Source of the DNA: Takakia lepidozioides
Taxonomy: Eukaryota; Plantae; Bryophyta
Length of the DNA: 64,000 nucleotides
Direction of reading: 5' to 3'
NCBI GenBank assembly: GCA_030704615.1
Contig: CM060734.1
Span: forward strand, 59,582,001 to 59,646,000
Part shown: positions 1 through 64,000 of the stretch, one piece after another
Position numbering within the stretch: position 1 is the first letter of the stretch
How the letters are laid out: each line of letters opens with the position of its first letter
The notes under the pieces: model-generated
What the model saw: only the letters and a program-made list of their open reading frames with translations
What the model was told of the DNA's origin: nothing
The model's database searches: none
Program-made: the position numbers and the translations under genes

Positions 1-1530
1 CAAACGGCCAGGCTTGTAAATAACCTCGAACTCAAACTCATGCAAGATTATTAACCACCTCGCTATCCTTCCACTTATCAAAGGTTTGTTCACCAGATAT
101 ATCAGAGCCTGGTGATCCACATAAAACATAAACTTTCTTCCCAATAGGTAATGCCTGAATTTCTTCACTGCATAGATCATTGCCAATGCTTCTCTTTCCG
201 TTGTGCTATAGTTCCTCTCAGCACTGTTCATCAACCGGCTAGCATAGTACACAGGTGAATCTATATTCCCTGTAACATTCTGGGCTAACACCGCTCCCAA
301 CGCTTCTCCTGATGCATCGCAGTGAACATGAAATACTACATGCCAGTGAGGGTTAATCAGCACAGGTGTAGTTGTTACTGACAGTGTAAGTTCCTCAAAC
401 GCCTGTTGACATTCAGCTGTCCATGCAAACACTGCATCTTTCTTCAGAAGCTTGCTCAATGGTGCTGCTATTTGTGCATACCTTTTGACAAATCTTCTGT
501 AATAACTGGTTTGCCCAAGGAATCTCCTTAAACTCTTAACATTCACTGGTGGTGGAGAGGCTTTAATGGACTCTGTCTTCCTGGGATCCACAAGGAGTCC
601 CTTCTTACACACAATGTGTCCCAGAAGCACCCCTGAGTTCACACAGAAAGTACACTTCTCTGGGTTCAAGCCCAGACCTCTCATCCTGCATCTGGCCAGG
701 CATAACTCCAATTTATGCAAGTGCTCATTCTTAGAGCTGTACACACTGAAATCATCCAAAAACACCTGCATGAAATCATCCAGATACTCTTGAAAAGATT
801 CACTTATCACTCTCTGAAAGGTCGCTGGTGCATTACAAAGTCCAAAGGGCATGACTTTGTATGCATAAGCCCCCCAGTCTGTGATGAAAGCTGTTTTCCC
901 TTGGTCTTCTTCTGCCACTTGCACTTGATTATAACCACTGAAGCCATCCATGAATGAGTACATCTCATGGCCTGCCACAGTGTCTAATACTGCTTCTGTG
1001 AATGGCAAAGGGAAAGGATCTTTCTTCGTACAAGCATTCAGCTTCTTATAGTTCACACATACTCTTAGTTTGCCATTCTTCTTGGGAACTATAACAATGG
1101 GTGACAACCAAGTTGTATACTCTATTGGGTATATAAACTTAGCCTCAGCCAACTTCTTTATCTCTTCTCCAACCTTCTGTGCGTAGTTGGGATTCATTCT
1201 ATACCTCGCCTGCTTGATTGGTACTGACCCTGGTTCCAGTTCAATTTTATGCTGACAGACTTCAGGTGGTATCCCTTTTAGATCCTCATAGCTCCAAGCA
1301 AATACATCTCTGTATTTGATGAACAAGCTTTTTGCTTCTTCGAAGAATTCCGGCTCCAAATCAGCTCCTACTTTCACCATCCTCGGTTCCTCCTGAGTTC
1401 CCACATTTACTTCTCTCACCTGCTCATCAGCTGTGATTGTCCAACCAGTCACCACTTCATCCTGTAAGCTCACAGTGGCTGGTTCTTCTAGGATTTCTAT
1501 TTCTCCTTCTCTTTCTTCATAGAAATGTGA
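1..1530 (-). CDS. pol (RT + RNase H) of element A, open to window edge
   Basis: Manual translation: ...WLSPIVIVPKKNGKLRVCVNYKKLN...FMDGFSGYNQV...QVFLDDFSV...YFASRLMNSAERNYSTTEREALA...VDHQAL. It lies in the -1 frame relative to ORF 1497..4637. Confidence 0.9.
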
Positions 1531-4500
1531 TGGGTAAATGCTGGTTTCTCTTCAGTTGGTGTTGCTGTCACTACACCACAGCAGATACCTCTCAAACAAC
1601 TTAGGCTTTCCAGCCGCATCTCTGCAACCTGCTCCCATTCTGGGTGTGCAGCAAATAGGGTAGCTTCCTGCTCCTCATCCAGTCCTCCCCTCCAGTCATA
1701 CTCTCTGACTCCTCGAGGTCTTCTTGTAGCAGGTAATCTACTAGATTTCTTTGTGGTAATTTGTATCTCGTGCATCCCATTATGCACAGTTAGTAACTGA
1801 GAATTCCAGTCATGGAATACCCTGGCCTGTTTCAGCCACGGACGTCCCAATAATAAGGAGTAAGCCTCCATGACTTCATCCATTTTTAATACAGTTACTG
1901 TGATCATAAAGATCATTTTCTGTATCTGTATCTTAACTCCTCTTATTAATCCCAATGGCTGTACACTTCTTTGATCTGCCATTGTTACTGTAAATGGGGC
2001 TGGTTTCATGTTACTTAGACCAAGCTTCTTCCTTAATTGGTCTGTCATGATATTTACTCCAGAACCACCATCTATCAGTACATCAGTTAGTTCTGTGCTT
2101 CCAATTCTCAATTGGATTACTGGCATAGAATCATCAAAGTCCATGACTGGTTCTCGCCCTTCCGGCTTCACATTATAACTGGTCACCTTGCTGTTCAGGT
2201 CTGTGTTTCCTGTCTCTTGGGCAATTCGATTGATTGCCTGATACAGCCTGTGCCTACAATAAGGTGCCACAGCTAATAGCTGTCCAATGGTAATTTCTGC
2301 TTTGGTCTGACATATTACTTCAGCCAAAGTCTCTTCATTACTTTGCATGTCTGCATCTTCTTTTTTCCTTTCTTCCTCACTCCCCTCTTTTTCTCCATCC
2401 GAATCAGAGGAATCTGCCACAGGAATATCCGTACTCTTTTGCATTTCCCTTATAGTATCTGCCACTTCCTTGTGCAGTTCCTTCTCATCTTTCCAAGTCT
2501 CTTCATCTTCAGGCATATCATTGCCACTTCCAGTCTCATCTTCTTCCTCTTCTACTGGAGGTATTAGTTTGGCTTTACTTCTTGTTACTATCATTGTACT
2601 TACTTCTGGTACAACACATGGCCTAACCATGTGAGCTGCCACCACTGGGCCCTCATTCACAGGAGCTCTCATCTCATTCTGGTGTCTTATCCAGAATGAA
2701 CAGGCTGCCTTGCGATGTCCTGGCTGATTACAATAGTAACATAGCTCTTCACCATTGGGTCCTCGCCCTTGGTCTGTTCTTGGATTATTTCTATAATCCT
2801 GATTCCCGGGCTGGTAATTCCCCCTTGGATTACCCTGATAGTTGCCTCTGGAATTTCCTTGGTAATTCCCTCTTGAATTACCTCTCCCTTCCATGCCATT
2901 GTTATAACCACCAGACCTACCATAGTGGTCCTGATCATTGTTTCTTCTTGGCTGGGGCTGCACCTGATGCACCCTCACTTGCCTAGGTTCTCTTGCAGCT
3001 GTCCTTCTGTTGTAGTAACAATTCTCAGTAGAATGGTTATCCATTTTACAGATAGTACAGTGTTTCTCCTTCATGTGGCATTCTGTAGTGGTATGGCCTT
3101 CATTCTGGCACTTTGCACACCATACACCCTTCCTCCAATGTGTTGCAGCCTCTGTGGCATACTTCTTCAAGATTTCTTCCAATCTTTTCTCATAGTTATC
3201 CCTCTTCAACTTTTCCTTTCTCTTACTCTTTCTTTTTAGTTCTTGCTCTTCTTCTTCATCTGACTCATCTTCAGAGTCCTCATCTTCCTTTTTCTCTCTC
3301 CTGAGCATTCCCAATTGCTCAATTCTGTTTGCAGTTTCAAATGCCTCCTCCACTGTATTATGGGGTAACATATCCACTTTCTTCTGCAACTCTGGTCTTA
3401 GTCCACTCACAAACCAAGTCTTCTGTAAACCGGGTGCTGGTACTGCAGCCAGCTTTTTCATCATCAATTCCATCTTCTCCATATACTCTTCAACAGTTTC
3501 ATGCTTCTTCTGCTTCAGCTGTTGTAAACTTCCATACACTTCATCCTCAGTTTTACTTGTCCTGAACCTATTTCGAAATGCTGTATTCAAGCCATTCCAG
3601 GTTAGGAAATGATTATCAGGGAATCTTGCATACCATTCACTTGCTTTCTTGATAAGTGAACAAGGAAACAGTCTCATCTTGGCATCATCGCCATTCTCAT
3701 TGTTCACTATACACATGTGCTCAAATTGGCTAATGTGTACATCGGGATCCCCTTTTCCTGAATATATTGGAAAGGGTGGTTTTGCCCGTGTTGGTTGTAA
3801 CGCCATCTGTGGCCCTACCTTCTGCCCACTGACAGGTGCTGGCACCCTTGCTGGTGCTGGTCCTTCTGGACCTGTTGTTTTTGTGGTGGATCTTCCACCA
3901 AGTGGTGGCCCTTGAGCACTCCCTGCTTCTGGCCCCACGATATTCACAGTATTCCCAGCTTCAGTTGCACTACTTCCCACACTCCCTGTCCCCCCAGAGC
4001 CAGATCCAGGCAGCCCGCCTGATCCCCCTGAGCCGACACCTTCGTTGGCCTGTGATCCAAGTGCTCCACTTGATCCAGGTCCAACGGGTTGGGATGTCCT
4101 GGTTGTAGTCTCAACCTCAGCTGTTGGGTCTACTTCTTCATATTCTTCCTCTTCCAATTTCTTCTCTCTGTTTTCATCCTCCAAGTTCTGCCCTTGGGTT
4201 TCTTCTTCACTCATGTAACTCAACTGTAATGGTGTTGGAGAGTCTGAACTCTCCGTTGGCTCTGCCACATCCTCATCTCCTTCTTCATCTTCTGCTTCAG
4301 AAACTGGAGTTCCTGCTTTTGGTGTTCCATGCCAACTCTTATCAAAGATTTCTGTCAAGTCTTTTATCCAAGGATGTACCTCAGATCTTTCACCTCGTGA
4401 TTGATCTTCTTCCTGTACCAATTCCCTTAATCTTTCTTGCAAAGAAACAGAAGGAGTGGCATCCAACTCTAGTTCTTCCGGTATAGGTGATGCACTTTTT

Positions 4501-4637
4501 GATCTTGATGGTGTGAGAGGTCCAGATGATTCCCCTATGTCTATTCCTCTCTCCCAAAGATATGGATAATTAGCTTTCAGATAGCTTTCTCTTTTTGATG
4601 AATATCTTTGTCGTCTAGCTTCTCTTTCATCACTCAT
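1497..4637 (-). CDS. Gag-protease polyprotein of element A (1046 aa)
   Basis: Retrotransposon gag core (YSGKGDPDVHISQFE), CCHC knuckles (CAKCQNEGHTTTEC, CTICKMDNHSTENC, CYYCNQPGHRKAAC) and aspartic protease motif LIDGGSGVN. Confidence 0.93.
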   Translation of the reverse strand: MSDEREARRQRYSSKRESYLKANYPYLWERGIDIGESSGPLTPSRSKSASPIPEELELDATPSVSLQERLRELVQEEDQSRGERSEVHPWIKDLTEIFDKSWHGTPKAGTPVSEAEDEEGDEDVAEPTESSDSPTPLQLSYMSEEETQGQNLEDENREKKLEEEEYEEVDPTAEVETTTRTSQPVGPGSSGALGSQANEGVGSGGSGGLPGSGSGGTGSVGSSATEAGNTVNIVGPEAGSAQGPPLGGRSTTKTTGPEGPAPARVPAPVSGQKVGPQMALQPTRAKPPFPIYSGKGDPDVHISQFEHMCIVNNENGDDAKMRLFPCSLIKKASEWYARFPDNHFLTWNGLNTAFRNRFRTSKTEDEVYGSLQQLKQKKHETVEEYMEKMELMMKKLAAVPAPGLQKTWFVSGLRPELQKKVDMLPHNTVEEAFETANRIEQLGMLRREKKEDEDSEDESDEEEEQELKRKSKRKEKLKRDNYEKRLEEILKKYATEAATHWRKGVWCAKCQNEGHTTTECHMKEKHCTICKMDNHSTENCYYNRRTAAREPRQVRVHQVQPQPRRNNDQDHYGRSGGYNNGMEGRGNSRGNYQGNSRGNYQGNPRGNYQPGNQDYRNNPRTDQGRGPNGEELCYYCNQPGHRKAACSFWIRHQNEMRAPVNEGPVVAAHMVRPCVVPEVSTMIVTRSKAKLIPPVEEEEDETGSGNDMPEDEETWKDEKELHKEVADTIREMQKSTDIPVADSSDSDGEKEGSEEERKKEDADMQSNEETLAEVICQTKAEITIGQLLAVAPYCRHRLYQAINRIAQETGNTDLNSKVTSYNVKPEGREPVMDFDDSMPVIQLRIGSTELTDVLIDGGSGVNIMTDQLRKKLGLSNMKPAPFTVTMADQRSVQPLGLIRGVKIQIQKMIFMITVTVLKMDEVMEAYSLLLGRPWLKQARVFHDWNSQLLTVHNGMHEIQITTKKSSRLPATRRPRGVREYDWRGGLDEEQEATLFAAHPEWEQVAEMRLESLSCLRGICCGVVTATPTEEKPAFTHHISMKKEKEK

Positions 4638-4658
4638 GTCCCATGTCTTTCATTTCTT

Positions 4659-5246
4659 TTAATGTGGCAATAACCAAAACTCTCTTCTGTAATATCTCTC
4701 GTATATGCCTGGATTTCTTTCAAGCTTCAATGCACCCTTGGCTATACTTGAAGTCTCCGTTACCATATAACCATATGGCAAACAAGTCTGAAAAGCTGTT
4801 CTTGGTGTGAGTTTGATCCACAAAATATCCTTTGGAATCCAATTCTTTACCAGTACAAGCTCTTCATGCATATGAGTATAAACATTCACCTTTCTTTCTT
4901 CCCAGCCTTCAAACTCTACTCGTTTAATGGATAGCAACGCTATCACATAAACTAATGTTGGTAACCAACGTGCTCTTCCTCTACAGGCTACCTGATAAAT
5001 CTTTATCACTCCTTTCTCCAGACCCCATTCTGGATCAGCATCATGCACTCGTTTAAGAATATTTTCTTTACATCCGTCTGGCAATTCCAAGAACCTTTGA
5101 AAGAATTGTTTGGACAATCTTTCTTCCTTCGTTCCACAGGGAATTTGATTCACTTCAAATTCTTTAATGGTCCAACCACCATGATCCCACCAGATGCCTG
5201 TCACATCTGGTTGTTCATGTCCCAGGTTCCCCAGTATGGTCGCCAA
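4659..5246 (-). CDS. Possible extra ORF upstream of gag in element A
   Basis: 195 stop-free codons between PBS and gag, where Tat/Ogre elements carry an extra ORF. The start is a TTG inside the PBS and no domain is recognised. Confidence 0.35.
   Translation of the reverse strand: MATILGNLGHEQPDVTGIWWDHGGWTIKEFEVNQIPCGTKEERLSKQFFQRFLELPDGCKENILKRVHDADPEWGLEKGVIKIYQVACRGRARWLPTLVYVIALLSIKRVEFEGWEERKVNVYTHMHEELVLVKNWIPKDILWIKLTPRTAFQTCLPYGYMVTETSSIAKGALKLERNPGIYERYYRREFWLLPH
5228..5245 (-). promoter_or_regulatory. Primer-binding site of element A
   Basis: TGGCGACCATACTGGGGA begins 2 nt after the LTR-terminal CA; resembles Tat/Ogre tRNA-Arg-type PBS. Confidence 0.8.
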
Positions 5247-5247
5247 A

Positions 5248-5868
5248 TGTCGCGCGGCTTTTACTCACCCATCCCTTCGCTATCCGAGGCGGAAACTCCA
5301 AGATAGAAGAGTTGGAAATCTCTAAGTACTCAGCCCGCGCAGAACAATCAGTCATGACCTACAGCTAGTGTATCATGGGGGTGTTTCCTATTTGTTTCCT
5401 TTTCCGCATTCATCTTAGCTACCTTACCATTGATAATTAAGTATCAGTTTGCTTCATCAATTTATCGGTTTCCTTAACTCCTCCATTCATTCCACAGCTT
5501 CACTCAGATCTCTCTACACAGTGTGATTGTATCGTATAAGTATCAGATTATGATTTATCAGGTATCAGGCCGAAGCCATTATGTCTCTATTCTTCTTTCC
5601 TATATCACTACATAGCTTTGCATATAACAAGCATCTACTAATCCTCTTTTCTCCTTCATCGTGCTCTCCGATCTCCGCTCCCGCCTGTCTCCGAAGTCCT
5701 CCCCGAATAATGATCCCCCTCATTCCCCGTTCTTCCCTTTATCCTCCTATCCGCGGTTCTAACCGTTTCCCTCTCTAACCGTCGTATGTGAACTAACATG
5801 TTCCCTTCACAGGTGTTGTTCCCCACAGTCGTTCCCTGTCCTACTCTTCGTTCCCTATTATCGTGACA
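5248..5868 (-). repeat. 5' LTR of element A
   Basis: Starts TGTCGCG next to the PBS and ends CGTGACA (imperfect terminal inverted repeat). The partner LTR is outside the window, so the far boundary is inferred. Confidence 0.6.
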
Positions 5869-6012
5869 GCTGTGTCAAGCAGTGACTGGCTGTGTTTGGC
5901 TGTGTCGGGCTGTGACTGGCTGTGTGGCTGTGCCGGGCTGTGACTGGCTGTGTGGGCTGTGTGGGCTGTGACGACTGTGACGGGCTGTGTGGGCTGTGAC
6001 GGCTGTGTGGGC
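5869..6012. repeat. Degenerate short tandem repeat (GGCTGTG/GGCTGTGAC units)
   Basis: Directly visible repeated ggctgtg(t/a) units. Confidence 0.85.
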
Positions 6013-6254
6013 CTATGTAACCCCTCTACAGTGCGCTGCTGTCACCCCTAAGGTTCCTGTTTGTCTCAGTCTGTGCAAAAATTAAGGGTACCCTACAGAT
6101 CCCGTATAAGTGTCTAAGTCCCCTACAGTCCTCTATACAAACACCGCCATGTGGGCCTCAGCACCTTAAAACCTGTTGGTAAAAGGTGTGGTTTGGGCCT
6201 TTAATGGAATAAGTGGTTGGAAAGGATTCAGATCCTGCAAGTATGGTCTTTCCA

Positions 6255-8190
6255 AGTGCATGAAATCATCCAGATACTCTTCACTTATTCTGAAACTCCA
6301 AAGGGCATGACTTTGTATTAGTCTGTGATGAAGCTAACTTGCACTTTTATAACCACTGAAGCACATCTCACCATGAATGTTCGTAAGACACCTGTTGTGG
6401 GGACAGCTCACAGTGGCTAGTTCCTCTAGGATTTCACATAGAAATGTGATGGGTAACTGCTGGTTCCTCTTCATTGGTGTTGCTGTCACTACACCACAGA
6501 GATACCTCTTAAACAACTTAGGCTTTCCAGCCGCATCTTGCAATCTGCTCCCACTCTGGGGTGCAGCAAATAGGGTAGCTTCCTGCTCCTCATCCAGTCC
6601 TCTTTTCCAGTGACTCCTCGAGGTCTTCTTGTAGCAGGTAATCTATAGATTTCTTGTGGTAATTTTATCTGTGTATCCCATTATGCACGGTTAGTAACTG
6701 AGAATTCCAGTCATGGAATACCCTGGCCTGTTTCAACCACGGACGTCCCAATAATAAGGAGTAAGCCTCCATGACTTCATCCATCTTCAACACAGTTATG
6801 TGATCATAAAGATCATCTTTTGTATGTATCTTAACTCCTCTTATCAATCCAATGGCTGTACACTTCTTTGATCTGCCATTGTTACTGTAAATGGGGCTGG
6901 TTTCATGTTACTTAGACCAACTTAATTGGTCTGTCATGATATTCACTCCAGAACCTCCATCTATCAGTACATCGGTTAGTTCTGTGCTTCCAATTCTCAA
7001 TTGGATTACTGGCATAGAATCATCAAAGTCCATGATGTTTCTCGCCCTTCCGGCTTCACATTATAACTGGTCACCTTGTGTTCAGGTCTGTGTTTCCTGT
7101 CTCCTGGGCAATTCGATTGATTGCTTGATACAGCCTGTGCCTACAATAAGGTGCCACAGCCAATAGCTGTCCAATGGTAAGGACTGGCATATTACTTCAG
7201 CCAAAGTCCCTTCATTAATGTCTGCATTTTCTTCCCTTCATCCTCACTCACTTCCTCTTCTCCAGAATCAGAGGAATCCGCCATAGGAATATCAGTACTT
7301 CTGCATTTCCTTATGGTATCTGCCACTTCCTTGTGCAGTTCCTTCTCATCTCTCCAAGCCTCATCATCTTTAGGCACATCATTGCCCTCTTCATTATCAT
7401 CATCTTCCTCACTACTGGAGGTATTAGTTTGGCTTGCTTCTGTTACTATCATTGTACTTACTTCTGGTACAACACATGGCCTAACCATGTGAGCTGCCAC
7501 CACTGGCCTCGGAGCTTTCATCTCATTCTGGTGTCTAATCAGAATGAATAGGCTGCCTTGCGATGTCCTGGCTGATTACAATAGTAACATAGTTCTTCAC
7601 CATTGGGTCCTCGCCCTTGGTCTGTCTTGGATTATTTCTGTATCCTGAAGTAACCCTGGATTACCCTGATAGTTGCCTCTGGAATTTCCTTGGTAATTCC
7701 CTCTTGAATTACCTCTCCCTTCCATGCCATTGTTCTACCATAGTGGTCCTGATCAACACTGATGCACCCTTACTTGCCTAGGTTCTCTTGTGTTTAGTAA
7801 CAATCCAGTAGAATGGTTACAGATAATACAGTGTTTCTCCTTCAAGGTATGCCTTCATTCTGGCACTTTGCAATGTGTTGCAGCTCTGTGGGCTCTTATC
7901 ATCCATCTTCAGAGTCCTCATCATCCTTTTCTCTCTCCTGAGGGCTCAAGTTTCAAATGCCTCCTCCACTGTATTATGGGGTCTTTTGCAACTCTGGTTT
8001 AGTCCACTCACAAACCAAGTCTTCTGCCAGTCTGGTTTCATAACTGTTGGTGTCGGAATGTTGATTTTCCAGTTAGGAAATGATTATCAGGGCTTTTTGA
8101 TAAGTGAACAAGGGTCTCATCTTGGCATCATCGTGTTCACTATACACATGTGTGGCTAATGTGTACATCGGGATTTTCCATCATCTGTGG
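6255..8190 (-). pseudogene. Heavily micro-deleted copy of element A gag-PR-RT
   Basis: Colinear with ~770-3800 (e.g. LLGRPWLKQARVFHDWNSQLLTVHNG retained) but with many short deletions. Confidence 0.9.
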
Positions 8191-8241
8191 TGCACTTGGC
8201 AAACAACCCCTTTTGACAGCTTCAGTTGTGTCTGATACCCC

Positions 8242-8746
8242 GCATATCGCTACACAACTACATCGTTGTCCAAACCACACCACACATATATGCACAATAA
8301 AGTAGTCTGCCACAATGATAAGAAAAGCTAAAGACACACTCTTAACACAAGAAACATGAAATCCATCTCTATCACTCTTTAAATAAAGTCGAGCCAGGGG
8401 CACCCCAAGCTATGGGGACTCCACCCCACAACAACCTACTCCCATCATAAGCACACTCAGTCTAAACGCATGAAGGAGCTCGGTCGCGCAGGCTCAACTC
8501 GAGAGAGATGAGCTGCGCGACTGCCGCTCTCGTGAAAGACGGTTCAGGTGTCAAACTAAACTTGACACCTGATTTAACACTTGACCTAAATCCAAGTGTT
8601 AAATACAAATAACTAGCTTTATTCTAGTTGTTTTCACACTGTGCTTATTTAACTTGACAGCTGTCGTGCGCATACGTATCGCTACACAACTACATCGCTG
8701 TCCAAACCACACCACACATATATGCACAATAAAGTAGTCTGCCACA
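8242..8746 (-). repeat. 3' terminal repeat block Y-X-Y of copy B
   Basis: The 85-bp Y unit (TGTCGTGCG...GCCACA) lies on both sides of the 344-bp X unit (TGATAAG...CTTGACA); the outer Y is truncated. The same block occurs at 39976-40490. Confidence 0.9.
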
Positions 8747-8758
8747 ATCGCCCCCTAG
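8747..8758 (-). promoter_or_regulatory. Polypurine tract of copy B
   Basis: Minus strand CTAGGGGGCGAT immediately precedes the TG of unit Y; the same motif is at 40491-40503 and 55858-55870. Confidence 0.75.
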
Positions 8759-9003
8759 CTGGTGGATAGGTCCCTCTACTCCAGATAGCTACAAGATGTA
8801 ATAGCCACAGCCGTACTAAGTCCTCTATCACTGTCCCTATTGTACTCAAACTCTATAGACCAAGAGGCCGGGTACAAGAGTAGCCCCATCGTTAGTCGCC
8901 GTCTTGCAATCTGTGAACTTGAGCCAGGACTCGTGTGTTCAAGGTCTCCTAGTAGCTTGGCCTTGCGTTTCTTGTTAGCCTTCCATGGTTGTATCCACTC
9001 CCA

Positions 9004-10463
9004 CTATCCAATGCAATGTGGACATAACCAATCCCCATCCGGAACCATCTCAAGAGGTGGAGTCAAGCATCCCATATGCCAACCTCTAGAGCATCGATCA
9101 CACACCAGCATGGTGGCTGCCCCTTAGCAGACCCACACAACATGCACCTCAAACCTGCAGATACCACTGCCAGGTTTGGGTCAATCCTGCCATCGACATT
9201 CGGAAGGTGACATGGCGCACAATTACGCACATGGTCCTTCCAAGTTATGCCATCCCGACCCTCCAAGACCAAGACGCCTGAGGGCAAGACCTCTCGAACC
9301 CTCAAAATAACACGTCCTGCAGTCACATCCAAGGTCGTAGGAGCAGTCTGCTGCAGATAGACATAGTCACCAGGGTTGAATCTCCGAACCCCAGGACGAT
9401 AGCCCCCACCACGTATGGTAGCATACCTCAACGTATCACGGTGTTGTGCAATGGCAAGGTTCTCGAAAGCCATGGGCATGACTTCTTGAACAACTCTGCA
9501 CGCTGCTCACATGCACGTGCCCACACGTCCGGATCGTCAAGGTTAAGAACTGTAGCAGCTTCTCTGCGAATGGATGTAGGCAAATCCGGCTCGGCCAAAG
9601 AGAAGAAAGTATGGTGAGAAGGAGGCAAGTGATGCTTGCTTGCTGAACCTGTAGCCCATGGCTAACCAGGGTAACTGAAGGTCCCAATCTCCTAGGTGTC
9701 CCTTCTGCAAGCCATACTTGCGCAAACCCCTCTTTACTGTCTGAACAACTCTCTCTGCCAAGCCATCGGCCTCAGGATGATCCCGAGAAGTGGTGCGGTG
9801 GTCTATCAAGGCCTTGTCACACAAAGCCTGAAACTCCCCCAAGAACTCTCTCCCTTGGTCCGTGAGTACCTCAGCTGGAGCACCGAATCGGCTAAGCACA
9901 CAATCCAAGAATGCATACGCAGCTCCCTCACTAGCCTTATCAGGCAATGGAACCAATTCAATCCACTTGGAGAAGTGCTCCACCATCACCAACACGTACT
10001 TGTTGTGGCGCATGGTCAGTGGCAACGGCCCTGCGAAGTCAAGACTCCACCTGTAGCCCAATCCCATGATCGGAAGAGGGTGCAATTGTGGAGTAGGGGC
10101 GTTGAATGAAGCACGCACCCTGTCACACACCATGCACCTAGCCACAAATTGTTGCACCTCTGTGTGCATACCACGCCACCAATACTGCCCCTGCAGTAGA
10201 CTATGAGTGCGTCGCACCCCAAAATGCCCCAACTCCTCATGGGCATGCCGCACTAACCGTGCCCGCTGTGTTGGGTGAGGCACAATCCTCACTCGACCAT
10301 CCTCCCACACTCGGAGCAGGTGTGTCCCCTCCCACTTGAACCTCTTGGCTCGTTGTAGGATCCGATCCCTCTCCTTGGCAGTCACAGTGGCTGGTGTCTC
10401 CAGTGCGGAGGTAGTCCAACACAACTGAATCCTCATGTATATCTTTGGCGCCACCTTGCTCAT
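9004..10463 (-). CDS. DDE integrase with C-terminal PHD finger (copy B; frameshifted)
   Basis: HHCC motif (HAHEELGHFG...CMVCDR), core WSLDFAGP / LTDQGREF / GLAERVVQ, then PHD CMLC...CDRCSRGWHMGC...WLCPHC before a TAG at 9004-9006. Confidence 0.92.
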
Positions 10464-10689
10464 TGCTGGCCTCAGGGTCCTCAGACACTTGATCTACAGT
10501 CATCCCTGTTGCAGGTCCAACCTGGCCTTCCGCTGCCAAGATACACAGAAATGCAGATGCATGCCATCCGGGCACCATCTCCTCGTCCGTCTCACCATGC
10601 CACCGAGCTCCAGTGTCATCCTGCTGGCTCGTGCATGGATTGCGACTCAACCCATCTGCATTGCGATTGACCAAACCGGGTCGATGCAC

Positions 10690-12060
10690 CACCTGAAAGT
10701 CATACTCTTGAAGGATGAGTGCCCACCGTGCAAGCTTCCCCGTAAGCTTGTCTGACTCCATCAACCACTTGAGTGGTTGGTGATCCGTGACAAGGTGAAG
10801 AGATTGCCGTATAGATAGCACCTGAAGTGTGCCACGGCCCACACTGCAGCTAAGCATTCTCCCTCATATGAGCTATACTTAGACTCTGCAGCATTGTTCG
10901 AGCGGCTAGCATAAGCCACTACGAACTCTCTTCCCTCATCATCCACCTGTGTGAGCACCGCTCCAAGCCCCAGCATGCTCCAATCTGTATGCAGCTGAAA
11001 AGGACGCCCCCTGATAGGTCGTCTCAAGATGGGCGCCGAGGTCAACCTCGCCTTGAGCTCTTGAAAAGCTTGTTCTTGCTCATCTTCCCACTGCCACTCC
11101 TGGTCCACCTTGGTCAGCTTGGTTAGAGCCTTTGCAATGGCACTAAATCCCTTAACAAACCGTCTGTAATAGTTTGCTAACCCCATGAAAGCTCGAACTC
11201 GGCTCACATCCGTGGGGCGTGGAACCTGTGCAATGGACTCTACCTTAGTCTGCTGTACCCCCAATCCTCCAGGATATATCATGTGACCCAGATACTCAAT
11301 CTGGTTGTGGAAAAACTTGCACTTGCCCGGATGTAACTTCAATCCGTGCGTCCTCAAGCGCTCAAATACCCCCTGAAGGTGTCTCATGCTCCTCCACCGT
11401 AGCACTAAAGATGATGATGTCATCTATGTAGCACCGAGCAAACTCCACCCCTGCTAGAATCCTGTCCATGACTCTTTGAAACTCAGCGGGAGCGTTTTTA
11501 AGCCCAAATGGTAAGAACCGCCACTGGTATAGGCAATCCTTCCCGTGCTCATTGATCCCCCAGAATGCCGTCTTTTGCTTATCCCTCCTTGATCGGCAAC
11601 TGGTGATATCCGGATCGTAAATCCAACGTGCTAAAGACCTTGGAATGCCCAATGGCATCAAAGATCTCCTCTGGTGTCGGCATGGCATACCTATCGGACT
11701 TGGTCTGACGATTTACAGGCCGGTAATCACCGCACATACGTCTCTCCGTCCAATTGCCATAGACATCCTTCTTGGCTGGCATCACTGTGGCTGAAGCATA
11801 CTCTCCACCAGAGAGCTCACCAAACCTGCCTCCCAGAGATCTTGAGTCCTCATCTGAATCAAGACCTCTCCATGTCACTGTATCTATAGGGTCTCCGAAA
11901 GATTGGCGTGTCAGTGGCCAACTCAATACGGATCTCTTGACCCTTCAGTGCTCCCAAGTCCTTCAAACTGAAGGCAAAGCAATTCCTGTAAGCCCTCAGG
12001 AACCGCCGTATACGTCGTCTCTCTCCTCCGGTGACAATGGGTCCAATGTCAGGCTCCCAA
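10690..12060 (-). CDS. Reverse transcriptase + RNase H (copy B; frameshifted)
   Basis: RMCGDYRPVN, LDLRSGYHQ, LPFGLKNAPAEFQ, YIDD; RNase H LHTDWS...GAVL, YASRS, TDHQPL. Confidence 0.95.
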
Positions 12061-12419
12061 TTGTCCTCCGTAACTGCAACCTTAAGTCCAGTGGGCTTAG
12101 AGGTAGAGGACGCGTCCCGTGGTTGCTATGCTGCAACCTCTTGAGCAGTACTCCCTTCCTGCTCAGTCAATGACAAGGCCTCATCCTGCCCCATCATCTC
12201 ATCATTGAGAACCTCCTCATCCCGAGAAGAATCCCCAACCTCATCCATCACAGCTGCCTTGGCTGCCAACTCCCTCTGAACCTCGAGCACCTCCCACGTG
12301 TGCCATGGATGTCTACACCCGTGGTCCTCACCGGCTCGCCCCCACTCGCTGCCTGTACCGTCTCGGTAGGCGAGAGACCGTCAAGGGAAGTGCACTCCGC
12401 ACTCTACGTTGCTCAGCCA

Positions 12420-13370
12420 TAGCCAAGCTGATAATCCAGGTCAAGCAATTGAGATCCATTGCTTGCCCCAACACCTGACGACGTGATGCCTCAGAAAGAG
12501 AAGGCACCGCCGTGGTCCCAGTGGAAAACCCATAGCCCGCTCTCGCTCGTCGGCATTAGGCTCCACTAACTGTTGCAACTGAGCATCCCACAGGAGGCCA
12601 GGTCCACCATCCCGAAAAGCATGGGATCCTGGGAAGCTGAGCAGTGTAGGTAATGCTGCTCGTGGTTGACCCACCCTGTTGACCACTGCCAAAGGCGAAC
12701 GGTCATCGTGTCTCACACGTTGAGACTGCCTCCCTGTGTCCAAAATGCCATCCACGTGAGGTGTGCTGGCCGCTGCACCCCATCAAATGCACGCTTGAGC
12801 AGTGCGGGTGGCATCAAGTTAGTCCACCATAGCCGTGGACGATGAGCCCGTGACCCCACTGCAGCTGCATCCAGCAACACTGCTGACCCAAGCCACGACC
12901 GGACTTGATGCACACTGGCCATCACCCTGGCCCGAGAATCACCCATCAGTGGCACATTCTCCAAGATGTATGCTGGAGATACAGCTTGATGAAGCTGCAA
13001 GTGGCGCAAAAATCCGCACCATCTCCCAAAACAGACCCGTCCTCGAGTCTCGCAATCCATTGCCATGCCCGGCTGATGAATGCCCTTGGCAGGGCCAACC
13101 TGCCACTACCAGATCAATGGAGCCAACCTGCTCCAAATCCTGCGCCCCCAGCAACGAAATGTCTGCTGGCAAGGCTTGTTGGTATCCACGAACTGCAGAC
13201 ACTGGCAACAAATCAGGGTACTGCTGTACCAACTGAGCAACATGGCGCAGTGAGACGCGTCGTGCAGTCTCATCCCTCTCCACATACAGGTAACGTCGAA
13301 CTCGTACACCTGCCTGCAGCACTGCAGCCAATCCAGTGCTGATCCCGCCAAACAAGTCCAGAAGGCAATG
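12420..13370 (-). CDS. C5 cytosine DNA methyltransferase domain, DNMT3-like (copy B; frameshifted)
   Basis: Motif I DLFGGISTG, II YVERD, IV GWPCQGHS, VI ILENV, VIII AHRPRLWWTNL, IX ERERAMGF, X RRQVLGQAMD, in canonical order. Confidence 0.93.
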
Positions 13371-13739
13371 CCTTCATCCGGCACTGCCACACAAGAGTGT
13401 GGTGTCCAATGGCGACAACTGAGGTGGTCCTGGTGCAATCACCGCACTCTCCTCCTCTCCTGACGGTACAAAAGCCTCTACCCAGGCTTGTTGCACCCGT
13501 CCATCAGCAGCCTGCTGCAAATCCTTGCTCGTACCCCACAATGGAGTGTGAGCAACCATGGCAGGCAACTCCGCCATACCATGCATGTCATCCTGCTCTG
13601 CTGGAGGTGGCACATCCTCTGCATGGGCATTGCCTTCCAGCAACTCTCCAGGCCAACTAACTGCAGCTGTAAAGGCGGCTAGTGTTGGCATCTTGCCCCG
13701 CTGGGCAGCCGCAATACCCCCAATGAATGTCACAGGGAG

Positions 13740-16310
13740 CTGTGCACGACGACCATCCCTGACTGCCATCCAGGCCTGTAGGATGCTGACTCCTCCCAAA
13801 AGTCCAGGGTGAAGCCCATGGGTATAACACTGCCCCACCAACGAGGACATCGTAAGAGACCGCGTCTGTCACAATGGCCTTGGCTCGCATCACTGAGCCA
13901 TCTATAGGATGATCTGTAGTCTAATGGCCAACTGATGCCGTGTCATGCCCCGAGCCTGCTCTGATCCTCCCAGAGATGTCTGTATCTGGAAAGGACAAGG
14001 CTCCATATCCGCCTCCATGAGGCCCAAACCTGCAATAGCAGCTCTGCCCAACATCAGTGGCTGAGCTCCCGAGTCCAACAAGACCCGCAGTGGCCGGTAC
14101 TTCTTGCCTGCCGGTCCACTCAAAGAGAAAATGCCATCCTGGTTGTCTAACAAGACAACTCCAGGTGTCACCATGGCGCGCTCAAAGGCTGGCCTAGCTG
14201 GCAGCTCCGTCAACCTGGCAGCTGCAGCTTGCCATGGCGCAGCCGTGGCAGTCTTGACCCTCAAATCCGAGGATCCCTCTGCCACTACACCTTCCAGTAA
14301 CTCCGCAGAAGATGAAGTGACCTCCCCACTCTCACAGAGTGTTGCTGCTAGTCTGAACACTGCAGCTGGTCTTACCCCCGGCGTCGCAATCATGGTTGCC
14401 GAGAACAGTGGGGCTTGACACACAGAGGTGGCTGCCCCCAATAACACACCGGCTGCACTAGCCTTGGTAGCAGGTGTCAGTGCTGCACGTGTAGCTCTCC
14501 CCAATGGCATAGTAACCTCCGCCTCGGTAACAGTCGGGCGAGAACTAGGTGCCATGGATGGCGTCGACACTGTCTCCGCCAATGTGAATGACTGAGGAAG
14601 CCTCGCCTGACGGCTTGCCTCCCCACGCTGTGGATCCAATTCCACCTCTGCACCTCGTGGCTCAGGAACTCGTGCTGCTCCTCGAGTCACGGCTGCAGCA
14701 GACTCCACCTGCTCTAGTGGTAGTGCTGCTCCGCACATGAATCCCATGCCTCCCATATCTCCTCCCTCAGGAGCAGGAGGTGGACCATCCCGCCTGGGAG
14801 CCGGTACCGCCTGAGCTATAGCCATGGCAGCGAGCCTCTGCTCTAGCTGCTGAAGCCGTTGGCCATGCCTTGGTCAACACCCTGACCTCCGCGTCCTTGG
14901 CCATGTTGAGCTTGCCCTTGGCCTGCACCTCGTGCCCGACCACCTCGTCCTCTGGGCTGGTCCACCTCGCCCCCGGCCACCATTGTTCCCTTGGAACTGG
15001 CCTGGGCGCAACTCAGGATGCAAGTCATAACACTGGGCATCTCCATGCCCATACTTGCCACAATGCCCACACTGCAACTGTGCAGGCTGTGCTTGTGCCG
15101 GCCTTTGCCACTCTCTGGGCAATCTCTCTTGACATGGGGTCCTCCACATGTCCAACATATCACCCCTGGTTGTGTTGGCCTGCAAAAGATGCCACGGGCC
15201 TCTGCACCTGAGGTCCCCTGTAAGCTCCATGGAACTTGGGTTGGGAAACCTTGCCCCCCTGACCACGCTGTTGGGCAGTCCCTTTGTGCCTGTGGGCTGG
15301 CAGCTGCGCCTCGTGCAGGCATGTCCTTGCCAAATCCAATGTAACAACTCGCTCCTCCACCATGTTGAGCTCAATCCGCTCAGCCAGCAGAAACACATCT
15401 GCTAATGTGGGTTGGGCTGCTTGTAACAGGGTTGCATCTCGCACCCTTCTCTTGAGCTCCTTGTCCAGAATTCCATACCAAAACTGGATTGCCTGAGCTT
15501 CAGTAACCCCTTGGGTCACACTTATCAAGCGCCTCATACGAGTGTACGCCTCTCGCAGGCTCTCACTGGGTTTGCGCTGGAAGTCTTGCAAACTTCGCAG
15601 CTTCTCTGTCCGTACACCTTGGTAGTTCCTCCGCAACTCCTGGAAGAACTCCACCACCGGGTTGAATCTAGGCACATGTGTTGTAGTCGTGGCAGGAGGA
15701 GTAGTAGCACCTTTTGAACTGGTACCACCTGCAGAAGTACCGGCACTACTTGCTCCACTACTAGTGCTGGCAGTGGGAGATATTGGTACTGATGCAGCTA
15801 CTGGTCGCGTCGTGCCTCGAGTAATGGAGACGTAGTCAGGTGACCAATACATCCTCCACTCCTCAATCTCTGCTTCATGTCCTCGCCTGAACTCGTGGTA
15901 ATCGTCCATAGGCGGGCCTTCCAAATGCTGGAACAGTCCCTTCCACGCCATGAATGGGGTGAATAGCTGTGGATTGCGCATCTGCTGCAAATCACACCAG
16001 CTGTCGAACTCCTGGATAAAGTCATCCAACTCGATTGTGCCCACAGCTCCAGAGTACCTACGAGGCCCCTTGGTAGCTCCATACATCTCCTCCATGTCGT
16101 CCCACAACAATGGCGAATGAAACTGCACACCTGTTGATGAAGCCTCCGAGTCTGTGTCTGACTCTGCACTAGTTGAGGGTGGGGTGAAGGTGGTCTGAAA
16201 CGAATACCTCGTCTGTGAACCCACTCTCACTGTTACTGCTGTAGCCGTACTCCCCTCAAAATCCCTTGGGTAACTCCGTAATGACACTCACAATGTGCAC
16301 CTCCTCCACG
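13740..16310 (-). CDS. Gag, two zinc knuckles and aspartic protease (copy B; frameshifted)
   Basis: ORFs 15160..16287 (gag core), 14843..15322 and 14874..15398 (CWTCGGPHVKRDC, CGHCGKYGHGDAQC), 13902..14825 (LLDSGAQPLM). Confidence 0.88.
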
Positions 16311-16824
16311 TGACACTATAAGGCTCTAGTACTAATCTAATAGTGACACGGGTGGCACCTGTTGCAGTTAAGGGTCATATCCCAATGGCTCAGGGCACCT
16401 GCACCTGCATCCACCGCAAGAACTCCTATGGTTGGCTGGTCATCAACCCAGCCTCACCATAGAAGAAACACTGGTGGTCTTGCTGGTCATCACTCCAGCC
16501 TCACCACCGACAGCATACTCTAGGATTGACCGGTGATCAAATCCGGCCTAATCCCTATGAAAGCAAGCGCCCACACAAAACCAACATGGCGCACAGTCAA
16601 GCATGCAGGTGTTGGGGGGATCCAAACACAAGAAATCAAAACATCAACACCCCCACACCAAAATCCAGCTGCAATGCTGATCCTGCAGAATATCCCAGCC
16701 CAAAACCCCGGACTGACTGGCCTCCACCAAGAGAGGCTTTGGCAACTACAAGTACAAGGTAATGAAAATAGTACAGAGATGGAGGGGAAGAATAGAAGCC
16801 CGCCAAGCAAGATCTAATCCTGAT

Positions 16825-17567
16825 CTATGCTATCAACTGCCAGACTTCTCTCAAAGTGCCTCGCTCTGCATGATGGTAAGGTGTAGGAGGTATATCTATG
16901 TCCAGAAACCTGCCACTAACCTTGTCCCAAGCTACAGTAGCTCGCTCTAACCAACCCTCCTCCTCTTTCTGCCAGGTAGAGACAAAGCAACACTCCTATC
17001 TCCCGCTCACTGAACACTAAAAAACAAAAGGTAGGGTCTGATAGTCTCTCAACTCGAAAGCTTTGAGACGGTTGCGGGTGTCCTCATTGCGAATGACTGC
17101 ATCTCCTTCAACAGAACAAACTTGTCCTTGCTAATGAACCCCCGCTCGTGGTTGCCTTGTGCAGAGCGTGTCCGGCTGCAACATGTCTGATTGCACAAAC
17201 TTGTGTAGCTCCTGCTCCTCTATCCAGTACACCACGGCCTTGTGGCTGAACACCTTGGTCCCCGGGGCTGTCTTTGGCTGTGTTCCAAGCCTAGCTTTCA
17301 CCCACTTTGGTATTTCACCTACAGCTGCAGAACTGCTGGCTCCAACAGAGTTCTGACTGTCCAAGGCGATATTGAGGCCCTCAATGCCAACTACAGCAGT
17401 CTGTTGTCTACTGCTAATGCCTGACTCCCAGTATGCAATCAACTCGTCCAACTGTTCTCCACTCAAATCAGTCTGAGTTCCTTGGAAAACATAAATCTGT
17501 CCCCTTGTGTGCACAGGCTAAGAGAAGAGACCTGCCCTTCAATTACGTCCTCATTTCCCCCAGCCAT
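16825..17567 (-). CDS. Conserved extra ORF (ORF0, ~245 aa) upstream of gag, frameshifted
   Basis: MAGGNEDVIEGQVSSL...ELIAYWESG...WLERATVAWDK...VWQLIA*; homologous ORF pieces at 51390-52133 in copy C. Confidence 0.6.
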
Positions 17568-18050
17568 ACAAGGAGTACATCCACAGATTTGTCTCTAATA
17601 TAGACCAGCACAGGTTCTAGAAACAGGATTGTGGATCTTTCATGGCACACTCACACTCTAAAAATTCCATAGATTTTTAGCAGAGTCCCAAAAACAGAAA
17701 CCAGGTCTAGATAGGTAGATTTCCCCTTTCTGCAGCTATCCCTCAAAAACTGAGTCAAACGGAGCTCATTTGACAAAGATATGACCAACCAGCTCTTTAA
17801 ACATTTAAATTAGATCAAAAAGGCTTTTTTTTTTTTTTTTAACACCAAAACGCTTTTGCCATTACAACCTGTTCCCAGGTTATCTACGAGTTCCCAAGGT
17901 CGTTCCCCTCCAGGATTCTCCAGGCACCAAGAGCTCGTTAATTCCAAAACTCGACCTCAGTTGGGTGGGGTATCACACCCTGGAGGCGACTTGCTTTTCT
18001 CTACGCGTGGGCCTGCCTCCTCGAGCTTTCACGACGGCACGGCAGCAGCC

Positions 18051-18155
18051 ATGTTTACGGCACGCAGGAAGATTCAGAAGGAGAAGGGGCTCGAGCCTGA
18101 TGAGTTCAAAGAGGCTGTAGCCCAGGCCTTATTCGACCTAGAGACTACAAACTAG
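18051..18155 (+). pseudogene. RPS7: Captured 5' fragment of a 40S ribosomal protein S7 (eS7) gene
   Basis: [34 protein letters not shown] matches the plant eS7 N-terminus; preceded by a plausible 5'UTR and start context GCAGCCATG. Confidence 0.85.
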
Positions 18156-19763
18156 GAATTGGGGCGATTTCAAGAGCAGATGCACTGCGCAACACCTTCA
18201 ACCAGCGGCAGTCGCGCGGCACCTTCATGGCTTATGGACAGGCGGCCTGCTGTGATGTGGCCGTCTTTGCATGGAATCCAAAGCCAAGACCAGCTTGAAG
18301 TTCCATCAACTTGGTCTTATTCGCATCTCTCGCCAACGATTATTGTTGGCTTAGAATGGTTTCCGCCTTCCTGTTACTGCTCGTGTTTGCTTCAGTGTGC
18401 AATTTACAGGTCAGGGATCGGCAACAACAGGCACCAGATTGCCCCGTCACCACCCCCACAAGGCACAGACAACTTCACTGCCAGGAAAAAGAAAGTGAAC
18501 CATGCTCAGCATGTAGACCCAAGGCCTGGGTCCATCTGCATCAGCTCCAGTATAAGAGAGACAATCATATAGTTATCAAGTCTCTACAGGAATTTGCGAT
18601 TGCCTCAGTAAAGTGGAACTCAATCTGCAGCCTCCTTCCGCCGCCTCTCCATCAACCCTTGGAGGCTCTCGTCCGCTGGCCTCATCCGTCAGCATTGCTT
18701 CTCCTGCTACGAGTCTTCGCATTTCCTCCCCTGCTCGCCTGTGCAGAAGTAAGACCCTTGACGCCGAAATGACAGTAGAGGCAAGTGATCAGTTGGAAGT
18801 GTTCAATGATGAGACAAATAGAGCTGGAGCTCCTTGACCTGTATCGCCACAATCTTGGACTCGGGCAGTGTGCTGAGTTGAAAGTTGGGTTGTGAACCAC
18901 CATTCGACTTTCCACCAGTTTCCACCTCAAAATGGTGGAACCAAGGTGCAAGGCAGCAACAGCTACTTGGCTTTGTACAAACCTGAAGCACTTAAAAAAA
19001 AACGACTTTGCACCTTGCACTCCCCGAAATCAACAATGCCCCAACAACCCTTTTTGTCAGAAAGTTGGTTGCTTATGCAGATAATCGACCAGGTGAAAGC
19101 AGCTTTCCCAGCCACAATCACAAGTAGCATGAAGATTTGTGAGACTCCTGGTTTTGCAGTGTTGATGATATGCCAGCAATGGGCTCCCCGTTCTCCATCG
19201 CTTTGCTGCTAGGCTTTCTCTCTCGGGGCCTGCACCTTCAACCAGCTCGCTGCGCCGTGCTCTACCTGCCGGCGCTGCATTTACTGGAGGGAGCAGATTT
19301 ACAGCTCCTCCTTCAACTGGCTCCGCTACACCAGCTCCACTTGCTCTTCCGCTGCCTTTCCTGACCGCTTCTGGTCTGTCCTGGTTTGAATTTAACACTG
19401 GTCTGTGCACATCGAACTAAGGCGAGCAGCCCGGCCATCTCCAAGCACGGAAGTTCTACCCATCTGCTCGATCACAGGCTCCTCCTTTAAGTCTCGCACT
19501 TGGTCAGTTTCCCAACGGCCAATCGTTGCTACTCCACGATGTCTCCTTACCGACCAAAACGAAGGCTGCTTCCATGCAGTGTAGCTCCATCATGCCCGGC
19601 GGCCTCATGCCAGAACCAACGCTGATCGAAACCTGCATATTTTGTTTTTTTTTTTTTTTTCTAAGCTTCTAAAACTAAGCACTACTTACACACAGGTAAT
19701 CGTACAAGTGCTAACCCTCAACTCCTACCTTGCACTCACAGGTAAGAGGTCATCTCTCTCGAG

Positions 19764-20119
19764 TGATAAGAAAGCTTGAAAGGACATACACTCCCAACAC
19801 AAGAAATATAAAATCCATCGCTATCACTCATTGAAACTGAAGTCGAGCCAGGGGCACCCCAAGCTATGGGGACTCCACCCCACAACAACCTGTACCCCTA
19901 CATAAGCACACTCAAACCTAAACACATGCAGGAGCTCGGTCGCGCAGGCTCAACTCGAGAAAGATGAGCCGCGCGACTGCCGCTCTCGTGAAGATAAGAC
20001 GGACCAGGTGTCAAACTAAACTTGACACCTGATTTAACACTTGACCTAAATCCAAGTGTTAAATACAAATAACTAGTTTTATTCTAGCTGTTTTCACACT
20101 GTGCTTATTTAACTTGACA
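19764..20119 (-). repeat. 5' terminal repeat X of copy B
   Basis: Direct repeat of 8316-8659; TG...CA ends; no Y unit beyond it. Confidence 0.9.
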
Positions 20120-21835
20120 CCTTGCGGTGGGGGTGGCTCCACAAGGGGTGGTGGTAGCTTAGCGGGACTTAGTGGGGGTGGCATAGGACTCACCATGGGG
20201 GCGGAGACCTCGTGGTGGGAGTCGTGGGGAGTCTTGGGACTCATCACGGTCCATAGGGGCCGTGGTGAGTGGGCCAAGACTCACCGCGACTCATCACCGG
20301 GAGTCGAGGGTTTTCGTGGTGGTTCGCCATAAAATGGCATGGCTGGTTGTGAAACCCCCACGGACAACTACAGAAGTATATATAGGGAGTAGTAACCCCG
20401 AGAACGGTGCAAGCCCGTTGGTGACCAAAAACTAGTGAGTAAGCGAGCGAGCCGGAAAGCGACCAAAGAGTGGGGAGCTGTTCCGGACTGCCAACTACCA
20501 AAGGGAATTCCCGCTGGTTCCAAATCGGTGGAGGGTTCTTTGGGAGATCAAAGGGGGACCGTTATGCCCCGGTGAGCAGCCGAAGCTCCAAGTTGGCCCG
20601 GCGGCCAGGTTGGGAGTTAGGCACGCGCATCAAAGCGAGTAACTATGACTTGAAGGGGAGCTTACCGAAGTGAGGTGCGCGACACTGGTGGCAAGAAATG
20701 CCTAAACCAGAATTATACTCCATTCAGCGCACATGTAAAGGGTCGGATGATAACTCAGAATCCCAGTTTGGAGATAATGAGACGAATACATGACTATCTT
20801 GCGAGTTTCAACTTTCTTGGAGGTAGTTTCCAGTTTCTCTGGTGTCACAACTGCCTTCAAGCTAAAGCAAGGAATTAAGCCCACTCGCAAATGCAGAATG
20901 TCTCCCTCATCTGCGTGGGGAAAATGGGGTTTGGCATGATATGATTGTAGTTCACAACCAAAGGGCATATCCTTCAGCCTTGACGTCTTTGCGATCTTCT
21001 TCTGTGACGCCTTCTTCATAACTTGTGAAATGGAAAAGCAGCTACACATCAAATTATTGCAAGGCCACTCAATGGCACTATGAACGTTTCGAGCATGCTG
21101 TCAGAAAACTAGACGGGCAAAAACCCAATTCAGCAGCCTCACCTTGCGTGGATACTTGGGAATGGATGCCAGAAGGGCATGCCCGTATGCGCGCTCCATT
21201 GTGCCTCCATCCAGCACATTCTGTAAATGTTGAATGACCAAGACCTCGATGTCACACCCTTCTGAGAAGCCACTACGCGCGCTCACAGTATACGAAGGCC
21301 TTGCCGTGTCAGGATTCGCATTCCCACTTCCCGCCATGTCCGACGCAGCACTTGCAGCCCTGTCTCTACCAAGTGGAGGCAGCACGTATTAAAATATCTA
21401 TTCCCCCAAGGCCACATTTTGTTTACCTCTTTTTGTGAAAGCCACGTCAGCAAGTGTGCTGCCGAATCATAAGTGCAATGAATGCGCAGTGGTTCATGGA
21501 GTCGTTGAGTCGACTACATATTCACTTTAATGAATAATTATCTTTATTCCATTAATCGAATTAGGAAAGAAAATTTGTAGTCGCATGTGCAGTAATTACA
21601 ACCACTTGTAATTTTGGCTTTTTCAAATTTTATGTATTTATGCAATTCGTAAAATAGCCCGGAATTCTGCTACAACTCCGGAGTCGTTGACCCCACTTCT
21701 GTCCGCCGTCTGAAATGCCCCTATGGGCCCACATTGTCCGTTTCGACTCTCCAGTAGTCCCGTTTACTACCAAGTGGTTCCCGGAGTGGTCGCGGACATG
21801 CAGTTGATTCGGAAAAGACACGAATGCTTCTAGTG

Positions 21836-23946
21836 AAACCATTGCCTCCCTCTGGGCAATCCTTCTTGACATGGGGTCCTCCACATGTCCCGCACACCAC
21901 ATCCGCCCGTTGTTGGCTTGCAAATGAAGGGAGTGACCCATCTGAGGTCATCTCTGCCCTTCCCTGGGCTTCACCTAAGCCCCCTTGTTGCCTTGAGCAC
22001 GTTGAGGTAGTGGCTGCATAGGAGCACCACTACCCCGTGGTGCTTCCTTAGCAAATCCCACCATGACCACTCGTTCTTCCACCATGTTGAGCTCTATCCG
22101 CGCAAAAACACATTTGCTAAGGTGGGTTGGGCCGCTTGTAGGAGAGTTGCATCCCGCACCCTTCTCCTCAGCTCCTTGTCCAATATCCCGTACCAGAATT
22201 GGACTGCCTGAGCTTCCGTAATCCCTTGGGTTACATTAATCAAGCGCCTCATGCGAATGAAAGCCTCCCTCAAACTCTTAATAGGCTTCCTCTGGAACTC
22301 TTGCAAACTCCTCAACTTCTCTGTCTTCACCCCTTGGTAGTTCTTTCTTAACTCTTCGAAGAACTCCACAACATAGTTGAAGGCAAGCACCGCCACTGGT
22401 GGTGGTGGTGGTGCAGCAATAGCTTGGATGGACGTCATAGCCTTTGTACCACTAGTCCCACTACTGCTCGTGGAAGTTGCCGGTGCAGCTGCCGGTGTGG
22501 CTGCTGCCCTTGTCCCTCTAGTGATGGAGACATAGTCGGGTGACCAGTACATCCTCCACTCCTCGATCTCAATATCGTGCCCCCGCCTAGACTCATGGTA
22601 ATCATCCATGGGCAGCCCCTCAAGGTGCTGAAACAGCCCCTTCCATGCCATGAAAGGCGTAAACAGTTCTGGATTGCGCATTTGCTGCAAGTCACACCAA
22701 CTATCAAACTCTTGGATAAAGTCATCCAACTCGATGGTGCCCACCGCCCCAGAGTACCTACGTGGCCCCTTGGTGGCTCCATACATCTCCTCCATTGTGT
22801 TCCACAATAATAACAAGGAAACAACTTGCACCGCCGGTGTAAGTCCTCTTGATTCACAATCCGAATCAGAACCTTCCGTAGAAGACACAGGAGTTGAAGG
22901 TGGCCTAAACCGCACACCTCGTCTCGTATACCCGCTAGTATCGCTAGTGATCGTACCGGCACTTTCCACGCAACTAGTGGCACCTCCGTGTTGACAAACT
23001 GACACTCAACCGGTCATGAACCTGTCTCTAACCCCCTCTCCACAAGGTAACCGGGTAGAGAACCTGATGCGGCTTATGGTTTGGAATACTAGGTTCCTAA
23101 CATAGCCTGCACCTGCACCTGCATCCACCGCATGCACTCCCATGGTTGGTTGGTCATCACCTCCAACCTCACTGCAGGAGAAACAAAGATGGTCTGACTG
23201 GTCATTAACCCAGCCTCACCATCAACAACATGCTCTAGGGTTGGGTCGGCGATCAAGCCCGAGTCAACCACCTATAAAATCAAGCGCCTATACAAACTAG
23301 CATGACGCATAATCAAGCATGCAGGTGTGGAGGGGATCCAAACACAAGAATGAAAACAACAACTCCCCCACACCAAAAACAATACCACAGTGTCGCTCCT
23401 GCAACCCAGCCCAAACCCGGACTGACTCTTGCTTCCACCTACAGAAAGGTCTCGGCCTACATAGAAGGTGGGAAGCTAAAGCAATGCCTATCCCCAGCAC
23501 GCTCTCATCCCAACACCATCTTTTTCTTCTCTTCTCTCACTTGCATGATCATGAGAGCATCTTGTAGACACTCCTCAAACCGCCCTCCACGAGCTCATGA
23601 AACTTAGCCCATGCAAGCCTCCACAGGGTCCGCCAGTGCCTCCTTACGTCCACCAACCATTTCTCAACCACCTCAGGAAACCATGCCATTCAGTGAGGTT
23701 AAAAAATGGAGCAAATACATATAGGCCTCAACAACATTCTGTCCAAAGGAATTACCTGCAGGCTGGTCTCCCCCATAGTTAAGAATTGGGCTGAAAACCC
23801 GAAAAGATTACCTGCAGGGAAGTAGTCCCTTTTGTTAAAACGCAACAGGGAGGCAATTCCGACTTTTCTGCCGGACCAGCTAGTTCAAAACCGTTGTTCT
23901 CCAGAGCCCAGCCTCCCCATCAAGGTCCCACGAAACAAGTGAAAAA

Positions 23947-23991
<45 letters not shown>

Positions 23992-25177
23992 CCACATTGC
24001 ACCTGTTGCCAATGAGCTATGGCTTCTGCGAAGCCACCAAACCTACTGTCATGCTCGCTTGGGCTCTCACGGCCCACCAGAGGTGCCCCCAACTCAACAA
24101 GCAAGCTATATGCTGCCCAACAAGCTTCATTTCTTCATGAAGCTCACAAAAAAACGAATCTGAAAATACACACCTTTACAAACTTGGTACACATGCACTT
24201 CTCATGCATATCCCCTGGCTCTAGGACGCCTCACTGCTGCTCTTCTAGCCCCACTCTTGCCCACTCCAAGAGCCCTTACACTGCTGAGTTTCAGATTAAA
24301 ACTCCAACTCAGCACATGCTTTACAAGTGCACTGATTTGCACACAAGAGGGACCAGCCCCCTCTCTTCACTCATACCTCTTCATGAGCTTGGAGCTGAAG
24401 CTCCCAACAAGCTGCGATGCATCCCCTCGCAGCTCCACTATTCGGTTGTTCCTCATCTACCCGCAACAACTGATTTCGGGCATAAATACCTGGAGCTGAT
24501 CATATCATCTCCAACCTGCAACACGCTAGCTTCCCATGAGCAGCCCACATTCCTGCAGCTCGTTAACTCGGCCTACAACTGAAGAAGACGACCACCAGTT
24601 TGCCCACTCGTGGCCAGCCTCTCCTCCGCTTTACACTAGAAGCCCAAACTTGGTTGTCATAGCGTTGAGCTATGCAACACTGACCGCCTCTCTATCCATT
24701 GCAAACATGTAACCTATTCGCCTTCGCACTCTAACCGCTTTGGATAGGTTCATGCATGGATCCCTGCACTCTAGGCAGAACCGCTTTTCATGATCTGAAA
24801 ACACAAGTGCTACAACTAACTCGAACCTGGCACTCACAGACTTGAGCTGATCTTTCTCGAATGATAAAGAAAGAATGATACAAGCACACAAGCTCTCTCA
24901 AACTTACACACTTGCACATAAAACCATCACTCATATATTAAGTCGTGTCAAGTGCACCCCACGCCATGGGGAATCCACACTACAGCGCCATAGCTAGATG
25001 CGGTGAGGCTCAACTCGAGAAAAATGAGCCCACCGCGATCTGCCGTGAAGATAACAACGCTAGGTGCCCAAACATATATTGGCCCCTAGATTGACACTTG
25101 GGTCAATCCCAAATGTCAATACATAAAAACTAGCTATTTCCTAGCTAACTTCACACTAGCGGTAAAATAACTTGAGA
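21836..25177 (-). mobile_element. 5' fragment (diverged X, leader, gag) of a sister subfamily, copy E
   Basis: Gag ORF 22094..23005 homologous to 15160..16287 and close to 61944-63590; diverged X at 24862-25177; truncated after the first zinc knuckle. Confidence 0.85.
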
Positions 25178-25239
25178 TGTCCAATGTCATCTAAATCCAA
25201 ATGCATCTTTTTCCACAGAGCCTACGACCAGATTTGAAT

Positions 25240-25513
25240 CGGAGACCTTTCTCTTGAGATCTCTCATGTCGAGGCTCCAACCATTGTCCCAGGAATGCCC
25301 ATTTTGCTATTTTTCGTGAATTTCCAGCTACCAAAAGTACTTGGAATTCCACATCTCCCACACCGCATGTCCAAAAATTATGAGACCAATCCCGTGCACC
25401 CCTCCTCGTCGAGGGCTTTCCAACGGTACCAAGCACTAGCGCTGGGCCCCGCGGTTCGGGACATCTCAACGTGACAAAACAAACAAACAAAGTAGCTTCC
25501 TTCATATATTGAT
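25240..25513. repeat. Dispersed non-coding repeat, inverted partner at 32559-32842
   Basis: Shared blocks such as CCCCTCCTCGTCGAGGGCTTTCCAA and AAAAGTACTTGGAATTCCACATCTCCC in reverse complement. Confidence 0.85.
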
Positions 25514-26039
25514 GTTTTAGGCAGATCATTAGGAACTTTACTTGAAATTATTCAAAGAAAAAAAAATTAAAACCTTGCCATGAGACATAGAGTCAAATTG
25601 AAAGTTTAGCTACAGCCATCCACGCACAATTCACCAGCACCTTGGCAAGAAACAGTCTTTTGTGCACTAGCCCGTCACCATCTCACTGCACCTGGGCAGC
25701 ACTCCCACCAGTCTGATGGAGAGACCTCAACTTGCCCCTCCATGGTTTCACCAGAGTTTGACAGAGATGTCAATTGGTGCCACATCAAATCGGCGGCTAG
25801 ATTGAAATGTCGCTGAGCCTTCTTACACTTTGGATTAGTTTCAGAGTGCTAGGTCAAGATCTCACCTTGGTTTAGTGGTAGTTTGTTTCATGAGAACCTT
25901 CAAGCTCCCCCTTCCTTCCAGGTTTGTATGGCTACCTAATTCTTTGTCTCCAAGTGATAAGAGCATGTGTTTCAAGTCTAAACTGTTTGAGCCATCAAAT
26001 CATGGACGTCCCATAGGTTGTCTATCATATCCTTCATGA

Positions 26040-26760
26040 CATGGACACTATCTTCCTGGAACATTCGTGGTATTGGATCAAACGCATTTGCCCGAAAAGG
26101 CGTCAAATTCAGCACTGGGCTTTCTCCTTCAACTCCTCAAATGCTATCATCTTTCTTCAAGAACATAAACTCAATGCTACGAAGATTAAATCTCTTGCTC
26201 AGTTTTTTTGGCCTTCTTAAGTTGCTACCAAGATTCCAACTATCATAGACTCTCACGTGGGATGACAACTAGCCCCTGGCTCTTTTAATACTAGATTTTG
26301 AAAAGACATTTGATAATGTCAATTGGGATTTTCTGCTGGGGGCCTTGGCCTGTGCTGATTTTAATATGAACTTCCTCTCTTGGATTCTCATAATTCTTTT
26401 CTCTGCTTCAGCCAGTGTCGCGGTTAATATTGGTGCTCTCTCTATTTGCTTCCCTTTTGATAGGTTAGTACGGCAGGGCTATCCGCTTGATCCCCTTCTC
26501 TTTCTTATTGTTGCACCAGATAGCCTTGGTCACCTTCTTGATGCTTCTTCGGGTATGGTTGGCTTCAAAGTGCGAAGATCCTAGCTTAAGGTACATTCTA
26601 TCAAGGCCTCCTTATATGTGGATCATGACACGGTTCTTTTCATTGACAAGAGCTCCAATGTCACTTGTTCACTCAAAGCCTTGTCTTCCTTTTGTCTGGC
26701 TTCTGATCTTAAAGTGAAGTGGCCTAAATCAGTTGGCATGCTTGCCAAGCCGAAAACTTC
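26040..26760 (+). pseudogene. Degraded L1-type LINE ORF2 fragments
   Basis: SWNIRG endonuclease start, LDFEKTFDNVNWDFL and VRQGYPLDPLLF RT motifs, with stops and deletions. Confidence 0.8.
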
Positions 26761-27869
26761 ATCTCCGGTAGCTCATTGTGCCCCGTGCCTAGACATCGCT
26801 CCAATTTCCTCAGCAGACAAAGCAAAGCAAATTTGGGGCCAGGATATATTAAGTAGGGTATAACCTAACGAAGCTTGTCGGCGGCCTCAGAGCAACGTGA
26901 AGCACGAATCAAGAAGATTTCTTTTCGGAGGAAGATGGGCAGTTGCAGGATTGGGTGGATCAAAAGCGGCACATGTTGAGTCCATTGAAAGTCTATGTTT
27001 TTTTTTTTTTTTGAATCTATTGCTTTCAGTTTATTAAAAAAAAAAAATAGTAGTATATATAATTTTTTTAGTAAGGAGTCCCTCCTCAAAGATTGAAAAC
27101 ATTCTTTACTAGATATTTTGATCTTTAATTTGAAAAAACATTTAGATATCAAAATCTAGAATTTACAACCACTTGTCCATATACCACCTAGCACCTCTAG
27201 ATTATAGGTTTGTATGCATTTTTAGTAAAAGAAGACACCTCAAAAACCCAAAACATAAGATGCTATGGACTAGAGCAAATCAACCTGTTTTTAGGTGCAA
27301 AATAGTCCATAGCTCTCAATTCCTAAGATAATTAGTCCACATAAAAGTGGATTTGGGTTGGATTTAAAAATGGCACCCCTAGTGTGTTTTCCTTTGTGTC
27401 ATTGTATGAGTGTACATGATGTTTTTTCAGTTTATAAGATTTTCTGTGTAACATCAGTAATCAATTCAAAAGTTCATGGCTCTCTGGTACATGATTGTTT
27501 TTGCAATCTAACAATTGGTACACATACATATTGTAGCTAGAAACCCTACACCATATAAATTTAGATGAAATATTGAGTTGTTGGACAAATATAGGTAAAA
27601 CCATGTAGGGAGGTCATTGTAGAAACTGCCATGTTACGCAAAAACTGAGACACCCAATCCTGCAAATACCCAGACGACAACGACTTTGGAAGTCAATTTT
27701 CACAAAGCTCTTTCAACCCTGATCAAGATAGTCAAATCTCCAGTAACCAACTCGAGCATGTCACTCCGTTAGCATCATTTTCATAAGTATGCAGCTCATT
27801 TGGAATACCTATACTTGCACTACATAATGCAACTACTAGATCCAAACTTCCCACATTCAGGACGCTAGA

Positions 27870-28840
27870 AAGTGTTGGTAGGCCAAAAAGCGTCGTACCA
27901 ACGTGACAATGAAGTAGGTACTGAATTGCCGGTTGATGATATGGATGTTGAATTGCCGTCAAGTGATCATGTTGTTCTTACAAAGAAGCAAGCAAGGGCT
28001 ACTCCAAAAATATCCGCTCGGATGACCACCAAAGCAAAAAATCAAGGCAAAACAAAATTAAACGATAACAAAGATTATGAATCAGATGATGATGATGGTA
28101 CAAAGCACGGCCCGAAGTGGAAGGACCATCAGGTGATAAACCTCATACATCTGCATAGAGAGATGCATACAAGTTTGCAGGAATGAAAAAACAAGGTTTG
28201 TGTATGTCTTCAATACCCATATTGCCTCTCACTAGTTGAATCACCAATGTTGTACTATATTTAACTCTCTCAATAATGCAATCTGAGAGTACAACTGTCT
28301 GTCTAATATTCTATTGCGGTTGTTGGTTTCAGGTGTTGATAATTGTGCTCTACTCCATGTAAAATTGGTTGCAGCCTGCCCCGATTTTGATCGTAGCAGT
28401 GATGCATGCAGGACGAAGTGAAAGAAGATATATGAGGACTACAATGCTGATTACATTGCCAACGAAATTAGTGGGAATGGAAAATCCGCAAAATGTAAGT
28501 GGTACATGTTTGTTGACAATTGGAGGCATGAAAGAGCAAATGTTTTCAACCATCATCATGGTGGTGCTACAGATGCTGACCCCAATGGTGGGAATGTTGA
28601 AGAAGAACCAAAGGGTTTAGGTGTTGACACTGATGCATAACCAAAACCAAGTTTTACAACTCCATAGACCCTGACTGGGTGAAAATGAGAAAAAACAAAC
28701 AACATAAGAAGCAATCAAGGAGCTTTCTTAACAATCAAAATTATTCCTTGATAATATGAAAGAAACCGAGAATGCAAAATTAGCATTACTCCAGCAAATG
28801 CTCGGTACAATGTCCAAACTTGTGAAGAAATTTTAGAGGA
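27870..28840 (+). pseudogene. Myb/SANT-like (trihelix) ORF of a PIF/Harbinger element, decayed
   Basis: GPKWKDHQVINLIHL...RSSDACRTK*KKIYEDY...CKWYMFVDNW, convergent with a Harbinger transposase. Confidence 0.6.
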
Positions 28841-28999
28841 GGGCACCAAATGAAGTACCTACTCCTCACCGAGTTCATCCTTGCTCGATAGTCCTACATA
28901 ATGGTTTGGGCATATTTGTTCCATGTCTCTTATTTTCTTTCGGCTGAATAAAGATTTTGCAATGGAATTTCGTCTCATACACATTTCTTCGGTGCTTGC

Positions 29000-31160
29000 G
29001 TTATCCCCTGTATTCTAACCTGGAAATGTACCTTCACCATCGACATGTGGTCATGTGCGAGTACTGAATTGTTGTGCTATAAGCTTCACACCATTCATCT
29101 CCCATATTGTGTCATCTACTTTAGTTGCTGCTTCATGTGTTTGCCTTGAAGCATGCCCTGCGCAACCTCTTTGAATCCTTGCTTGCAAATCACCTTGAGC
29201 TTCTTCAATCCAAGAGGTGTTAAATGAGTCTTTGTGAGTGATGGTGATATTATGCAAAATCAAACAAGCTGTAACGTGAATGGGTACATATTCCAAATTG
29301 CTATCCATTCATTTTAATAAAATCCTCCAGCTTCCCTTCAGTATGCCAAAAGCTCATTCTATGATTCCATTTGGTGTAATAGCTGTTTGTGTCGTTTTGA
29401 TATTTAGTTGTTGTGGCTGCTTGTAATGACTGACCAAGAGCTGAATAGGTAGACTATTGTTGTCGTGATTGAACACGAGCTGCAGCTGAAGGGGGGAAAC
29501 GTGTGGATTTAGTTTTGGCTTCATCATGAATAACGCATCACCCAGAGTAGCAACTGTTTTTGTTCTCCTTGATGTTTGAGTGCTGGGAGGTTGGAAGTCA
29601 TGGAAACAAAGGGTTAAGAGTTTATTTATGGATAGTGGCAAGGCTGGTTATTTTACGTACTGGAATGCAGTTGCATTCATTTGTACATGTCTCTTCATTG
29701 GTGGCCATGGCTGCTAACCATCATTCGTGGCCGTTGCTGAATAATTGTCGAAGATACGATGTCGGCTTTGCCTGGCTTTTGGTGCCTCTTTGACATGTGG
29801 TCTCTGTCGTTGTACTATGCAACCTGAGCCCTTGGGAACCTGTGGAAGTCTCTTCATGTGTTTTGTTTTTCCCTCTATCTCTACCTCTCTATTTCTATTG
29901 GGCAAACCACATGCAGGTTCAATTGTTGATGACGTTGGGATGTCTGCAGGGGTCCGGGAGTGCGATGTCACAACAGCCGGAGGGAATCACCAATTGGAGA
30001 AGTGGAGTGCATTCACGGCAGAATGACATGTCAGCAGAGATAGTTGAGAGTCGATGAGAGGTTAAGGACATGATGGCGTTGGTGCTCAAAGCAATGAGTG
30101 ATGCTGCCATGGTTCTTAAAGCATCGCCTCCCCGTGGGCAAGAAGCTCCTACAGACACCGGTAAATTAACTATTGCTAGGAAGAGTCTAGGATCTGCATT
30201 TAAAGATGCAGAAGAGGGGGGGGGGGGGGGGGGGGGGATCACCTGCACAAAATTCCAATTTGTCTGCTCCCCAGTAAATCTATCTTTGCTTCCAATAAAT
30301 GGAGCAAACATCCATGGCGTGCATTGGTAAGTAGCGTCACCTAGAAGGGCATAGGGATTCAAGCCACCACTATGGTATACACGGCCAATATGTGATTTTC
30401 CAAACAAGTTCCAGTCATGAATACTACCACACCACCCTATATCATAATCCCAAAAGCAACATGAGGTGTCGACAATGCCTTGTAGTAAGACAGAATGAAA
30501 ACTTTTTTTGTTATGATAATCAGATGCACATGCTCAACAGGATCAATAATCAGAATATGACTGCCATCAATTGCCTCTATGCACCATGGTATACCATATA
30601 AAGATTCAAAATCTTTACTCATCTCTCTCATTCTGGATGCAGAGGGCCATTTGATGTAGAGATCACGACCCCTAGTCTTCAGTGCATGACAAAATTCCAA
30701 TACGATATTCTGAGCAATAGAAATTCCTACTCCATAGCAATATGAGAGTATACTCAAGGTACTACCAGTGGCCAACCTTGCTACAGAAGTAGCAACCCTA
30801 GTCTCCACTGGAATAGCAATTCGACGCCTAGTATCTTGTTTCTTCAGAAAACGAGCTACATGTGCATACAAGTACGAAAAAGTTTCTCTGAAGACATGCG
30901 CATTGTATCCTTGAACATTCTGGCACAGTAAGATCCCATGAGATAAGTGTCTGCAAAACCTTTAGGTCTCTCAAATGCATGGATCCTTCCCTTCTTCGAA
31001 CCAGACCTGTTTTCTTGCAATATTAAACTGTGAAGCATGGTCAATACAGTTTGGAGATGGTTGTTGATTGCTAGAAAATTTCTACTCGACATAGCCTCTA
31101 AAATAATGATCATGGAAAACTGAAGAGCAAGTATTGCAAGGAGATCACTTCCCGAAGGCT
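29000..31160 (-). pseudogene. PIF/Harbinger (HARBI1-like) DDE transposase remnant with internal insertion (~29400-30240)
   Basis: DTRRRIAIPVETRVA...LATG, GIPWCIEAIDGSHI, LLGDATY, FGILKGSWRIL, ACLILHNI. Confidence 0.85.
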
Positions 31161-32558
31161 CCATGGTTGTATGCAATACTCTCCACAAGAAACCTTGATA
31201 AAAAACCAGACAATTTGACAATATATCTTGTCCACTACTTGGTGTGAAAACGCTGTGAAGCTTGTTCGCTGCGTTCCCGCAACTTTTGATGACAGGGAAC
31301 GCATCAACTTTTGATGACATGGCGTCTATGAAGCGGCTGAAATGGTGGACAAACGTTGTTTTTGAGTGTTTTGTCCGGTCGCTAGTCTAGAAGGGACCTT
31401 ATTGGTCATGACCCGACCGACCAGCACCGCCGTGCCCTTGTCATTGCTAAGCTGAAACATAAATTATCTTATACGGCAGAGGCCACACTAGTCATTTTCA
31501 AATGGCCTTTTAAGAGCATGCCATGGATGCGATTATTCACAATAATAATAACACTAATAATAGACATACAATTGTTTATCCGGGGAAGATGTTGTGAGTG
31601 GGACCCAAAACAAATAAAAAATCAGGGACGGAACTTTATTTGGTTTTTCTCCCTGCCGAGTCTTTAATTTGATCAAGAGGTCCTCTTTTAAACCGAAAAT
31701 GAAAAAATGAAAGGAGGTTACTCAGCTAATAGTGGTTGTTGAGAAACAAAAAACAATGCATGTGGCTGCTGGGATTCAAACAATCAAGTGCTATTTCGGT
31801 TTTTATTGAGCTACAGCCACTTCCATGTTACAAATGAACACTAATTTACATCTATATAGAAAAAAAAAATAGTATATTATTGTTGCAGCCCATCATTTCT
31901 AATTGGCCTTTGAAGAGCATGCCATGGATGTGATTATTTCACAATAATAATCTGAAAGGGGGTTAATTTTTCCCCCTCCTCAAGATTTAAAAATAATAAT
32001 AACACTAATAATAGACATACAGTTGTTTATCATGGGAGGATGCTGTGTTTTTTTTTTTCTTTTCATTTAGCTACAGCCCCTTCCATGCTACAGACGAACA
32101 CTAAGTTAAATTTATACAAAAAAAAACAAGTGTATTACTGATGCAATCCATCATTTTTATTTATTTATTTATTTTCCTGGGAACAGGGACGGAGCCCTGA
32201 GAACTTTATTAAATGATTATTTAAGGGAAAAAAATTAAAACCCTTTAAATGCCCGCAGGCTGCCATAAGGCATAACACCCGGAGGACCATGCAAGATAGG
32301 TCGAGGACCATAACCAAGAGTGGACTCTCGAATTGACTATTATGAACCCACAGGGACTCGATGCCTTATCTAAAACCTTGAAGACCTTGGTAAGATCCTC
32401 AAGAAACCATTAACCGTAACGGAGGTAGGTCTGGATCTACGACAGTGGACAAAATTGAGAACATGGAAGCAGAAGGATGGTGAGGGAGAGGGTGTATGGA
32501 GGAGGCCGGGAGTCATTAAGTTCTAAATGGCCTTTGAAAGGCATGCATGGATGTGATT

Positions 32559-32842
32559 ATCAATATATGAATCAAAGATGGTTGTTGTGTTTTGCAGCGT
32601 CGTTGAAATCTCCCAAACCGCGGGCCCAGCGCGGGTGCTTGGTGCCATTGGAAAGCCCTCGACGAGGAGGGGTGCACCGGCTTGGTCTCATGATTTTTGG
32701 ACCTGCGGTGAGGGAGATGTGGAATTCCAAGTACTTTTGTCGTCGCTGGAAATTCACAAAAAATGGCAAAAATGGCAAAGCGGGCATTCATGGGACAATG
32801 GTTGGAGCCTCGACAGGAGAGATATCAAGGGAAAGGTCTCCG
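32559..32842. repeat. Dispersed non-coding repeat (inverted copy of 25240-25513)
   Basis: Direct sequence comparison. Confidence 0.85.
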
Positions 32843-33239
32843 GTTCACGGTGACATTGACACGGTGTAAGGTCCTTCGACCACATTTTCTCTTGACTTGA
32901 ACATGTTGTGTAGTCTCTCTCTACAAGAGAGCAAAAAATGTGGCGGTTTTAAAACAAAAATCCTCTCGGTACTGTACTCACTGAGCGTTGTAAGAATGAC
33001 TAGAACTCGGCGAGATGAGGTGTTAGCCCCCATAGCGTGCGCTTGTTAGCGATACTGGTTACAGCTAGTTTGTCGAAGCTGGCTGGCTGCTCTAGGGGGA
33101 CGTGTTTTGGTTATTTGGTTAAGCTTGGCTACTCCTTTCTTAAGGATGCCTCATTATGGATGTTAAGTGGTCCCGTAAGTGGAGACATCTGTCTGGTGCT
33201 TGGCTTGGGATTTGGAGGGATGAGGGAAAAACGAGCTTC

Positions 33240-33640
33240 TAAAGTCAGCGGCTTCCTGTGGGAATATTTGGGCAATAGGATTCTGCCCATCGGTGACTTT
33301 AATTCTATTAATGATAATGTGCAGCTCCCTTGTGTTTGTTGTCATATGCTCTTTCTTCCTTCCATTGAGCACTGCTTTGTTTCTTGCTCTCTAGCCAATA
33401 GAGTTTGGCGCCTTGCCACTGAATTCTATTCCTTTTGGAGATCCGACTTTCCTGTTAATCCATTGGTGCTTTTGCTTAATTGTTATTCTGGTTCACTATG
33501 GAATAACTACCCAGTTTGGGCTCCCCTTCGTGCTCATGTTCTGTGGAACATATGGAAAGTTAGGTGCTCTACTGTTTTCGGTGAAATTGAGCATCTTGTG
33601 AAAACGGTCATTATAGGGTCCCTCGGACTTATTGTTTGAG
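33240..33640 (+). pseudogene. LINE 3' zf-RVT remnant
   Basis: CVCC...SIEHCFVSCSLANRVW...LWNIWKVRCSTVF. Confidence 0.75.
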
Positions 33641-34109
33641 GCTAGGAAGGCTTTGCGGGTGCTGTGTAACTATTCATATACGTTCTTAGGAAAAGCGACA
33701 ACAACTGCTCAGTGCCTTTGACAAATTTGCATGGGGGTATAAAGGCTATATCTGCACAAGACAATGCGAATCTTCAATTACATGGAACGACTCCCTCCCG
33801 CAAAGTTGGGAGTTCTCTTAGTGCTAGGTGTTCGCGGTTGATGGTGATGAGCATGAGATTAATTGGAAGCATAGACGCAGTTTGAGGAAAGATAGATCTA
33901 GGGCTCATATGACTTTTAAGCAGGGTAAGAGGAAAAGGGATAGCTATTGAGTTCCTTGTCACTATGCCAGCTCCGTTTGGCTCTCTTTCTTCTCTACTTT
34001 CCTCAATGTTAGTGTCCCCTATTAGTGAATGGTCAGGGGGTAATGTCCCCTTTGTTCGGCCCCATGACGTTTATTACAAGGTTATTTTTTCCTTGTTTTA
34101 TAAAGTTAA

Positions 34110-34932
34110 CCCTTAAGTTCCCAAGCGACCTGAATCGGGTCACTTTGAATTTGAGGTTCCACCTAATTTTTGCAGATCTAATCTGATGGGGCCCACTCCT
34201 GAAGCTTTAATGACAAGGGATTTGTCTCGAGTATGATGCAAAAAACAAAACTAAAAAAAAACAAAAGCTGCGACCTACAAAAAATATCTTAGATCTCATT
34301 TTTACGTTTTGGGCCTGAAAATGGCTTGCTGACCGCTGACGTGGCAGGTAAACAAGCCCAAAACAGATTGCACTCCAAAGGCCATTTTTGGCAGAAAATT
34401 AGCAATTTTGGAAAAAACACTTCACCATCTGGTGTGTGAGCATTACATACACACATCCACCATTGGCTTTCAAAAACATTGTAGAAAAAAAAGTACTTCA
34501 TCTGGAGGCACATTTTCTCTTGTCAATTTTGAGATTTCAACCCCCAAGTAATTGCATGAATAACAACCATAGGTGAAAAAATCAGTTGGACCTGCAATTT
34601 AGTGGGGTCATAGCCACTCCACTATTGATTTGGAAATGGTGGGTCTTGGGGCAAGCAATATTGGATAAAGCTAGGTTTTGATTTGGTCAAACCAATTTCT
34701 TTCTCACTTTTTCTTTGGGACCTGATATTTGAGGTCCCGGCAAACGCTATAATCTCACAATTTCCACGGTGGCCTTGGCTCCTTTTTTGGTATGTCATGC
34801 ATAAATGAGCTGGGCCCATTGCTATAAGGCTGGAATCTCTGGATGATTTTCGGTAGGTTTCTAGGGGCAATTTACTGCAGCTGGGTACCCAAAATTGGTA
34901 AAAAGTCAAAAAAGGGCTTGGGAACTTAAGGG
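34110..34932. mobile_element. piggyBac-type non-autonomous element (MITE)
   Basis: Perfect 17-bp TIR CCCTTAAGTTCCCAAGC / GCTTGGGAACTTAAGGG flanked by TTAA at 34106-34109 and 34933-34936. Confidence 0.85.
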
Positions 34933-35510
34933 TTAATGGGCTGGCCGCTGAAGTTTCTTTTATTTAAAGAGTCATAAGGAGCAAATATTTAATACTTAAA
35001 TAGTACTTTTAACATAATAAGATTATAAAAGAGAGTGATTCGCTGTCGAAAGAGGGTGGCACCTATTTTATTACAGTAGATCACTTGTGCGGATGAAAGC
35101 AAAGAGTTGAGCGGCGAAGGCTAAGTTCCACCCCGAGACATTCACCGGGGAGGTTGTCTGGTGTGGAATTCGGACCACGGTCCACGCAAAAGGGAGACAG
35201 ACAATCATTCCAGGATAAGAATGGCGTCATACGCCCTACCAAGCCTTTGCACTTCAGCATGTAGAGATGTATATCACTAGTATTAGCTGACTGGAAGGTT
35301 TGGGCCTGGTTTAAGTAGAACACTGACATTGCACTGCAATTCTCCAAGCTTTCGTGACACAAATCGACTTCCATCTGCCCATGATAGTCTCAGAGACTGC
35401 ACAGGAATATGTACTCTGGAAAATTCGCTCATGCTGGAGGAAGTTAACGAATAAGAAGAGCTCATCGGGTGGGCTTGAAACGGCCAACTTGACATCTGGA
35501 GGCCCAGAAT

Positions 35511-38379
35511 TTAAGTCGAGTCAGCTTCAAGTGTTTTCTCCACATCAATTACGAAACGATATTTCACGTCCGATTTATCGAGTCTCTCGATAGCAGTGTT
35601 CACATATGACATGCGAATTTTCTCAATCCTGCACGTAATGTTGTGCTCCCCACAAAAGTCTAGCATTTCCTGCGTCTCCTTGATGCCTCCAATAAGACTG
35701 CCCCCCACAAACCTTCGTCCTGTAACCAGTTCAACTCCTTTCTTGGGTCACTGCGTATCTTATCTCAATGAACATTACAAAGCAAAGATTGACGATTCCC
35801 AGGTACCATAAAGTAATTTCTCTAGAACGGAAATTGCCCACCACCAAACTCATGTGATCGGTGCTGATTTCACCTTGATTTCATTACCCTTAGAACTGCG
35901 ACAGGTCTAGCCTATTGACAATGTCCACAACCAGTCATTCATGTCCCCAGAAGACCACCCAATATATTAAGATATCAACATTGCAGTGTGCAAGTCTGGC
36001 ATGACAACCATAAAACAGTGCAAAGAACATTGCTGAAAAAGGACTATGATGCATTTCAAGCACAAAGCACCTATCCTTGTACTGTTGAAAAACAAGATTA
36101 CAACTTCAAGGGGTTACGCGGCTTCAGGATTTACCAAAGACGAGAGAACCAGGTGTAACTTGAAGAGGCTGCTGGGGTAAACCGACCAGAACAAGCTTGC
36201 CATTCGTTCTTAGGAGAGGAAGGTACAAATCCAGTGAGTGTTGATATGACGCAGTATCAATTATGTAGTCAATGGTTCCAGCTGCAGCCTGCCAACATTC
36301 AACAGCTCCTCATCAGTGCGAAAGTCTAATAATTAATATGACAATCCTCCTGCTGTAGTACAGGTGTAGTACTTTTTATCTCAATGTTTGACGACCTTGC
36401 TACCTGTAGTGCTTGATTCACAGTGAACAAAGCCCTGGGTTCGGCTATGCGAAGCCTTGTCACGTACTCGTCAATCTATAATATAAAAAATCACCTGGTA
36501 TCCACAGAAGTTTCTGCACCTTCATTTTCTCCTCATCTTTGCTGTCGATAAAGTGATCTGCTCCCAAGGACGCCAGAGCCTCCTCCTCTTTGTTGGGAGA
36601 GGTGCTGAAGACTGTCACCGTCATTCCCAAAGCTTTTGCAAACAGCACAGCCATATGGCCCAGGCCACCCAAGCCTATCACGCCAAAGTTTTTTCCCTTC
36701 TCATCCATACCAAAATACTTCATGGGGCTCCACACAGTAATACCTGCACACAGCAATGGTGCAGCTCCATCCTTTGCCAAGTTCTCTGGGATTCGTAGCA
36801 GATAGCTGGCCCACCCCCACGTGCACCTTTGTCATTCACTTTAGAGCACATTACAAGTTACCTCCTCATAAACGTCTCCAACCTCAATTTACATCCAAAA
36901 ACAAGAAATTACAAAGATTACCATTGGCCAGCAGCAACATTAAGCGCATAAGGAGGAGTTTCCAAAACAAACGGACCTCGTGACCAAGCAACCATTGGGC
37001 AATCAGCAAACGACCAGCAATGTCCACGGGCACAGACATCTTACTGTTGATTAGCAACCATAACCCCAGAGTAGCCACCCTGTGTGCGGGTTCCATCACT
37101 GTCGTTGTCGTTGTAAGTCCACACCATCTTCGGACAGTACTGCTCTAGACCTAGTTCGCACGAATAGCAGCTCCTGCAGGAGCGAGATATGCAGCCAACT
37201 CCCACTGTCTCACCAACCTTAAAACGGACCACCTTGGCACCTACTTCTGTCACCACCCCCACTATCTCATGCCTGCACCCATTCCATATACCGTGGTAAG
37301 ACTTCATACATGTCTCATTTTCGATATCAAAGCATTACATCTCTTCACCAAATTATCAAACTCCATTTTTTGCCTCGAGCTATTCTAGCAGATCAAACAT
37401 GATTGCAAGGCCCTACGAAGAGTAATCAAGATTCTTCTTTGGACCAGTTGGAGCTTTCATTTCATTGCATCATGATACTTCTGGGAGCCCTCGTTGCTCT
37501 CACATCAACATCCGACTGTTGGGAGCTCTCGTTCCAACTTTAAAATCAAGCAAATACTTCCCTGATAACATTCTGAAGCAGTTCCATAGATAGGGCGTTT
37601 CAGTGTATTGCTGGAATTATATTATACATGTCATGGACACATATGCGTGTGCTTACTTCACATGTGCATTACTCACCCGGGAACCAGGGGATAGACTGAA
37701 TTATTCCACTCGTTGCGAATACTGTGCAGATCGGAGTGGCAAATGCCACAGTACAAGATCTTGAATCTGACATCCTCAGGACCTGTTGCCCTGCATATGA
37801 ACCACACCATTAGCCACTGCGAGATTCAAACGGACAAACCATAAAAAGCTTGCTGACACTTGGAAATTTCTAGCTCCTTTCTAGACAGTTAAACTCCACA
37901 ATATTCTCCCTGAGAATCCCCATCATCAACTCTCCAGGACGCAGTTCTAAGTGTCTCTGGCTTTGGACCCACTCTCATTGGCAGGTCCCTTAAGAAATCA
38001 AATGCTCACGAAGGTGTTTTGATCTGATTCACTTCAATTTGTTTAGTACGTTGTACTCCTACATATGAGGTACATATATATCATGTGCAACATGTGTCGT
38101 TGTCACATCGTGGATCAACTACAGGTTGATGCGCAACGTGTCCTATCTTGCTGAAAACCACCACTAGCAGTATAATGTACACCTGCATCTGTACTAACTG
38201 TCTAAATTTCTGATTTTGTTTTGTCTAGAATGCAGAGTAGTGAGCTGATAGCCTGACTCAAGAACGACCAAGATGTTTAATGCGGGGACTACACACCTGC
38301 GTGGGAATTTGATGGGAGACAGGATGCCCGATGGATCCCGTGCAGCCCAGCCAATCACATTCTCAGGAGCATCCCCCAT
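35511..38379 (-). CDS. CAD: Cinnamyl alcohol dehydrogenase family, six exons: 38379-38297, 37790-37677, 37272-37045, 36805-36520, 36288-36135, 35719-35511
   Basis: GT-AG introns give a continuous frame with [17 protein letters not shown], structural Zn CRSCYSC...[19 protein letters not shown] and DVKYRFVID; TATA-like CTATATAAG at ~38497-38505. Confidence 0.95.
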
Positions 38380-40750
38380 CGACCTTATAGAAAAATAAGA
38401 CTGGGACCTGTAATAACGCTTTGTGAATACCCTTGGAACCACAACAAGCTAGACTGTGTAATAAAACAACCAACTCTGTGGTTCACCCATGAGCCTCTTA
38501 TATAGTTCTAGCTAGGAGTAAATTGGCCTATATTCCGGTGTGAGACACGTTGATATCGGTCAAAGTACTTCAATGAGAACAGATTGGGAGGTCGAGGGTA
38601 CCAGTTGTACAATTTTGTAGACCGCCGTTTCTTCCCACCAGAGGCTCTCTAGAGAAATTGCCAAGATTTCTGAGGCGGACTGCAGGAGCTTAAGCTAAGG
38701 GATTCTGAGTGCTTTTAGTACAGACTTCAGACAAGCTCTGGATAAAGAAGACTCAGAATATTTGGTCATAGTAACCATATCACTCGAGAGCGATGACATC
38801 CAATTTACTCAATACTCCGATGACTCTTGCAGGCCGCTCGTCGTCGACAGTAAACAACCAGGTCATCTCAACTGACCAAGACATCCGTCAGATACATGTA
38901 CAGTATGCTTGCCGATTGTAAGTCCTCCATCACTTGCAAGTTAGCAATCGACGTCGGGAAGTTTGCTCCACGCTGCTCTTAAAGCAACGAGTGCAAGAGA
39001 TCTGCGATGTTCGCAATGCAGTTCAGCAGACCTAATCTGCTCGGCGGCGGTGTGCGGAGGAACACTAGCGCGCTACCTGAATCTGCTCACCTCAAATTAT
39101 ATGTACCCGCGCTCGGTTGCAGTAGTTACAAAGCTCTCGAGAAATATTTGATCAGAAGGCAGAAGCTCACGCGCGCGAGCTCAGCACCTGCTCCGTTGTC
39201 CTCTCGGGATTCTGATTTGCTGTGCGAGGACGCTGAACAGCGATGGAAAGGTACAGACGAAAGTGCAGAAAAGTAAGATACAGAGAGAGTATTGCAGAGG
39301 AGCGGGATGGTGGTGAGCAGGTGCCGTAGTACCAAACCTACCCCCTTAGCCTGCACCACACTTCCCTGTCCTCCGATCCGCGCCAATACTGCCATCGCAA
39401 TCCACGCGTCCCACAGCAGGCCCCACGGCCTTAGCGCGCTGAGCATCTTCAGTCTGCCACCCTCGTTCCCTGTTCCCAGGACCCAATCTATGTCTGATAA
39501 TGAGTCTTTAAATAGTAAATTATATGCCTACATTTCCAAAACCTGGGAGGGACAGCTCATAATGCACACGTGCGACCGGTATGCCGTTCCAGCATGTCAA
39601 ATCTTCCCCACCATCTCTTGAAAGTGGAGTGTAAACTCCAATTGGGGTTACATAGGAGTGTAACGCCACTTGGGGTTATACTGGTTACAAGACTGGGTGT
39701 GTAACTCCACTCAAGGTTACACTGAATGAAGTGTAACTCCACTCAATGTAACTCACACTTGGTCTCCAAATTTGACTACTTAATTCCAAATTTGGCCAAG
39801 AAGAGTTAACACATGACACCAGGGTTACATGGGGTTATATAGGCTTGGGTTGCCAATACGCCGAAGTTACAATACAACAACCTCCCATCAAGAATTGAAC
39901 CAGTGTTGTGCTGGTCCGGGTTTTGAAGGCGGGTACCCGGCGGGTTAGGATCCCGGTTACCCGGTTAAAGGGAGCTGTCGTGCGCATACGTATCGCTACA
40001 CAACTACATCGCTGTCCAAACTACACCACACATATATGCACAATAAAGTAGTTTGTCACAATAAATTAAAACTCACACTGTTGACACAGAAACACGAAAT
40101 ACAACCCAATCACTCGTTAAAATAGTCGAGTCGGGGGCACCTCAAGCTATGGGGACTCCACCCCACAACATCCTATTCTCCCTTCATAAGTACACTCAGA
40201 TTCTAAGCAGTGAAGGAGCTCGGTCGTGCAGGCTCAACTCGAGAGAGATGAGCCGCACGACTGACGCGCTCGTGAAGATAAGATGGTTCAGGTGTCAAAG
40301 TAAACTTGATACCTGACTTAACACTTGAACTAAATCCAAGTGTTACATACAAATATCTAGATTTATTCTAGTTAGTTTCACACTGTGTTTATTTAACTTG
40401 ACAGCTGTCGTGCACATACATATCGCTACACAACTACATCGCTGTTCAAACTACACCACACATATATGCACAATAAAGTAGTCTACCACAATCGCCCCCC
40501 TAGCTAGTGGATAGGTCCCTCTAACTCCAGATAGCTACAAGATGTAATAGCCACAGCCGTACTAAGTCCTCTAACACTGTCCCTATTGTACTCAAACTCT
40601 ATAGACCAAGAGGCCGGGTACAAGAGTAGCCCTATCGTTAGTCGTCGTCTTGCAATCTGTAAACTTGAGCCAGGATCTTGTATGTTCAAGGTCTCCTAGT
40701 AGCTTGGCCTTGCATTTCTTGTTAGCCTTCCATGGTTGTATCCACTCCCA

Positions 40751-43110
40751 CTATCCAATGCAATGTGGACATAACCAATCCCCATCAGGAACCATCTCAA
40801 GAGGTGGAGTCAAGCATCCCATATGCCAACCTCTAGACCATCGATGACACACCAGCATGGTGGCTGCCCCTCTAGCAGACCCACACAACATGCACCTCAA
40901 ACTTGCAGGTACCACTGCCAAGTTTGGGTCAATCATGCCATCGACATTTGGAGGTGATATGGCGCACAATTACGCACATGGTCCTTCCAAGTTATGCCAT
41001 CCCGACCCTCCAAGATCAAGACGCCTGAGGGCAATACCTCTCGAACCCTCAAAATAATACATCCTGCAGTCACATCCAAGGTCGTAGGAGCAGTCTGCTG
41101 CAGATAGACATAGTCACCAGGGTTAAATCTCCGAACCCAGGACGATAGCCCCCACCATGTATGGTAGCATAACTCAACGTATCACGATGTTGTGCAATGA
41201 CAAGGTTTTCGAAAACCATGGGCATGACTTTCTTGAACATTTATGCACGCTGATCACATGCACGTGCCCACACGTCCGGATTGTCAAGGTTAAGAACTGT
41301 AGCAGCTTCTCTACAAATGGATGTAGGCAAATCCGGCTCTCGGCCAAAGAGAGAAGGAGGCAAGTAATGCTTGCTTGCTGAACCTGTAGCCCATGGCTAA
41401 CCAAGGTAACTGAAGGTCTCAATCTCTTAGGTGTCCCTTCTGCAAGCCATACTTGTGCAAACCCCTCTTTACTGTCTGAACAACCCTCTCTGCCAAGCCA
41501 TTGGCCTCAGGATGATCCCGAGAAGTGGTGCGGTGGTCTACCAAGGCATTGTCACACAAAGCCTGAAACTCCCCCAAGAACTCTCTTCCTTGGTCCCTGA
41601 GTACCTCAGCTGGAGCACCGAATCGGCTAAGTACACAATCCAATAATGCATACGCAGCTCCCTCACTAGCCTTATCAGGCAATGGAACCAACTCGATCCA
41701 CTTGGAGAAGTGCTCCACCATCACCAACACGTACTTGTTGTGGCGCATGGTCAGTAGCAACGGCCCTGCGAAGTCAAAACTCCATCTGTAGCCCAATCCC
41801 ATGATCGGAAGAGGGTACAATTGTGGAGTAGGGGCGTTGAATGAAGCACGCACCCTATCACACGCCATGCACCTAGCCACAAATTGTTGCACCTCTGTGT
41901 GCATACCACGCCACCAATACTGCCCCTGCAGTAGACTATAAGTGCGTCGCACCCCAAAATGTCCCAACTCCTCATGGGCATGTCGCACTAACTGTGCCCG
42001 CTATGTTGGGTGAGGCACAATCCGCACTTGACCGTCATCTCACACTCGGAGCAGGTGTGTCCCCTCCCACTTGAACCTATTGGCTCGTTGTAGGATCCGA
42101 TCCCTCTCCTTGGCAGTCACAGTGGCTGTCGTGTCTCCAGTGCGGAGATAGTCCAACACAACTGAATCCTCATGTATATCTTTGGCGCCACCTTGCTTAT
42201 TGTTGGCCTCAGGGTCCTCAGACACTTGATCTACAGTCACCCTTGTTGCAGGTCCAATCTGGCCTTCCGCTGCCAAGATACACAGAAATGCAGATGCATG
42301 TCATCCGGGCACCATCTCCTCGTCCGTCTCACCATGCCACCAAGCTCCAGTGTCATCCTGCTGGCTCGTGCATGGATTGCGACTCAACCCATCTACATCT
42401 CGATTGACCAAACCCGGTCGATGCACAACCTGAAAGTCATACTCTTGAAGTATGAGTGCCCACCGTGCAAGCTTCCCCGTAAGCTTGTCTGACTCCATCA
42501 ACCACTTAAGTGGTTGGTGATCCGTGACAAGGGTGAAGAGATTGCCGTATAGATAGCACTTGAAGTGTGCCACGGCCCACACTGCAGCTAAGCATTCTCC
42601 CACGGGGAATCATAGGTAATCTTGTGCTTGAAATCTGGCCCTCTTGGATGAATTTGGACCCACACTCAAAGTGCTAAAGATTTTGGCATGCCCAATGGCA
42701 TCAAAGATCTCCTCTGGTGTCGGCATGGAATACCTATTGGACTTGGTCTGACGATTTACAGGCTAGTAATCACCGCACATACGTCTCTCCGTCCAATTGC
42801 CATAGACATCCTTCTTGGCTGGCATCACTGTGGCTGAAGCATACTCTCCCCCAGATAGCTCCACCAAACCAGCCTCCCAAAGGTCCTGAGTTCTCATCTG
42901 AATCAAGGACCTCTCCATGTCACTGTATCTATAGGGTCTTCGAAAGATTGGCGTGTCAACCAATTCAATGCAAATCTCTTGACCCTTCAATGCTCCTAAG
43001 TCCTTCAAACTGAAGACAAAGCAGTTTCTGTAAGCCCTCAAGAACCGCCGTATACGTCGTCTCTCTCCTCCGGTGACTATAGGTCCAACATCAGGCTCCT
43101 CCATGACTGC
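40751..43110 (-). pseudogene. RT/RH (largely deleted), integrase and PHD of copy C
   Basis: ORFs 42763..43104, 42301..42603, 41419..41988, 40751..40969; the RT core including YIDD is missing. Confidence 0.9.
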
Positions 43111-43459
43111 AACCTTGAGTCCAGCAGGCTTAGAGGTAGAAGACGCGTCACGTGGTTGCTATGCTGCAACCTCTTGAGCAGTGACCACTGCCTCCTCCGT
43201 TAGTGACAATGTCTCATCCTGCCCCATCATCCCATCCTTGAGGACCTCCTCAACTCAAGAAAAATCCCCAACCTGATCCATCACCGCCGCCTTGGCTGCC
43301 AACTCCTTCTGAACCTCGAGCACCTCCCACGTGTGCCATGGATGCGGCCTGCATCTTGTGGTCCTCACCTGTTCGCCCCCACTCACTACCTGTACCGTCT
43401 CGGTAGGCAGGGAGACCCTCAAGGGAAGTGTACTCCGTACTCTGCGTTGCTCAACCATA

Positions 43460-44410
43460 GCCAAGCTGATAATCCAGGTCAAGCAATTGAGGTCCATTGC
43501 TTGCCCCAACACCTGGCGACGTGATGCCTCAGAAAGAGATGGCACCGCCGTGGTACCAGTGGTAAAACCCATTGCCCGCTCGCGCTCGTCAGCATTAGGC
43601 TCCACTAATTGCTGCAACTGGCTATCCCACAAGAGGCCAGGTCCACCATCCCGAAAAGCATGAGATCCTAGAAAGCTGAGCAGTGTAGGCAATGCGGCTC
43701 GTGGGTGACTCGTCTTATTGACCACTGCCAAAGGTGATCGGTCATCGTGTCTTACACGCTGAGACTGTCTCCCTATGTCCAAAATGCTATCCACCGTCAG
43801 GTGTGTGGTGGCCGCTGCACCCCATCAAATGCACACTTGAGCAGTGCAGGTGGCATCAAGTTGGTCCACCATAGTTGTGGGCGATGAGCCCGTGACCCCA
43901 CTGCTGGTGTGTCCAGCAACACTGCTAACCCAAGCCAAGACCGCACTTGATACACACTGGCCATCACCTTGGCTCGAGAATCACCCATCAATGGCACATT
44001 CTCCAAGCTATATGCCGGAGAGTCTGTTTGCTGAAGCTGTAAATAGCGTAGGACCCTCAACATCTCCCAAAACAGGCGTGACCTTGAGTCTTGTAACCCA
44101 TTGTCATGCCTAGTTGATGAATGCCCTTGGCATGGCCAACCTGCCACTACCAAGTGAATAGGGTCAATCCGCTCTAAATGATGCGCCCCCAGCAAAGAGA
44201 TGTCTGCTGGCAATGCTTGTTGGTATCCACGAACTGTAGACACTGGCAACGAAGCAGGGTACTGCTGCACCAACTGAGCAACATGGCGTAGTGAGATGCA
44301 TCGTGCAGTCTCATCCCTCTCCACATACAGGTAACGTCAAACTCGTACACCTGCCTGCAGCATTGCAGCCAATCCAGTGCTGATCCCGCCAAACAAGTCC
44401 CGAAGGCATA
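43460..44410 (-). pseudogene. C5 DNA methyltransferase domain of copy C
   Basis: DLFGGISTG, GWPCQGHS, LENV, AHRPQLWWTNL, ERERAMGF, RRQVLGQAMD; frameshifts present. Confidence 0.92.
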
Positions 44411-46738
44411 TGCCTTCATCCGGGCACTGCCACACAAGAGGTGTGGTGTCCATTGGCGACAACTGAGGTGGTCCTGGTGCAATCACCATATTTTCCTCCT
44501 CTCTTGACGGTACGAAGGCCTCTACCCAGGCTTGTTGCACCCGTCTATCAGCAGTCTGCTGCAAATCCTTGCTCGTACCCCACAATGGAGTGTGAGCAAC
44601 CATGGCAGACAACTCCACCGTACCATGCATATCATCATGCTCTGCTGGAGGTGGCATATCCTTTGCATTGGCATTGCCCTCCAACAACTCTTCAGGCCAA
44701 CTAACTACAGCTGTGAAGGCTGCTAGTGTTGGCATCTTGCCCCGCTGGGCAGCAGCAACACCCCCAATGAATGTCACAGGGAGCTGTACTTGACAACCAT
44801 CCCCTGACTGCCATCCAGGCCTGTAGGATGCCGACTCCTCCCAAAAATCCAGGGTAAAGCCCATAGGATATAACACTGCCCCACCAACGAGGACATCGTA
44901 AGAGACCGCATCTGTCACAATGGCCTTGGCTCGCATCATTGAGCCATCTATAGGATGATTCGGCTGTAGTCTAATGGCCAACTCACGCCGTGTCATGCCC
45001 CGAGCCTGCTCTGATCCTCCCAGAGATGTTTGTATCTGGAAAGGACAAGGCTCCATATCCGCCTCCATGAGGCCCAAACCTGCAATAGCAGCTCTGCCGA
45101 ACATCAGTGGCTGAGCTCCCGAGTCCATCAAGACCCGCAGTGGCTGGTACCTCTTGTCTGCCGGTCCATTCAAAGAGAAAATGTCATCCTGGTTGTCTAA
45201 CAAGACAACTCCAGGTGTCACCATAGCGCGCTCAAAGGCTGGCCTAGCTGGCAGCTCCGTCAACCTGGCAGCTGCAGCTTGCCATGGCGCAGCCGTGGCA
45301 GTCTTGACCCTCAAATCCGAGAATCCCTCTGCCATTACACCCTCCACTAACTCCGCAGAAAATGAAGTGACCTCCCTACTCTCGCACAGTGTTGCTGCTA
45401 GTCTGAACACTGCAGCTGGTCTTACCCCCGGCGTCGCGATCATGGTTGCCGAGAACAGTGGGGCTTGACACACAGAGGTGGCTGCCCCCAACAACACACT
45501 GATTGCACTAGCCTTGGCAGCCGATGCCAGTGCTGCATGTGTAGCTCTCCCCAATGGCACAATAACGGCCTCTGTATCTGTTGGGCGAGAAGTAGGTGCC
45601 ATGGATATCGTCGACACTGTCTCCCCCAAGATGAATGATTGAGGCAACCTAGCCTGACGGCTTGCCTCCCCACGTTGTGGATCTAACTCCACCTCTGCAC
45701 CTCGTGGCTCGGGAACTCGTGTTGCTCCTCGAGTGACTGCTGCAGCAGACTCCACCTGCACTAATGGTAGTGTTGCCCCACACATAAATCCCATGCATTC
45801 CATGTCTCCTCCGTCAGGATGACGCTGCTGAGGAGGAACAGGAGGTGGAACCTCAGGTCTTGGAGCTGGTACCACCTGAGCTGTGGCCATGGCAGCAAGC
45901 CTTTGCTCTAGTTGTTGAAGCCGGTTGGCCATGCCTTGGCCAACGCCCTGACCTCCACGTCCGTGGCCATACTGTGCCTTCCCTCGTCCTACACCTCGTG
46001 CCTGATCACCTCGTCATATCTGAGGTGCTCCACCTCGCCCTCGGCCACCATTGTTCCCTTGGAACTGGCCTTGCCGCAACTCAGGGTGCAAGTCATAACA
46101 CTGGGCATCTCCATGCCCATACTTGCCACAATGCCCACACTGCAACTGTGCAGGCTGTGCTTGTGCCGGCCTTTTGCCACTCTCTGGGCAATCTTTCTTG
46201 ACATGGGGTCCTCCACATGTCCAACATATCACCCCTGGTTGTTGTTGGCTTGCAAAAGATGCTACTGGCCTCTACACCTGAGGTCCTCTGTAAGCTCCAA
46301 GGAATTTGGGTTGGGAAACCTTGCCCCCCTCTGACCACGCTGTTGGGCAGTCCCTTGTGCCTGTTGGCTAGCAGCTGCGCCTCGTGCAGGCATGTCCTTG
46401 CCAAATCCAATGGTAACAACTCGCTCCTCCACCATATTAAGCTCAATCCGCTCAGCCAGTAGAAACACATCTGCTAATGTGGGTTGGGCTGCTTGTAACA
46501 GGGTTGCATCCCGCACCCTTCTCCTAAGCTCCTTGTCCAAAATTCCATACCAGAACTGGATTGCCTGAGCTTCAGTAACCCCTTGGGTCACACTTATCAA
46601 GCGCCTCATACGAGTGTAGGCCTCTCGCAAGCTCTCACTGGATTTGCGCTGGAAGTCTTGCAAACTTCGCAGCTTCTCTGTCCGTACACCTTGGTAGTTC
46701 TTCCGAAACTCCTGGAAGAACTCCACCACCGAGCTGAA

Positions 46739-49700
46739 CACTACAACAGATGAACGTTTTTATGACTGCACATATGACTATTTTTTCAGTCCTATATGCG
46801 TTCATGACTACATCACTCTATAGTGAAAAAAACCCTGTCATAGCGACTAGTCTTTAGGACTGCATTTTGCAAGTCATAGCCGTGATGTAGTTACAACTCT
46901 ATGACTTACATACGACTAACTATATGACTACATTGTCTGATGAGCGTTGCCTACATGGAGAGGCTTTAGAGGAACACATGCACCACTACGCAAGCGACAC
47001 ATCACGACACCTGTTGCACTTCAGATGTGACATGTGGCACTTAGACATAATATATGACTAGCATATATGACAGGGTTTATGCCACGTGTCATCAAGAATG
47101 TCTCTGAAAATAATTTAATAGTTATATTTGTAATTTTAAATTCTTAAATGTATATTTTATTTTTGAAAACAGGGGGATAACAGCTTGGAATTTTTTATTA
47201 AATGGTATTAATGTTTAATTTAATAATGTTATATAAAATAAAAATAGATTAAATGATTTAAATTCTTCATTATATGGTGAAATTCTGATATAAAAACAAA
47301 ATGGACCCCCCTTGCATACTAGCAACCACAAGGACATTCAAAATAGACAAGTACAGGGAAATACATGCCCTGTAAATTATATTACAAAAATCCAAGTGAG
47401 ACCAATGTCCCAATGGACACCTCAAAGGCCACAAGGTCCAAAAATCCATGCCTGAAAAGGTCCAGTAAGCAAAAAATAAGCAAGCCCACACATGGCTGAA
47501 TTGTTGTAATACTAGTTTGTTCTGGTGCTACTAGAATCAAGGACCCTGTTAAACAGTGCAATACTTACGGCCGATTTGATAAGAGGGAAAAAAAAGGGTG
47601 AAATGTGTTGAAGAAGGTGCCTTGATTAACAGTGCCTGATTTGATCAATTGTGCCACTGTTGCTGCGGCTTCCAGTTGACCATCTACCCATGTAGGTTTC
47701 TTGTACCTATCCTTCCACAGGGAATCATAGGTAATATGGAGCTTGAAATCCGGCCCTCTTGGATGAATGTGGACCCACACATCTATCCCTGCTCCTTCAG
47801 CTATCCATGCCCTTGCACAAATCATGCATATATCCTCGCCTTGCTGCTAGCAGCTGACAATGACAGCCAAGTTCTATGACCCAAACCCAGAGTGAGCACA
47901 ATGGCTTTGTAAGGCCAATGCTACAGGGCATATTCAATACTACAATGAGGATACGCAAGCAGCAGATACCATGTGCAAATAAAAAAACAACAAAGGTGGT
48001 GAAGGTGCGCAACCTGCCAAAGAGAGGGCGGAGTTGAGGAAGGATGAAGCAACTACAGACATTGCAAAATGCTCTGATGCGGGCAGAAGGGAAGACCCAG
48101 GCCCTGTCGGGGTTCAGCTGGCAAAAGAACAAGCTGCTGACAGCAACAACATGGAAGCAGAGTGGATACAAGTTGATTTTGACAAACCTGAGTCCATCAG
48201 ACAAGGCATTAGAAGGCCCAAACAAAGAACACTGTCTAAAATCTGTTATAACATGGGACACAGTCATCAAACACTAACCCAACATGGGTCTTGGCAAACT
48301 TTCAGCAAAGCTGAAACAATCACAGAAGCAAAAAAAAGGGCAAGACCTCAAGGAAAGATGTATGGAGTACCTTTTGCAGTGATCAATGAGTACGTGGAAG
48401 GAGGAGAAGCTTACCCATTGTCAAGCACGGAGTACATGATGCAACCAACAGCACAAGTATTATGTCAGTTCACTCATAATGAGCTGAAGGCACTGGATGA
48501 GTTGGACGAGATATACCATATAAGTGATCACACTCCAATAAGACTACAACAACACCCCACATCAACATGTTGACACATGGAAGTGCAAAGAAGGCCAAAA
48601 TAGGGGATGGGATGCCTATTATGTAGAAATCCAGCCAAGACATCAAGGATTTAGGGCAAAAACATGGATTTGGTGAAGAAGAATGCATTGGCATGGACAA
48701 CATCTACAGCTCAGCAGGGTTTGAGTGCCAACCAGAGATATTCATGGGAGAGGGTGACAAAAGCGAGGAAGAAGCCAAAACACAAAGCCTTGACGCATTC
48801 ACTGAAGACTGGGCAGACAAACAGATAAGAGAAGACAGTTCGCAAGAAACGGATAAGAGGGAAAAACAGGGTGAAATGTGCTGAAGGAGGTGCCTTCAGT
48901 AGACGTGCCTGACCTTATCAATCGTGCCGCTGCTGCTACCGCTTCCAGTTGACCATCTACCCATGTAGGTTTCTTGTAGCTATCCTTCCACAAGGAATCA
49001 TAGGTAATGTGGAGCTTGAAATCCAGCCCTCTTGGATGAATCTGGACCCACACTCTATCCCTGCTCTTTCAGCTATCCATGCCTCTGACAACCTAGAATT
49101 CTACCAGCAAACACCCCAACCATACTGGTGTGGAGTTCTTCCCCAAAACACCCCAACCCTACTTATCACAATCTGAAATGCATCTGCTTCTCTCTGTAGT
49201 CCAACAGGCATTCGCCTTTTTATCTCCATTGTCCCACCATTGACTGGGGTCGGAAAGTGTTCACCCCAAAGCTTCTCCTCACCTCTATTATATGTTTTTG
49301 GATACTTCCATGCTGCCACACTGGCAGTAACTTGCCAAAGTCACTCCAAACCACCACACATCTACCCAACGACCTAACTTACAAAATTCAATATGCATCT
49401 TGCGGCCGAGTCTGATGAGAGGGCAACACAGGCTGAAATAGGTTGAAGAAGAAGGTACCCTACCACATTGTCCTTGACCTGTCCTGACCCATGGAGGATT
49501 TGACCGACCATCAACCTAAAAGGACCTCTTGTGTGTGCTGCTTGTGTCTGTAGTCAGGTAATGTCGGATTGGTCTGTGAGATCGAACCACTACGGCGTAG
49601 CTGAGTAGTCAGAGATTGAAACACGCATTCTAAGACCAAGCTGACTCTCCCAAGAACGGCGAGCTCGCTTCTCCTCGTCTCGTCTCCTCCTCCTCTTCTC

Positions 49701-50238
49701 ATTCGTGCATCATTTGCTCAACGCCTCCATCCACGCCCCTGCATATCCTGCTATCATCGCGTTCCATCCCTCGGCTATGTGGTGTGGCGCAGGAGACAAA
49801 AAAACGCCAAGTCCCAGCCCTCCTTTCTGTTCACGATTACCCTAATGGGCAACCTTATTAGCAATTTTTTAAATTTTTTAAACCTAATGGACAACCTTAT
49901 TTGCATTATATGTGCCTTCAAAATGACACGTGTAGTGATGTAGTCGTATAAATAGAGCTGTGAAACCATCTTCAGTCATGGAGTCATAAGATTCCATGAA
50001 ACGTCGTCTACGTGTAGTAAAACATATCACACTAGTCATATAAACCATCCCTGTCATCATGGTCAACAATGTTTGACCAATGCTCCCTAACTTTCCGGAG
50101 TCATGTAGTGATATCCATTACTACAAAGTCATAAAACTATGACTGCAATGCATTTCAGCGCTCTGTAGTCATCTACCTAATGCAGTTTTTATGACTCCGC
50201 CAAAGCCGTAGTCCTAAAAACGCTCATCTCTTGTAGTG
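46739..50238. mobile_element. Non-autonomous CACTA element inserted in gag of copy C
   Basis: TIRs CACTACAACAGATGAACGTTTTTATGACT / AGTCCTAAAAACGCTCATCTCTTGTAGTG, 3-bp TSD GAA, subterminal ATGACTAC/GTAGTCAT repeats; the empty site TTGAATCTAGG is seen at ~15662. Confidence 0.95.
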
Positions 50239-51389
50239 GAATCTAGGCACATGTGTTGTAGTCGTGGCAGGAGGAGTAGTAGCACCTTCTGCAGAAGTAC
50301 CGACACTACTTTTTCCACTACTAGTGCTGGCCGTGGGAGAGATTAGTGCTGATGCCGCTACTGGTCGCGGTGTGTCTCGAGTAATGGAGACGTAGTCAGG
50401 TGACCAATACATCCTTCACTCCTCAATCTCTGCTTCATGTCCTTGCCTGAACTTGTGGTAATCGTCCATAGGTGGGCCTTCCAAATGCTGGAACAATCCC
50501 TTCTACGCCATGAATGGGGTGAACAGCTGTGGATTGCGCATCTGCTGCAAATCACACCAACTGTCGAACTCCTGGATAAAGTCATCTAGTTTGATTGTGC
50601 CCACCGCTCTAGAGTACCTACGAGGCCCCTTGGTAGCTCCATACATCTCCTCCATGTCGTCCCACAATAATGGCGAAGAAAACTGCACACCTGTTGATGA
50701 AGCCTCCGGGTCTGTGTCAGACTCTACACTAGTCGAGGGTGGAGGTGTAGGTGGTCTGAACCGAATACCTCGTCTTGTAAACCCACTCTCACTGTTACTG
50801 CTTGTAGCCGTACTTCCCTTAGAACCCTTGGGTAACTCCGTGATGACACTCACAATGTGCACCTCCCCCACGTGATACTATAAGGCTCTAGTACTAATTC
50901 TAATAGTGAGACGGGTGGGCACTTGTTGCAGTTTACGGGTCATATCCCAGTGGCTCAGGGCACCTGCACCTGCATCCACCGCAAGGACTCCTATGGTATG
51001 ATGGTCATCAACCCAGTCTCACCATAGAAGAAACATTGGTGGTCTTGCTGGTCATCACTCCAGGCTCACCACCGACAACATACTCTAGGATTGACCGGTG
51101 ATCAAATCCGGCCTAATCCCTATGAAAGCAAGCGCCCACACAAAACCAACATGGCGCACAGTGCATACAGGTGTTGGGGGGGATCCAAACACAAGAAATC
51201 AAAACATCAACACCCCCACACCAAAATCCATCTGCAGTGTTGCTCCTGCAGAATATCCCAGTCCAAAAATCTCGGATTGACTGGCCTCCACCAAGAAAGG
51301 CTTTGGCAACTACAAGTACAAAGTAATGAAAATAGTAAAGAGATGGAGGGGAAGAATAGAGGCCCGACCAAGCAAGATCTAATCCTGAT

Positions 51390-52133
51390 CTATGCTATCA
51401 ACTGCCAGACTTTTCTCAAAGTGCCTCGCTCTTCATGATGGTAAGGTGTGGGAGGTATATCTATGTCCAGAAACCTGCCACTAATCTTATCCCAAGCTAC
51501 AGTAGCTCTCTCTAACCAACCCTCTTCCTCTCTCTGCCAGGTAGAGACAAAGCAATACTCCCATATCTCCCGCTCATTGAATACTAAAGAAAATAAATTT
51601 AGGGTTTGACAGTCTCTCAACTCGAAAGCTTTGAGACGGTTGCGGGTGTCCTCGTTGCGAATGACTGCATGTCCTTCAAGCAGAACAAACTTTTCATTGC
51701 TAATGAACCCCCGCTCGTGGTTGCCTCGTGCAGAGCATGTCCGGCTGCAACCATGTCTGACTGCAAAAAACTTGTGTAGCTCCTGCTCCTCTGCTCCAGT
51801 ACACCACGGCCTTGTGGCTGAACACCTTGGTCCCCGGGGCTGTCTTTGGCTATGCTCCAAGCCTAGCTTCCACCCACTTTGGTATTTCACCTACAGCTAC
51901 AGAATTGTTTGCTCCAACAGAGTTCTGACTGTCCAAAGCAATACCTCAACGCCAACTACAGCAGTTTGTTGTCTATTGCTAATGCCTGACTCCCAGTATG
52001 CAATCAACTCGTCCAAATGCTCTCCACTCAAATCAGTCTGAGTTCCTTGAGAAACATAAATCTTGTCCCCTTGTGTGCACAGGCTAAGAGAAGAGACCTG
52101 CCCTTCAATTACGTCCTCATTTCCCCCAGCCAT
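51390..52133 (-). pseudogene. ORF0 of copy C
   Basis: ORFs 51897..52133 and 51390..51890 homologous to 16825-17567. Confidence 0.6.
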
Positions 52134-53198
52134 ACAAGGAGGACATCCACAGATTTGTCTCTCATGTAGACCACAACAGGTTCTAGAAACAGAATTGTGG
52201 ATCTTTCATAGCACACTTACACTCAAAAAATTCCATAGATTTTTGGTCAGGTCCAAAAAACTAAAACCAGATAGGTAGATAGGTAGATTTCCATTTTCTA
52301 CAACTATCCCCTCAAAAACTGCGTCAAACGGAGCTCATTTGACAAAGATATGACCAACCAGGCTCTTTAAACATAACACCTTTAAGAAAAAACAAATACA
52401 AGGAAAAATCTATTTTCAATAACTTGTCTTGGTTCGCTGTTCCCTGGTTCCCTATTCCTGTATATGTGCCCAAAGCTCTAAATTGGTACCAGAGGCTCTT
52501 AGATATGGTTCAACATATTCAAGCATATCCGACTGGCATCACTCGTCTCTGTGGCAAACGCAGCCCGCCAGTCTCCCGCATGCAATCCTGTCAGCTCAAC
52601 TTGAGCAACAGACCGTTCTCGTGCAGGCACCATGGCAGCTCCAAAACCACGGGCGGCCCAGGAAGACGACGTCTCCTCACTTAATGAGAACGCTGACAGT
52701 ACCCGGGGATTCCAGTAGGACGGACATGGCTATACCTTGGGAGTTACAATGAATGGCAGGTTGGAGCCTTTTGGCAGCGGCTAGAGAGTGTTTCTGTGGT
52801 AAAGAACTTGGCAAATTGGCAGTTTGAGCCGACCAACCTTCATCTTTCTCTCAGGCCCGTACCTTTCAATCCCACTGCTGCAAATCCGAACGAGGTACCC
52901 CAGCAACCCGCCCGGTGAGTGTCTAATCTTTTCAACACCACCGCCACCAACACAGCTCACAGTGCAGCTACAGCAGATGTGAGCCGTCCAGTGGGCCTTG
53001 CTGCAAATGGCTTGCCTATAAGCTAGGTACTACTCCGCCCTGTTCTCCCTGTCCCAACTGGCAGCACTCTTGAGTTCAACTTAGGCAGGCACACTGAATC
53101 TGGCTCCCCGTACATACTGAATGCAACTCGGATCTTCAACACATGGGTAAGTTACAACTTCCAATCAACAGTAGGCTATGACCCGGCCCAATTTTCGA

Positions 53199-53969
53199 TC
53201 ACCAATTCCGTGAATGAAACAAGGTCTCTAATTCTTTTTCAACCCGCTTACTTGCCTGTTTCAAGGCCTTTGCCTTGGGTGGCCCTGGTGCTGCCTCTTC
53301 AAACTTCAGCTTCTCTTCCTCTGTCATGAGAGGTTTGCAATCCAGTGGGTTCTCCCAAATATTTTGCAACTCCCCATTGTCATTTCCGCTGGGAACTGAA
53401 CCATTCTCAGAGATCCATTTGTCTCGAATGCTTTCAAGTAGAGCTCGGTTGGGACGGTTCACATTCTGCACCTTCACATACCAGCACTGTAGTGGCTTGC
53501 GTGCAAAGTGTAGCCTCATACTCTGATAAACCTGTCTTGAGACACCAACGTAATGTAGAGTCTTTTCCTCATCGAAAATGGCATACACACTTGTCTTCGA
53601 GTCGGGTTTGCTGCAATCCGCAATCATACCCTCCTCAGTCAAGAATGCTACGAACTCGAGATCACCCAAAGATAAAGCGTCCCCACCCACTTGTGCATGT
53701 TGCCTTCGAAGTGCATCTTGCTTCCGCCTATATTCTTCTTGTGCCTGGAATGTGAGCTGCCGTGTTTTTTTCTTGGTGTTCATCGGCTGCTGCCAGCTTT
53801 TGCTTCCATTTTGGTTCTGCTGAAGAAGCACATGCAATGCCCACGGACACGGGGCGATTGTGGAGCAATCGGTGAGTCCCGGGGGTGGGGCGTGGCTTAT
53901 GACGAGTTGGAGAACTACGTCGTCATCAAGCATGCCGTTGTCTGCACCTCGACCATCATGAGCAAGCAA
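53199..53969 (-). CDS. GIY-YIG nuclease-like protein (cyanobacterial/plastid type), intronless, inside copy C
   Basis: SVYAIFDEEKTLHYVGVSRQV...HFARKPLQCWYVKV...PNRALLESIRDKWISENGSVPSGN resembles cyanobacterial GIY-YIG proteins and the N-terminal domain of GRXS16; probably C-terminally truncated. Confidence 0.8.
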   Translation of the reverse strand: MLAHDGRGADNGMLDDDVVLQLVISHAPPPGLTDCSTIAPCPWALHVLLQQNQNGSKSWQQPMNTKKKTRQLTFQAQEEYRRKQDALRRQHAQVGGDALSLGDLEFVAFLTEEGMIADCSKPDSKTSVYAIFDEEKTLHYVGVSRQVYQSMRLHFARKPLQCWYVKVQNVNRPNRALLESIRDKWISENGSVPSGNDNGELQNIWENPLDCKPLMTEEEKLKFEEAAPGPPKAKALKQASKRVEKELETLFHSRNW

Positions 53970-54098
53970 TGACTTCTACCTTAACCACTCATTAAGAGTC
54001 GTACTTTCTCTACTTCAAATACCATCAACATAGTGCTAACATAAAAGAACTCTATCTAGCTTAACACTACAAAAACTAGACAGAGCATCTCTCTCGAG

Positions 54099-54437
54099 TG
54101 ATTAAAACTAAACTCACACTATTGACACAGAAACACGAAATACAACCCAATCACTCGTTAAAATAGTCGAGCCAGGGGCACCCCAAGCTATGGGGACTCC
54201 ACCCCACAACATCCTATTCATAAGTACACTCAGATTCTAAGCAGTGAAGGAGCTCGGTCGTGTAGGCTCAACTCGAGAGAGATGAGCCGTACGACTGACG
54301 CGCTCGTGAAGATAAGATGGTTCAGGTGTCAAACTAAACTTGACACCTGACTTAACACTTGAACTAAATCCAAGTGTTACATATAAATAACTAGATTTAT
54401 TCTAGTTAGTTTCACACTGTGTTTATTTAACTTGACA
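54099..54437 (-). repeat. 5' terminal repeat X of copy C
   Basis: Direct repeat of ~40062-40403, followed by TSD GAGC. Confidence 0.92.
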
Positions 54438-55199
54438 GAGCCAATAAAACCACAATGATATGAGAAGGCAAGGTCAACTTCGCATGTTTTTTTTTTTTTA
54501 AAAAAATTATTAATAAATATTTTATTTTAATAATAAAACACAATCAACAACAAACAAGATGATTTGTCAACTACTCTGCAATCATGTGGTGATTTGTTTT
54601 AGCACAAGTTGTGGGATTATTGATTTGGCTATCGCTCCAGTGTCGACATGTTTAAGTCTGGCATACACACATATTAGACAAATCTTGCTAGCTTCTGGTC
54701 ATTGGTCGAGATGGGATTATTTAGGGAATTTTAACTTCACCCAATATGTCACATTAATGAGATGAGGCCCATTTGCCTACATGGGAAGTTAGATTTGCAT
54801 GCGTGGTATAAGAAGAGAGCAATATTCCTAACAGAATGAAACGTAGCTCTTGAGAGAGAGAAGACTAATTTATGGTGTCATTGAGCCCCCCCCCCTTCCC
54901 CACCCAAAAAAAAGGCCACAATATGGGGAAGAGGCTAGAATTACTTGCGCTAGCTTCGGCTTGCATCATACTATATGTATGGTGTCGAAGAAATACTGTG
55001 TTTTGTTGGGAAAGTGGGCTTCTTTTAAAGGTCATAACATCTTAACCAATGTTGGGCGAGTATAGGAATTTCATCATATCCACATGTTTCAATTATAGCC
55101 AATATTTTGGAGTTAGGATTATCTTGTTACACCACGAAGAGCAATATATTGGAAACAAAGTCATGAGCAACGAGGCTTTGGCTGCATAGGCATCACAGA

Positions 55200-55693
55200 A
55201 CTTTCAATGTCAACTGTCTGACATGACTATTAGTAAGCTTTTAAAGTGGAAAGATGAGTAGATTAATCTTACAAAACCTCACTCTAAGAGGGGAATGAAA
55301 GCTTTATTTCCAAGAGTTGAAAAAACTACTTTCTCTTGGTTTTCTCTTATGCAGGAAAGAGATGCAACCCTCACTTATACATCGATATGTGAGGCTGCCA
55401 AATGCTTTTACGACAAAGAGCCTCCAAACAAAGGTGAGCGCGGTCTGCTATTCTCACATGGATGGGTATAGGGCTTGAAGAAGCGGTTTGGCATTCGAGG
55501 TTTACACACGACATGGAGAGGCTGCTTCAACTAATAAGTCAAGCAAGGCAGAGGCACAGATGCATGCGATACGTGAACATGCTTCTCCAACTGATGTGTT
55601 TAACATAGATGAAACCGGACTTTTCAACAAACTCGAACCAACAAAACTCTGGCAACTAAAGCGTTTGAGTGGAAAGAAACAATTCAAAGAACG
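55200..55693 (+). pseudogene. pogo/Tigger (CENP-B HTH + DDE) transposase remnant interrupted by copy D
   Basis: TISKLLKWK, FSHGWV*GLKKRFGI, HGEAAS, DVFNIDETGLF, SGKKQFKER, then an abrupt junction to TGTCGTG. Confidence 0.85.
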
Positions 55694-58600
55694 TGTCGTG
55701 CGCATATATATCGCTACACAACTACATTGTTGTCCAAAACCACACAACACATGTGCACACCAAACACTAGTCTATTACTAGTCCACCACTAGTGCAGCCA
55801 CTAGTCCAACCACTAGGCTGCCACTAGCCACCACTAGGCTGCCACTAGTCCATCACAATCGCCCCCCTAGCTGGCGCTTAGGTCCCTCTAAGTCCAGGTA
55901 GCCACAAGATGTGATAGAGGCCATAGCCTCACTAAGTCCTCCACCACTGTCCCTACTACACTCAAACTCGATAGATCAAGAAGCCGGGTACAAGAGTTGC
56001 CCCATCATTAGTCGCCGTCTTGCAGCCTGTGAAATTGAGCCTGAGATCTCGGGTATTGACTCCTATGAGCTTGGCCTCCCATGTCTTGTTAGCTGCCACT
56101 AGTCATATCCACTGCCACTATCCCAAGTAGTGTGGACATAACCAATTTCCATCAGGAACCCTCTCAAGAGGTTGTGTCAAGCATGCCATGTGCCAACCTC
56201 TTGAGCATCGATCACACACCAGCAGAGTGGCGGCACCACAAGCATGCCCACATAGCATGCAACGCAACCCTGCATGTACCACTGTAAGGTTGGGATCTAT
56301 CCTCCCATCCACATGTGGAAGGTGACATGGCGCACAAATACGCACATGGTCCTTCCATACCATGCCATCTCGACCCTCTAGAATCAACACTCCTGAAGGC
56401 AACACCTCCCTAACCCTTAGAATCACACATCTTGTTGTGACATCCAAGGTCGTCAGCGTTGTCTGCTGCACATACTAATAGTCCCCAGGGTGGAAATGCC
56501 GAACACCTGGCCGATATCCCCCTCCACGTATAGTGGCATACCTCAATGTGTCTCGGTGTTAGGCAATAGCAAGATTTACAAAAGCCATAGGCATGACTCT
56601 CTTGAACAACTCTGCCCGCTGGGCACATGCTTGTGTCCACACATCCAGATCATCAAGGTTGAGGACATCTGCAGCCTCCTTGCGAATAGATGCAGGCAAA
56701 TCTGGCTCTCGGCCAAAGAGAAGGAAATATGGTGAGAAGGAGGCAAGTGATGCTTGCTTGCTAAACCTGGAGCCCATGGCTAACCAAGGTAGCTAAAGAT
56801 CCCAATCTCCTAGGTGTCCCTTTTGCAAGCCATACTTGCGCAAACCCCTCTTCACTGTCTGAACCACTCTTTCTGCCAAGCCATCGGCCTCGGGATGATC
56901 CCGAAAAGTGGTACGGTGGTCTATCAAGGTTTTATCACACAAAGCCTGAAACTCCCCCGAGAACTCTCTCCATTGGTCCGTGAGTACCTTAGCTGGAGCA
57001 CCGAATCGGCTAAGCACATGATCCAGGAATGCATACGTAGCCCCCTCATTAGCCTTGTCAGGCAATGGAACCAACTCAATCCACTTGGAGAAGTGCTCCA
57101 CCATCACCAACATATATCTGTGGTGGCGCATCGTCAGTAGCAACGGCCCCGCGAAGTCAAGACTCCACCTGTAGCCCAATCCCATGATGGCTATACGATG
57201 CAACTGTGGTGTAGAGGCGTTGAATGCAGCACGCACCCTGTCACACACCATGCACCTAGCCACAAATTGTTGCATCTCTGTGTGCACACCACGCCACCAA
57301 TATTGCCCCTACAGTAAACTATGAGTGCGTCGCACTCCAAAATGCCCCCAACTCCTCATGGGCATGCCGCACTAACCGTGCACGTTGTGTTGGGTGAGGC
57401 ACGATCCTCACCCGACCATCCTCCCACACTCGATCCCTTCCCACTTAAACCTCTTGGCTCGTTGTAGGATCCGATCCCTTTCCTTGGTAGTCACACTAGC
57501 TGTCGTGTCTCCAGTACGGAAGTAGTCCAACATAACCGAATCCTCATGTATATCTCTGGCACCACCTGGCTCATCACTAGCCTTAGGGTCCTCAGACACT
57601 CTGTCTACAGTCATCCCTGTTGTAGGTCCAACTTGACTTTCCGATGCCAAGATACACAAAAAGGCAGATGCATGTCATCCCGACACCATCTCCTTGTCCG
57701 TCTCACCATGCTACTGAGCTCTAGTGTCATCCTGCTGGCTCGTGCATGGATTGCGACTCAATCCATCCGCATCCCTATTGACCAAACCCGGTCGATGCAC
57801 AACCTGAAAGTCATACTCCTAGAATATTAGTGCCCACCGTGCAAGCTTCCCCGTAAGCTATTCTGACTCCATTAACCACTTGAGTGGCTGGTGATCAGTG
57901 ACAATGGTGAAGAGATTGTCGTATAGATAGCACCTGAAGTGTGCCAAGGCCCACACTGCAGCTAAGCACTCCCCCTCATATGAGCTATACTTAGACTTTG
58001 CAGCGTTGTTCGAGCGGCTAGCATAAGCCATTACAATCTCTCTTCCCTCATCATCCACCTGTGTGAGCACCGCTCCAAGCCCCAGCATGCTCCAATTGTA
58101 TACAGCTGAAAGGGACGCCCCCCTGATAGGTTGTCTCAAGATGGGCGCCGAGGTCACCTCGCCTTGAGCTCCTGAAAAGCTCGCTCTTGCTCAGCCACTC
58201 CTGGTCTACCTTGGTCAGCTTGGTTAGAGCCTTTGTAATAGCACTAAATCCCTTGACAAACCGTCTATCGTAGTTTACCAACCCCATGAAAGCTCGAACT
58301 CGGCTCACATCCGTGGGGCGTGGAATCTGTGCAATGGCCTCTACCTTAGTTTACTGCACCCCCAATCCTCCAGGATATATCATGTGGCCCAGATACTCAA
58401 TGTGGTTGTGGAAGAACTTGCATTTCCCCGGATGTAATTTCAATCCGTGCGCTCTCAAGCACTCAAACACCACCTGAAGGTGATTCTCGTGCTCTTCCAC
58501 CATAGTACTAAAGATGATGATGTCATCTATGTAGCACCAAGCAAAGTCCACCCCTGCCAGAATCTTATCCATGACTCTCTGGAACTCTGCGGGAGCGTTC

Positions 58601-61600
58601 TTAAGTCCAAATGGTAAGAACCGCCACTAATATATTCAATCCTTCCCGTGCTTATTGATCCCCCAGAATGCTGTCTTCTGCTTGTCCGCCTCCTTGATCG
58701 GCAACTGGTGATATCCGGACCGCAAGTCCAGAGTGCTAAAGACCTTGGCATGCCCAATGGCATCAAAGATCTCCTCTGGTGTGGGCATGGCATACTTATC
58801 GGACTTGGTCTGACGATTTACAGGCCGGTAGTCACCGCACCTGCGTCTCTCCGTCCAATTGCCATAGACATCCTTCTTGGCTGACATCACCGTGGCTGAA
58901 GCATACTCTCCACCAGAGAGCTCCACCAAACCAGTCTCCCAGAGATCTTGAGTCCTCATTTGAATCAAAGACCTCTCCATGTCGCTGTATCTATAGGGTC
59001 TCCGAAAGATTGGCGTGTCCGTAGCCAACTCAATACAAATCTCCTGACCCTTCAGTGCTCCCAAATCCTTCAAACTGAAGGCAAAGCAATTCCTATAAGC
59101 CCTCAGGAACCGCCGTATACGTCGTCTCTCTCCTCTAGTGACAATGGGTCCAATGTCCGGCTCCCAATTGTCCTCCGTAATTGCAACCTTAAGTCCAGTA
59201 GACTTAGAGGTAGAGGACGCGTCCGGTGGTTGCTATGCTGCAACCTCTTGAGCAGTACTCCCTGCCTGCTCAGTCAATGATAAGGCCTCATCCTGCCCCA
59301 TCATCTCATCATTGAGGACTTCCTCAACCCGAGAAGAATCCCCAACCTCATCCATCACAGCCGCCTTGGCTGCCAACTCCCTTTGAACCTCGAGCACCTC
59401 CCACGTATGCCATGGATGTCTACACCTCGTGGTCCTCACCGGCTCGCCCCCACTCACTGCCTGTACCGTCTTGGTAGGCAGAGAGACCGTCAAGGGAAGT
59501 GCACTCCACACTCTACGTTGCTCAGCCATAGCCAAGCTGATAATCCAGATCAAGCAATTGAGATCCATCGCTTGCCCCATCACTTGACAATGTGATGCCT
59601 CAGAAAGAGAAGGCACCGCCGTGGTCTCAGTGGAAAAACCCATAGCCCGCTCTCGCTTGTCGGCATTAGGCTCCACTAACTGCTGCAACTGAGCATCCCA
59701 CAGGAGGTCAGGTCCATTATCCTGGAAGGCATGCGATCCTGGGAAGCTGAGCAGTGTAGGTAGTGTTACTCGTGGTTGACCCACCTTGTTGACCACTGCC
59801 AAAGGCGGACGGTCATCATGTCTCACACCCTGAGACTGCCTCCCCATGTCTACAATGTTATCCACTATGAGGTGTGCTGGCCACTGCACCCCATCAAATG
59901 CACGCTTTGAGCAGTGCGGGTGGCATCAAGTTAGTCCACCATAACCGTGGACGATGAGCCCGTGACTCCACTGTAGCTGCATCCAGCAACATTGCTGACC
60001 CAAGCCACGACCGGACTTGATGCACACTGGCCATCACCCTGGCCCGAGAATCACCCATCAGTGGCACATTCTCCAAGATGTATGCGGGAGATACAACTTG
60101 TTGAAGCTGTAAGTGGCGCAAAACCCGCACCATCTCTCAAAACAGGCCCGACCTCGAGTCTTGCAATCCATTGTCATGCCCGACTGATGAATGCCCTTGG
60201 CAGGGCCAACCTGCCACTACCAGATCGATGGAGCCAACCCGCTCCAAATCCTGCGCCCCCAGCAACGAAATATCTGCTGGCAAGGCCTGCTGATATCCAC
60301 GAACTGCAGACACTGGCAACAACTCAGGGTACTGCTGCACTATCTGAGCAACATGACGGAGTATGATGCGTCGTGCAGTCTCATCCCTCTCCACATACAA
60401 GTAACACCAAACTCGTACACCTGCCTATAGAACAGCAGCCAACCCAGTGCTGATCCCGCCAAACAAGTTCAGAAGGCAAATGCCTTCATCCGGATACTGC
60501 CACACAATGACAACTGAGGTCCTGGTGCAATACCCGCACTCTCCTCCTCTCCTGACGGTACAAAAGCCTCTACCCAGGCTTGTTGCACATGACAATCAGC
60601 AACCCGCTCCAAATCCTTGCTGCCCGACAATGGAATGTGAGCAACCATGGCAGGCAACTCCGCCATACCATACATGTCATCCTGCTCTCCCGGAGGTGAC
60701 ATATCCTTTGAATGAGTGTTGTCATCCAACAACTCTCCAGGTCAAGTCACTGCAGCTGTGAATGCTGCCAGTGTCGGCATCTTGCCTAGTTGGGCAACCG
60801 CAACTCCTCCTATGAACATCACAGGGAGCTGCACACGTCGGCCCTCCATTGACTGCCATCCAGGCCTATAGGAAGCTGACTCCTCCCAAAAATCTAGGGT
60901 GAAGCCCATGGGGTACAACATTGCCCCACCAACAAGGACATCATACGAGACCGCGTCTGTCACAATGGCCTTGGCTCTCATCACTGAGCCATATGTAGGA
61001 TGATCCGGCTATAGTCTGATAGCCAACTCACGCCGTGTCATGCCCCGAGCCTGCTCTGATCCTCCCATAGATGTCTGTATCTGGAAAGGGCACGGCTCCA
61101 TATCTGTACTAAGCAAGTACTTTGACTGTTGTTGCTATAGCCCGTTGTGTTTGTTGCAATGGAGTCAGCTGCGGCAGTGACTCGAGGAGCAGCATGAGTT
61201 CCTGAGCCACGGGGTGCGGAGGTGGAGTTGGATCCACAGCATGGGGAGGCAAGCCGTCAGGCCAGGCTTCCTCAGTCATTCACATTGGCGCAGACAGTGT
61301 CAACGCCATCCATGGCACCTAGTTCTTGCCCGACTGTTACCGAGGCGGAGGTTACTATGCCATTGGGGAGAGCTACAAGGGCAACACCACTACCTAGTGT
61401 TGCCAAGGCTACGACAGCTAGTGTGCTGCTGGGGGCAGCCACATCTGTGTGCCAGGCTCCATTGTTCTCGGCTACCATGATTGCGACGCTGGGGGTAAGA
61501 CTAGCTAAGGTGTTCAGGTTGGCAGCTACACTCTATGAGAGTGGGGAGGTTACTTCATCTTTTGCGGAGATAGTGGGAGGTGTAGTACCGGAGGGATTCT

Positions 61601-64000
61601 CGGATATGAGGGTCAAGAACTAGTGGTAGTCATGCCCCGCATATAGTGGTAGTGGTAGTGCTGCCCGGCACTAGTGGTAGTGGTGCCCCACCCATAGTGG
61701 TAGTGGTAGTGGCACCCCTCACTAGTGGTAGTGCTACCCCACACATGAATCCCATGCCTCCCAAGTCTCCTCCCTCAGGAGCAGGAGGTGGACCATCCGG
61801 CTTTGGAGCCGGTACCACCTGAGCTGTGGCCATGGCAGCGAGCCTCTGCTTTAGCTGCTGAAGCCAGTTGGCCATGCCTTGGTCACCACCCTGACCTCTC
61901 CATCCTTGGCCATGTTGAGCTTGCATTGGCCTGCACCTCGTGCCTAGCCACCTCGTCCTCTCTGGGCTGCTCTACCTTGCCCCCGGCCACCATTGTTCCC
62001 TTGGAACTGGTCTGGGCGCAACTCAGGATGCAAACCATAGCACTGGGCTTCTCCATGCCCATACTTGCCACAATGCCCACACTGCAACTGTGCAGGCTGT
62101 GCCAGTGCCAAACCATTTCCTCCCTCTGGGCAATCCTTCTCGACATGGGGTCCTCCACATGTCCAGCACACCACATCCGCCCGTTGTTGGCCAGCAAATG
62201 AAGGGAGAAAACCCTGCATCTGAGGTCCTCTCTGCCCTTTCCTGGGCTTCACCCGAGCCCCCTTGTTGTCTTGAGCATGTTGAGGTAGTGGCTGGCTAAG
62301 AGCACCACTACCCCGTGGTGCCTCCTTAGCAAATCCCACCATGACCACTCGTTCCTCCACCATGTTGAGCTCTATCTGCTCTGCCAGCAAAAACACATTT
62401 GCTAAGGTGGGTTGGGCCGCTTGTAGGAGAGTTGCATCCCGCACCCTTCTCCTCAGCTCCTTGTCCAATATCCCGTACCAGAACTGGACTGCCTGGGCCT
62501 CCGTAACCCCTTGGGTTACATCAATCAAGTGCCTCATGCGAGTGAAAGCCTCCCTCAAGCTCTCAGTAGGCTTCCGTTGGAACTCTTGCAAGCTCATCAA
62601 TTTCTCTGTCCTCACTGTTTGGTAGTTCCTTCTCAACTCTTTGAAGAACTCCACAACAGGGTTGAAGGCAGGCACCGCCACTGGTGTTGGTGCAGCAGTA
62701 GCTTGGGTGGACGTCGTAGTTGTTGTACCACTAGTCTTTACCAAGTCTCAGAGACAAGAACTTGCACTGAAGCGTCGCCAAGAAGAAAGGGCCGAGCAGA
62801 TGAAAATGTGAAATTTCTTGGAAGTGTTTTAGCAAGTTGTAAGAATATCTAGTAGATTAATATCAGACTGTTGATGATTAAGAATTCAAATGCTGTTGGT
62901 GTGTGATGTATGTTGTCATGTGTTCTTATGTAGCAACCATGTTTACCCAAATTTTGCCAATCACTAACGTGACATTGTGGTCAACTCATTGGCAAACTCA
63001 ACTTTATTATTTTCAGAGTCAGTTCTTATGTGGTGTGGGGAGCCCTACTAGTATTATATCCCTGCACTGCTGCACTTGCAAGAATGGGAATTTTAGTTCT
63101 AGAGCAAACTTGACCGTAGCTGTCCTCTTTCTAGTACATCCTCCACTCCTCGATCTCAACATTGTGCCCCCACCTTAACTCATGGTAATCATCCATGGGC
63201 GGCCCCTCAAGGTGCTGAAACAGCCCCTTCCATGCCATGAAAGACGTAAACAGTTGTGGATTGCGCATTTGCTGCAAGTCACACCAACTATCAAACTCTT
63301 GGATAAAGTCATCCAACTTGATGGTACCCACCACCCCAGAGTATCCTCGTGGCTCCTTGGTGGCTCCATACATCTCTTCCATTGTGTCCCACAACAATGG
63401 CAAGGAAACAACTTGCACCGCCGGTGTGAGTCCTCCTGATTCACAATCCGAATCAGAACCTTCCATAGAAGACACAGAAGGTGAAGGTGGCCTAAACCGC
63501 ACACCTCATCTCGTATACCCGCTAGTATCGCTAGTGCTCGTACCGGCACTTTCCCCAGCAACTAGTGGCACCTCCGTGTTGACAATCTGACACTCAACTG
63601 GTCATGAACACGTCCCTAAACCCCTCTCCACAAGGTAACCGGGTAGAGAACCTGATGCGGCTTATGGTTTGGAATACTAGGTTCCTAACATAGCCTGCAC
63701 CTGCACCTGCATCCACCACAGGAACTCCTATGGTTGGCTGGTCATCACCTCCAACCTCACCACAAGAGAAACAAAGATGGTCTGACTGGTCATCAACCCA
63801 GCCTCACCATCGACAGCATGCTCTAGGGTTGGATCGGCGATCAAGCCCGAGTCAACCACCTATAAAATCAAGCGCCACACAAAACTAGCATGGCGCACAA
63901 TCAAGCATGCAGGTATGGAGGGGATCCAAACGCAAGAATGAAAACAACAACTCTCCCACACCAAAAACAACTCCACAGTGTCACTCCTGCAACCCAGCCC
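55694..64000 (-). mobile_element. DNMT-carrying Ty3/Gypsy retrotransposon, copy D (5' end outside window)
   Basis: Single extended Y (55694-55857), PPT, PHD-INT 56118-57420, RT/RH ~57780-59100 with YIDD, MTase, gag; stops, an inversion and an insertion. Confidence 0.92.
59520..60480 (-). pseudogene. C5 DNA methyltransferase domain of copy D
   Basis: NLFGGISTG, GWPCQGHS, ILENV, AHRPRLWWTNL, RERAMGF, QVMGQAMD. Confidence 0.92.

Follow-up and report, generated by a model that had tools for sequence, protein, structure and literature searches.

A conserved palindrome inside the LTR is a putative integrase site in Ty3/Gypsy-type retrotransposons of bryophytes and green algae

The window, a 64-kb stretch of DNA from Takakia lepidozioides, holds three decayed copies of a Ty3/Gypsy retrotransposon whose two repeats, A and B (X and Y in the initial annotation), meet at a short palindrome. 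Judged from sequence comparison of these copies with their relatives, the inner palindrome and not the ends of the cDNA is very probably the site used by the DDE integrase of the element. The initial annotation had read the palindrome in the same way, and this reading is supported by the element ends, target duplications and junctions described below.

The palindrome and the copies in the window

All window copies lie on the minus strand and are described here in the order of transcription. The sequence TTGACAGCTGTCG, which had been reported to join the two repeats, is indeed present at 8654 and 40398 and at no other site within the 64-kb window. Copy 1 (about 8241-20119) and copy 2 (39976-54437) are arranged as A-body-B-A-B, and copy 3, which runs from 55694 to beyond the window, carries B alone at its 3' end. 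The intact termini had been placed exactly at the two halves of the palindrome, and all four positions hold, with TGACA ending at 20119 and 54437 and TGTCG starting at 39976 and 55694; the left end of copy 1 is not intact, as its terminal B2 begins near 8241. The second joint between the repeats, CA-A-TG, is also found, one base to the left of the 8314 given before, and may be read as an end-to-end joint of cDNA. The features of the window are:

8241..8314, minus strand: terminal B2 (Y) of copy 1, 94.7% identical to B1 over 76 bases, with ~7 terminal bases gone
8313..8317: A2|B2 joint CA-A-TG of copy 1, apparently U5 and U3 ends joined over one shared base
8316..8659, minus strand: A2 (X) of copy 1, the inner repeat, 91.9% identical to its own A1 and 88.3% to A1 of copy 2
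8654..8666: B1|A2 junction inside copy 1, where the ends abut as GACA-GC-TGTC around two spacer bases (8660-8661); putative integrase site
8662..8748, minus strand: B1 (Y) of copy 1 plus 2 bases after the polypurine tract, from the sequence
8749..8758, minus strand: polypurine tract (G run) just upstream of B1, copy 1, from the sequence
9013..12065, minus strand: broken pol of copy 1 with RT, RNase H, H2C2 zinc finger, rve integrase with D-D-E, and PHD finger (Pfam, tblastn with the relative L018, alignment)
12126..12128, minus strand: in-frame TAG with CAA as the next codon, separating the gag-protease-methylase frame from pol; TAG-CAR in 3/3 window copies and in the relatives L018 and L082
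12403..16104, minus strand: broken frame of gag, protease and C5 cytosine methylase (Pfam PF03732, PF00145; tblastn with L018)
19751..19763, minus strand: primer-binding site right after A1, copy 1, complementary to a site within A near 19953-19967 (0/300 shuffles as good); likely self-priming
19764..20119, minus strand: A1 (X) of copy 1, the 5' end of the element, beginning TGTCA on the minus strand
21836..25176, minus strand: diverged, truncated fourth copy with its own A1 and a self-complementary primer site
39972..39975: left target duplication GAGC of copy 2, from the sequence
39976..40492, minus strand: 3' block B1-A2-B2 of copy 2, with an intact end at 39976, the A|B joint near 40059-40064 and the palindrome at 40398-40410
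54086..54437, minus strand: primer-binding site (54086-54098) and A1 (54099-54437) of copy 2; A1 is 96.1% identical to its own A2
54438..54441: right target duplication GAGC of copy 2, from the sequence
55694..55859, minus strand: 3' end of copy 3, B only, extended by a short tandem repeat and ending at a palindrome half; the 5' end lies outside the window

The exact 10-mer of the palindrome occurs 14 times in the 816 kb made up of the related loci and the window, always at the inner junction and against an expectation of 0.8; the 14 occurrences include repeated assemblies of one locus. A GACAGCT at 8216 belongs to the neighbouring element and was taken as chance. Contigs of the same species diverge into unrelated flanks exactly before 8662, with 38 in set X3 (agreement 0.37), 34 in X4 (0.36), 2 in X6 and none listed for X1; X1, X3 and X4 represent one sample, possibly the source of the window itself, and X6 a second one. 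Those departing at 8748 mostly continue with GATAA, the start of A. Right-hand ends, behind 8659, are not among the loose ends listed in this comparison.

Several rearrangements and foreign pieces accompany these copies. Copy 2 has a 3.5-kb insert with internal repeats (46738-50236) and a deletion of ~0.8 kb in RT (42601-42667), and copy 3 contains an inverted stretch of ~460 bp (61160-61618). Copies 2 and 1 differ in a stretch of 1.7-2 kb just after the primer site (52375-54085 and 17805-19750, respectively). In copy 2, this stretch holds an open frame of 258 codons (53199-53975, minus strand) that matches plant genes, some of them named GIY-YIG, at 56-69% identity along most of the frame and is likely captured host sequence. 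Positions 1-7872 and 8230-8240 belong to a second, different Gypsy element with a gag-protease frame at 1497-4649 and RT in 7-1377 that is partly duplicated at 6405-7872. At the damaged left end of copy 1 this element has no LTR of its own, and what we take to be its tRNA-Met primer site adjoins that end (8230-8240). Pfam also matched a piece of DDE_Tnp_4 transposase (29919-31386) and a LINE-type zf-RVT piece (33019-33639).

Ends, target duplications and junctions of related copies

Two scans yielded 83 related loci, which gave 40 distinct 3' ends once repeated assemblies had been removed. Excluded from these 40 were the interrupted copies L017, L027, L028, L064, L065 and L071, the loci L074, L076, L083 and L084, and L018 and L082 as collapsed contigs. 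Re-reading of 27 loci that at first had no clear 3' repeat block revealed the junction in 6 of them; most of the others end too early. L081, L082, L083 and L084 are eukaryote-type retrotransposon contigs inside bacterial genome bins, probably through contamination, and the bin behind L081 contained nothing beyond the two known matches. B1 and B2 of L081 are 100% identical, which indicates a young family, and L082 was assembled as a circle with a 127-base overlap and is likely a collapsed repeat.

The 40 distinct 3' ends comprise 22 with B-A-B and 18 with B alone. All of them stop at ACA, which is GACA in 35. Wherever the end of A2 was readable, it continues into B2 (22/22 copies) and in no case into the flank. 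In all 12 intact 5' ends, from 10 loci and two window copies, the element starts at the TG half and B is absent upstream; one of these ends has a G-to-A change. Element ends thus coincide with the palindrome in the relatives, as had been proposed for the window, and inserted copies start with TG and end with CA without the GC spacer. In one family, B ends in a 15-base tandem repeat that itself ends in GACA; here, L051 (2241-2403) stops at an inner unit in B2, and L038, L056 and L080 are without one unit in B1.

Among the 10 copies with two readable ends, six are flanked by an exact 4-bp target duplication (GCTC, ATGT, CATA, AACC, TTGA and TACA), one by a duplication with one mismatch and three by none; L052 has no target duplication. 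One of the six rests on two overlapping contigs (99.9% identity over 4.9 kb), and two of the six are A-body-B copies. As a control, cross pairs of flanks matched in 1 of 90 cases, and lengths of 3, 5 or 6 bp in 0 of 10. These duplications suggest that a DDE integrase acts at the ends formed by the palindrome halves. They also bear on whether the layout might be an artefact of nesting, of recombination between ordinary LTR copies or of assembly. Such an origin would fit the age and rearranged state of the window copies and the damage at the left end of copy 1. Base-exact ends and target duplications recur across independent genomes and families, however, the flanks at 8662 are diverse in same-species contigs, and the layout is also found in a curated algal library. 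An artefact is hardly credible on these grounds, and we regard it as refuted by the target duplications.

We then compared the two junctions. At the B|A palindrome, the spacer measures 2 bases in 33/33 junctions from eight LTR families, so that the palindrome is kept across copies as the initial annotation had required. The integrases of these eight families are 46-87% identical to that of the window, and the rest of the LTR shows little or no alignment between families. Of the 32 departures within the 10-bp core of the palindrome, 30 are transitions. The A|B joint consists of bases that adjoin the primer site and the G run. This joint had been predicted to be the more heterogeneous one, which it is to a modest extent: length variants occur in 7/21 A|B joints and in 0/33 B|A junctions (Fisher p 0.0007), and each family has one modal form (10/16 and 4/5). 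The -2 and -1 variants were each rejected as one clade (p-AU 0.0006 and 0.006) in a test on 16 copies from which the joint bases were excluded and which recombination among copies could blur. Two families are without TG at the U3 end of the cDNA. Taken together, the conserved B|A palindrome, the variable A|B joint and the missing TG at U3 argue for selection on the inner site and not on the cDNA ends.

Coding content and relation to known elements

In the broken frames of the window, Pfam detected gag, C5 cytosine methylase, RT, RNase H, an H2C2 finger (PF17921) and an rve integrase (PF00665). The near-intact relative L018 encodes gag-protease-methylase and, after an in-frame TAG, RT-RNase H-integrase-PHD. 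Its best match in the PDB is Ty3 Gag-Pol (E 4e-98), and PFV integrase is its top match among stand-alone solved integrases (E 2e-21). The catalytic D-D-E residues are retained in the integrase alignment. The C5 methylase (PF00145) is present in window copies 1 and 2, L018 and L084. In all five copies examined, the TAG between methylase and RT is followed by CAA or CAG (12126-12128; L018:5083-5085; L082:3489-3491), and this conserved in-frame TAG is likely a site of stop read-through. In the distant relative L084 (122-9919), the methylase lies between RNase H and integrase, not before RT, in a single frame of 3265 codons, and a 713-codon frame without a Pfam match comes next. The closest named proteins are from liverworts and mosses (Calypogeia, Marchantia and Sphagnum), and proteins of K. 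nitens are 56-59% identical to the window integrase. A search of viral contigs gave a single distant match (33%), and an alignment query gave none.

The element shares with Ty3/Gypsy the domain order, a DDE integrase with H2C2 finger, a primer-binding site and polypurine tract bordering the repeats, TG...CA ends and a target duplication of the 4-6 bp class (4 bp in 6/10). It departs from Ty3/Gypsy in that inserted copies are not flanked by two whole direct LTRs (B at 0/12 5' ends; A2 meeting the flank in 0/22). It is thus a structural variant of Ty3/Gypsy and not a canonical member. A chromodomain after the integrase, the trait of chromoviruses such as Chlamyvir and Tcn1, found no match in L018, L082 and L084, and a PHD finger is present. 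Tf1/sushi elements and Tcn1 resemble the window element in a primer site complementary to the LTR but, in the survey cited, carry a whole LTR at either end and in most cases a chromodomain (PMC6317226), whereas the integrase described here ends in a PHD finger.

The A-body-B-A-B layout is already in print. The repeats of KnitGypsy-Dnmt3 from Klebsormidium nitens were likened to those of a DIRS retrotransposon in the legend to Fig. 4c of de Mendoza et al. 2018 (PMC5890265). Like KnitGypsy-Dnmt3, the window element has A-body-B-A-B repeats, Gypsy domains and, in the polyprotein region, a C5 methylase. The portions of that account concerned with the element give no junction sequence, target duplication, priming sites or mechanism (PMC5890265).

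The same layout of split direct repeats is described for PAT, Ngaro and VIPER, but there with a tyrosine recombinase in place of a DDE integrase (in the part of PMC8557442 on these elements); the window element has the rve integrase, a polypurine tract and 4-bp target duplications. We therefore considered a tyrosine recombinase acting in trans, which would integrate circles at the palindrome and leave the integrase as a passenger. Palindromic crossover sites and split repeats are indeed typical of tyrosine-recombinase retroelements, as described there (PMC8557442). A tyrosine recombinase (PF00589) had no match in the 73 frames scanned (window frames, L018, L082, L083 and L084), however, and the D-D-E residues are kept. 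Moreover, DDE chemistry fits the TG...CA ends, the missing 2-base spacer and the target duplications, which are six different 4-bp sequences with no relation to the junction. Such a recombinase is a very improbable agent.

Closely similar joints occur in Chlamydomonas. In Gypsy-7a_cRei, the left LTR is shorter than the right one by the final 8 bp of the latter, according to the legend to Fig. 6 of Craig et al. (PMC9940879), which suggests that B equals 8 bp in this family. Gypsy-7a is active in laboratory Chlamydomonas, with 86 new insertions reported in CC-4532 (PMC9940879). In the part of the supplementary library covered here, with names assigned by entry order, the full-length entries of Gypsy-14a, -14b, -22 and -N4a read B-GACAGCTGTC-A-B (PMC9940879 supplement), and 16 of the 20 internal entries with a visible end meet the LTR at CA-GC-TG, 3 being ordinary-looking and 1 incomplete. 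An integrase stretch near Gypsy-22 has the same EHFSK motif, as read by eye. In these library entries B spans about 8-55 bp, against 85-180 bp in the window element and its relatives. The primer site of Gypsy-7a is seemingly of the tRNA type. The sections of the Chlamydomonas account that deal with these families offer no mechanism (PMC9940879).

Priming signals and a proposed route of integration

A G run precedes B1 in 50/50 of the 3' ends listed. In 10 of 15 5' ends, the site right after A is complementary to a stretch halfway along A (0/300 shuffles as good); of the others, one reached p 0.047 and four were not significant, and in one family self-priming was not significant in 4/5 ends. 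L018 and L082 differ by matching changes at the primer site and at the mid-A pairing site. Several ends have a TATA-like box 26-37 bases upstream. In the window family, the pairing site is framed by GGCTCA...TGAGCC arms, and in A the inferred start site is preceded by two inverted repeats, one nested in the other (8545-8625). Self-priming from a site complementary to the LTR is described for Tf1 and Tcn1 elements in the survey mentioned above (PMC6317226).

That B+A is the true LTR, i.e., the unit that is copied, is indicated by the G run that precedes B and by the primer site that follows A. In LTR chemistry, such priming signals yield a linear cDNA of the form BA-body-BA. The first half of A1 is absent from the RNA and must be copied from A2, which fits the closeness of A1 and A2 within the window copies (91.9 and 96.1%, compared with 82.9-88.3% between copies). 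B2 has its own B1 as the nearest in 9/16 copies of one family and 2/5 of another, in a comparison in which several B1 borders overshoot and the values for L038 and L080 are inflated.

From these observations we propose that the cDNA ends are joined first and that the integrase then cuts the inner palindrome of the circle, an order of events that we consider probable. Reverse transcription of the LTR type, with self-priming behind A and plus-strand priming at the G run in front of B, would give linear BA-body-BA. The ends would then be joined into a 2-LTR circle, either by host end-joining or by a template jump of the reverse transcriptase on a 1-2 base overlap. In the palindrome of the 5' LTR, the integrase would nick after CA on both strands, leaving CA-3'OH ends with 2-base 5' overhangs, as in processed retroviral ends. 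A-body-B-A-B would finally arise by strand transfer with a stagger of 4 bases. Turning BA-body-BA into this order takes both a joining of the cDNA ends and an opening of the 5' LTR. A-body-B-A-B would be the sole form that has both a promoter and a 3' copy of R, and would thus be able to replicate again. Copies of the form A-body-B might derive from 1-LTR circles or from later recombination between the two Bs.

A 2-LTR circle has two palindromes, and the mirror form A-B-A-body-B would thus be expected to be as common as A-body-B-A-B, yet it was found at 0/12 5' ends, compared with B-A-B at 22/40 3' ends (p 0.0005). Just one of the two possible inner sites therefore appears to be used. The 5' site could be chosen because it lies nearest the joined ends, or A-B-A could be lost faster by recombination. 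Against the proposed route also speak the A|B joint, which is more uniform than random end-joining would give, the 3/10 copies without a target duplication, the weakness of self-priming and of B1/B2 nearness in one family, and the lack of right-hand ends among the loose contig ends listed. Variants of the A|B joint could also have arisen from later slippage on AT repeats.

Two other routes to the same layout were weighed. In the first, the inner palindrome would be cut on linear cDNA, in the 5' LTR near the free U3 end, and both new ends would be transferred while the short B piece is held, with the leftovers joined by the host. Such a cut would give the same product and the same variable A|B joint with no need for a free circle, and loading of the integrase from the nearby free end would explain the 0/12 mirror products. 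A loose piece of apparently just 8 bp, as read from the Gypsy-7a legend, would be difficult to hold and ligate, however, and failed joins should leave broken 3' ends, yet 40/40 are precise (interrupted copies uncounted). We consider this course unlikely. In the second, copying would proceed as in DIRS or PAT elements: the RNA would run into B2, the A|B joint would be inherited, and reverse transcription would rebuild the palindrome ends via the inner B1-A2 template, so that the integrase would act on free ends. The A-body-B-A-B layout is shared with split-repeat elements (legend in PMC5890265), and both the absent mirror form and the modal joint would be accounted for. Yet the G run before B1 and the primer site after A1 make B+A the copied unit, the joint variants recur on separate branches and are made of the bases beside the two priming sites, and the palindrome has no purine run for a strand start. 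Copying of this kind seems to us still a little less likely than the cut on linear cDNA.

The proposed cleavage of a closed circle has parallels in other DDE systems. Foamy-virus integrase cuts a palindromic LTR-LTR junction on both strands with the loss of two bases (PMC1180852), and HIV-1 integrase cleaves the LTR-LTR junction in vitro (PMC1905944). In both viruses, as far as the cited sections describe it, the palindrome is the joint of two cDNA ends and whole LTRs are kept at both ends after integration, whereas in the window element each LTR carries the palindrome as a templated internal sequence, and the inserted copies are circularly permuted. In the copy-out paste-in circles of IS3, IS30, IS21 and IS256, inverted ends abut with a short spacer (1-2 bp in IS2) and are cut and inserted (section on these circles in PMC3299598). 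There, the junction is built from DNA by the transposase; in the window element it is copied by the reverse transcriptase, and the circle would close elsewhere.

No account of a mechanism came up in the literature searched, which did not include the REM1 paper, the Craig 2021 thesis or the Repbase reports, any of which may cover the structure. The layout is known from two figure legends; the 4-bp duplications, a conserved attachment site inside the LTR and the tie to an active family of Chlamydomonas appear to be undescribed so far. The balance tips slightly towards a wider picture, in which a branch of green-lineage Ty3/Gypsy elements, from Chlamydomonas to bryophytes, would have shifted the site of integrase action away from the cDNA ends and to a templated CA-GC-TG palindrome within the LTR, with end-joined 2-LTR circles as the required substrate. 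With the polypurine tract moving away from that site, B would have lengthened from about 8 bp to 180 bp; the families would then be steps between ordinary LTRs and DIRS-like split repeats, and this pathway would already operate in Gypsy-7a.

End-joined 2-LTR circles are usually viewed as dead ends, and whether closed LTR circles can serve as integration substrates is a long-standing question for retroviruses and retrotransposons. Here, a natural family would show the footprint of circle integration in nearly every copy, at a palindrome conserved from green algae to land plants. The family may also show how split direct repeats could arise from LTRs with no tyrosine recombinase involved. Search programs that require two whole LTRs, as in the survey described in part in PMC6317226, would miss such elements or set their borders wrongly. 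As the same CA-GC-TG joint is seen in the library entries of the laboratory-active Gypsy-7a, which multiplies in common Chlamydomonas strains, the proposed mechanism would be directly testable.

Follow-up and report, generated by a model that had tools for sequence, protein, structure and literature searches.

The 64,000-nucleotide window, that is, the whole stretch of DNA that was analysed and to which all positions refer, carries three related elements, all on the minus strand, which are decayed members of a high-copy bryophyte Ty3/Gypsy family. They encode a DNMT3-type cytosine methyltransferase (DNMT) domain that is under purifying selection, and an in-frame stop codon shared by the three copies separates this domain from the reverse transcriptase (RT). 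Taken as a whole, we propose only tentatively that they represent an ancient green-plant Gypsy lineage, found in Marchantia and mosses, in which an active DNMT3 would be produced at capsid stoichiometry owing to stop readthrough, the cDNA would be methylated before integration through a palindromic junction, and a PHD finger would target insertion.

The three copies were recognized by self-comparison of the window (Table 1). Pfam matches to Gag, RT, RNase H, an integrase with H2C2 and rve parts, and the methyltransferase profile PF00145 were found across them, in the Gag-protease (PR)-RT-RNase H-integrase order of Ty3/Gypsy elements, together with a polypurine tract (PPT), TG...CA ends and a target-site duplication. 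A PHD finger stands at the integrase end, with Pfam matches in copies B and C. The coding region is not bounded by two equal LTRs; terminal repeats follow an A-coding-B-A-B or an A-coding-B layout instead. PR scores only E 0.029 in the window, and relatives pass or approach the cut-off. Its DSG motif lies upstream of the DNMT domain and RT lies downstream, which confirms a sequence-only reading that had placed a C5-methyltransferase between the two.

Table 1. Positions of the features of copies A, B and C in the window
Feature	Position	Strand	Remark
Copy A, whole element	20119 to 8243	-	
Copy A 5' repeat A1	19765..20119	-	starts TGTC; 93.3% identical to A2
Copy A predicted self-priming PBS	19750..19764	-	complementary to sequence inside repeat A
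Copy A gag (Retrotrans_gag, weak match), then two zinc-knuckle-like motifs	15163..16287	-	
Copy A ORF with PR motif	13905..14873	-	DSG at 14061-14078
Copy A DNMT3-type domain	12420..13375	-	four frameshifting indels; PF00145 at 12942-13373 (E 4.5e-10)
Copy A shared stop and context TAG CAA CCA	12120..12128	-	TAG at 12126-12128
Copy A RT and RNase H	10764..11944	-	frameshifted
Copy A integrase, H2C2 zinc finger and rve core	9546..10271	-	
Copy A PHD finger, integrase end	9003..9140	-	frameshifted; Pfam match shown on copies B and C
Copy A 3' end, overall	8243..8760	-	PPT, B1, palindrome, A2, B2
Copy A repeat B1	8662-8748	-	
Copy A palindrome GACA-GC-TGTC	8656-8665	-	
Copy A repeat A2	8317-8659	-	
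Copy A repeat B2	8243-8316	-	truncated
Copy B, whole element	54437 to 39976	-	
Copy B 5' end	54086..54441	-	target duplication GCTC (54438-54441), A1 (54100-54437), self-priming PBS; A1 96.1% identical to A2
Copy B stop-free frame, Gag linker through PR into DNMT motif I	44340..46013	-	558 codons; DSG at 45111-45128
Copy B DNMT3-type domain	43453..44417	-	one stop, one frameshift; PF00145 at 43800-44336 (E 6.4e-9)
Copy B shared stop and context TAG CAA CCA	43153..43161	-	TAG at 43159-43161
Copy B RNase H remnant, integrase, PHD finger	40754..42609	-	most of RT deleted
Copy B 3' end, overall	39972..40505	-	PPT, B1, palindrome, A2, B2, target duplication GCTC
Copy B repeat B1	40406-40492	-	
Copy B repeat A2	40063-40403	-	
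Copy B repeat B2	39976-40062	-	ends GACA
Copy C, whole element	beyond 64000 to 55694	-	5' end outside the window
Copy C gag and zinc-knuckle motifs	61947..62747	-	one frame
Copy C DNMT3-type domain	59524..60478	-	two stops, one frameshift; PF00145 at 60140-60424 (E 1.5e-6)
Copy C shared stop and context TAG CAA CCA	59227..59235	-	TAG at 59233-59235; flanked by open frames 59236-59925 and 58639-59232
Copy C RT, RNase H, integrase, PHD finger	56121..59124	-	
Copy C 3' end	55694..55872	-	PPT and single B repeat ending GACA

The same reading had announced a full domain in three copies. All three lie where it had put them and score above the curated cut-off of PF00145, but none is intact; the breaks are each private to one copy. 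As claimed, the motifs are retained: GWPCQGHS and ENVP in all copies, RAHRP, WWTNL and GQAMD in two or three each, and DLFGG in copies A and B, which reads NLFGG in C. Motifs I, IV, VI, VIII, IX and X stand in canonical, non-permuted order, again in agreement with the earlier description, and the domain is nearest to DNMT3. Among solved structures, a stop-free piece of copy B comes closest to DNMT3A, 3C and 3B (E values from 3.4e-6 to 7e-5), and M.HhaI is reached at E 3e-3. When the open relative P0281 was modelled (pLDDT 84.7), its first structural matches were DNMT3A/B/C (E 3.8e-18; TM 0.79 over the target), and the full predicted fold fits DNMT3-DNA complexes. DRM2 is a far weaker match. 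Both comparisons support the identification as a DNMT3-like C5-methyltransferase.

For the DNMT domain, dN/dS was 0.25 between copies A and B (P = 7e-10), 0.43 between A and C (P = 1e-3) and 0.27 between B and C (P = 2.5e-11), on 315 to 317 codons per pair; the pairs depend on one another, and the values are inflated by post-insertion decay. None is near 1, a value that had been named in advance as fatal to the claim, and the domain is under purifying selection. Integrase values (0.18 to 0.39) are close to these. Codon phase was taken from the open frames of each copy, because a single global phase is lost beyond the DNMT-RT stretch, and stops listed there were disregarded. An inversion in copy C led us to leave out its PR and linker values, and a frameshift one RT reference stretch.

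Several rearrangements are visible in the window. Copy A (8950-16400) looks recombinant: its DNMT and RT are nearer to those of C (pS 0.12-0.14, versus 0.23-0.25 to B), and its gag and integrase to those of B (0.13 and 0.07, versus 0.62 and 0.21 to C). The gag of copy B is split by a 3.5-kb CACTA-type insertion (46739-50238), with ends CACTA...TAGTG, 13 of 14 terminal bases inverted and a 3-bp duplication TTC; a 70-base piece related to it lies at the RT deletion of the same copy (42594-42667). Within copy C, a 460-base inversion (61160-61618) destroys the PR region. Positions 21836-25177 hold a fourth, older fragment of the family, with a gag 89 to 93% identical to that of copy C and a diverged A-like repeat (25006-25175), and copy A may be nested in it. 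The window further contains an ordinary Ty3/Gypsy element without methyltransferase (1-5264; two long open frames, one of 1050 and one of 517 codons, which overlap in different phases) and a partial second copy of it (6405-8026), a 280-base inverted repeat pair around 7.6 kb (25235-32847) with a DDE_Tnp_4 transposase fragment (29919-30533), and a host gene with introns, of the cinnamyl alcohol dehydrogenase type (35538-38900). The best named matches of this gene are in mosses (73 to 75% on one exon), and it groups with Ceratodon and Sphagnum proteins (SH-aLRT 95); judging by this one gene, the host is probably a moss.

The methyltransferase had been described as part of the polyprotein, packaged with RT and integrase. 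It is indeed in frame with PR, in the long frame of copy B, and with RT, but the shared TAG divides it from the latter; as this conserved stop follows the domain, the enzyme is not simply a part of Pol packaged with RT and integrase. From motif I to the DLRSG motif of RT, one phase holds throughout and the TAG is the only stop common to all copies. It lies about 96 codons past the DNMT core and is followed in all three by CAA CCA, which is an in-frame TMV-type context (UAG plus CAR YYA); CAR YYA after UAG is reported as essential for TMV readthrough in the passages considered of PMC2754532. Positions 59227 to 59235 show zero variants at 2% of depth (187 and 141 host contigs), while other places near the stop vary at 5 to 21% or more and 59225, 59238 and 59239 are variable; this scoring covered the middle of the stretch, and X1 and X3 represent one sample.

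The site was then compared in related loci. Of 80 metagenome loci, 73 extended far enough downstream, and 61 of these remained once redundancy at 97% was removed; the alignment reached past the site in 55 and failed in the other 6. The aligned site is a stop in 50 of the 55 (35 TAG, 15 TAA) and a sense codon in five (2 TAC, 2 GTT, 1 TGG). It is followed by CAR-YY in 51 of 55 and by the full CARYYA in three; most have CAA CCC. The L003, L032 and L079 lineages share the same stop context despite differing flanking residues. Most related loci belong to one Sphagnum-type subfamily, so that the independent evidence is that of the lineages: the window, the L003 type, L032 and L079. RT resumes in the same frame 129 to 147 bases beyond the stop in these loci. 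Proteins of Marchantia, Calypogeia and Sphagnum terminate 80 to 82 residues past the DNMT core, and a deeper clade of Gag-PR-DNMT proteins of 1228 to 1451 residues likewise ends before RT. The stop is not required by the whole group, since DNMT runs on into RT in one open frame in Closterium (P0279, P0174, P0246, P0146) and in some other relatives. Loci L037 and L044 read TAC at this site, and DNMT and RT would be fused in them.

Given the position of the stop, DNMT, as the last domain of the Gag-PR-DNMT frame, would likely be made at capsid level in the abundant product, and RT-RNase H-integrase-PHD would likely be made behind it by leaky readthrough of the TAG. The PHD finger is nearest to those of CHD4, KDM5B/5A, ATXR5 and PHF21A, which prefer unmethylated H3K4, and it may bias insertion toward chromatin with unmethylated H3K4. 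Inside the particle, the enzyme itself would most likely act by methylating newly made cDNA, the likeliest substrate by analogy with SymbioDIRS-Dnmt3, two domains of which methylate CG in yeast according to the passages considered of PMC5890265. On sequence grounds, we judge it reasonably likely that DNMT closes the Gag frame at the conserved TAG, with enzyme at capsid level, Pol by readthrough and methylated cDNA. A role away from the cDNA, such as nucleic-acid binding in the particle, methylation of RNA, or action on host chromatin or older copies, appears somewhat unlikely. Capsid-level amounts would be more than one cDNA needs, and the CpG observed/expected ratio of the copies (0.46 to 0.51) is not clearly lower than that of the neighbouring host gene (0.53) and is above that of the ordinary Gypsy element in the window (0.25), so that there is no sign of extra CpG self-methylation; the Klebsormidium Dnmt3 domain was, moreover, inactive in yeast (PMC5890265, passages considered). 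Such a role fits poorly, however, with the catalytic cysteine, the ENV glutamate and the RxR arginines being at least 90% conserved in 62 relatives, with a predicted fold that fits DNMT3-DNA complexes, and with the activity of the two SymbioDIRS-Dnmt3 domains. Methylation of the new cDNA is the function we prefer.

The ends of the elements suggest how this cDNA may integrate. The layout is a 5' repeat A (about 350 bases), the coding region, then PPT-B-A-B. It recurs in L019/20, L039 and L063, and a shorter A-coding-B form, which may come from later recombination between the B repeats, is found in L012, L037, L058, L062, L065, L069 and L011/17. Elements end in TGTC and GACA, and the 4-bp target duplications are exact in 8 of 11 insertions, with one mismatch (a transition) in the other three; L011 and L017 overlap by 97.5% and were counted as one insertion, and 7 of 10 are exact without them. 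Where the inner B meets A, the window copies and the least decayed of the related loci have the palindrome GACA-GC-TGTC. Bases following A1, the presumptive primer binding site (PBS), are complementary to a sequence inside A, over 14 to 15 nt in the window and 17/17 in L063, and the pairing sequences differ between the window copies and L063. Complementarity reaches at least 14 of 17 in 6 of 15 related loci and only 10 to 13 in the other nine. A tRNA primer was rejected on inspection, no TGG being present after repeat A. B1 starts directly after the PPT and A ends directly at the PBS; the A2|B2 join brings together the PBS-defined end and the PPT-defined start with single-base precision, and it does so in two lineages whose coding regions share 65% identity over the part compared.

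According to the route we propose, the element RNA would prime itself, its PBS pairing with the sequence in repeat A, and plus-strand synthesis would set out from the first base of B, directly behind the PPT; because of this start, B+A would be the true LTR of the cDNA. Joining of the two cDNA ends would create the A2|B2 junction, the integrase would cleave each strand of the internal palindrome (GACA^GC-TGTC) to give two CA-3' ends, and the permuted or circular cDNA would be inserted as A-coding-B-A-B. For retroviruses, the use of an internal junction for integration is documented chiefly in vitro and in drug-reversal experiments. Internal cleavage of a palindromic junction by HIV integrase has been described in vitro (PMC1905944, passages considered). 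From the junction sequences, we slightly favour integration of an end-joined cDNA opened at the palindrome. A symmetric circle should also yield A-B-A-coding-B insertions, and this mirror form was not seen among the 5' ends examined. The occurrence of A-coding-B-A-B and A-coding-B only would be explained if the split ends were inherited via a transcript through B2, in a DIRS/PAT-like manner, with the integrase using one regenerated B-A junction and A2|B2 being historical. SymbioDIRS indeed has the same layout (PMC5890265, passages considered), but the agreement of A2|B2 with the PPT and PBS borders, to the base and in two lineages, argues against such inheritance, which we regard as unlikely. 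Opening of the joined cDNA at the palindrome is the route we retain.

As to the expression of Pol, readthrough of the conserved stop is the best reading of the sequences and, taken alone, a probable one. Splicing across the stop, or reinitiation, could yield Pol without readthrough, DNMT still being a Gag-frame product. Sphagnum-type loci with CAA CCC have an ATG three codons after the stop, so that reinitiation is possible in that lineage, but L032 and L079 have none, and the first in-frame Met of the window copies is at codon 85 in A and C and codon 19 in B, with no conserved early Met among them. Ogre elements resolve split gag-pro/RT layouts by splicing, and in some gene models of Marchantia DNMT and RT are connected over the stop region; zero contig joints were found across the stop, under thin cover, and the one contig that spans it was not counted as expression, the RNA label of its source run being a guess. 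Furthermore, the six bases after the stop are kept across lineages, and codons on both sides are constrained (dN/dS 0.24 to 0.38 in the tail before the stop, 0.11 to 0.43 in the 32 to 36 codons after it). We consider splicing or reinitiation quite improbable, and readthrough is preferred. No stable conserved structure was detected downstream of the stop (z -0.4 to -2.4). Finally, one might suppose that the methyltransferase was captured by chance or is carried along as a passenger, under neutral decay, and that the stop is a defect handed down within a non-autonomous subfamily. This idea is extremely improbable: all three copies are broken, but it is already contradicted by the conservation of the stop across related loci and by the dN/dS values, and the same domain, position and stop occur in liverworts and mosses, with an open 1278-residue Gag-PR-DNMT protein in a Marchantia record.

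Homologues numbered 752 at E 0.001 among 50% representatives. Those named come from Marchantia polymorpha, M. paleacea, Riccia, Calypogeia, four Sphagnum species, Closterium, Klebsormidium and Scenedesmus, the names being taken from 20 of 150 listed representatives. In a FastTree tree of DNMT domains (144 rows, no outgroup, no named host DNMT3 or DRM among them), the window copies cluster with the liverwort and Sphagnum proteins in a clade of 27 rows (SH-like 100), and the RT tree gives the same grouping. Klebsormidium protein GAQ93235.1, of order Gag-knuckle-PR-DNMT, is among the homologues; Klebsormidium and window DNMTs are homologous but lie in separate branches of this unrooted tree, whose deep support is weak. 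The family is very abundant, since 3549 and 2749 contigs of host DNA runs cover one 1.6-kb stretch. Marchantia and Sphagnum-type elements (P0283, P0325, L003) are closer to each other than to the window copies in both trees, which may reflect ancient parallel lineages or horizontal transfer. A second architecture, RT-RNase H-DNMT-integrase-PHD in one open frame (P0142, P0147, P0162, P0183, P0322), forms its own clade in both trees, with Scenedesmus as the one named member, and was not met in the literature examined.

The element type and its A-coding-B-A-B ends are already known from KnitGypsy-Dnmt3 of Klebsormidium nitens, a Gypsy element with Dnmt3 and DIRS-like repeats (de Mendoza et al. 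2018, PMC5890265, Fig. 4c legend). The sequence-only reading named this precedent; the terminal structure, which it listed among features not described to its knowledge in a land plant, is not new. It had also assigned the dinoflagellate retrotransposon enzymes to Dnmt5, which is a host gene there; the passages considered assign these enzymes to Dnmt3 in DIRS elements and to an orphan lineage in LINE elements. Two later citing papers give Gypsy-Dnmt3 only as 'streptophytes'. In the literature covered, which leaves most subscription papers, Repbase and theses aside, we found no published land-plant case, no stop or readthrough in Gypsy-Dnmt3, and no account of how such ends integrate. Published descriptions were not found for the relatives in Marchantia, Riccia, Calypogeia and Sphagnum, the shared in-frame TAG with readthrough context between DNMT and RT, the PHD finger closing the integrase or, in this element type, the self-priming PBS, TGTC...GACA ends, 4-bp duplications and GACA-GC-TGTC palindrome.

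The role of retrotransposon DNMT was left open by the 2018 report in the passages considered, its Gypsy enzyme being inactive in yeast. The question is directly testable in a land plant because open Gag-PR-DNMT frames, annotated as hypothetical genes (for example, Mp4g09160), exist in the genetic model Marchantia polymorpha. The stop dividing DNMT from RT changes the expected enzyme dose, and the ends suggest that integration by way of an internal junction occurs in nature. Lacking a pair of equal LTRs, the family would likely be overlooked or wrongly delimited by structure-based LTR finders, a possible reason for its absence from the survey passages considered.

Among known systems, KnitGypsy-Dnmt3 shares with the window elements the Gypsy type, a non-permuted Dnmt3 under purifying selection, and DIRS-like repeats. 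It has DNMT in a Pol ORF with RT and RNase H in the passages considered, whereas a conserved leaky-type stop intervenes in the window copies; GAQ93235.1 also ends just after DNMT. The elements described here differ further by their bryophyte hosts and very high copy number. Their PHD finger, self-priming, 4-bp duplication and palindromic junction are absent from the text passages on KnitGypsy-Dnmt3, whose figures or supplement may show a PHD finger or separate frames. The stop resembles TMV-type readthrough sites (PMC2754532, passages considered) by its in-frame TAG, the following CAA CCA and the coding frames on either side; it differs from them in standing after Gag-PR-DNMT rather than directly after gag, and in that most related loci have CAA CCC.

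PHD-bearing Gypsy elements are known in Chlamydomonas, REM1 being one. Gypsy-7a_cRei likewise has a Gypsy polyprotein with PHD, and unequal LTRs; compared by description only, no methyltransferase is described for these Chlamydomonas elements in the passages considered (PMC9940879). The Tcn1 or Tf1-Sushi moss chromoviruses are similar in having a PBS complementary to their own LTR and not to a tRNA end (PMC6317226, passages considered). Unlike them, the window element has split ends and DNMT, and a PHD finger replaces the chromodomain, which was not found at the integrase end. SymbioDIRS-Dnmt3 shares the A-coding-B-A-B repeats and a Dnmt3 domain (PMC5890265, passages considered), but the window element, unlike tyrosine-recombinase elements, has a DDE-type integrase and 4-bp duplications, and the 157 segments scanned gave zero matches to a tyrosine recombinase. 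Finally, the EpiLTRs of Cymbomonas and Euglena also join a DNA methyltransferase and a chromatin reader in an LTR element, and they differ in using DAM, a DNMT4-related enzyme and a chromodomain (bioRxiv 10.64898/2026.05.21.726589, passages considered).
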